A stretch of 32,000 nt of DNA from Methylophaga frappieri. GTDB lineage: Bacteria; Pseudomonadota; Gammaproteobacteria; Nitrosococcales; Methylophagaceae. Of the stretch, positions 1 to 32,000 are shown in pieces. Numbering within the stretch: the first letter of the stretch is position 1; each line of letters begins with the position of its first letter. The notes below the pieces were generated by a model. It had not been told where the DNA came from. It searched no databases and was given only the letters and a program-made list of their open reading frames with translations. Where the stretch lies: NCBI RefSeq assembly GCF_000260965.1, contig NC_017858.1:1-32000 (forward strand), read 5' to 3'. A program made the translations under genes and the position numbers.

Positions 1-13
1 TTTATCGAAACAT

Positions 14-26
14 TTTAGCGGCTAAA
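14..26. promoter_or_regulatory. KorB operator (OB) palindrome TTTAGCGGCTAAA downstream of korC
   Basis: Exact 13-bp palindrome read at 14-26. It fits the IncP-1 OB consensus TTTAGC(G/C)GCTAAA, and four more copies occur in the window. Confidence 0.85.
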
Positions 27-57
27 ATCACAATTCCAAGCATTTCCTTCCTGGCGT

Positions 58-312
58 TCAACCTTCTTCCCAAATCTTGCCAAGCCCGGCCATGTCGCAA
101 AGCAACGCCCACGCGGCATAGGGAATATGTGTTTCTTCCCCGATCCAGCGGCGCACCGTTCTATCGCCCTTTTGCCCAAGCCCGACCTTTTTAGCAGCTC
201 CGCCACCTGTAAGCCCGGCAAGCCGCAGCACTTCGCGGATTTCATCGCCTGTCGGGCGCTCCCACTTTTCAGCAGGGCGCAGGCATTCCAGCCTGATATT
301 CGGATCACTCAT
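58..312 (-). CDS. korC: KorC transcriptional repressor
   Basis: 84-aa ORF MSDPNIRLECLRPAEKWERPTG...GDRTVRRWIGE...PYAAWALLCDMAG matches remembered RK2 KorC almost along its length. It sits after klcB with a start/stop overlap, and cognate palindromic operators are present at 1909 and 2720. Confidence 0.9.
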   Translation of the reverse strand: MSDPNIRLECLRPAEKWERPTGDEIREVLRLAGLTGGGAAKKVGLGQKGDRTVRRWIGEETHIPYAAWALLCDMAGLGKIWEEG

Positions 313-1378
313 TGTTTGTCTCTCCTGTGTCTATGACGGGGCGCAACTGATCAAAGCTGTAGATCGAATGCACCGATTTAGGGTTGTACTGGACCACGCG
401 CCGCCCGTTACGATTGATACGGTACTTTATAGGCTCGTCGTCGTGTGCCCACACCTGGGAAGAGTTGGGGGACAGTTTCGTGATAATCACAAACTTGCCT
501 ATGTCCTTCTCAAATACAGGGTGATGGACGCTAATAATTTCGCACCGTTGGCCCGGCTCGAAACGCCTTGTTACCTCCCTGGCGTTCAGGTTTGCGGCCT
601 TGGCCGCCGTTGGTTCGGGGGTTGTGGCCTCCTGTTCCACCTCCGGCAGCTCCTTTGCCGGTTTCTCTGCCTCAATCCTTGCTTGCGCTTCCTTGGCCCA
701 CTTGCGGGCAACAAACGCCTTCTGTGCGGGCAGCACAACGTCTACAAGGGCATAACCAGGGGGTATGTCCAGGGTCGCCGGCGAACGTCGCGCAGGCGGC
801 TCCAGAGAAGCCATAGCGGCGGGCAAAGGGGAACGGGCAAGCCGGTCCCTGTAGCTCGTTTCAATTTCAGGCCGCTTATCCTTGAGGTAATCGGCCAGTA
901 TGTCTTTTGCCGCCTCTTCCACCGTCGAACCAAACCGCAGCCCGTCGAAATGGGACCGATAGCCTGTCTCTGATATAAACCAGGCGTCCAGGTCTACCGC
1001 GTGAAACGAAAAGAGCGCGGTTCCCTGGCTGCCAAGGCTGCCAAACTCGACCAGGACGCGCATACCATCGACAACAACAACGAACGCCCCTTTCTGGCCC
1101 CACTTAGGAACCATCCCGGCATCGGCCTGACAATGGCTTTCAACCACGTTACCAGGTGAATCAGAATCCGCGCTGCAACCAAAGAAGGTGCCGCCGTTCA
1201 TCTTCCAAATAACCGCCTCATATCGAGCCATAGCACCGACAGCCCTTTCCTCGTCCTCTTCCAATACAGCACTGTGCAGGGCATCCACGACCTCGGCAGC
1301 CAGCTCCAGCAACGCGCCTTGCTCGTCGGGCATCGAGGCGGCCAGCTTGGCCGCTTGATCGTCTCTCTTATCCATCAT
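305..1378 (-). CDS. klcB: KlcB-like protein (kilC operon)
   Basis: ORF lies between klcA and korC as in RK2. The start is placed at the MMDKRDD ATG (1378) because the longer ORF would overlap klcA. It contains PPGYALVDVVLPAQKAFVARKW, the C-terminal motif shared by KorA, TrbA and KlcB, which aligns with the TrbA encoded here. Confidence 0.75.
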   Translation of the reverse strand: MMDKRDDQAAKLAASMPDEQGALLELAAEVVDALHSAVLEEDEERAVGAMARYEAVIWKMNGGTFFGCSADSDSPGNVVESHCQADAGMVPKWGQKGAFVVVVDGMRVLVEFGSLGSQGTALFSFHAVDLDAWFISETGYRSHFDGLRFGSTVEEAAKDILADYLKDKRPEIETSYRDRLARSPLPAAMASLEPPARRSPATLDIPPGYALVDVVLPAQKAFVARKWAKEAQARIEAEKPAKELPEVEQEATTPEPTAAKAANLNAREVTRRFEPGQRCEIISVHHPVFEKDIGKFVIITKLSPNSSQVWAHDDEPIKYRINRNGRRVVQYNPKSVHSIYSFDQLRPVIDTGETNNE

Positions 1379-1418
1379 CGTCACACGATGACCCCGGCTT
1401 GCGCCGGGGCCTCTCCTA

Positions 1419-1853
1419 TCAGTCGATAGCGCCAAGGATCGCAGCGGCTTCCGCGTGATCAAGCGCGTACTCTCTCAGGAAGTGATAACGGTCAATCAGG
1501 GCGTCACCCTCGGCGGTTCCCTGGGCTTCGGCGGCCAGGTGCCCAAATGCGAACAACGTGGCTACGATCCCCGCCGCGTCAGCCGACATAGAGCCAGAAA
1601 ACCAGTTACCGGCAACCTCCAGGTGCATGTCGGCGTCAATGGCCGGGGCCATGTAGTAACCGCCGTTCGACAGCGTGTAAAAGTGCCAGAAAGCGCCTTT
1701 GTAGTCCTGGCAAAGTTTGCCCATGTAACCCAGCACCAGGGCTTCGCCGCGCGTCATTCGGGCCTTACCAAACGCAGCAGGGTAAAACGTCATGCGGCGA
1801 CCTTGCGGAACCAGGGAAGCGGTAACAGGGGTGTAATCGGTTGTATCAGTCAT
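1419..1853 (-). CDS. klcA: KlcA antirestriction protein (ArdB family)
   Basis: 144 aa from MTDTTDYTPV..., with GGAGA 8 nt upstream of the ATG at 1853. Sequence and size resemble RK2 KlcA, the gene is first in klcA-klcB-korC, and a KorC-operator promoter lies upstream. Confidence 0.85.
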   Translation of the reverse strand: MTDTTDYTPVTASLVPQGRRMTFYPAAFGKARMTRGEALVLGYMGKLCQDYKGAFWHFYTLSNGGYYMAPAIDADMHLEVAGNWFSGSMSADAAGIVATLFAFGHLAAEAQGTAEGDALIDRYHFLREYALDHAEAAAILGAID

Positions 1854-1897
1854 CGGAAAATCTCCGGTTATTGACCTGGGCAGTGTGCCCGGCCTTC
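1851..1897 (-). repeat. Conserved 47-nt leader cassette, copy 1 (5' UTR plus start of klcA)
   Basis: catcggaaaatctccggttattgacctgggcagtgtgcccggccttc is near-identical to the copies at 2269-2315 and 2661-2707. Confidence 0.9.
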
Positions 1898-1904
1898 GAT
1901 GTAT

Positions 1905-1934
1905 ATAATAGGGCAATTTGCCCTAATCAGTCAA
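1905..1934 (-). promoter_or_regulatory. klcA promoter with KorC operator (OC)
   Basis: Minus strand reads TTGACT (1934-1929), an 18-nt spacer, then TATTAT (1910-1905). The 17-bp palindrome TAGGGCAATTTGCCCTA (1909-1925) fills the spacer and resembles the RK2 OC TAGGGCATAATGCCCTA. Confidence 0.8.
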
Positions 1935-1944
1935 TAGCCAAGCA

Positions 1945-1972
1945 CAAAAAAACCCGGATAAACCGGGCTTTT
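1945..1972 (-). terminator. Rho-independent terminator after the 98-aa ORF
   Basis: Minus strand has the hairpin CCCGG-TTTAT-CCGGG followed by TTTTTTT, immediately after the stop at 1975. Confidence 0.65.
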
Positions 1973-1974
1973 TC

Positions 1975-2271
1975 TCAGTGGACACAAAGGGTTAGTGTCG
2001 GTTTCTTCGGCTCGGGGCGCTCCTGCTCCTGAATCCGTTTCGCAGCTTGCTCTAGGCGCTTGCGGGCTGCCTCCAGGCTCTTCCCGTGTTCTTCCAGGTC
2101 AGCAGGCTTAGCCCGTTTGCACTCCAGGGCCTCAACAAGCCCAATGACGCGCTCCACGCGCTCAACCCAATAGCGAAGCTCCTGGGCACCAACACAGGCG
2201 TGATAGTCCACGTTTGCCATGCGGTACAGGTGATCAACTGAATTGCGAAATTCTTTAACTGATACGTTCAT
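1975..2271 (-). CDS. Hypothetical 98-aa coiled-coil protein upstream of klcA
   Basis: Start at the MNVSVKEF ATG (2271), preceded by the conserved GGAGA leader. The C-terminus is charged and helical, and no motif was recognised. Confidence 0.6.
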   Translation of the reverse strand: MNVSVKEFRNSVDHLYRMANVDYHACVGAQELRYWVERVERVIGLVEALECKRAKPADLEEHGKSLEAARKRLEQAAKRIQEQERPEPKKPTLTLCVH

Positions 2272-2315
2272 CGGACAATCTCCGGTTATCGACCTGGGCA
2301 GTATGCCCGGCCTTC
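2269..2315 (-). repeat. Conserved 47-nt leader cassette, copy 2
   Basis: catcggacaatctccggttatcgacctgggcagtatgcccggccttc. The upstream operator is degenerate here; only the half-site GCCCTA is retained. Confidence 0.9.
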
Positions 2316-2344
2316 GGTTTACAAGGGTAGGGCAGGCTTGCGCC

Positions 2345-2361
2345 CGCCCCTCAAAGATCAA
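2345..2361 (+). repeat. Degenerate iteron-like site (CGCCCCTCAAAGATCAA)
   Basis: 14 of 17 matches to the window iteron consensus CGCCCCTCA(A/T)(G/A)TGTCA(G/A). It shares the AGATCAA variant with the iteron at 3962 and overlaps the stop codon of the 2358-2663 ORF. Confidence 0.45.
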
Positions 2362-2663
2362 TGAAAGTCAGGCTCTGCGCCGCACTCGCCACAACCGGCC
2401 TCGTAGGGATCGGCTCCGGCTTCGCCGCATTCGTTGCAAATCCAAGTTGACTCTTCTGGCTCGGTAGCAACGCGGCTGAATCGACCGCTCTTGGAGTCCT
2501 CCAACCATTCGCCCTCGCTCTCAAGCTGGAACGTGAAGGTGTGACCGGCATGGCAGGTGCCTTGCCACGGTGTTTCCGGGGTGTCGGTGTCTTGGGGGAC
2601 AGCAGCGCCGCAGACAGGGCACAGGGGGCGGGTGAGATCAGGGGTGTAAGTGTAAATCGTCAT
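2358..2663 (-). CDS. Hypothetical 101-aa Cys-rich (zinc-ribbon-like) protein
   Basis: Contains CPVC...CHAGH and CNEC...CGEC knuckles. The ATG at 2663 is preceded by the conserved leader and a KorC-operator promoter. Confidence 0.6.
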   Translation of the reverse strand: MTIYTYTPDLTRPLCPVCGAAVPQDTDTPETPWQGTCHAGHTFTFQLESEGEWLEDSKSGRFSRVATEPEESTWICNECGEAGADPYEAGCGECGAEPDFH

Positions 2664-2707
2664 CGGAAGCTCTCCGGTTGTTGACCTTGGCGACTTGCCC
2701 GGCCTTC
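2661..2707 (-). repeat. Conserved 47-nt leader cassette, copy 3
   Basis: catcggaagctctccggttgttgaccttggcgacttgcccggccttc. Confidence 0.85.
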
Positions 2708-2715
2708 TGTCTATA

Positions 2716-2736
2716 ATAATAGGGCAAATTGCCCTC
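2716..2736 (-). promoter_or_regulatory. Second KorC operator overlapping a -10 element
   Basis: TAGGGCAAATTGCCCTC at 2720-2736 is a 16 of 17 palindrome, in the same position relative to TATTAT (2721-2716, minus strand) as at klcA. The -35 element is weak. Confidence 0.65.
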
Positions 2737-2761
2737 TATCCCTCACTTTCAAAGGGTTTCA

Positions 2762-2778
2762 TTGAAACTTGAGGGGCT
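2762..2778 (-). repeat. Inverted-orientation iteron (minus strand AGCCCCTCAAGTTTCAA)
   Basis: 15 of 17 matches to the iteron consensus, but on the opposite strand to the nine direct copies. RK2 oriV is also reported to carry an outlying inverted iteron. Confidence 0.6.
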
Positions 2779-2795
2779 GAAAACTGGTGTGGCCT

Positions 2796-3018
2796 GGTAA
2801 TAAAGTCGGTAACAAGGTAATAAAGTTGGTAACTTCCGGCTTCGCCGCAAACCTGAATTCATTAAGTCACAAGGTTTATCAACAACTTAACCGACCACCA
2901 CCGCACCTTAGTTCGTTCTGAGAACGTGACTTTCCGCCTGAAAGTTACCAACTCTATTTTTTATTCAGGTTTTTTCAGTGCGGAAGAATGCGGACTATAG
3001 CGGCGTTTTGTTACCAAC
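2796..3018. repeat. Array of four (A)AAGT(T/C)GGTAAC motifs
   Basis: GGTAATAAAGTCGGTAAC at 2796-2813 and GGTAATAAAGTTGGTAAC at 2816-2833 are direct copies in 20-bp phase. GTTACCAAC at 2944-2952 and 3010-3018 is the same core inverted. Confidence 0.6.
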
Positions 3019-3477
3019 TTTTTTATGATCTGACAACTGGCTCCGATCTGGCCGCCTCCTTTCCTTGGCGTTCAAACAAACGAACTTCTAAGGTTGCACA
3101 ATGGCTTAGGGTCGCTTTACACGCTCCAGGATGCGCGGTGTTTGACAATCGGGGAGTCCAGAGGGGCGGTAGCCCCTTTGGGCATAGCGCAGCGTAAGCG
3201 CACGTTCTAATGGGGTGAGGACGCGCAGCGGCCGAGGGGCTTGCCCCTGGGGGGGATGGGAGGACGCGCAGCGTCCGGGAGGGATCGAGAAGGGGGGTCT
3301 CCCCCCTTCGGGGGCCGGTTTTCGCTTTTCGGCTTTGCGTGCCAAGTGAGCATTTTTCGCCCAATTGGTTATAAGAATTTTGGTATATTTTTTGGTATAT
3401 AAAGGGTTAAAAGAAGGTTAGGGGGCCTAAAAAATCCTCTCAAGACCTTGTTTTAAATGTATTTTTTGGTTATCCCC

Positions 3478-3585
3478 CGCCCCTCAAGTGTCAGCAAACC
3501 CGCCCCTCATGTGTCTATATTCTGCCCCTCAAGTGTCAGCAAACCCGCCCCTCATATGTCAGTAGGTGCGCCCCTCATATGTCAG
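3478..3585 (+). repeat. Cluster of five direct 17-bp iterons (TrfA binding sites)
   Basis: Copies start at 3478, 3501, 3523, 3546 and 3569, spaced 22-23 bp apart. All read (C/T)GCCCCTCA(A/T)(G/A)TGTC(A/T), the complement of the RK2 iteron TGACACTTGAGGGGC. Confidence 0.92.
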
Positions 3586-3624
3586 CAGTGCATCGGGGTT
3601 ACTCACAGGGTTATACCTATGAAA

Positions 3625-3633
3625 TGTGGATAA
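3625..3633 (-). promoter_or_regulatory. DnaA box (TTATCCACA on the minus strand)
   Basis: tgtggataa is an exact 9-mer. Weaker boxes are ttactcaca at 3599-3607 and ttatcccca at 3779-3787. Confidence 0.7.
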
Positions 3634-3695
3634 CTGTTCGCCAAGGGCTGGCTTTCGCCAGGTTTGGACACCAGGGAAGGGGGGATTTTCACGTT

Positions 3696-3768
3696 GGCCC
3701 CCCAAGTGTCAGCAGTGCGCCTAGGTCGCTGGCCCCTCATATGTCAATCACCGCCCCTCAAGTGTCAA
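3696..3768 (+). repeat. Cluster of three direct iterons
   Basis: Copies at 3696-3712 (GGCCCCCCAAGTGTCAG), 3731-3747 (GGCCCCTCATATGTCAA) and 3752-3768 (CGCCCCTCAAGTGTCAA). Confidence 0.85.
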
Positions 3769-3961
3769 CCAACAAAATTTATCCCCACGGCCTACCCACA
3801 AGCTCCAGGGTCGAATCACCCTCCCTGTGGCGTTCAACCAGGTACAGCCTGGAAGGCTTCGCCATTAGTAATACGCACGGACCTGTCTCACCGCTGAAAA
3901 CACTATATGTGGTGTCCGATCGCAGCTGATAAGGCACTAGATATAGTATTCTCTTCGCCCT

Positions 3962-3978
3962 GGCCCCTCATAGATCAA
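3962..3978 (+). repeat. Single iteron just downstream of trfA
   Basis: GGCCCCTCATAGATCAA, in the same orientation as the clusters. Confidence 0.7.
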
Positions 3979-3980
3979 TA

Positions 3981-4003
3981 AAAAAGGGGCCGCAGCCCCT
4001 TTG
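3981..4003 (-). terminator. Rho-independent terminator of trfA
   Basis: Minus strand has AGGGGC-TGCG-GCCCCT followed by TTTTTT, 18 nt after the trfA stop. Confidence 0.75.
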
Positions 4004-4020
4004 TCCTCGATGCGTGGCCA

Positions 4021-5151
4021 TCAGCTCCGCCTGCACCCCAGGGAGTCAGCGGAAACCCAAGCATCGGCAACCAGACCGCTCTCTTTCAGCTCTTCACACG
4101 CTGCCCCGACCTGCTCCCGCCACTTCTTAGCTCTGGTCGATTCCGAGCCGCACATAAGCCGGAAGGTTTCCAGCTTCAACGGGAACGGCTCCTTGTGTGA
4201 AGCAAAGTAGTCGAACATGCGGCGGGCGGTAGGGGACAGCTTGCGGTACTTGTCCCAAATGAAGCGCGAATAGTAGTCACCGGCAAACAGCACAACCATT
4301 TCTTCATCAATCATGACCTGGCATCGAGAATTGCGCTTGCCTCGATCCAGGACGCGAAACCGGCTGATTAGTGATAGTGACTCAAGACGACCAATCCGCT
4401 TGGATTCAAACTGCATGGCCGATGCCTGCAATCGTGACAAACACTCTTCGGCTTTCTTGTAGTAACGGCCATTAATCGACCACCCCAAGTCCTTGCACAG
4501 CTCATAGAACGTGAAGCTGATAGGATCGCCAATAGGCGAACGCTTGGAATACTCCATAACCTGTTGCCATACTAGCTCGTCATCTTCTGCCCGAAGCTCT
4601 ACGCCCGTATAGGTGATGTTCACATCGTTTCCGATGCTATAAATAGGCTCGCTCTGCAAAGCTGCGCGGGGCACTCGTTTGTTTCGCACAGTGAAAAGAG
4701 CCGACCGGGCGTAATCGTTCGGCAATGCCCGCATATGGTCGCCCCAGGGCGCAATATCAAACAATGATAGCTGGGCGTCCCTGATCTCCTGCTTGGTGTG
4801 TTTTAGCAGTGCCGCCTGGCGGGCTTCATCCACTTTTGAGGCCAGCGCATCCGTCGCGCCTTTCTTTCGCCCTGGCTTCTTGTCGCTCATGGCTTCCCCC
4901 TTGACAGCCGGGGCCGCGTCGTTGGCCTCCGTGGTGTTCTGGTTAGCGTTGGTTGTATCAGGAAGGGCAGGGGCTTCGGGTTCAGGAATGCCCGGCAGGG
5001 TGATCGCCTCGCCAATGGGGCGAAGCCCTGCCTTTGCTGACTTGGTTTGATGGTATGCTGTTCTGGACGCAATTTCTTTTGCTTTGTCTGGATCGACACC
5101 ACCGACAATCAGCTTTTTTATATATTCTTGTTGGTTAAAGTCGTCTGCCAT
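4021..5151 (-). CDS. trfA: TrfA-family replication initiator
   Basis: 376-aa ORF adjacent to the iterons and downstream of ssb, as in IncP-1. The C-terminal 280 aa have the TrfA-like pattern, although the protein is clearly diverged from remembered RK2 TrfA. Confidence 0.85.
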   Translation of the reverse strand: MADDFNQQEYIKKLIVGGVDPDKAKEIASRTAYHQTKSAKAGLRPIGEAITLPGIPEPEAPALPDTTNANQNTTEANDAAPAVKGEAMSDKKPGRKKGATDALASKVDEARQAALLKHTKQEIRDAQLSLFDIAPWGDHMRALPNDYARSALFTVRNKRVPRAALQSEPIYSIGNDVNITYTGVELRAEDDELVWQQVMEYSKRSPIGDPISFTFYELCKDLGWSINGRYYKKAEECLSRLQASAMQFESKRIGRLESLSLISRFRVLDRGKRNSRCQVMIDEEMVVLFAGDYYSRFIWDKYRKLSPTARRMFDYFASHKEPFPLKLETFRLMCGSESTRAKKWREQVGAACEELKESGLVADAWVSADSLGCRRS

Positions 5152-5196
5152 TTACTGCCCTCCTGATAACACCCCGGCTAGGCCGGGGCCGACGCC

Positions 5197-5544
5197 TTAG
5201 CCCTGTGGTTGTCCTTCCGGGGCTTTTGTATCTAGGTAATCAATCTTTTCCGCAATGAAGTCGGTGCCGAACTCGGTTTTGCCATCTTTCTCGAAGCGGG
5301 TATTTTCGATGCGCCCCTGGACAAACACCTTGGAACCTTTCCCCAGGTAGCGGGCAGCACTGTCAGCGGTCGCACCAAACGACTTGATGCGGAAAAAGTC
5401 CGTCCTTTCTTGCTTGTCAGCACCTTTCCCCCATGTGCGGTTAACAGCAACATCAAATATTGCGCGACTACTGCCGCCTTGGCTGTTATGTAGCTCTGTA
5501 TCGCGGGTCAGATTTCCGATAAACTGGAACATGTTGTGGCTCAT
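5197..5544 (-). CDS. ssb: Plasmid single-stranded DNA-binding protein
   Basis: 115-aa OB-fold SSB pattern MSHNMFQFIGNLTRDTEL...VFVQGRI. It is the first gene of the trfA operon as in RK2, with AAAGGAG upstream of the ATG. Confidence 0.9.
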   Translation of the reverse strand: MSHNMFQFIGNLTRDTELHNSQGGSSRAIFDVAVNRTWGKGADKQERTDFFRIKSFGATADSAARYLGKGSKVFVQGRIENTRFEKDGKTEFGTDFIAEKIDYLDTKAPEGQPQG

Positions 5545-5574
5545 GGTAGAGTCTCCTTTCGTTATGACAAGGGG

Positions 5575-5603
5575 AGTATAGCTATACTTTTATGCCAAGT
5601 CAA
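5575..5603 (-). promoter_or_regulatory. ssb-trfA operon promoter
   Basis: Minus strand reads TTGACT (5603-5598), a 17-nt spacer, then TATACT (5580-5575). An OB lies just upstream of the -35 and a palindrome overlaps the -10. Confidence 0.75.
5576..5587. promoter_or_regulatory. KorA-operator-like perfect palindrome GTATAGCTATAC
   Basis: 12-bp perfect palindrome overlapping the -10. It differs from the RK2 OA GTTTAGCTAAAC at the symmetric positions 3 and 10, and occupies the same place as OA in RK2 trfAp. Confidence 0.55.
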
Positions 5604-5607
5604 AAAC

Positions 5608-5620
5608 TTTAGCGGCTAAA
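5608..5620. promoter_or_regulatory. KorB operator (OB) in the trfA/trbA divergent region
   Basis: Exact TTTAGCGGCTAAA, 4 nt upstream of the -35 of the ssb-trfA promoter. Confidence 0.88.
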
Positions 5621-5642
5621 ATCGGCCTACAAGAGAGGCAAG

Positions 5643-6026
5643 GTGTATAACTTCATCTTTTTCACTAACGTGCTGCGCATCCTTGATGAACGGCACATGA
5701 CCAAGAACGAACTGGCAGAACGCTCCGGCGTTTCCATTTCGTTTTTGTCGGACTTAACAACGGGTAAGGCTAACCCCTCACTGAAAGTGATGGAAGCCAT
5801 AGCGGCAGCCCTCGAAACGCCGCTTCCCCTTCTCCTGGAGTCAACCGACTTGGATCGGACGGCGCTGGACGCCCTGGCAGGTGGAAAGATGCCGAATAGC
5901 TTGCCAGCAGGCTATGAGCGCGTTTGTGCTGTGCTTCCTGAGCATCGGGCCTTCCAGGTAAAGAAGTGGGGCGAAGAAACAAGAAAAAAATTGCGGGACA
6001 TGGACGCCACACAAAAGGACTATTGA
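5643..6026 (+). CDS. trbA: TrbA transcriptional repressor (XRE HTH plus KorA/KlcB-type C-terminal domain)
   Basis: The GTG start at 5643 follows GAGAGG. The HTH is MTKNELAERSGVSISFLSDLTTGK and the C-terminal motif is PAGYERVCAVLPEHRAFQVKKW. The gene lies between trfA and trbB as in IncP-1. Confidence 0.85.
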   Translation: MYNFIFFTNVLRILDERHMTKNELAERSGVSISFLSDLTTGKANPSLKVMEAIAAALETPLPLLLESTDLDRTALDALAGGKMPNSLPAGYERVCAVLPEHRAFQVKKWGEETRKKLRDMDATQKDY

Positions 6027-6064
6027 CTTTTTTTGTAAGAAATCCCTCCCTGATGCCGTTGGAT

Positions 6065-6077
6065 TTTAGCGGCTAAA
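6065..6077. promoter_or_regulatory. KorB operator (OB) upstream of trbB
   Basis: Exact TTTAGCGGCTAAA about 200 bp upstream of the trbB ATG, in a distal position. Confidence 0.85.
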
Positions 6078-6096
6078 AAAGGCTGCCGGGCCTTTT
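6077..6096 (+). terminator. Hairpin after trbA (possible attenuator or terminator)
   Basis: AAAAGGC-TGCCGG-GCCTTTT forms a 7-bp stem ending in a T run. Confidence 0.35.
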
Positions 6097-6277
6097 AAAA
6101 CCGGAATCACCGAAAAGGACCGTTGCGCTAGAGGCGTGATATAGGCTCGCGGGTGTCACCCGTGAGCCTCGTGGACGAAATCATCTAAACTTTTTTGTTC
6201 GTTATGTTGCGCGGTCTTTGTTTTCGGTATATCGTATGTACTAGAAACGGATTAACCGAAAATATCGGGGCAACTGA

Positions 6278-7237
6278 ATGCAACAGAAAGACGCAACCGG
6301 CTCCATTAAGGACCGGGCCAAAAGAAAGTTAGAGCGGGATATTGGGCCTGAGCTTCTACAGGCTCTGAACGACTCTAAGACGGTTGAGCTTATGCTCAAC
6401 GCAGACGGTAAAGTTTGGATTGAGCGTCTAGGTGAGGCGATGCAGTGCATCGGGACGCTTAGACCGGCTCAAGCCCAAGCGATTATCGAGACGATTGCCG
6501 GTTATCACGGCAAGGAAGTCACCCGAAGCAAGCCCATCCTTGAGGGGGAGTTTCCCCTTGATGGTTCACGTTTCGCAGGCCAGCTACCTCCTGTAGTTCC
6601 GGCCCCTACCTTCGCCATTCGTAAGAAAGCCGTTGCGATCTTCACCCTGGATCAGTACGTGGAAAACGGCATTATGACCGCCGCCCAAAAACACGTCCTG
6701 GTTGAAGCCGTGGCAGCACACCGAAACATTCTCGTCATCGGCGGCACCGGCTCAGGCAAGACCACACTGGTTAACGCCATTATCAACGAAATGGTGATTA
6801 CCGATCCCACCGAGCGGGTTTTCATCATTGAGGACACAGGCGAAATCCAGTGCGCCGCTGAAAACCACGTCCAGTACCACACAAGCCTTGACGTCTCCAT
6901 GACGGCACTGCTGAAAACAACTTTGCGCATGAGGCCCGACCGCATCCTGGTCGGTGAAGTGCGCGGAGCGGAAGCCTTGGACCTTCTCGACGCCTGGAAC
7001 ACCGGGCATGAGGGCGGCGCTGCAACACTGCACGCCAACAACGCTAACGCTGGCCTGGCTCGCTTGCGGTCGCTGATTACTCGTAATCCAGCGGCTCCAG
7101 CCGAGATTGAACCGCTAATTGGCGAGGTGGTTCACATCGTTGTTCATATCGCCAGAACCCCGGAAGGCCGCCGCATCCAGGAAATCCTAGAGGTTTCCGG
7201 TTACAGCGATGGTCAGTACATCACCAAATCCCTTTAA
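6278..7237 (+). CDS. trbB: TrbB, VirB11-type T4SS ATPase
   Basis: 319 aa with Walker [10 protein letters not shown] and a VirB11/PulE-like core; first gene of the trb operon. Confidence 0.95.
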
Positions 7238-7263
7238 ACGCAGGAAAACTAGGAGTAACACCA

Positions 7264-7689
7264 ATGCAACTCACTCTTCCATCCATCCACCTCAACCGTT
7301 CGGCCATGTTCTACCTTGGCCTGTTCGCGGCTCTGTTCCTGGTCATGGCTGTTCAACCGGCTATGGCTTCGGAAGGGACGGGCGGCTCACTCCCTTACGA
7401 AAGCTGGTTGACCAACCTTCGTAACTCAGTGACCGGCCCCGTGGCGTTCGCCCTGTCCATCATCGGCATTGTCGTCGCAGGCGGCATCCTGATCTTTGGC
7501 GGTGAACTTAACGGCTTCTTCCGCACGCTGATTTTCATCGTGTTGGTAATGGCTCTGCTGGTCGGTGCGCAAAACATGATGTCCACCTTCTTCGGTCGTG
7601 GTGCGGAAATCGCTGCACTGACTGACGGTGCAGTTAACCAGGTTAGCGGCGCGGCCATGCGCCTCGTTAACGGTATCCAGGCGGTGTAA
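7264..7689 (+). CDS. trbC: TrbC, IncP pilin precursor (VirB2 family)
   Basis: The core [39 protein letters not shown]...[10 protein letters not shown] is almost identical to remembered RP4 TrbC. AGGAG lies upstream of the start. Confidence 0.95.
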
Positions 7690-7691
7690 TT

Positions 7692-8003
7692 ATGGCTCTG
7701 CGCACGATCCCCATTCGTAGAGCTGGCAACCGAGAAAACTTGTTCATGGGCGGGGATCGTGAGCTTGTGATGTTCTCGGGACTGCTGGCAGGGGCACTGA
7801 TTTTCAGTGCTCAAGAGGTCAGGGCAACGGTATTTGGTATTGGCCTGTGGTTCGGTGCGCTTTTTGTGTGCCGACTCATGGCTAAGTCAGACCCGAAGCT
7901 GCGCCATGTCTATCTGCGGCACCGCCGCTACAAGGCATATTATCCGGCTCGCAGCACGCCCTACAGAGAAAACACAACAAGCCAAGGGAAGCAATACAAA
8001 TGA
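7692..8003 (+). CDS. trbD: TrbD (VirB3 family)
   Basis: 103-aa membrane protein between trbC and trbE; its stop overlaps the trbE start. Confidence 0.9.
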   Translation: MALRTIPIRRAGNRENLFMGGDRELVMFSGLLAGALIFSAQEVRATVFGIGLWFGALFVCRLMAKSDPKLRHVYLRHRRYKAYYPARSTPYRENTTSQGKQYK

Positions 8004-10540
8004 TGATTCAAGCTATTTCATTTGCCATTGCTGTCTGCGGTGCGGCGCTGTTGCTTATCCTTTTTGCCCGTATCCGTGCGGTCGATGCTGAATTGAAGTT
8101 GAAAAAGCATCGCTCCAAGGACGCGGGGCTGGCTGACTTGCTTAATTATGCCGCTGTTGTTGATGACGGTGTGATTGTCTGCAAGAACGGCGCTTTTATG
8201 GCGTCGTGGCTGTACAAAGGGGACGACAACGCCAGCAGTACCGACGAACAGCGGGAAATGGTGTCGTTTCGTATAAACCAGGCGCTTGCGGGCCTGGGTA
8301 ATGGCTGGATGGTTCACGTTGATGCGGTGCGCCGTCCAGCTCCCAACTATTCAGAACGCAATGTTTCGGCTTTTCCCGATCCGGTTTCTGCCGCGATTGA
8401 CGAGGAACGCCGTCAGCTCTTCGAGGGCTTGGGCGCGATGTATGAGGGGTACTTTGTTCTAACCCTGACATGGTTCCCGCCTCTGCTGGCTCAGCGCAAA
8501 TTCGTTGAACTCATGTTTGACGATGACGCCGAAGTGGTTGGCAAAAAAGCCCGCACCAAAGGCTTGATCAACCAATTCAAGCGCGAGATTAGCGGCATTG
8601 AAAACCGTCTGACTACTGCCGTTAAGCTAACCCGCCTTCGCGGTCAGAAGATCGTGAACGAGGACGGCAGCAGGGTTACGCATGACGATTTTCTTAGCTG
8701 GCTGCAATTCTGCGTTACTGGTGTAAGCCATCCGGTTCAACTGCCCAACAACCCGATGTACATGGACGCTTATATTGGCGGTCAAGAAATGTGGGGCGGG
8801 GTAGTGCCGAAGGTTGGCCGCAAGTTTATTCAGGTCGTTTCTATCGAGGGTTTCCCCTTGGAGTCTCACCCTGGAATCTTGAGTGCCTTGGCAGAATTGC
8901 CGGTTGAGTATCGTTGGTCATCGCGCTTCATCTTCATGGATCAACACGAATCCGTTAAGCACCTGGACAAGTTCCGCAAGAAGTGGAAACAGAAAGTCCG
9001 GGGGTTCTTTGACCAGGTATTTAATACCAATAGCGGCAATGTGGATCAGGACGCCCTGACAATGGTTCAGGATGCAGAATCCGCAATTGCCGAAGTAAAC
9101 AGCGGCTTGGTCGCCGTTGGGTATTACACCAGTGTCGTCGTCCTTATGGATGAAAGCCGGGACCGCCTGGAACAGTCTGCACGTCAGGTAGAGAAGTCAA
9201 TAAACCGCCTGGGCTTCGCTGCACGAACTGAAACCATCAATACCCTGGACGCTTACCTGGGCAGCCTGCCGGGCCACGGTGTAGAAAACGTGCGCCGCCC
9301 GCTGATTAACACGATGAACCTGGCCGATCTGCTGCCGACAAGCACCATCTGGACCGGAACCGCCGAGGCTCCTTGTCCGATGTATCCGCCCCTGTCTCCG
9401 GCGCTCATGCACTGTGTCACCAGTGGGTCAACGCCGTTCCGTTTGAACCTGCACGTTCGTGACCTGGGGCATACCTTCATGTTCGGCCCAACGGGTGCCG
9501 GTAAATCGACACACTTGGCCCTGATTGCGGCTCAGCTCCGCCGTTACGCTGGCATGTCGATCTTTGCCTTCGACAAAGGCATGTCGATGTATCCGCTAAC
9601 CAAGGCAGTCGGCGGCCTCCATTTCTCTGTCGGCGCTGACGATGACCGCCTGTCCTTCTGCCCTTTGCAGTACCTGGAAACCAAGAGTGATCGCGCTTGG
9701 GCAATGGAATGGATAGACACCATCCTGGCGTTGAACGGGGTTAACAGCACGCCCGCCCAGCGAAATGAAATCGCACATGCGATTGTGAGTATGCACGAAA
9801 GCGGGGCGCGTACCCTGTCTGAGTTCTCTCTGACGATCCAGGATGAAAGCATCCGTGAGGCTATCCGCCAATACACGGTTGACGGCTCTATGGGGCACCT
9901 CCTGGACGCTGACGAGGACGGTTTGTCTCTGACCGACTTCACCACGTTTGAAATCGAAGAGTTGATGAACCTGGGCGAGAAATTTGCCCTGCCGGTCCTG
10001 CTGTACCTGTTCCGCCGCATTGAGCGAAGCCTTAAAGGCCAGCCTGCCGTCATCATCCTGGATGAAGCCTGGTTGATGCTCGGGCATCCCGCATTCCGCG
10101 AAAAAATCCGGGAATGGCTCAAGGTGCTGCGTAAGGCGAACTGTCTGGTTCTCATGGCAACACAAAGTCTGTCCGATGCAGCTAACTCCGGCATCCTGGA
10201 CGTTATTGTGGAGTCCACTGCGACCAAGATTTTCCTGCCGAACGTTTACGCCCGCGACGAGGACACATCTGCCCTGTACCGCAGAATGGGCCTTAATGCC
10301 CGTCAAATTGAAATCCTGGCAACGGCTGTTCCAAAACGACAGTACTACTACGTCTCTGAAAACGGTCGCCGCCTCTATGACCTCGCCCTGGGGCCTTTGG
10401 CTCTGTCGTTTGTCGGTGCATCCGACAAGGAATCCGTGGCAGCTATCAAGCAACTGGAAGCCAAGTTTGGCGAACAGTGGGTGCATGAATGGCTCGCAGG
10501 TCGTGGCCTGAAACTTGATAACTACCTGGAGGCAGCCTAA
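8000..10540 (+). CDS. trbE: TrbE, VirB4-type T4SS ATPase
   Basis: 846 aa with Walker A GPTGAGKST and Walker B VIILDEAW; size and position are typical for IncP. Confidence 0.97.
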   Translation: MMIQAISFAIAVCGAALLLILFARIRAVDAELKLKKHRSKDAGLADLLNYAAVVDDGVIVCKNGAFMASWLYKGDDNASSTDEQREMVSFRINQALAGLGNGWMVHVDAVRRPAPNYSERNVSAFPDPVSAAIDEERRQLFEGLGAMYEGYFVLTLTWFPPLLAQRKFVELMFDDDAEVVGKKARTKGLINQFKREISGIENRLTTAVKLTRLRGQKIVNEDGSRVTHDDFLSWLQFCVTGVSHPVQLPNNPMYMDAYIGGQEMWGGVVPKVGRKFIQVVSIEGFPLESHPGILSALAELPVEYRWSSRFIFMDQHESVKHLDKFRKKWKQKVRGFFDQVFNTNSGNVDQDALTMVQDAESAIAEVNSGLVAVGYYTSVVVLMDESRDRLEQSARQVEKSINRLGFAARTETINTLDAYLGSLPGHGVENVRRPLINTMNLADLLPTSTIWTGTAEAPCPMYPPLSPALMHCVTSGSTPFRLNLHVRDLGHTFMFGPTGAGKSTHLALIAAQLRRYAGMSIFAFDKGMSMYPLTKAVGGLHFSVGADDDRLSFCPLQYLETKSDRAWAMEWIDTILALNGVNSTPAQRNEIAHAIVSMHESGARTLSEFSLTIQDESIREAIRQYTVDGSMGHLLDADEDGLSLTDFTTFEIEELMNLGEKFALPVLLYLFRRIERSLKGQPAVIILDEAWLMLGHPAFREKIREWLKVLRKANCLVLMATQSLSDAANSGILDVIVESTATKIFLPNVYARDEDTSALYRRMGLNARQIEILATAVPKRQYYYVSENGRRLYDLALGPLALSFVGASDKESVAAIKQLEAKFGEQWVHEWLAGRGLKLDNYLEAA

Positions 10541-11322
10541 TGAGCTTTTCCGAGAAACTTAAAGGGCTGATGTTCAAGAAGCCCGCTCCTGGTTATGACC
10601 AGGAAGAAACTGCCGAGATCGAGGCGCAGGACAAGAAATCGAAACGCCAAGGGGACGATGAAAACCCCTATCTGACTGCTCGCCGCACCTGGAATGAGCA
10701 CGTTGGTTCGGTGGTGTCATCACGCCAGACCTGGCAAGTAGTGGGCATCCTGTCATTGATGATTGCGCTTGCCGGTGTCGGTGGCGTTATCCATATCGGC
10801 AGCCAGTCCAAATTCATCCCTTACGTGGTGGAAGTGGACAAGCTGGGTGCAGCTCAAGCGGCGGGGCCGGTTACTGGTTCTGATTCTGCCGACCCGCGTG
10901 TTTTGGGTGCCACTGTGTCGGAGTTCATCGAGAATGCCCGCATGGTGTCGCCTGACGTTGCTCTGCAACGCAAGGCGGTATTTAGCGTTTACGCGCACCT
11001 GGCCCCTAACGATCCCGCGACCACAAAGATGAACGAATGGCTGAACGGCAACGCCGATGCCAGCCCGTTCAAACGTGCCACCAAAGAAATGGTGAGCATC
11101 GACATTACGTCTGTTCTGCCGCAAACGCCGACCACATGGCAAGTGGACTGGACAGAAACCACGCGGGACCGCCAAGGGGTATTGAAGGGCCAACCGGCTC
11201 AAATGCGCGCCCTCATTACCGTTTATACCGCAGACACTTCAACGCAGACCACGGAAGAGCAAATGCGTAATAACCCGCTGGGTATTTACGTGCGTGATTA
11301 CTCCTGGTCACGGCTGCAATGA
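10540..11322 (+). CDS. trbF: TrbF (VirB8 family)
   Basis: 260 aa with a single TM segment; TAATG overlap with trbE; correct operon position. Confidence 0.9.
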   Translation: MSFSEKLKGLMFKKPAPGYDQEETAEIEAQDKKSKRQGDDENPYLTARRTWNEHVGSVVSSRQTWQVVGILSLMIALAGVGGVIHIGSQSKFIPYVVEVDKLGAAQAAGPVTGSDSADPRVLGATVSEFIENARMVSPDVALQRKAVFSVYAHLAPNDPATTKMNEWLNGNADASPFKRATKEMVSIDITSVLPQTPTTWQVDWTETTRDRQGVLKGQPAQMRALITVYTADTSTQTTEEQMRNNPLGIYVRDYSWSRLQ

Positions 11323-11339
11323 TTACGAGGCAATTAACC

Positions 11340-12245
11340 ATGAAGAAACAATTTTCCGCTGTGATCCTGGGTGCTGCGCTGTTGGTGCCCTCTCTGGCTA
11401 CGGTCGCGCACGCGAACGGGCTTGAGGACCAGTTCTTTACCAATGACAACCCGACGCTGACCGATCAAGAGCGCCAAGCCCTGGCGATTGCACAGCGCTG
11501 GCAGGCCGGGGGCGGCAACGGCGGCATTCGTCCTTTCACTGGCCGCAATGGAGCTATCCAGTTTGTATTTGGTGCGCAGTCTCCAAGCGTGGTGTGTGCA
11601 GTCCTCCAGGTTTGTGACATTGCGTTGCAGCCGGGCGAATACGTTAATTCAATCCAGTTGGGTGATACCGCCCGCTGGAACGTAGAACCAGCCATTTCCG
11701 GCACCGGGGCAGGGGAAACCCAACACCTGCTTATCAAGCCGATGGACGTGGGCCTGGAGACAAGCCTGGTCGTCGCTACCGACCGGCGCGTTTATCACAT
11801 TCGCTTGCGTTCTCACCGCACCGAGTACATGCCGCAGGTAGCGTTCACCTACCCGGAAGATGCCCTTGCCAGGTGGGACACGATCCGCAGCCGTGAACGC
11901 CAGCACCGCGAGGACAACACCATCCCGGAAACCCGCGAGTACCTGGGCGACCTGTCGTTTGATTACGAGGTGTCTGGCTCTGCGTCGTGGAAGCCGGTGC
12001 GCGTTTTCAATGACGGTCACAAGACCATCATTCAGATGCCGCGAGCCATGCAGCAAACGGAAGCCCCGACGCTGCTGGTAGTTCGCAAAGATGGCGGCCT
12101 GTTCTCCGACCCTGAAACCGTCATGGTCAACTACCGCGTCCAAGGGGATCGCTACATCGTCGATACGATGTTCAACAAAGCAATCCTTATCTCTGGCGTT
12201 GGCAGCAACCAGGACAAAATCACAATCACTAAAGGGGACGATTAA
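11340..12245 (+). CDS. trbG: TrbG (VirB9 family)
   Basis: Signal peptide MKKQFSAVILGAALLVPSLATVAHA with GAGG upstream. The longer ORF from 11319 is the alternative start. Confidence 0.9.
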   Translation: MKKQFSAVILGAALLVPSLATVAHANGLEDQFFTNDNPTLTDQERQALAIAQRWQAGGGNGGIRPFTGRNGAIQFVFGAQSPSVVCAVLQVCDIALQPGEYVNSIQLGDTARWNVEPAISGTGAGETQHLLIKPMDVGLETSLVVATDRRVYHIRLRSHRTEYMPQVAFTYPEDALARWDTIRSRERQHREDNTIPETREYLGDLSFDYEVSGSASWKPVRVFNDGHKTIIQMPRAMQQTEAPTLLVVRKDGGLFSDPETVMVNYRVQGDRYIVDTMFNKAILISGVGSNQDKITITKGDD

Positions 12246-12247
12246 TC

Positions 12248-12721
12248 ATGCGCAAACTTATCGTCGCAGTTCTGCTTTCGCTGGGCTTGGCCGGGTGTGC
12301 AACGCACGCCCCATACGGCAACTTTGTCGAGAATCCGACAGGGCTAAATCAGCATGAAGTCGCAAGCGATTCAGTCGAAAAAATCACCGAGCTGTACCCG
12401 CCTGCAAAAACTCGCTTCGAGCTGAAACAGCCTACCCCGGACGCCTTCGGCATGGCTTTGGTTCGCGGCCTCCGTGATCGCGGTTACGCCCTCCTGGAGT
12501 TCGACCCGGAAGCAGCCAAGGCGCAGCAACAAGCCTCAACGGCCACGGCGAACCCGACTCCGACCGGATCAGGCTTGCCGCTTCGTTATGTGTTCGACCA
12601 GTTCACCGGTACCAACATGTATCGAGTGACCATCATGGTCGGCAATGAGTCGCTGACCCGCCCCTATTCGCAAGAAAACGGCGGCATCGTTCCAGCGGGC
12701 TATTGGGTTCGCAAGGAGTAA
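12248..12721 (+). CDS. trbH: TrbH lipoprotein (VirB7-like role)
   Basis: Lipobox LGLAGC after a signal peptide; lies between trbG and trbI. Confidence 0.85.
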   Translation: MRKLIVAVLLSLGLAGCATHAPYGNFVENPTGLNQHEVASDSVEKITELYPPAKTRFELKQPTPDAFGMALVRGLRDRGYALLEFDPEAAKAQQQASTATANPTPTGSGLPLRYVFDQFTGTNMYRVTIMVGNESLTRPYSQENGGIVPAGYWVRKE

Positions 12722-12724
12722 GAA

Positions 12725-14152
12725 ATGAGCGAAAACAACGATCAAATGTCCCCGGACGCCTCACCTGGTGAGGTGTCCAAAAAATCCGGGGTGCGTCGCG
12801 TCAACAATCGCCCGATGTACATTTTGTTTGGTGTCCTCGGCTTGTTTCTCCTGGTCATGATGATGGTTGCTGCCGACCGTGCAGCCCAGCAAAACGCACC
12901 AGGTGAGGGGCCGAAGGAGCAGGCAGGCAATACCTCCATGTTTGCCAATGAAATCGCTGGCACGCAGATAGACGGGTTTGTCCCGGCTGCCGAGCCTCCA
13001 AGCGTTCCGTCCCTGGACGAACCTGTTGCGCCTGAGCAAGAGGAACCGCAGGAAGAGAACCAGGCCGCAGCCCCTGTAACTGTGGCTCGCCCGGTAAATC
13101 CTGACCTGCCCCCGGCTCCGCCTCAGAACACCGGCTCACGATCCCAACTGGACGATGAAGCCCAACGCATTCGCATGGCGAAACTGCAAATGCTGGAAGA
13201 GGCCATTAAAGCCAGAACCGGCGTTCAAGCAGTTGCTCCGCGTAGCAGTAGCGACGGCGGTTCATCGCAGCCGGTCGGCAATCGCCCGGAATCGCGCCAG
13301 GACATGATTAACGAAATCGCCCGTGTCCGTCAGCAGATTGCGTCTAATCGTTCCGACGATCCAACCGCCGCTTATCAGCAGCGCTTGGCTCAGATTGAAG
13401 GGATGCGCAACGGCGGTTCAGTCGGTGGCAGTGGTGGCAGCAATAGCGCCCCGATGTTGCTGCAAACCTCCGCGAACGGCGACGGCAATGGTTATTCGCA
13501 GTTTGATAATAACGGCGGTGATCGTTGGCAGCTTGGCGAGCAAGTGCAGGCCCCGCGCAGCCCTTACGAGCTTCGCGCAGGCTTCGTCATTCCGGCCACG
13601 CTGATTTCGGGTATCAACTCTGACCTGCCAGGTCAGATTGTGGCTCAGGTATCACAGGACGTATCAGACACGGCAACGGGTAGTCACCTGTTGATTCCAC
13701 AGGGTTCGCGCCTTGTCGGCTCTTACTCGAATGATGTGGCCTACGGCCAAGAACGGGTATTGATTGCCTGGCAGCGCATCATCTTCCCGGATGGCAAGGC
13801 GCTGGATATTGGTTCAATGCCAGGCGCGGACGCTGCCGGTTACTCCGGTTTCCATGACCAGGTTAACAACCATTATCTGCGCATTTTCGGCTCTGCGTTC
13901 CTTATGTCTGGTGTCACGGCGGGCGTAACGCTTAGCCAGGACAACGACAACAACGACGACAGCAATAACCAACGTGCCAGCGATGCACTTAGCGAGGCGC
14001 TAGGTCAGCAGCTCGGTCAAGTCATGGTCGAGATGATCCGCAAGAACATGAACATTGCGCCGACACTGGAAATTCGCCCCGGTTATCGCTTCAACGTGAT
14101 TGTCACCAAAGACATGACTTTCTCGAAGCCTTACAGCTCATTTGATTATTAA
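12725..14152 (+). CDS. trbI: TrbI (VirB10 family)
   Basis: 475 aa with an N-terminal TM segment, a Pro-rich linker and a conserved C-terminal VirB10-type domain. Confidence 0.93.
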   Translation: MSENNDQMSPDASPGEVSKKSGVRRVNNRPMYILFGVLGLFLLVMMMVAADRAAQQNAPGEGPKEQAGNTSMFANEIAGTQIDGFVPAAEPPSVPSLDEPVAPEQEEPQEENQAAAPVTVARPVNPDLPPAPPQNTGSRSQLDDEAQRIRMAKLQMLEEAIKARTGVQAVAPRSSSDGGSSQPVGNRPESRQDMINEIARVRQQIASNRSDDPTAAYQQRLAQIEGMRNGGSVGGSGGSNSAPMLLQTSANGDGNGYSQFDNNGGDRWQLGEQVQAPRSPYELRAGFVIPATLISGINSDLPGQIVAQVSQDVSDTATGSHLLIPQGSRLVGSYSNDVAYGQERVLIAWQRIIFPDGKALDIGSMPGADAAGYSGFHDQVNNHYLRIFGSAFLMSGVTAGVTLSQDNDNNDDSNNQRASDALSEALGQQLGQVMVEMIRKNMNIAPTLEIRPGYRFNVIVTKDMTFSKPYSSFDY

Positions 14153-14179
14153 CGCCAAGTACAAAAAGGAGAAAACGCC

Positions 14180-14941
14180 ATGAAGAAGAGATTTTTAGCC
14201 GCTAAAGTTGCTCTGGTCGTCGCCATGACGGCCAGCACTTTGCCGCCTGCTCAAGCCGGTATCCCTGTTATCGACGGCACCAACCTGACGCAAAACATCA
14301 TGTCAGCCCTGGAGTCCGTTGCGCAGACTGCCAAGCAAATCCAGGAATACCAAACACAACTCCAGCAGTATGAAAACCAACTGCAAAACACGATGGCCCC
14401 GGCAGCCCATATTTGGGATCAAGCGCAGCGCACCATCAACGATCTGAACCAGGCGACCAACACGCTCGCCTATTACCAAAACCAGCTTGGCAGCCTCGAT
14501 GCTTACCTGGGCAAGTTCCAGGACGTGGCCTATTACCGTGGCTCACCATGCTTCTCACCTGCGGGATGCAGCGATGCCGAATGGGCCGCAATGGATGAAA
14601 ACCGCCGCCTAGCGTCCGAGTCTCAGAAAAGGGCCAACGACGCGGTTTTTAGGGGCTTGGAGCAGCAGCAAGACAACCTGGAAGCCGACGCCCGACAGCT
14701 TGTCCGCCTGCAATCTGCCGCCCAGGGCGCAGACGGCCAACTGGCCGCCATTGGCTATGCCAACCAGCTCGCCAGCAACCAGGCCAACCAGCTCTTGCAA
14801 ATCCGCAGCCTGCTGATTGCCCAGCAAAACGCCGTAGCTACCCGGATGCAAGCTGACGCTGATAAAGAGGCGCAGCAACAGGCTGCCGCCGAACAAGTCC
14901 GAAAGGGCGACTTTGTACCTAGTCCAGATCGCTCTTGGTAA
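14180..14941 (+). CDS. trbJ: TrbJ (VirB5-like)
   Basis: Signal peptide followed by GIPVIDGTNLTQNIMSALESVAQ and a Gln-rich coiled coil, typical of TrbJ. Confidence 0.9.
   Translation: MKKRFLAAKVALVVAMTASTLPPAQAGIPVIDGTNLTQNIMSALESVAQTAKQIQEYQTQLQQYENQLQNTMAPAAHIWDQAQRTINDLNQATNTLAYYQNQLGSLDAYLGKFQDVAYYRGSPCFSPAGCSDAEWAAMDENRRLASESQKRANDAVFRGLEQQQDNLEADARQLVRLQSAAQGADGQLAAIGYANQLASNQANQLLQIRSLLIAQQNAVATRMQADADKEAQQQAAAEQVRKGDFVPSPDRSW
14194..14206. promoter_or_regulatory. Intragenic KorB operator (OB) within codons 5-9 of trbJ
   Basis: Exact TTTAGCCGCTAAA. Confidence 0.8.
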
Positions 14942-14950
14942 GGGGGACCA

Positions 14951-15178
14951 ATGAAATCAATCAACACTATTCAATTACTCGGGGCCGCCACGATGGCGGT
15001 CCTTCTAACCGGATGTTTTGACGAAAAGATGCCGGAAGTAAACGACATCAATTGTCAGCACGAAAACGTCTTGAAGATCGAGGACAAGGCCATGCAGCAA
15101 GAATTTGCTTCTAAGTGCCTGCGTCGTGGCAACCCTCGGGCTGGTGAGTTCAAAGCCAGCCCTGAGAAAGAATGGTGA
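14951..15178 (+). CDS. trbK: TrbK entry-exclusion lipoprotein
   Basis: 75 aa with lipobox LLTGC; lies between trbJ and trbL as in RP4. Confidence 0.75.
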   Translation: MKSINTIQLLGAATMAVLLTGCFDEKMPEVNDINCQHENVLKIEDKAMQQEFASKCLRRGNPRAGEFKASPEKEW

Positions 15179-15189
15179 GGTGCTGAATT

Positions 15190-15369
15190 ATGAAACTGCC
15201 AGCCAACCTTAAATCCGCCATGCCGTTAATCGTCTGGCTGGCGTTTTTTGTTGCGGCTCCCGCTCATGCCGCAATCGACAACTCCGGCGTACTGGATGAC
15301 GTCCTGGCTCGCTATTCGGCAGCAGCGGCCTCCTGGGCCGGTGTTATCACCGACGCTGCAACCTGGTTA
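15190..15369 (+). pseudogene. trbL: trbL 5' fragment (first about 60 codons)
   Basis: Signal peptide plus GVLDDVLARYSAAAASWAGVITDAATWL, which aligns with the remembered RP4 TrbL N-terminus (GILDSVLDRFATAASGWAGTIRGAATRLFW). Homology stops at about 15366. Confidence 0.85.
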
Positions 15370-15945
15370 CCTGAATGGTTATCCAATGCCTTGATGTGGA
15401 TCCTCTGGCCATTATTTGCAGTGCTGATTGTGTTAATAGTGTTTTTCACCTTCTCCATTCTCGCCAATATCGTGGCGGCACCATTTAATGGACTATTGGC
15501 GGAAGCTGTGGAAAAACGTTTATCCAATCAGGCTCCACCAGAACAAACTCTCTGGCAATTAATTGCTGATACGCCAAGAATGATTTTTAATGAATTACGC
15601 AAATTGGCCTATTTGCTGAAATGGATGATTCCACTGTTTATCCTTTCTTGGATACCTGGACTGAATCTCATCGCCCCCCTGCTATGGTTGTTTTTTACCA
15701 GTTGGACTCTGGCACTTGATTATCATGACTATCCGATGGGAAATCATTTAATGGGATTTAAGCAGCAACGAGAACTACTCAGAACCAAACGATCGTTGGC
15801 GTTAGGCTTTGGGATGACAACTTTGGGGGCAACAATGATCCCGGTAATAAATTTTCTGATTATTCCAGTCGCCGTGGCTGGTGCAACGGCCTTGTATGTT
15901 GCTCGTTTGCAAAATATGACCAAAATACCAACAAAGGTAGTTTAG
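15190..15945 (+). CDS. cysZ: Chimeric ORF: TrbL(1-60) fused in frame to CysZ lacking about 50 N-terminal residues
   Basis: From PEWLSNALMWILWPL...AAPFNGLLAEAVEKRL...LALDYHDYP...IPVAVAGATALYV the product aligns with E. coli CysZ from VPDWLQWLSYLLWPL...AAPFNGLLAEQLEARL. The base composition shifts at the junction. Confidence 0.85.
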   Translation: MKLPANLKSAMPLIVWLAFFVAAPAHAAIDNSGVLDDVLARYSAAAASWAGVITDAATWLPEWLSNALMWILWPLFAVLIVLIVFFTFSILANIVAAPFNGLLAEAVEKRLSNQAPPEQTLWQLIADTPRMIFNELRKLAYLLKWMIPLFILSWIPGLNLIAPLLWLFFTSWTLALDYHDYPMGNHLMGFKQQRELLRTKRSLALGFGMTTLGATMIPVINFLIIPVAVAGATALYVARLQNMTKIPTKVV

Positions 15946-16260
15946 CGACTATATTTATCAGAATTAAATGTTGGGGGTACGGCTAGGCAACAGTTATTAG
16001 TCGTTTTATAGCACCCTATCTTCTTGAGCATCAGTTGATGCTAATACAAATGATGCAAGATTAAACTATAAGTGATCAATCTGTTCACCGTACTTACACG
16101 AAATAAACTTTCCCTTTAAAACCTTTTAAGTTGCAAAATTCGCACACTGTATGATTATTACCACAATTAACGATTGCGCTTCTAAATAAGAAGCATTATT
16201 ATTACTAAATTCAACAGCAGCAACTAAAATTTCAAGTTAGTGAATTTACAAGGATTAGAG

Positions 16261-18309
16261 ATGAGATTAAAACCACTGTATGTCATGCACGCATTAGCTA
16301 TTGCAAGTTATTCAATGTCTGCAAGCGCTGAGACACAAACTGACACTCAATTTAAAATGCCTGCAATACAAGTCGTGGGTTCTGAAGCCGGTAACATTTC
16401 ACGTCAAACCGGCGCAGTGGTGATAATAGACCGAGAAGAAATAGAACGTATTCAGCCGACATCAACCGAAGATGTTTTGCGTCGCGTCCCAGGTATTAAC
16501 GTTAAAACTGAAGAAGAGTCGGCTGTAGTTAGTAATGTTGGAATTCGCGGTCTCTCAGCAAGTGAATCAAAATCTTTAATTTTGGAAGATGGGGTTCCTG
16601 TCGCTCCAGGTTTATTTATTGGTAACGAACGTTACTTCAATCCACGTATTCAGCGTATGGAGAGTATTGAAATTCTGAAAGGATCCTCTTCTTTGCGTTA
16701 CGGGCCTTCCACTATCGGCGGTGTAATCAACTACCAGACGAAAACCCCTGATGATGGTGTGCATATTTCTACACGTTTTGGTTCTTTTAATACCCGTGAG
16801 GCAACTTTAGAAGCCGGTGGTCGTACAGAATCTGGCGATAGTTTTGCAGGCATAGTTGCCACAAGAGCTCTAAGCGATGGATTTATGGATAAAGATTACC
16901 GCATGAGTGACGTGATGATTAAAGCGGGTACAAAATTAAACGAAGATCATAGCCTTGGTGTGAAGTATTCATACTATCAAAATGAAGCTAATATCTCTTA
17001 CCGTGGGATGTTCTTGGATGATTACAAAGCAGGTAGAACATACAACCCTGCACCAGATGATTATTTTTTAACTGATCGCAGAGCTGTTGATGTCAACCAT
17101 GAATGGCATTTGAATAATAACGCTACATTGACAACATTGGCTTATTGGAGTGAAGTTTCTCGGGACTATTGGCGGTATAACGTCGATACCCCTGCTTCAA
17201 ATAATGCTGGGCGTTGGATTTACACTGATAACCTGACGGGTAACAACCGTAGCTTTGAACGATATGGTGTAGAAACCCGTTTGGCACTTGATCACAACAT
17301 GTTCGGTTTAAACAATGAAGCTGAGTTTGGCATACGTTGGATGACTGAAGAATCAGATGATAGACGTATCAGGGCCACGCGTGAGCAGGATCGTACGGGT
17401 ATTAATGACAGGCATAGGGAAGATAGCGCTGATAGCTTAGCTGCGTACGTTACCAACCGTTTCGAAATTACAGAACGCTTTGCTGTGACGCCGGGCCTTC
17501 GCGTTGAATCATATACACAGAAACGCAAAGTTTTAACACAAAACAATGAATCAGAAAGCACTTCAAATACTGAAGTATTGCCAGGTATTGGTGCCACCTA
17601 TCAATTGGTCCCTCAAGCACAGTTATATGGTGGTGTTTATCGCGCATTTTCACCTGCCTCAAATGGTGTAGCGCTCGACGGTCTGCAAGATCAAAATTTA
17701 GATGGCGAACGTTCAGTAAACTATGAATTAGGGGTACGAGGTGGCACCGGACCTATGACATATGAACTTACCGGTTTTTATATGGACTTTGATAATCAGG
17801 TTGTTACGGGAAACTCAGATCCTAACTTGTCGCAATCAAACGCTGGAGAGACAAAACATTACGGCTTGGAAGCTGCAATGGGTTATGAATTAGGTGGTGG
17901 TTTCAGTGTCGATGCAAATCTGACCTGGGTGCCATACTCTAGATTCGAAACGGGCGAAAATAGTGGAAATCGTTTGCCATATGCACCTAAATTCCTAGCA
18001 AACGTAGCTTTAAACTACACCCAAGGTAAATTCTCAAGTTCATTAACTGCTCACCACCGTGGTGAGCAATATGGTGATCCAACTAATTTAGAGGATATTC
18101 CAAGTGATGCTGCAGGTGGTATCTGGGGTGGTGAAATGCCGTCTTACACGGTATACGATCTTTTTGCGCAGTATCAAGTTAGTGAGCAATTTCGTGTACG
18201 CGGTGCTGTAAAAAACCTGTCTGATAAGCTTTACATCACCGGTTTACGCCAAGGTATTTATGTTGGCCCAGAACGTTCTTTCGAAGTTGGATTTGATTAC
18301 AGTTTCTAA
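16261..18309 (+). CDS. TonB-dependent outer-membrane receptor (siderophore/iron type)
   Basis: Signal peptide ending SASA, a plug domain (IQVVGSE...VLRRVPGINV...IEILKGSSSLRYG), a long beta-barrel and a terminal aromatic residue (FDYSF). The ATG at 16261 follows AAGGA. Confidence 0.92.
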   Translation: MRLKPLYVMHALAIASYSMSASAETQTDTQFKMPAIQVVGSEAGNISRQTGAVVIIDREEIERIQPTSTEDVLRRVPGINVKTEEESAVVSNVGIRGLSASESKSLILEDGVPVAPGLFIGNERYFNPRIQRMESIEILKGSSSLRYGPSTIGGVINYQTKTPDDGVHISTRFGSFNTREATLEAGGRTESGDSFAGIVATRALSDGFMDKDYRMSDVMIKAGTKLNEDHSLGVKYSYYQNEANISYRGMFLDDYKAGRTYNPAPDDYFLTDRRAVDVNHEWHLNNNATLTTLAYWSEVSRDYWRYNVDTPASNNAGRWIYTDNLTGNNRSFERYGVETRLALDHNMFGLNNEAEFGIRWMTEESDDRRIRATREQDRTGINDRHREDSADSLAAYVTNRFEITERFAVTPGLRVESYTQKRKVLTQNNESESTSNTEVLPGIGATYQLVPQAQLYGGVYRAFSPASNGVALDGLQDQNLDGERSVNYELGVRGGTGPMTYELTGFYMDFDNQVVTGNSDPNLSQSNAGETKHYGLEAAMGYELGGGFSVDANLTWVPYSRFETGENSGNRLPYAPKFLANVALNYTQGKFSSSLTAHHRGEQYGDPTNLEDIPSDAAGGIWGGEMPSYTVYDLFAQYQVSEQFRVRGAVKNLSDKLYITGLRQGIYVGPERSFEVGFDYSF

Positions 18310-18321
18310 TCCTAAAATAAA

Positions 18322-18350
18322 TGGGGTGCAGCACACATTGCCGCACCCCA
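18322..18350. terminator. Bidirectional hairpin between the convergent receptor and bfd genes
   Basis: TGGGGTGC-13 nt-GCACCCCA forms a perfect 8-bp stem. Confidence 0.55.
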
Positions 18351-18370
18351 ACTTTATATATCGGTTTCTT

Positions 18371-18574
18371 CTATTTAAGAACTAATTCATCAAGCAAGTT
18401 CTCAATATCATATTCACAGGAACCACAGCCTGAAATTGCGCCAGTTTTTCGTGAGATAGTATCGGTATCGACGATACCCTGCTCGACCAGGCTGATGATC
18501 TTCCCACGGGTTGTTCCGCTGCAATCACAGATCACTTCATCAGTTCTGTCTGAGGCGTTATTGTTGTTACTCAT
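18371..18574 (-). CDS. bfd: Bfd-like (2Fe-2S) ferredoxin (bacterioferritin-associated)
   Basis: 67 aa with the CDC...C-x2-C pattern (ICDCSGTTRGKI...GCGSCEYDI) typical of the BFD domain. Confidence 0.85.
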   Translation of the reverse strand: MSNNNNASDRTDEVICDCSGTTRGKIISLVEQGIVDTDTISRKTGAISGCGSCEYDIENLLDELVLK

Positions 18575-18843
18575 GCAAGTTAGCTACCTGACAATAATAA
18601 TTTTCAAAACAATTTTTCAGTTTGGTTTAGCATATTAAATAACCTAGGGCTTGTTGATCTTTCATATCCACCACAGCTGGCGGCTATTTTTGTGTCCGAC
18701 AAGGCGGAAAGCACGCAGTGTAGCCATCCTAGATAAGTAATTGACAACACAGGCGGTCGCAAAAATAGTCCCTGCCCTTCGGGTTGTGACTGAAAAAGCG
18801 CCACTTATGTCCACGGATGGACTGTATGCCGGCGCGCCAGGGA

Positions 18844-20172
18844 GGTGCGCGTCGGTCTGCGTTGCTCGTCGCTGGCTGGGTGCTCGCTTACGGCGGGGTT
18901 TTCTTCCTGGGGTTTGGCGGTTCGCGCTGGACCTCTGACATGGCAATCAACTACTACAAAACCGTGCTCGGGGTTGCTGCTCAACTCATGGCAATGGTGC
19001 TGTTGATTGGCATCGGTAAGACCTTCCTGGATGACTATTACAACCAAATGAGCGAGGGCATCAGCCTGAAAGAAATGGGCGTAATGCTCATTGTCGCGGT
19101 GATCCTTCTCGTTCTCGTGACCAAAGTTCCTCAGATGCTCGCGGGCGTCATTACCGGCGCTAGTGTGGGCGGTGCTGGCATTGGTTCTTTCGGTGCAGGC
19201 GCGGCGCTTGGCGCGGCAGGCATGGCAGCAGCAGCGGCAGCCACTGGCGGCGCAGCGATGGCAGCAGGCGCGTCCAACATGGCAGGCGGAGCACAAGCCC
19301 TAATGGCCGCATTCAGCAAAGCCAATGAGAACGTGGCAAACGGTAGCGACATTATGTCTGCGTTCACAGGCGGCGGTGGTGACGGCGGTGGCGGCGGTGG
19401 CGGTGGCGGTATGCCCGCCGAAGAAAGCACAGGTGATACCCCGTTCGCTCAAGCGGCTGGCTTTGGGGGCGGTGAATCTTCTGGCGGTGCCCAAGCCTCT
19501 AGTGGTGGCGAATCATCCAGCGGCGGCGAGTCCTCTAGCTCTAGCAGTAGTGACCAGGGAAGCACGGAAACAGCCAGTGCAGACACTGGATCAGCGGACA
19601 GCCAAAGCTCAAGCGAAGGGCAGGGCGATAGCTCTTCTGGTGCTCAGGCAGCAACAGCAGCAGCGGCAACCGGCGGCTTTATGGCCGGAGCCACGAAAGC
19701 GGGCAGGGTAGCAGCCGATACCGGCGCGAACCTGGCAAAAGGAACCGGGGCGGTTGCCAAGGCCAAGGCTGGACAAATGAAGGCCAAAGCCATGCAGCGC
19801 ATCGGTGATACAACAGGCGGCAAAATTGCTGCCGCGATCAAAGGCCAAGGTCAAGGTCAAGGAGGTGGTGACACAGGAAATGCAGGTGATAGCGGCTCGT
19901 CAGAATCTGGAGCCTCTGACAGCTCCCCGTCGTTCGGCAGCGATAGCTTGAGCGGTGGCAACGGCGGCGGCTGGGTAAACCAAACAGGCGGCTTTGATGC
20001 TCTGTCCAGCGAGGACCAGGACAAGGCCCGCCAATCACACGCTGAGTGGCAAGCACGCGACCCGGAAAAGCACACCTTCGACGTTGGGGACTACGTTTCG
20101 TATGCCCAGGAACGCCAGCAGGAACGCAATGAAGAGGTTGCCAGCTTTGTCAATAAAGGCCGTTCGGCCTAA
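18844..20172 (+). pseudogene. trbL: trbL 3' fragment (VirB6 family, C-terminal about 440 codons)
   Basis: LLVAGWVLAYGGVFFLGFGGSRWTSDMAINYYKTVLGVAAQLMAMVLLIGIGK is the conserved TrbL core, followed by a Gly/Ser/Ala-rich tail. The 5' limit is approximate (18844-18860). The ATG at 18817 is probably fortuitous. Confidence 0.85.
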
Positions 20173-20191
20173 CTAGATAGGAGTAATTGAA

Positions 20192-20671
20192 ATGAAACCA
20201 TTTTTCGTTGCCCTTAGCCTGTTTGCAGCCGCATTTGCGTTTACTGCACCGGCTCAAGCGGCCTCTCAAGATGAATGTGCAATTTGGATCTGCCTGCCAG
20301 GTGGTTTCCCTTCTGGCTGCGGTGCGGCCAAGTCAGCAATGCGTGACCGCATCAAAGACATGAAATCCCCGCTCCCCAGCTTCTCGTCCTGCGCGGTTAA
20401 CCCGCCGAATGGTAGTGGCAGTCACATGACTTCCGATCATGGGTTTGCTGCGTTTATTCCTGCTCACCGGGTGTGTAGCCAGTACCGCTACCGCCGCGAT
20501 GACCGGGAATGTGTCGCCTGGGAAACAGTGCCCGATCGTTACGTGAAGAACACTCGTTGTCGCACTGACCGCGACGGCAACCGCACGCCGCGCGGCTGCA
20601 CCAGGACGTACCGTTGGGCGGAAGTGTTCGTTGAAGGGCAGCTTGCAGGCCCAACCTACTACTGGAACTAA
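20192..20671 (+). CDS. trbM: TrbM
   Basis: Signal peptide plus ECAIWICLPGGFPSGCGAAK, a TrbM-family motif; lies after trbL. Confidence 0.85.
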   Translation: MKPFFVALSLFAAAFAFTAPAQAASQDECAIWICLPGGFPSGCGAAKSAMRDRIKDMKSPLPSFSSCAVNPPNGSGSHMTSDHGFAAFIPAHRVCSQYRYRRDDRECVAWETVPDRYVKNTRCRTDRDGNRTPRGCTRTYRWAEVFVEGQLAGPTYYWN

Positions 20672-20681
20672 GGGGGTCGTC

Positions 20682-21314
20682 ATGCTGCCGTTCATTGCTG
20701 ATATGCCACCCCTGGAACAAGAGCGCGTTGTGTGCTCGATCTCGGCTGCCGTGAAATATGAAGTGCCCGCCAATATTGTGCTGGCCGTAGCCGAGAAAGA
20801 AGGCGGTAGGCCGGGCCAGCGGGTGCGTAACTCGAACGGTACGCATGACGTTGGACCTATGCAGTTCAACACTGCATACCTGGGCGACCTGGAGAAATAC
20901 GGCATTACTGCGGACGATGTGGCAGCCTCTGGTTGCTACTCGTTCGACCTCGCCGCCTGGAGACTGCGCGGGCATATCCTGCACGACTCCGGGGACATTT
21001 GGACCAGGGCCGCCAACTACCATTCCCGCACACCGAAATATAACGCGATCTACCGCACCGACTTGATGCAGAAAGCCGTCAAGTGGGCCGACTGGCTTGA
21101 TGAACATTTTTCGACTGTCAACGTGACCGCCCAAGGTGGTGCCACTCCTGGCGATGGGACTGCTATGCAGCAAGTCATCCAGGAAGCGGCCAGAATCGAG
21201 GCTGACAGCTCTATTGAACAGTCTGGACGCCAAGGGCAGGGGAGTTACAGCCCAAGCCAGCAAAGCGGCTATGTGCCGCGCACGATCACGTTTAGTGCGG
21301 GGGCAGGGCAATGA
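20682..21314 (+). CDS. trbN: TrbN lytic transglycosylase (VirB1-like)
   Basis: SLT-type motif VLAVAEKEGG...HDVGPMQFN. AAGGGGG lies upstream of the ATG at 20682; the longer ORF from 20631 overlaps trbM. Confidence 0.88.
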   Translation: MLPFIADMPPLEQERVVCSISAAVKYEVPANIVLAVAEKEGGRPGQRVRNSNGTHDVGPMQFNTAYLGDLEKYGITADDVAASGCYSFDLAAWRLRGHILHDSGDIWTRAANYHSRTPKYNAIYRTDLMQKAVKWADWLDEHFSTVNVTAQGGATPGDGTAMQQVIQEAARIEADSSIEQSGRQGQGSYSPSQQSGYVPRTITFSAGAGQ

Positions 21315-22039
21315 CCGATAGCGCTGCCTCTCTGAAATCCGTCTGGACCATGCCCCGCCTGGTCGTTGCCGATGGCACTGTGGAAGGCTTGAAGTGGCTG
21401 GGCCTGCTGCTCATGACCGGGGATCACGTCAACAAGTACCTTTTCAATGGCACATTGCCCTTTCTGTTTGAGGCTGGCCGCCTGGCAATGCCGATCTTCG
21501 TCTTTGTCCTGGCGTACAACCTGGCCCGCCCGGGCCAACTCGAAAGGGGAGTGTACCAACGGACAATGAAGCGACTCGCCGCTTTCGGCGCCTTAGCTTC
21601 AATCCCGTTCATTGCCCTGGGCGGTCTATACGCTGGATGGTGGCCGCTCAATATCCTTTTCACGCTCCTGGCCCTGACGGCCACGGCGTACCTGATCGAG
21701 CGGGGCAGCATCGTATGGGCCGCCCTGGTGCTCATGAGCGCCGGGGCAATGGTCGAATATTGGTGGTCTGCGCTCCTGTTCGGTTTGGCCGTGTGGTCAT
21801 ACGCCAGAAAGCCGACCTTGGCGGCGGCAGGGGTTGCAGTTATCGCCTGCGCTGCCCTGGGTTTCATCAACGGCAACATGTGGGCACTGGCAGTGCTTCC
21901 GGTGTTGCTTGCGGCAACCTGTTTTGATTTGAGAATGCCCCGGCTCCGCTGGGCATTCTACGCCTATTATCCGTTACACCTCGGCGCTCTGTGGCTTATT
22001 CGCATTCCAATGAGCCATGCCGGATACCTGTTTTTTTGA
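21311..22039 (+). CDS. trbP: TrbP, TraX-family membrane acyltransferase
   Basis: 242-aa polytopic membrane protein with the TraX-like N-terminus LKWLGLLLMTGDHVNKYLF. It is the last trb gene, with an ATGA overlap with trbN. Confidence 0.8.
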   Translation: MTDSAASLKSVWTMPRLVVADGTVEGLKWLGLLLMTGDHVNKYLFNGTLPFLFEAGRLAMPIFVFVLAYNLARPGQLERGVYQRTMKRLAAFGALASIPFIALGGLYAGWWPLNILFTLLALTATAYLIERGSIVWAALVLMSAGAMVEYWWSALLFGLAVWSYARKPTLAAAGVAVIACAALGFINGNMWALAVLPVLLAATCFDLRMPRLRWAFYAYYPLHLGALWLIRIPMSHAGYLFF

Positions 22040-22052
22040 TTTGGAGTCATTC

Positions 22053-22478
22053 ATGCGTAAGTCACTTTGCACACTTCTAACTATTGGCTGTTTGGCCTTC
22101 ACTGGCTCGGCGCTGGCCGCTTCTAACGACTACCGCGAACCAGTATCAAGCACTGTCTCAGTTTCCTTTTCTGACAGCAGCTCGACTTTCCGGCCAGGCC
22201 CAACTAATGCCGTTCTTCTGGAAGCGGCCAGGGACGCATCACTGGTCACTATCAATGGCCGCACAAGCACTACCCGCCCAAGCAAAAGGGATGAAAGGCT
22301 GGCTTTGGCTCGCGCTGTTTCTGCCCGTGATTACCTGGTTGCTCAAGGCGTTTCGCCGCTCAAGATAATGATCAACTACGTATCTGCGGCTGACTTCGTG
22401 GCCGACAATGGAACGCCAGAAGGGCGGTATTTAAACCAACGTGTAGATATTCAAATGATCTACGTTCCAATGTACTGA
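22053..22478 (+). CDS. OmpA-C-like lipoprotein (IncP-1 upf30.5 position)
   Basis: Signal/lipobox LLTIGC and a C-terminal OmpA-like pattern (LALARAVSARDYLVAQG...NQRVDIQMIY). GGAG lies upstream of the ATG at 22053. Confidence 0.75.
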   Translation: MRKSLCTLLTIGCLAFTGSALAASNDYREPVSSTVSVSFSDSSSTFRPGPTNAVLLEAARDASLVTINGRTSTTRPSKRDERLALARAVSARDYLVAQGVSPLKIMINYVSAADFVADNGTPEGRYLNQRVDIQMIYVPMY

Positions 22479-22496
22479 AAATAAGGATTGAACATC

Positions 22497-22766
22497 ATGG
22501 CAGGACTTAATCAGACCAAAGAATTGCTTTCCATTGTTAGCAACCAAAAAAGCGGGGTTATTCCCGGCTGGATGGCAAAAGATGCTTCTAAAAAACTCGA
22601 TGGCGACCAGCCTAATACTGAACGTGCCGAGGCCATTATTAAGAAGCTGAACGAAAGCGAAAACCACCCGGCTTTAGCCGCTAAAGTCCGGGAAGCTGAA
22701 AAAGAGCTTTCCCAACACAAGAAGCTGAACCAAGACAAACCGCAAAAACGCGGTATGCGAATGTAG
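22497..22766 (+). CDS. Hypothetical 89-aa charged protein containing an OB site
   Basis: ATG at 22497 follows AAGGA (the track ORF starts at a TTG at 22488). No motif was recognised. Confidence 0.5.
   Translation: MAGLNQTKELLSIVSNQKSGVIPGWMAKDASKKLDGDQPNTERAEAIIKKLNESENHPALAAKVREAEKELSQHKKLNQDKPQKRGMRM
22673..22685. promoter_or_regulatory. Intragenic KorB operator (OB)
   Basis: Exact TTTAGCCGCTAAA. Confidence 0.8.
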
Positions 22767-22773
22767 AACACCA

Positions 22774-22805
22774 GGGAGTCAGGGAGTAGGGGCGGGAGTA
22801 GGGGC
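22774..22805 (+). repeat. Tandem GGGAGT(AGGGGC) repeats in an intergenic region
   Basis: GGGAGTC at 22774, then GGGAGTAGGGGC at 22782-22793 and again at 22794-22805. Confidence 0.7.
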
Positions 22806-22809
22806 GGAT

Positions 22810-23388
22810 ATGAAGATACCCAAGCCAGCATTTAAGGAAAGAAAAATGACAGAAACGATAACATCGAATGTTCACCGGATTAAGTTCAATTCCAGGCAAG
22901 AGTTTGCTGAGTTTGCCACGAGGGATGAAACGCCGCGATACAGCGTTATTTGCTCTAGCTTTTACCGGAAGCATCACTTGGTACTTGGAATTGCGCCTGG
23001 TGAAGCTCTTTTCTCAAACAACCAGACGGCTCTAAATAAAGTGGCTATTGCCTGGGATCGCAACCAGGTGAAGGTTTCACTTGTACCAACCGACCGCGAC
23101 CCTATTTATTGTGTTCCGTCCGATTGGCCAGATCATACTTGGCTTGTTACTGCCACCGCAGATTTTCCAGATGATCTTATTGAGCCAGTTTTTGCTATAG
23201 ATGGGCCTTTATTGTCCGCATCGCAAGAGAAAGCGGAAGAAATGGCTCTTGAACAACTCTGCAACCAGGACGAACACCCGTTACTTTTTATAGACAAGCA
23301 GGACGATATCGACAAAGAATTTTTGTCCGAAATTCTGGACGATGATGCAGAAAAATCCCCTTGGGAGTTTAACGGACAAAGCGCATGA
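22810..23388 (+). CDS. Hypothetical acidic cytoplasmic protein (180-192 aa)
   Basis: Intact ORF. The alternative start at 22846 has the better SD (AAGGA). The tail is acidic (DDIDKEFLSEILDDDAEKSPWEF) and the stop overlaps the next start (ATGA). Confidence 0.6.
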   Translation: MKIPKPAFKERKMTETITSNVHRIKFNSRQEFAEFATRDETPRYSVICSSFYRKHHLVLGIAPGEALFSNNQTALNKVAIAWDRNQVKVSLVPTDRDPIYCVPSDWPDHTWLVTATADFPDDLIEPVFAIDGPLLSASQEKAEEMALEQLCNQDEHPLLFIDKQDDIDKEFLSEILDDDAEKSPWEFNGQSA

Positions 23389-24353
23389 AAAAAGTAAGCA
23401 GCCTTAGCGGTATCTTTGACTTACTGCGCCCAATTAGCTGGATTGCATTGATTTCACTGCTCGCGCTCTCCAGCCGAGCAATCAGTTATGACTGGCTGTT
23501 ACTGGCCGCGTTGTGGCTTGCCCTGGCAGTCTCAGCCGGTGTATGGGCTATTCAGCAACCCTGGATTAAGGAAGCCAAGCGGCCATTCGAGCGACACACC
23601 AGCATCGCGCTTTCCATCCTTCTGATACCGATCCTTGCCTATATTGTGGCTTTAGCGTCTGGAGTCATTCTGGAGCGCATTTCTGCCGCCCGCTACGACA
23701 AAGCCCGCATTGAGTTTATGACCGACCCGGATGGCTTCCCCTTCATCAAGAATTTCGCTCTAGAACACTACGGGGCGCATGTCGTCCTAACGTCTCCCGT
23801 GTCAGGATGGACAACCAGCTCTTTCCCGTTACCTCATGCAAGCGCCGCATTCATGGCTATTGGCCCTGGGTTCTGTGAGCTAACCTTGAATCAGGAGAAC
23901 GTATTACGGGGGTTTAGTGGTGACGATCCCGGACTTTGGGTTAAAGGCGTAATGATCCATGAACTTGCGCATTGTCTCGACATATCCAGAGATATGCCCT
24001 CTTTCACCAACAATAAAATCGGTATTAAATCAATTGCTCCCACTGCTGCTGGAAATGTCGTCGATCTGGAAAGTCACATTGAAGCAGCTAATGGGCTTGC
24101 AACCAAACGTTGGCGAGAAGCTCTAGCTGACGTATTCGCTGTGGGCTACTGGAGAATGGTGGAGCCTTCCGCCAATAAGCTTGTAGCCGATCTGAAAGAG
24201 AAACGGCGCAATGGGGCCACTGCTCACACAACGAGCTGCTGGATACAATATGCAGCGAACGCCCCCTTACCAGACAATCTTAGTAGCCTACTTTCATGGG
24301 CTGATGAAATACGAACCACGGCGCATTGCGCACTGCAACATAAAAGAAGTTAA
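23385..24353 (+). CDS. Hypothetical membrane-anchored zinc metalloprotease (HExxH)
   Basis: Three N-terminal hydrophobic helices, then a soluble domain with HELAH (23958-23972) and a downstream EALADVFAVGYW. It is translationally coupled to the preceding ORF. Confidence 0.6.
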   Translation: MKKVSSLSGIFDLLRPISWIALISLLALSSRAISYDWLLLAALWLALAVSAGVWAIQQPWIKEAKRPFERHTSIALSILLIPILAYIVALASGVILERISAARYDKARIEFMTDPDGFPFIKNFALEHYGAHVVLTSPVSGWTTSSFPLPHASAAFMAIGPGFCELTLNQENVLRGFSGDDPGLWVKGVMIHELAHCLDISRDMPSFTNNKIGIKSIAPTAAGNVVDLESHIEAANGLATKRWREALADVFAVGYWRMVEPSANKLVADLKEKRRNGATAHTTSCWIQYAANAPLPDNLSSLLSWADEIRTTAHCALQHKRS

Positions 24354-24651
24354 AAATTCAAGATGCCGATAACGAAGCGACGCCAATTCACTGACAGCGC
24401 GATTAAACAGGCTTATGAGGAAGCCGGTAGCCTTTCCGGTATGGCCGAACGTCTCAATATCACATATCCCACGGCTGCGACGTGGGCACATGAACTAGGG
24501 CTAACCCTGAAACACCAGGGGTATAACAAGCCAACACTGGAGATAACAGGCTTACAGTGCCGCCATGCGCGGGAATACCTTGGATTAACGCGGGATATGT
24601 TCTGTGCAAAATCCAAGGTGAGCAAAACGGCCATACGTGAGTTTGAGCTAG

Positions 24652-26210
24652 CCCGGATTTCTCATGACGGGATAAAAGAAAGCGGCTGAAAGTGCTATGA
24701 TTTCAAGAGTCTAACCAATCCACCAAGCACCAACAGCCGCTTCCAAAATGGTACCTGAAAAACTGACCTTCTCGCCACTCTCTCGCCGTCAAATTGAAGC
24801 CGATTTCTCCGGTGGTCACATCACCTCCGATGCCGGACTGCTTTTGCTTCGGGAAGTCGACAATCAACACCAGCTCACTCAGCGCCTGGCTACGGTGCTG
24901 GACGATGCCCGTAATCCCGTGCTGGTTCGCCACAAGCTTCAAACCATGGTCCGGCAGCGGGTCTTTGGCGTGGCTGCCGGGTACGAAGACCTCAACGATC
25001 ACGAGGCGCTACGCGCTGATCAGGCACTTCAGACCGCGATTGGCGAAGAGGCCATTCTGGCGGGAAAATCAACACTGTGCCGAATGGAGCAGCGCGTGGA
25101 CCGGCAGTCCGTGGTCAAGGCCCACGAACTGCTGTGGCATCACTTCATTGAACAGCACGAGACTCCACCCAAGGAAATTGTGCTGGACTTCGATGGCACT
25201 GATATTCCAGTGCATGGCGACCAGCCCGGCAAGTTCTTTAACGCCTACTACGATCACCATTGTTTCTTCCCGCTGTACGTGTTCTGCGGCCGTCACCTGT
25301 TGGTGAGCTACCTGCGCACCAGCAATCGAAGCGACAGCCGCCACAGCTGGGCCATTCTGGCCCTGCTGGTGAAGTTCATCCGGCAGTACTGGCCGGATAC
25401 CCGCATCGTGTTCCGGGGTGACAGCGGCTTCTATCGCCCCCGATTGCTGAGCTGGTGCGACCGGAATAACGTGGATTACCTTGTGGGCATCAGCAAAAAC
25501 AGCCGGCTGCTCAAGGAGGTGGACGTACCCTCGATGCTGGTTCGCAGGGCTCACGGGGAGTTGGGAGAAAAAGTCTCTGCCACCTACCGGTTCCAGTACC
25601 AGGCCCGAACCTGGAAACACCCCCGCTGGGTGATCGCGCGTCTGGAGGAGGGCGAACTGGGTGCCAACCCCAGGTTCATTATCAGCTCCCGTTACGACGA
25701 CGGCGTTAAACTCTACTACGAGCAATACTGTGCCCGGGGTGACATGGAAAACCGGATCAAGGATCAGCAGTTGTGTCTGTTCGCAGATCGCACCTCCAGC
25801 ACGCGGTGGTGGACCAATCAGTGGCGGCTGCTTCTGTCGGGCTTTGCCTACACGTTGTTCGAGCGATTACGCGCTCACCTGAAGAAAACGCCCTTCGAGC
25901 GCATGAGCGCCAGTAACCTGCGGCTGAAGCTGATCAAGGTGGGCGCGGTCATCATTCGCAACACTCGGCGCATACGGGTGTTGATGAGCGATGCCTATCC
26001 TTACAAAGACGAACTCTCTGACCTGGTACGCCGTCTGGTTCCGGGATAGAAGCCCGGGCTCCCCCGGCCCGACTCAATGGGGGAAAGGGGGCCGTGTGTC
26101 CGGACAACAGAAATTGATCAGTTATTAATCAATCGCGGCCGCAAATGAGCGGTAATGGCGGTAACCTGCACAGTCTGCGAGACTTGCCGGGGACCTATGA
26201 GAAATCCGGG
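24652..26210 (+). mobile_element. IS1380-family insertion sequence (about 1.56 kb)
   Basis: Terminal inverted repeats CCCGGATTTCTCAT (24652-24665) and ATGAGAAATCCGGG (26197-26210), flanked by CTAG at 24648-24651 and 26211-26214 as a 4-bp target duplication. A single DDE transposase ORF lies inside. Confidence 0.85.
24748..26049 (+). CDS. IS1380-family DDE transposase
   Basis: 433 aa. Motifs LDFDGTDIPVHGDQPGKFFNAYYDHHCFFPLYVF and FRGDSGFYRPRLLSWC are typical of the IS1380 / DDE_Tnp_1 group. Confidence 0.85.
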   Translation: MVPEKLTFSPLSRRQIEADFSGGHITSDAGLLLLREVDNQHQLTQRLATVLDDARNPVLVRHKLQTMVRQRVFGVAAGYEDLNDHEALRADQALQTAIGEEAILAGKSTLCRMEQRVDRQSVVKAHELLWHHFIEQHETPPKEIVLDFDGTDIPVHGDQPGKFFNAYYDHHCFFPLYVFCGRHLLVSYLRTSNRSDSRHSWAILALLVKFIRQYWPDTRIVFRGDSGFYRPRLLSWCDRNNVDYLVGISKNSRLLKEVDVPSMLVRRAHGELGEKVSATYRFQYQARTWKHPRWVIARLEEGELGANPRFIISSRYDDGVKLYYEQYCARGDMENRIKDQQLCLFADRTSSTRWWTNQWRLLLSGFAYTLFERLRAHLKKTPFERMSASNLRLKLIKVGAVIIRNTRRIRVLMSDAYPYKDELSDLVRRLVPG

Positions 26211-26309
26211 CTAGGAAACTCTACCTTGCGAAAAGGAAATATGGACAAAGTAATGAAGTTATTTAGGCATTACCGCGTCACATTCAATTCCGATGGCACA
26301 TTTGAATAA

Positions 26310-26330
26310 AGCCCCAAGCGGGGCTTTTTT
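26310..26330. terminator. Bidirectional terminator between the HTH gene and the resolvase gene
   Basis: AGCCCC-AAGC-GGGGCT flanked by A and T runs. Confidence 0.7.
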
Positions 26331-26952
26331 ATTGGCCTTTTTCTTTTTGGTGCTTGGCCCAAACAAGTTTAACCTGACTTTCACTACAACCGGCCAGCCG
26401 TGCAGTTTCAGCAATCGTATGGTTAGGCCGCAGCTTAACGATAAGCTCATGTGTTTTGTGGTCAGCCTTTCGCCCCCGGTACTTGCCTTTTTTCTTCGCC
26501 TGACTGATACCCTGTCGCTGGCGTTCCCTACGGTCCTCGTAATCATCGCGGGCCATCTGCAAGGACAGCTTCAAAAGCAGCTCCTGGACGGCCTCCAGGA
26601 CGATCCTGGACACACCTTCGGCCCCAGCAACAAGGTCGGTCAAATCGACAACGCCAGGCACGGCCAACATGGCCCCTTTACCCTGTATCGTAGCAATCAG
26701 GCGCTCCGCTTCCGGCAGCGGTAAGCGGCTGATACGGTCTATTTTCTCCGCAATCACCACGTCCCCAGGCTGCAAGTCCTCGATCATGCGCAGCAGCTCG
26801 GGGCGATCTGCTCGCGCTCCTGACGCCTTCTCTCGATACACTCCGGCCACGTAGTAACCGGCAGCCCTGGCGTCCAGAATAATTTCCTCCTGGCGTTCCA
26901 GGTCTTGCGAGTCGCTACTAACTCGCAAGTAAATCCGGGCATTCTGTGTCAT
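26329..26952 (-). CDS. parA: Serine recombinase / multimer resolvase (IncP ParA-type)
   Basis: N-terminal catalytic motif ARIYLRVSSDSQD, the conserved GDVVIAEKIDRISR and a C-terminal HTH (HTIAETARLAGCSESQV). Confidence 0.9.
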   Translation of the reverse strand: MTQNARIYLRVSSDSQDLERQEEIILDARAAGYYVAGVYREKASGARADRPELLRMIEDLQPGDVVIAEKIDRISRLPLPEAERLIATIQGKGAMLAVPGVVDLTDLVAGAEGVSRIVLEAVQELLLKLSLQMARDDYEDRRERQRQGISQAKKKGKYRGRKADHKTHELIVKLRPNHTIAETARLAGCSESQVKLVWAKHQKEKGQ

Positions 26953-27224
26953 TTTTCAGACTCTTCATTGTTCCTCCTGGTTTGCTTTGCTTTTTTCTGC
27001 TTCTGAAAAGCGAAGGGCACACAGCTTGCCGTAACCAAGAGAACACCAATACCCCCCAGTAATTGACTGAATGTGTATCTCACGCCGAAGAAGGTGACAG
27101 CAGTTGCACCCACTGCGAACAGAATCGTTGGAATGAGAAAAGCCAAACGGGAGGCGAAAGTATTTAGCGGGCCGTCAGTCAACAGCCCCTCTACCTGGTG
27201 CTTCTTCAAAAAGTAGTCGCTCAT
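26949..27224 (-). CDS. Hypothetical 91-aa two-TM membrane protein
   Basis: Two hydrophobic helices and a basic tail. ATGA overlaps link it to both the upstream ORF and the resolvase gene. Confidence 0.55.
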   Translation of the reverse strand: MSDYFLKKHQVEGLLTDGPLNTFASRLAFLIPTILFAVGATAVTFFGVRYTFSQLLGGIGVLLVTASCVPFAFQKQKKAKQTRRNNEESEK

Positions 27225-27469
27225 GGCTTATCACCTTCCTTATTGTCTGACCAGTTGTAATTTCCGTTATCGTCCAGAACATTCCTTATAGCTTCTTTCA
27301 GTTGCGACAAGTGCTCAATAGCTACCTGTAATTCGGCAATTGCCCGGTCGTCCAGGACCTCCCATCGCTCCCACATGATTTGCGCAGCCCGCGCAACTTC
27401 ATATCGACCATCTATATAGTCAGTCCCTGACTCCAAGATTTTTTCAACACTAGGCACATAGTAATCCAT
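27221..27469 (-). CDS. Hypothetical 82-aa acidic protein, first gene of the resolvase operon
   Basis: The ATG at 27469 follows GGAGAGGG. The track ORF begins at an upstream TTG. Confidence 0.55.
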   Translation of the reverse strand: MDYYVPSVEKILESGTDYIDGRYEVARAAQIMWERWEVLDDRAIAELQVAIEHLSQLKEAIRNVLDDNGNYNWSDNKEGDKP

Positions 27470-27515
27470 TTCCCTCTCCCCTATAGTGGCCAATTTGGGT
27501 ATACTCTATTTGACT

Positions 27516-27543
27516 ATTATAAAAGAACCGGCCAAAATATCAA
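27516..27543 (-). promoter_or_regulatory. Promoter of the resolvase operon
   Basis: Minus strand reads TTGATA (27543-27538), a 16-nt spacer, then TATAAT (27521-27516). It is flanked by AAATAGAGT direct repeats (plus-strand ACTCTATTT at 27503 and 27551). Confidence 0.6.
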
Positions 27544-27556
27544 CAAAGCAACTCTA

Positions 27557-27590
27557 TTTAGCTAGTATTTTTTAGCCAAGTCAATTTAGC
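27557..27590 (+). repeat. Three TTTAGC half-sites in 14-bp phase
   Basis: TTTAGC at 27557, 27571 and 27585; this is the half-site of the OA/OB operators. Confidence 0.5.
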
Positions 27591-27606
27591 CACCAAAGGG
27601 GGCAGC

Positions 27607-28470
27607 GTGGAAGAAACGAACAAGAAAGAGGTTGAAGCGGCCCGCGCCGATGCCATCGAAAAGGATCAATGCTTTTCAAAAGGCCGCCTTCGGGATGAAT
27701 TTAGGATGAAGCCTAAACCCGAAGCCGAACCTGTAGCGTTCTACAAGAACGGTTACGGCGGCAAATTCGGGGTTTACAAGATATCCGATTGTGTACCCAT
27801 GAAAGCCCGTAGCACCAAGCCGCCGAGCGAGAAGCAAAAGCGTGCCAGGGCGATTTTGGCCGTCAAGGCGAAGCTGAAAAGCAATGAAGCGAAAACGTCC
27901 TGCAGGGCGGTCCAATGGCTTGATGAAAACCCGATTTTCCTAGACACCGAGACAACGGGCCTCGATGACAAAGCGCAGATTCTGGAGCTGGCTATCAGCG
28001 ACGCCCAGGGGAGTATTTTGCTAAAAACGAGACTGCGGCCAACGGTGCCGATAGATCGAGAAGCCGAGGACATACACGGCATAACAGCCGAGTCTCTAGC
28101 GAACTCGCCAACCTGGCCGGAAGTGTCAGCCCAAGTGCGAAAAATCCTCTGTGGCCGCTCTCTGGTAATCTTCAATGCAGACTTTGATACCCGCATGTTA
28201 CGCCAAACTTCGGCGGCGTTTGGTGAGCCGGTCGAATGGGTCAGCGAACTTAAAACGCATTGCGCGATGTACCTGGCTGCCGATGCGTTTGGCCCAACAA
28301 ACCGGCACGGCTCGATCTCTTTGGCCGATGCGGTGCATTTTGCAGGGGTGACTTGGCGGGGGGTTGCTCATGGGGCTGTTGCGGACACCCTAGCCACTGT
28401 TGACCTGGTGCAAGCGATAGCCAGCATCAGGCGCAACCTGGAAACCGAGCTGGCCGATCTGGAAGAATGA
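27607..28470 (+). CDS. DEDDh 3'-5' exonuclease (DnaQ/epsilon-like) with a unique ~105-aa N-terminal extension
   Basis: ExoI FLDTETTGL (27943-27960 encodes DTETTG), ExoII VIFNADFDTRML and ExoIII HGAVADTLATVDL. The GTG start follows AAGGGGG. Confidence 0.8.
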   Translation: MEETNKKEVEAARADAIEKDQCFSKGRLRDEFRMKPKPEAEPVAFYKNGYGGKFGVYKISDCVPMKARSTKPPSEKQKRARAILAVKAKLKSNEAKTSCRAVQWLDENPIFLDTETTGLDDKAQILELAISDAQGSILLKTRLRPTVPIDREAEDIHGITAESLANSPTWPEVSAQVRKILCGRSLVIFNADFDTRMLRQTSAAFGEPVEWVSELKTHCAMYLAADAFGPTNRHGSISLADAVHFAGVTWRGVAHGAVADTLATVDLVQAIASIRRNLETELADLEE

Positions 28471-28497
28471 AAAAGCCCCGCAAATGCGGGGCCTTTT
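28471..28497. terminator. Bidirectional terminator between the exonuclease gene and traC
   Basis: GCCCCGCA-AA-TGCGGGGC flanked by AAAA and TTTT. Confidence 0.75.
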
Positions 28498-28513
28498 GTC
28501 ACGTTTACCTCTC

Positions 28514-31500
28514 TTAATATCCAATACGGGCCGACCGTTTTTGTTTGTGAACCTGTTGTTCTACCTGCTTCTGCTCGCGTTTGCGCTCCGCTTCCTGGAC
28601 AGCTTTGCCAACCGTAGCCCTCACCTGGCGTTCAACCCCTTCACGGCCAAGGCTGCTCTTGGTAGCCAGGTCGTTGAAGTCGGTGTGCTTCTTCATGTGA
28701 TCCAGGGCGGCCAACTGCTCCTTGCTGAGCAAGGCTTTCTGTAGGTCTGCCTTGCGCTCTTCGGGTGCCGTCTCCAGGGCCTTAGAGGCCCGCAAGTGTT
28801 CCCGGTAGCTTTGGGGAGTGATCGGGGCAACGCCAGCCGGATACTCTGCTTCTCCTGGAGCAAACACCGGGAAGGCAGCTTTGCCGCCGACTGCCTTGGC
28901 CGCTTCCTGTGCTTTGGTCTTGCCTGGATTCGTTCCTTGGGTCAACTCCTGGTGCCGATCATCGTCACCAAGGACCACAACGGGCTTATCAGGGAACTTG
29001 TCATGCAGGGCCTTCGCTACGTTGGGCAGGTTGCCGGAATCGAACGCGGCCACGGTGGCAAACCCCAACGCCTCGGCATTGGTCGCCGCGGTCGCATAAC
29101 CTTCCTGGAGAACCAGGGCCGGGGCCGCCTCCAGGGCCTTCATGTCACCACCAACGATGTGAAAGCAACCTTCCTTGCGTGAATCCTTGGCGAAACGCTT
29201 GGTTCCGTCCTCCTGGATGTACTGCATGGTCCACTGCTTGCCATTCTCGTCATGCGCGGGAATGTAGGTCTTTTTGCCTTCGGCATCGGTTAGAACGCCA
29301 GGATGGGGCTGGATGCCCTTATTTTGCATGTACGGCGTCTGTTCGGTGGCAGGCACCAGGTTGGCCGTCTGCTTGCTGACGCGCTCCGCCGTGGCTTGTT
29401 GGGCCTGCTCCAGCTCTGCGGCTCGGGCTGCCAGCTTCTCGGCTGCTTCGGCTTGGAGCTTGGCTTTCTCTGCTGGATCGAGCGAATACCCCTTAGACTT
29501 CCATTTCATATCAACGCCGGTACGGTTGTTGGAAATGTAACCGGCAGGGTGGCCGTCGAGGTGGCCGACATAGAAGCCAGCTCGCTCGCCCTTTTTATCG
29601 CCTTCGACAGATACGCGGTGCTTTTTCCCGTCCATGATTGGATGCTCACCGCTGACAACGCAGCCCAAGGACTTCATGGCTTCCGCAAACTCTTCACGGG
29701 GGGACATGGCCGGGCCTTGCTGGCTCTTGACGTTATCGGGCATCCAGCGGCTTAGACGCTCCATGTCGCCTTGAGGTCCGACATACCAGGACTTGGCCGC
29801 CTTATCCCATTTCGCACCGGCAGCCTTCGCAGCGCCGCGCTCACCATACGGCACAGCCAGGTACTGCTTTTGCTGGCCTGCGGTTTGAGTTTGGCCTTGG
29901 TCCTGCTGCTGACGCTGTTGCCCCGGTGCCTCCTGTGCTGCCCCCTGGGACCATTTGGCAAAGGGTGCAGTGTCTACGCCAGGCGGAACAAACCAGGACT
30001 GTTGTTGACGATCCCAGCGCGCTCCAAGGCCCTTTGCTTCGTCCTTCTCTCGGTATGGGACATTGATATAGGTTCGTTCCTGCTTCTCTGGCTCTCCCTG
30101 GGCCTGCTGGCTGTCTTTTGTCTGCCGGGCCTGCTGCCGTTCGTGCTCGGCAATACGGCGCTGCATGTCGCTGTCATTGAGCGTGGCCGTTGCCTCTGCG
30201 GTCTTGCGGGCTTCTTTTGCCGCTGAAATGTCGTCGTCCGTGCTGTTCGGGTCCAGGCGCACGCGAACTTCGTTCACCCTGGACAGCTTGGCCGCCTGTT
30301 CGTGTTCGTTGGTTTCGGATAGTGCATCAACCAGCCCTAGCAGGTTCGCCAGCTCGTCGGCTTGGTTGTGGCTATTGAGATCCGCAACCCACTGGTGCAT
30401 CCCGTTTTCATGCTGAGCGTAAACGCCCCAAAACTCCGGTTCACGGCCAACCGCGTGCGCGGGTTCAACGAACTGTTCCCCGCCGTCCTCGATGACTACG
30501 TTACCTTGAACCTGAACGGCTCCGTTCCAGTCTGCCGGTAAGTCAAAGCCGAGCACTTGCCGCGCCGTTTCTTCAAATGCCTGGGCGTCCATTTCTCCGG
30601 CAGCCAAGCGGCGGCGTTCGTTGGCAACTTGGACGATTGCCTGGGAATCTTCTTGTGATAGCGCGGAAAGCAATTGATCGCGCATCTGTTGGTTGTTGTT
30701 GGGTAATTGCATCCCGGCCTCCTGTGTTTGCTCCGGGGCGGCCTCCAGCTTCTGCGTTTGGGCCTGGTCTTGCTCCTGGACTAGCTTTTGTTCAAATGCC
30801 AGAACGTAGTTCGACATTTTCTCTGCATCGGACGTTGCCCGGAAAATCTCCAGTGGGTCATCCTGGAGCGCCTTAATCCAGGAACCCACATAAGCGGCGT
30901 GCTGCTCTGGATCGTGACCAATCCCCAGCTCGTCACCCATGATCAGGCTGAAACACTCAGCCTTTAGCTCTTCCTTGGCGTACCCTTCCGATCCGAAAGG
31001 ATGGGCCATATCTCGGTCAAGCCGTGAGCTGTGGCCGGTCCAGTGCCCCAGCTCATGCAGTGCAGTCGCATAGTAGTTATCTGCGGTCGGGAACTGCTCT
31101 TTATCGGGCAGGTGAATGCTGTCGGTCGCAGGACGATAGAAAGCCCGGTCATGCTCGCCGTGGCGAATATCAGCACCGGACGCCTTCAAGATATGTTCCG
31201 CTCTCTCTACTGCATCCCAAGCCAGCGTTTTCTCTTTCTGCTCCAGCGGTGGCATTCCGTCGATTTGCTCGCCGTTGAAAACGGTGGCAAAGAACACGCG
31301 GGGGCGCTCCAGCATGACGGTTTCTTTTACCGGCTTGCCTTGTCCATCCAGGACAGGCTTGCCGTTGTCATCGAGCTTGTTCTGTTCCTCGGAAAACTTC
31401 CAATATTGAACCGGCGTCCCCTTCTCGCCTTTGCGAACCTGGGCACCGGCTGCCTTGGCCTGCTTGTAGGTCATCCAGCGATTATCACCGCGCCCCTGGG

Positions 31501-31675
31501 CCATAAGGTGAATGGCGTTGACGCCTTTGTAACGCTTGCCCGTTGTCGGGTTCATCGGCATGAAACCCTGGGAACCTGGTTCCCAAGGTTTTTGCCAAGG
31601 TGCGGTGCCTGCTTTTAGCTGTTCAATCAGGTTTTCCGCTACTGTTTCGTGAAACGGTTTTTTGTTGGCAGCCAT
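28514..31675 (-). CDS. traC: TraC DNA primase (ArdC-like N-domain, duplicated central motif, Toprim C-domain)
   Basis: 1053 aa. The N-terminus resembles ArdC, with the zincin motif ALHELGHWTGH. There are two copies of a Y(I/L)xVPYxE(K/R)xxAKxxGAxWD motif, plus a Toprim region VLQEGYATA...VVVLGDDD. Size matches RP4 TraC1. Confidence 0.9.
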   Translation of the reverse strand: MAANKKPFHETVAENLIEQLKAGTAPWQKPWEPGSQGFMPMNPTTGKRYKGVNAIHLMAQGRGDNRWMTYKQAKAAGAQVRKGEKGTPVQYWKFSEEQNKLDDNGKPVLDGQGKPVKETVMLERPRVFFATVFNGEQIDGMPPLEQKEKTLAWDAVERAEHILKASGADIRHGEHDRAFYRPATDSIHLPDKEQFPTADNYYATALHELGHWTGHSSRLDRDMAHPFGSEGYAKEELKAECFSLIMGDELGIGHDPEQHAAYVGSWIKALQDDPLEIFRATSDAEKMSNYVLAFEQKLVQEQDQAQTQKLEAAPEQTQEAGMQLPNNNQQMRDQLLSALSQEDSQAIVQVANERRRLAAGEMDAQAFEETARQVLGFDLPADWNGAVQVQGNVVIEDGGEQFVEPAHAVGREPEFWGVYAQHENGMHQWVADLNSHNQADELANLLGLVDALSETNEHEQAAKLSRVNEVRVRLDPNSTDDDISAAKEARKTAEATATLNDSDMQRRIAEHERQQARQTKDSQQAQGEPEKQERTYINVPYREKDEAKGLGARWDRQQQSWFVPPGVDTAPFAKWSQGAAQEAPGQQRQQQDQGQTQTAGQQKQYLAVPYGERGAAKAAGAKWDKAAKSWYVGPQGDMERLSRWMPDNVKSQQGPAMSPREEFAEAMKSLGCVVSGEHPIMDGKKHRVSVEGDKKGERAGFYVGHLDGHPAGYISNNRTGVDMKWKSKGYSLDPAEKAKLQAEAAEKLAARAAELEQAQQATAERVSKQTANLVPATEQTPYMQNKGIQPHPGVLTDAEGKKTYIPAHDENGKQWTMQYIQEDGTKRFAKDSRKEGCFHIVGGDMKALEAAPALVLQEGYATAATNAEALGFATVAAFDSGNLPNVAKALHDKFPDKPVVVLGDDDRHQELTQGTNPGKTKAQEAAKAVGGKAAFPVFAPGEAEYPAGVAPITPQSYREHLRASKALETAPEERKADLQKALLSKEQLAALDHMKKHTDFNDLATKSSLGREGVERQVRATVGKAVQEAERKREQKQVEQQVHKQKRSARIGY

Positions 31676-31678
31676 CGG

Positions 31679-31921
31679 TTAGCCCTCCTTGTCATCCCCT
31701 GGCACTGTTGCATCCACAAGGTCCGCGTCACTTTCGGCGGCGTCCTCTTCTGACAGTGCATCTTCAACAAAAGCCCCTACGGTTTCCGCCTCGTCCGGGT
31801 CGAACTCGGTTTGATAGCCAGGGGTCATTGCGTCATCCAGCTTTTCGCGCAAGGCTTCGGCTGCGTTCGCCTGGTCGTCAAAGGTGCTTTGTTCCAGGTT
31901 GTCATTGGTTTGGGTAGTCAT
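31679..31921 (-). CDS. traD: Small acidic protein in the traD position
   Basis: 80-aa ORF immediately upstream of traC, with AAGGAG upstream of its ATG. The name is assigned by position only. Confidence 0.5.
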
Positions 31922-31926
31922 GGGTA

Positions 31927-32000
31927 TTACTCCTTGTCGGTATTGTTGCGTCCCTTGCTGTAGTTGGGACGGCCTTTAACATCGGGATAGGTCTGCTTGC
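31927..32000 (-). CDS. 3' end of the upstream gene (traE position), truncated by the window edge
   Basis: Open minus-strand frame ...[23 protein letters not shown] stops at 31927-31929, overlapping the SD of the next gene. Confidence 0.4.

Follow-up and report, generated by a model that had tools for sequence, protein, structure and literature searches.

A chromosomal cysZ–receptor–bfd segment inside trbL of the IncP-1-like plasmid pJAM7-48: a probable scar of double microhomology-mediated illegitimate recombination

Introduction

How did genes for an outer-membrane receptor and a small ferredoxin come to lie inside trbL, within the conjugation operon of a Methylophaga plasmid? We addressed this question in a stretch of 32,000 nucleotides (hereafter, the window) belonging to pJAM7-48 (CP003381, 47,825 bp), an IncP-1-like plasmid of Methylophaga frappieri JAM7. 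The chimeric open reading frame described below, the receptor, an IS transposase and a DnaQ-like exonuclease encoded in the window are exact matches of AFJ03838.1, AFJ03839.1, AFJ03852.1 and AFJ03856.1, respectively. A first-pass annotation, made from the letters of the sequence, had read this trbL as split and partly deleted, and comparison with intact relatives by tblastn bears that reading out.

Results

A single gene of the Tra2 region is broken

The window carries a Tra2 region of IncP-1 type, collinear in the order trbA-B-C-D-E-F-G-H-I-J-K-L-M-N-P and adjoining trfA-ssb, and the nearest database plasmids are typed IncP / MOBP / MPF_T in PLSDB. When every Tra2 protein of an intact relative was used as a tblastn query, all were recovered at full length with the sole exception of TrbL, in agreement with the initial statement that the other trb genes are intact. 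Backbone GC content is 0.55-0.60, and falls to about 0.35-0.44 in the DNA from roughly 15400 to 18800; the insert is AT-richer than the backbone, as had been claimed, but as a whole (42.4% GC) it lies slightly above the 35-40% first given. Two remnants of trbL flank this DNA:

15190..15369, + strand: trbL 5' remnant, codons 1-60 (signal peptide plus 33 more residues)
18874..20172, + strand: trbL 3' remnant, codons 188-620

The plasmid parent is represented by contigs L004, L005, L006 and L008, which are 98.7% identical in nucleotide sequence, have identical TrbJ and TrbK, and carry an intact trbL of 618-620 aa. By tblastn, TrbL residues 1-60 are 96.7% identical to the intact protein of L005, and the 3' part matches intact TrbL over about residues 178/188-620 (18844/18874-20169). 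Homology to the relatives breaks off at 15368/15369 and is regained from 18861 on, and the edges claimed before (about 15366 and about 18850) fall within about 20 bp of these limits. Positions 11191-11572 of L005 are absent from the window. The loss, now sized against intact TrbL, amounts to about 382 bp, which encode residues 61-187 and thereby over half of the conserved TrbL domain; because this DNA is missing, the event was a replacement, as had been proposed, rather than a simple insertion.

In L005, the only intact relative scanned, the Pfam TrbL domain spans residues 65-272. Residues 61-187 include two hydrophobic segments, and with them went profile positions 1 to about 125 of 215, so that the domain is incomplete: only PF04610 positions 126-215 of 215 are left in the 3' part. 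Against TIGR02783 the same part scores 110.3 bits, below the cutoff of 128.85, and covers positions 156-296 of 298. It has no native start codon; its first in-frame ATG, at 18817, lies inside chromosomal DNA and is preceded by no convincing ribosome-binding site. The collection indexes an identical TrbK in 63 blocks, 23 contigs of which were read. On the question, raised in the first-pass annotation, of whether relatives naturally have a shorter TrbL, these contigs speak against such an architecture: trbL is a single gene of 572-624 aa in 9 of the 10 identical-TrbK loci compared (the exception, L059, has no trbL call), and more intact copies, of 618-622 aa, occur among further relatives.

The insert is a contiguous piece of chromosome

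The DNA that replaces the missing part of trbL is one contiguous chromosomal piece made up of a 5'-truncated cysZ, a receptor gene, bfd and part of the bfd-mdoG spacer. It measures 3.5 kb, and not the 3.3 kb originally given. Its features are the following:

15370..18873, + strand: captured chromosomal block, 3504 bp (3515 bp with the left microhomology)
15190..15945, + strand: chimeric open reading frame of 251 aa, TrbL residues 1-60 in frame with CysZ residues 62-252
16261..18309, + strand: TonB-dependent outer-membrane receptor (TBDR) of siderophore-receptor type, 682 aa, intact and with its own upstream region kept
18322..18350: hairpin found in a terminator scan, its 12-bp stem containing 8 GC pairs, in the interval that separates the convergent TBDR and bfd genes
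18371..18574, − strand: bfd, bacterioferritin-associated [2Fe-2S] ferredoxin, 67 aa (Pfam Fer2_BFD, 5.7e-13)
18575..18873: first 299 of the 523 bp of the donor bfd-mdoG spacer, from alignment to L041-L043 and L046

The chimeric frame matches Pfam EI24 (2.1e-41) and the NCBIfam CysZ profile PRK04949, the latter only over positions 56-249 of 254. It does not encode a full-length EI24/CysZ protein: the TrbL N-terminus stands in place of the first 61 CysZ residues, among which lies the first hydrophobic segment. The receptor has Pfam Plug and TonB_dep_Rec_b-barrel domains, scores 220.7 bits against the siderophore-receptor model TIGR01783 (cutoff 223.5) and is identical to a chromosomal copy on contig L003. 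We rejected its assignment as FecA, since it reaches only 194.9 against NF041676 (cutoff 1100) with a match that begins at profile position 106 and no signalling domain; likewise, the FecA equivalog score lends no support to 'Fe(3+) dicitrate transport protein', as JGI calls the product. No Fur box was found at ≤6 mismatches in 15900-16300 or 18560-18880 with the 19-bp E. coli consensus, which leaves room for a divergent box. The description of the cargo as iron-uptake genes thus stands at the level of families (a Plug/barrel receptor and a BFD ferredoxin), but does not extend to FecA or to control through a box of E. coli type. The Bfd protein is found, identical, on 13 chromosomal contigs.

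The hairpin is likely to be a terminator and might halt transcription coming from the trb promoter. A weak promoter-like site at 18741-18769 (+) faces the 3' part of trbL, in a scan whose total was not above shuffle expectation. Searches of the insert region for RNA families and tRNA genes returned none.

Both junctions carry microhomology

We located the crossovers by aligning the window with both parents, and each joint falls in a short match:

15359..15369: left junction microhomology, CAACCTGGTT(A), from the three-way alignment of plasmid, window and chromosome
18861..18873: right junction microhomology, 12/13 match, GTTGCTCGTCGCT in window and chromosome versus GTTGCTCGCCGCT in the sister plasmid

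The left match is common to the parental trbL and the parental chromosomal cysZ, reads T-W-L in both frames, and is exact over 10 bp against L004-L008 and over 11 bp against the marine plasmid p7ME01. On the right, the alignment of L005, L046 and L041, and also that of the allele of sister contigs L056-L058, places the crossover inside CGCT (18870-18873). A junction placed at random would carry ≥10 bp of microhomology with p of about 1.4e-5; in all, trbL has only 22 10-mers and three 11-mers in common with the 12.2-kb donor locus. Microhomology above chance is therefore present at both joints, the feature by which microhomology-mediated double illegitimate recombination is recognised. A repeat search at 15359-15370 and 18861-18874 found no terminal inverted repeats, direct repeats or target duplication, and no transposase, integrase or recombinase gene was seen in or beside the insert, whose reading frames are those of CysZ, the receptor and Bfd only. 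The earlier claim that the junctions lack mobility machinery is in this way confirmed.

Junction k-mers gave 0 matches in metagenome_contigs and viral_contigs, exact look-ups of the chimeric and 3' reading frames elsewhere found nothing, and no independent contig or read crossed either joint, so that the structure rests on one finished assembly and on indirect contig breaks. These breaks are close to the joints. Contig L009 (SRR15101633), 100% identical to the window, stops 8 bp before the left joint, and L054 (JGI 3300049839), also 100% identical, begins 13 bp after the right one; L046, the chromosomal contig of 100% identity, comes from the same JGI 3300049839 metagenome as L054. Such breaks are the pattern expected if the insert is present there as a repeat shared by plasmid and chromosome, and offer indirect support for the joints. 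With only an intact plasmid and a chromosome they would be unexpected, because a match of 11-13 bp makes no branch in the assembly graph. A 42-aa cluster mate (P0278) was discarded as junction support, as it consists of the TrbL N-terminus only and ends short of the joint.

The donor is a Methylophaga lineage other than the host

The donor search that had been recommended for the insert led to Methylophaga chromosomal contigs, the genus being taken from the names of exact-sequence clusters. Window positions 15352-18873 (3522 bp) are contiguous with L041, L042 and L043 at 98.5% identity, and positions 15736-18873 are 100.000% identical over 3138 bp to L046, the best match, which then runs into chromosomal sequence. 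The absence of any difference in 3138 bp supports the recent origin suggested before. The donor locus has the order ligA-zipA-queF-FGGY-cysZ-TBDR-bfd-mdoGH and, flanked as it is by housekeeping genes, is chromosomal; the insert is collinear with this single locus while a segment of the recipient has been replaced.

The host chromosome is not the source, because the CysZ of JAM7 itself (P0183, on a contig of 2,697,465 bp) is only 76% identical and the metagenome contig is 100% identical. In addition, no M. frappieri chromosomal receptor appeared among the best 120 matches, which reached down to 69% identity. The donor is a Methylophaga lineage other than the present host JAM7. Strains JAM1 and GP59 were also set aside, with receptors of 91% and 85% aa identity, respectively, and a JAM1-type locus is 81-90% identical in nucleotides and lacks mdoGH beside bfd. 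A search of GTDB representatives with the receptor was uninformative, the best matches (Halopseudomonas, Pseudomonas) reaching 77% only.

Positions 18653-18860 (208 bp, 54% GC) went unmatched in L003, in the window itself, in relatives and in PLSDB, had no Rfam match and no significant fold, and a 24-mer from them gave 0 matches in metagenome_contigs and genome_contigs. A filler from a third source was nevertheless rejected, since donor-lineage contigs L041-L043 and L046 are contiguous through the segment; its filler-like appearance arose because L003 carries a different allele of the bfd-mdoG spacer.

A transposon lies in trbL of sister plasmids

Over 18861-21597 the window is matched at 99.78% identity by contigs L056, L057 and L058 (JGI 3300039448, SRR13090250 and SRR13090253). 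All three have the end of a Tn3-family transposon inserted into trbL at a point equivalent to about position 11547 of L005, about 22-25 bp upstream of the window's right crossover. This proximity hints at a role for an ancestral transposon and at a history of more than one step. In the sister plasmid trbP is also interrupted, by an IS.

Alternative explanations

We consider the locus to be, in all probability, the scar of a double microhomology-mediated illegitimate recombination of copy-and-paste type, without a mobile element. The sister plasmids suggest a longer route, which appears unlikely: a Tn3-family transposon already present in the ancestral trbL would have led to transposase-induced breaks, or to a cointegrate with the donor chromosome, and microhomology deletions would then have removed it while leaving the chromosomal block. 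The position of its end in these near-identical plasmids is in keeping with this route, the chance of lying ≤25 bp from a junction being roughly 0.002-0.05, and the same end (127/127 nt) is found about 5 kb from bfd in the donor-lineage chromosome L042, so that plasmid and donor lineages share a pool of transposons. However, the window retains no transposon sequence; the orientation of the L042 transposon is such that, as we reason, homologous recombination would invert the block relative to what is observed; three events are needed instead of one; and joining by microhomology would still be required at both final joints. A conventional mobile element (an IS, a composite transposon, one-ended transposition of the ISEcp1 kind, an integron cassette or a genomic islet) as carrier of the receptor genes is scarcely credible. 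Transposons are active in this plasmid lineage, and the window holds one intact element:

24652-26209: intact IS1380-family element, 5.8 kb away and at neither junction

IS1380 is the family of ISEcp1. Yet neither within the block nor next to it are there inverted repeats, a target duplication, a transposase or an integrase; one of its ends falls inside codon 61 of cysZ and the other midway through an intergenic spacer; in at least four chromosomes of the donor lineage the DNA is ordinary syntenic sequence with no element boundaries at those points; and the target shows a loss of 382 bp, not a duplication of a few bp.

An assembly chimera, in which contaminating Methylophaga chromosome reads were falsely joined into the JAM7 plasmid, is very improbable, if somewhat less so than a mobile element. 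The structure is seen in a single assembly of 2012, the host does not belong to the donor lineage, and independent contigs across the junctions were not found, all of which count in favour of a chimera; but it would take two false joins, on the same strand, leaving and re-entering one gene 382 bp apart, through overlaps of 11-13 bp that are shorter than the overlap or k-mer length of any assembler, and independent contigs 100% identical to the plasmid break 8-13 bp from both joints. Least likely of all, with practically no claim on belief, is a TrbL that is naturally short or split and still functional: the in-frame ATG at 18817 speaks for it and nothing else does, against the single full-length gene in 9 of 10 identical-TrbK loci, the loss of the first part of the Pfam profile (by comparison with L005) and the score of the 3' fragment below the TIGR02783 cutoff.

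Discussion

Under double illegitimate recombination, the course of events would be as follows. While the plasmid was being replicated or repaired, an end of DNA within trbL would anneal, through the 11-nt match, to chromosomal cysZ in a Methylophaga cell; some 3.5 kb of chromosomal DNA ('cysZ, the gene for the receptor, bfd and a portion of the bfd-mdoG spacer) would then be copied or joined, and the end would re-enter trbL 382 bp downstream through the 12-of-13-nt match. Candidate routes are a template switch of MMBIR/FoSTeS type in a host of the donor lineage, double illegitimate recombination (DIR) of incoming DNA, and integration followed by aberrant excision. We infer the molecular route, as sequence alone does not tell template switching, DNA uptake and two-step integration and excision apart.

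Hülter and Wackernagel reportedly described, in 2008, long-segment DIR during natural transformation in Acinetobacter baylyi. Its short-patch form, SPDIR, is known from the same species (bioRxiv 10.1101/2023.11.22.568220). In DIR and SPDIR, as in pJAM7-48, foreign DNA replaces a recipient segment with microhomology at both joints, and no recombinase site, target duplication or extended homology is needed. The insert of pJAM7-48, at 3.5 kb, is far longer than SPDIR patches, its microhomologies (11 bp and 12/13 bp) are at the long end of the DIR/SPDIR range, and it is a plasmid event in a natural isolate, whereas DIR and SPDIR were selected in the laboratory. MMBIR/FoSTeS, established mainly for eukaryotic junctions and for amplification junctions of E. 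coli, likewise combines a templated insertion with a local deletion, a return nearby on the same strand and microhomology at every switch; in pJAM7-48, by contrast, the second template is another replicon, the chromosome, and the role of replication is a proposal. R-prime and F-prime plasmids are conjugative plasmids with a contiguous, syntenic piece of chromosome, as here. Classical primes arise by IS- or homology-mediated integration and aberrant excision, keep transfer and usually have an IS at a joint, while pJAM7-48 has none at either joint and its essential transfer gene is destroyed.

The same backbone is found in the marine IncP-1-like plasmids p7ME01 (Cycloclasticus zancles, NC_021918), pHP-42 (Marinobacter adhaerens, NC_017508), pMHAD031 (LC623889) and a Nitrincola iocasae plasmid (CP044223). 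All four share the order trfA-ssb-trbA-trbB...trbP at 88-91% nucleotide identity and are typed IncP / MOBP / MPF_T in PLSDB, and in p7ME01 and pMHAD031, whose genes were gone through one by one, trbL is intact and 610-618 aa long. The chromosomal block is absent from all four, and their accessory DNA lies between trb and tra, not inside trb. The capture in pJAM7-48 is a new example of a known process, and apparently one not described before for this plasmid. Transposon-free capture of chromosomal genes by plasmids through illegitimate recombination at microhomologies is considered rare, and few natural cases have both parents at or near 100% identity; with the plasmid parent, the chromosomal parent and both joints defined to the base, pJAM7-48 can serve as a worked example.

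Genetic work on RP4 has shown that TrbL is needed for mating-pair formation. By analogy, the capture probably abolished self-transfer of the plasmid, leaving it transfer-defective or helper-dependent: if TrbL is non-functional, as we infer, pJAM7-48 has no mating channel of its own and would move only vertically or with a helper. The putative terminator hairpin and the antisense bfd probably also lower expression of trbM, trbN and trbP. In exchange, an extra receptor and Bfd would now be supplied at plasmid copy number. The captured DNA does not come from the host chromosome, which leaves two possibilities: a change of host by the already disrupted plasmid, or entry of foreign DNA into JAM7. 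The presence of the disrupted plasmid in a species other than the donor is awkward if it is transfer-dead, save for mobilisation in trans or an outside origin of the DNA.

An orthologous receptor-bfd cassette beside cysZ has also risen in copy number in another member of the same denitrifying biofilm, M. nitratireducenticrescens GP59, which has a tandem 3095-bp TBDR-bfd amplification (PMC5918138) of four copies. There the duplication is chromosomal and in tandem, with a receptor allele of 85% aa identity, and nothing there points to a shared mechanism, the tandem-repeat joint having only 1 bp of microhomology. Taken with the independent hits in trbL and trbP of a sister plasmid, the GP59 amplification suggests that, within one bioreactor community, the dosage of iron receptors may be under selection and conjugation selected against. 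A more specific scenario, that a broad-host-range plasmid captured the genes between species and was kept for receptor-bfd dosage in the methanol-fed marine biofilm, with loss of conjugation tolerated or favoured, is doubtful; if true, a T4SS-dead plasmid crossed from the donor Methylophaga into M. frappieri, and therefore by mobilisation in trans.

The locus also bears on annotation. Tools based on gene content would type pJAM7-48 as 'conjugative' despite its broken VirB6 homologue, and the chimeric frame is the subject of an annotation error in which one gene is named TrbL in GenBank (AFJ03838.1) and CysZ in RefSeq (WP_014708255.1). In the published map of pJAM7-48, CysZ, Tnp and the DnaQ-like protein are placed under 'others'.

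Capture of a chromosomal segment by trbL

The receptor (AFJ03839.1), the chimeric ORF (AFJ03838.1), the IS transposase (AFJ03852.1) and the DnaQ-like exonuclease (AFJ03856.1) of the window gave exact-sequence matches, all from the 47,825-bp Methylophaga frappieri JAM7 plasmid pJAM7-48 (CP003381). This plasmid has been described only as IncP-alpha-like, and its supplementary map legend includes 'CysZ', 'Tnp' and 'DnaQ-like' among other genes (PMC5918138); we found no mention of its disrupted trbL in the literature text. The window backbone is that of an IncP-1-like plasmid of ~55-60% GC, with trfA, ssb, trbA and trbB through trbP in canonical order. The nearest database plasmids are marine, namely p7ME01 (Cycloclasticus zancles), pHP-42 (Marinobacter adhaerens), pMHAD031 and a Nitrincola iocasae plasmid (88-91% identity), all four typed in PLSDB as IncP / MOBP / MPF_T and conjugative. 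Closer than these are the metagenomic contigs L004, L005, L006 and L008 (98.7% nucleotide identity, TrbJ and TrbK identical), which carry an intact trbL of 618-620 codons. In another contig, L059 (GCA_040969085.1, 42.5 kb), no trbL is called over the expected 1.6 kb (6240-7884), where there is only a 74-aa ORF at the end; this gap could reflect a frameshifted trbL or a sequencing error.

From roughly 15400 to 18800 the GC content of the window drops to about 0.35-0.44, the whole insert having 42.4% GC. Homology to L004, L005, L006 and L008 ends at 15368/15369 and restarts at 18861, which places the junctions proposed in the first-pass annotation correctly to within about 20 bp. When every L005 Tra2 protein was searched against the window with tblastn, TrbA-K and TrbM-P were found full length at 96-100% identity, and TrbL matches were limited to residues 1-60 and about 188-620. 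About 382 bp of trbL (L005 11191-11572) are missing. The earlier reading of a real event, a replacement and not an insertion, among otherwise intact trb genes, is borne out and its structural interpretation holds overall. The Pfam TrbL domain spans residues 65-272 of the intact L005 protein; the window retains only positions 126-215 of the 215 in the profile, the trbL 3' fragment scores below the TIGR02783 cutoff, and two of the hydrophobic segments fall within the lost part in a simple hydropathy scan. The 3' fragment has no native start codon: the first ATG in its frame, at 18817, belongs to the chromosomal DNA and has no convincing ribosome-binding site, and no recorded protein matches the 3' ORF from any start tested. 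The captured block and its left fusion contain the following features.

Features of the captured block
15190-15945, + strand: CysZ without its first 61 residues, fused in frame to TrbL residues 1-60
16261-18309: TonB-dependent receptor, 682 aa
18322-18350: hairpin with a 12-bp stem, between the receptor gene and bfd
18371-18574, strand opposite to the receptor: Bfd ferredoxin, 67 aa
18741-18769, + strand: promoter-like site in the captured spacer, pointing toward the trbL 3' part and trbM-P

The public names of the chimeric 251-aa protein (15190-15945) conflict: GenBank calls it 'Conjugative transfer protein TrbL' (AFJ03838.1), RefSeq 'sulfate transporter CysZ' (WP_014708255.1). Both the receptor and Bfd are complete and do not differ from their chromosomal counterparts. 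The receptor belongs to the siderophore type, although its TIGR01783 score is slightly under the cutoff, and does not qualify as a FecA equivalog. No Fur box of the E. coli type was found for the receptor/bfd cargo, the consensus used being that of E. coli. Promoter-like sites, including that at 18741-18769, were no more common than in shuffled sequences.

TrbL is the VirB6 homologue and, as known from RP4 genetics, is needed for mating-pair formation. Since TrbL is here split and 127 residues are gone from its conserved membrane domain, self-transfer of pJAM7-48 should be lost. The hairpin at 18322-18350 and the antisense bfd probably also hinder read-through to trbM, trbN and trbP.

Origin of the captured segment

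An exact match to the receptor identified L003, a 30-kb contig with an ordinary chromosomal neighbourhood (ligA-zipA-queF-FGGY kinase-cysZ-receptor-bfd-mdoG-mdoH), whose alignment to the window covers 15352-18652 only. Three further chromosomal contigs found through Bfd (L041, L042 and L043) align unbroken to 15352-18873 at 98.5%, and L046 (JGI metagenome 3300049839) matches 15736-18873 at 100.000% identity before running into the chromosome upstream of mdoG, not into trbL. The contiguity of these four shows that the insert is one contiguous chromosomal block, and their unbroken alignments rule out a third source for its last 208 bp (18653-18860). L003 simply has another allele of the bfd-mdoG spacer. 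Part of this spacer exists in the donor lineage as two unrelated alleles (L003 12393-12519 versus L041 5478-5701), the plasmid being of the L041/L046 type.

The chromosomal locus was assigned to Methylophaga from cluster names. JAM7 itself was rejected as the donor: the CysZ encoded on its own chromosome (2,697,465-bp contig) shares only 76% identity with the fragment on the plasmid, and no M. frappieri chromosomal receptor was present among the best 120 homologues, which reached down to 69% identity. Two well-known Methylophaga strains from the biofilm, both with the orthologous locus, were also discarded, JAM1 (receptor 91% identical; JAM1-type locus 81-90% nucleotide identity and without mdoGH beside bfd) and GP59 (receptor 85% identical). 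The donor is another lineage of Methylophaga, whose representatives are GCA_025933435.1, GCA_025933595.1, JGI 3300060028 and JGI 3300049839, the last at 100% identity. The absence of any substitution across 3138 bp marks the capture as recent.

We considered whether the structure could be an assembly chimera, given that the searches for independent sequences across either joint gave none. A chimera would need two false joins on the same strand, one leaving a gene and the other re-entering it 382 bp further on, through overlaps of only 11-13 bp, too short for any assembler. Moreover, two contigs 100% identical to the plasmid stop close to the joints: L009 (SRR15101633) ends 8 bp before the left one, and L054, from the same metagenome as L046, starts 13 bp after the right one. 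Such breaks fit a repeat common to plasmid and chromosome and are hard to explain with an intact plasmid only. We therefore regard a misassembly as very improbable.

Joints and probable mechanism of capture

At the left joint (15359-15369) the plasmid parent reads ...GACGC(G/T)GCAACCTGGTT(G/A)TTTTGG, the chromosome ...GACGCCAACCTGGTTACCTGAATGG and the window ...GACGCTGCAACCTGGTTACCTGAATGG, with 10-11 bp in common, CAACCTGGTT(A). The fusion is in frame because this common sequence encodes Thr-Trp-Leu in both genes. At the right joint (18861-18873) the chromosome reads ...GGTCTGCGTTGCTCGTCGCT followed by TATTTAG, the closest plasmid allele (L056-L058, 99.78% identical downstream) ...CTGTTGTTGCTCGCCGCT followed by GGCTGGG, and the window ...GGTCTGCGTTGCTCGTCGCTGGCTGGG. 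The match is 12/13 and, as the single mismatched base is the chromosomal one, the crossover lies within CGCT (18870-18873). Of 2 million simulated random trbL-chromosome junctions, a fraction of 1.4e-5 had microhomology of at least 10 bp; in total, only 22 10-mers and 3 11-mers are common to trbL and the 12.2-kb donor locus. A repeat search revealed no inverted or direct repeats at the joints, and no tRNA gene or significant Rfam match was found in the region searched, the sole Rfam match (15250-15275, in the trbL 5' remnant) having E = 0.51 and lying below the gathering score.

Both joints show microhomology, the block is collinear with a single donor locus, a short stretch of the recipient has been replaced, and element signatures are lacking; together these features point to double microhomology-mediated illegitimate recombination. 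This process is already known, and the value of the present case is that of a cleanly resolved natural example. Three routes would give the same product and cannot be separated by sequence alone: an MMBIR/FoSTeS-type template switch in a donor-lineage cell that harboured the plasmid, double illegitimate recombination after donor DNA had entered JAM7, or an illegitimate chromosomal integration with later aberrant excision. We favour the template switch, since the plasmid and donor lineages clearly have mobile DNA in common: the sister plasmid L056 has a Tn3-family end that matches one in the donor-lineage chromosomal contig L042 at 127/127 nt, which implies their co-residence. By the template-switch route the trbL-less plasmid would have to have reached M. 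frappieri later, presumably by mobilisation in trans.

Tn3-family transposon ends
L056 1-138, L057 1-40, L058 1-33: sister plasmids, at the place corresponding to immediately before window 18861
L042 679-805: donor-lineage chromosome, ~5 kb from bfd

Over 18861-21597 the sister plasmids L056-L058, recovered from three other datasets, share 99.78% identity with the window. Their Tn3-family end lies inside trbL, ~22-25 bp upstream of the window's right crossover, a proximity that would fit descent of the window from a transposon-bearing ancestor. We consider this descent rather unlikely, and the orientation of the L042 copy rules out a simple homologous-recombination route; otherwise, trbL and trbP would have been hit repeatedly in this plasmid lineage. 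In L056-L058 a second transfer gene, trbP/traX, is also interrupted (L056 about 2875-2998; the tails of L057 and L058; corresponding to window 21597), by an element that starts CCCGGATTTCTCATAG, the terminal repeat of the IS1380-family element of the window, with a different interior.

IS1380-family element of the window
24652-26209: intact IS, 1558 bp
24748-26049: its transposase gene (AFJ03852.1)

This element has perfect 14-bp terminal inverted repeats (CCCGGATTTCTCAT), and its target duplication is the 4-bp CTAG. Relatives L050 and L052 lack the element, and among named transposases the closest come from Marinobacter.

Amplification of the receptor-bfd unit in GP59

M. nitratireducenticrescens GP59, which comes from the same biofilm, has a tandem receptor locus (PMC5918138). 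Next to its cysZ we found the orthologous receptor-bfd-'aminotransferase unit in four tandem copies with a 3095-bp period.

GP59 tandem copies
Chromosome CP021973, about 1.895-1.926 Mb: L071, L072 and L073

The unit is single-copy in JAM1-type contigs and in L074, and at the GP59 duplication joint microhomology is limited to 1 bp. That the same cassette has risen in copy number twice independently may hint, speculatively, at selection on receptor dosage. Besides correcting the TrbL/CysZ annotation, the case offers testable hints of selection in one community.

Other variable segments

Downstream of an OmpA-family gene, 22785-24358 is an accessory slot that varies among relatives, with gene pairs of 84+167, 271+319 or 192+322 aa; no window ORF there has a Pfam match, and the window has the 192+322 aa pair. 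Between the resolvase gene and a TraC/ArdC-like gene, a segment of ~1.56 kb (26952-28508, GC down to 43%) stands in place of ~550-700 bp in L004 and L050, and encodes the DnaQ-like 3'-5' exonuclease (Pfam RNase_T; ORF 27607-28470, + strand).
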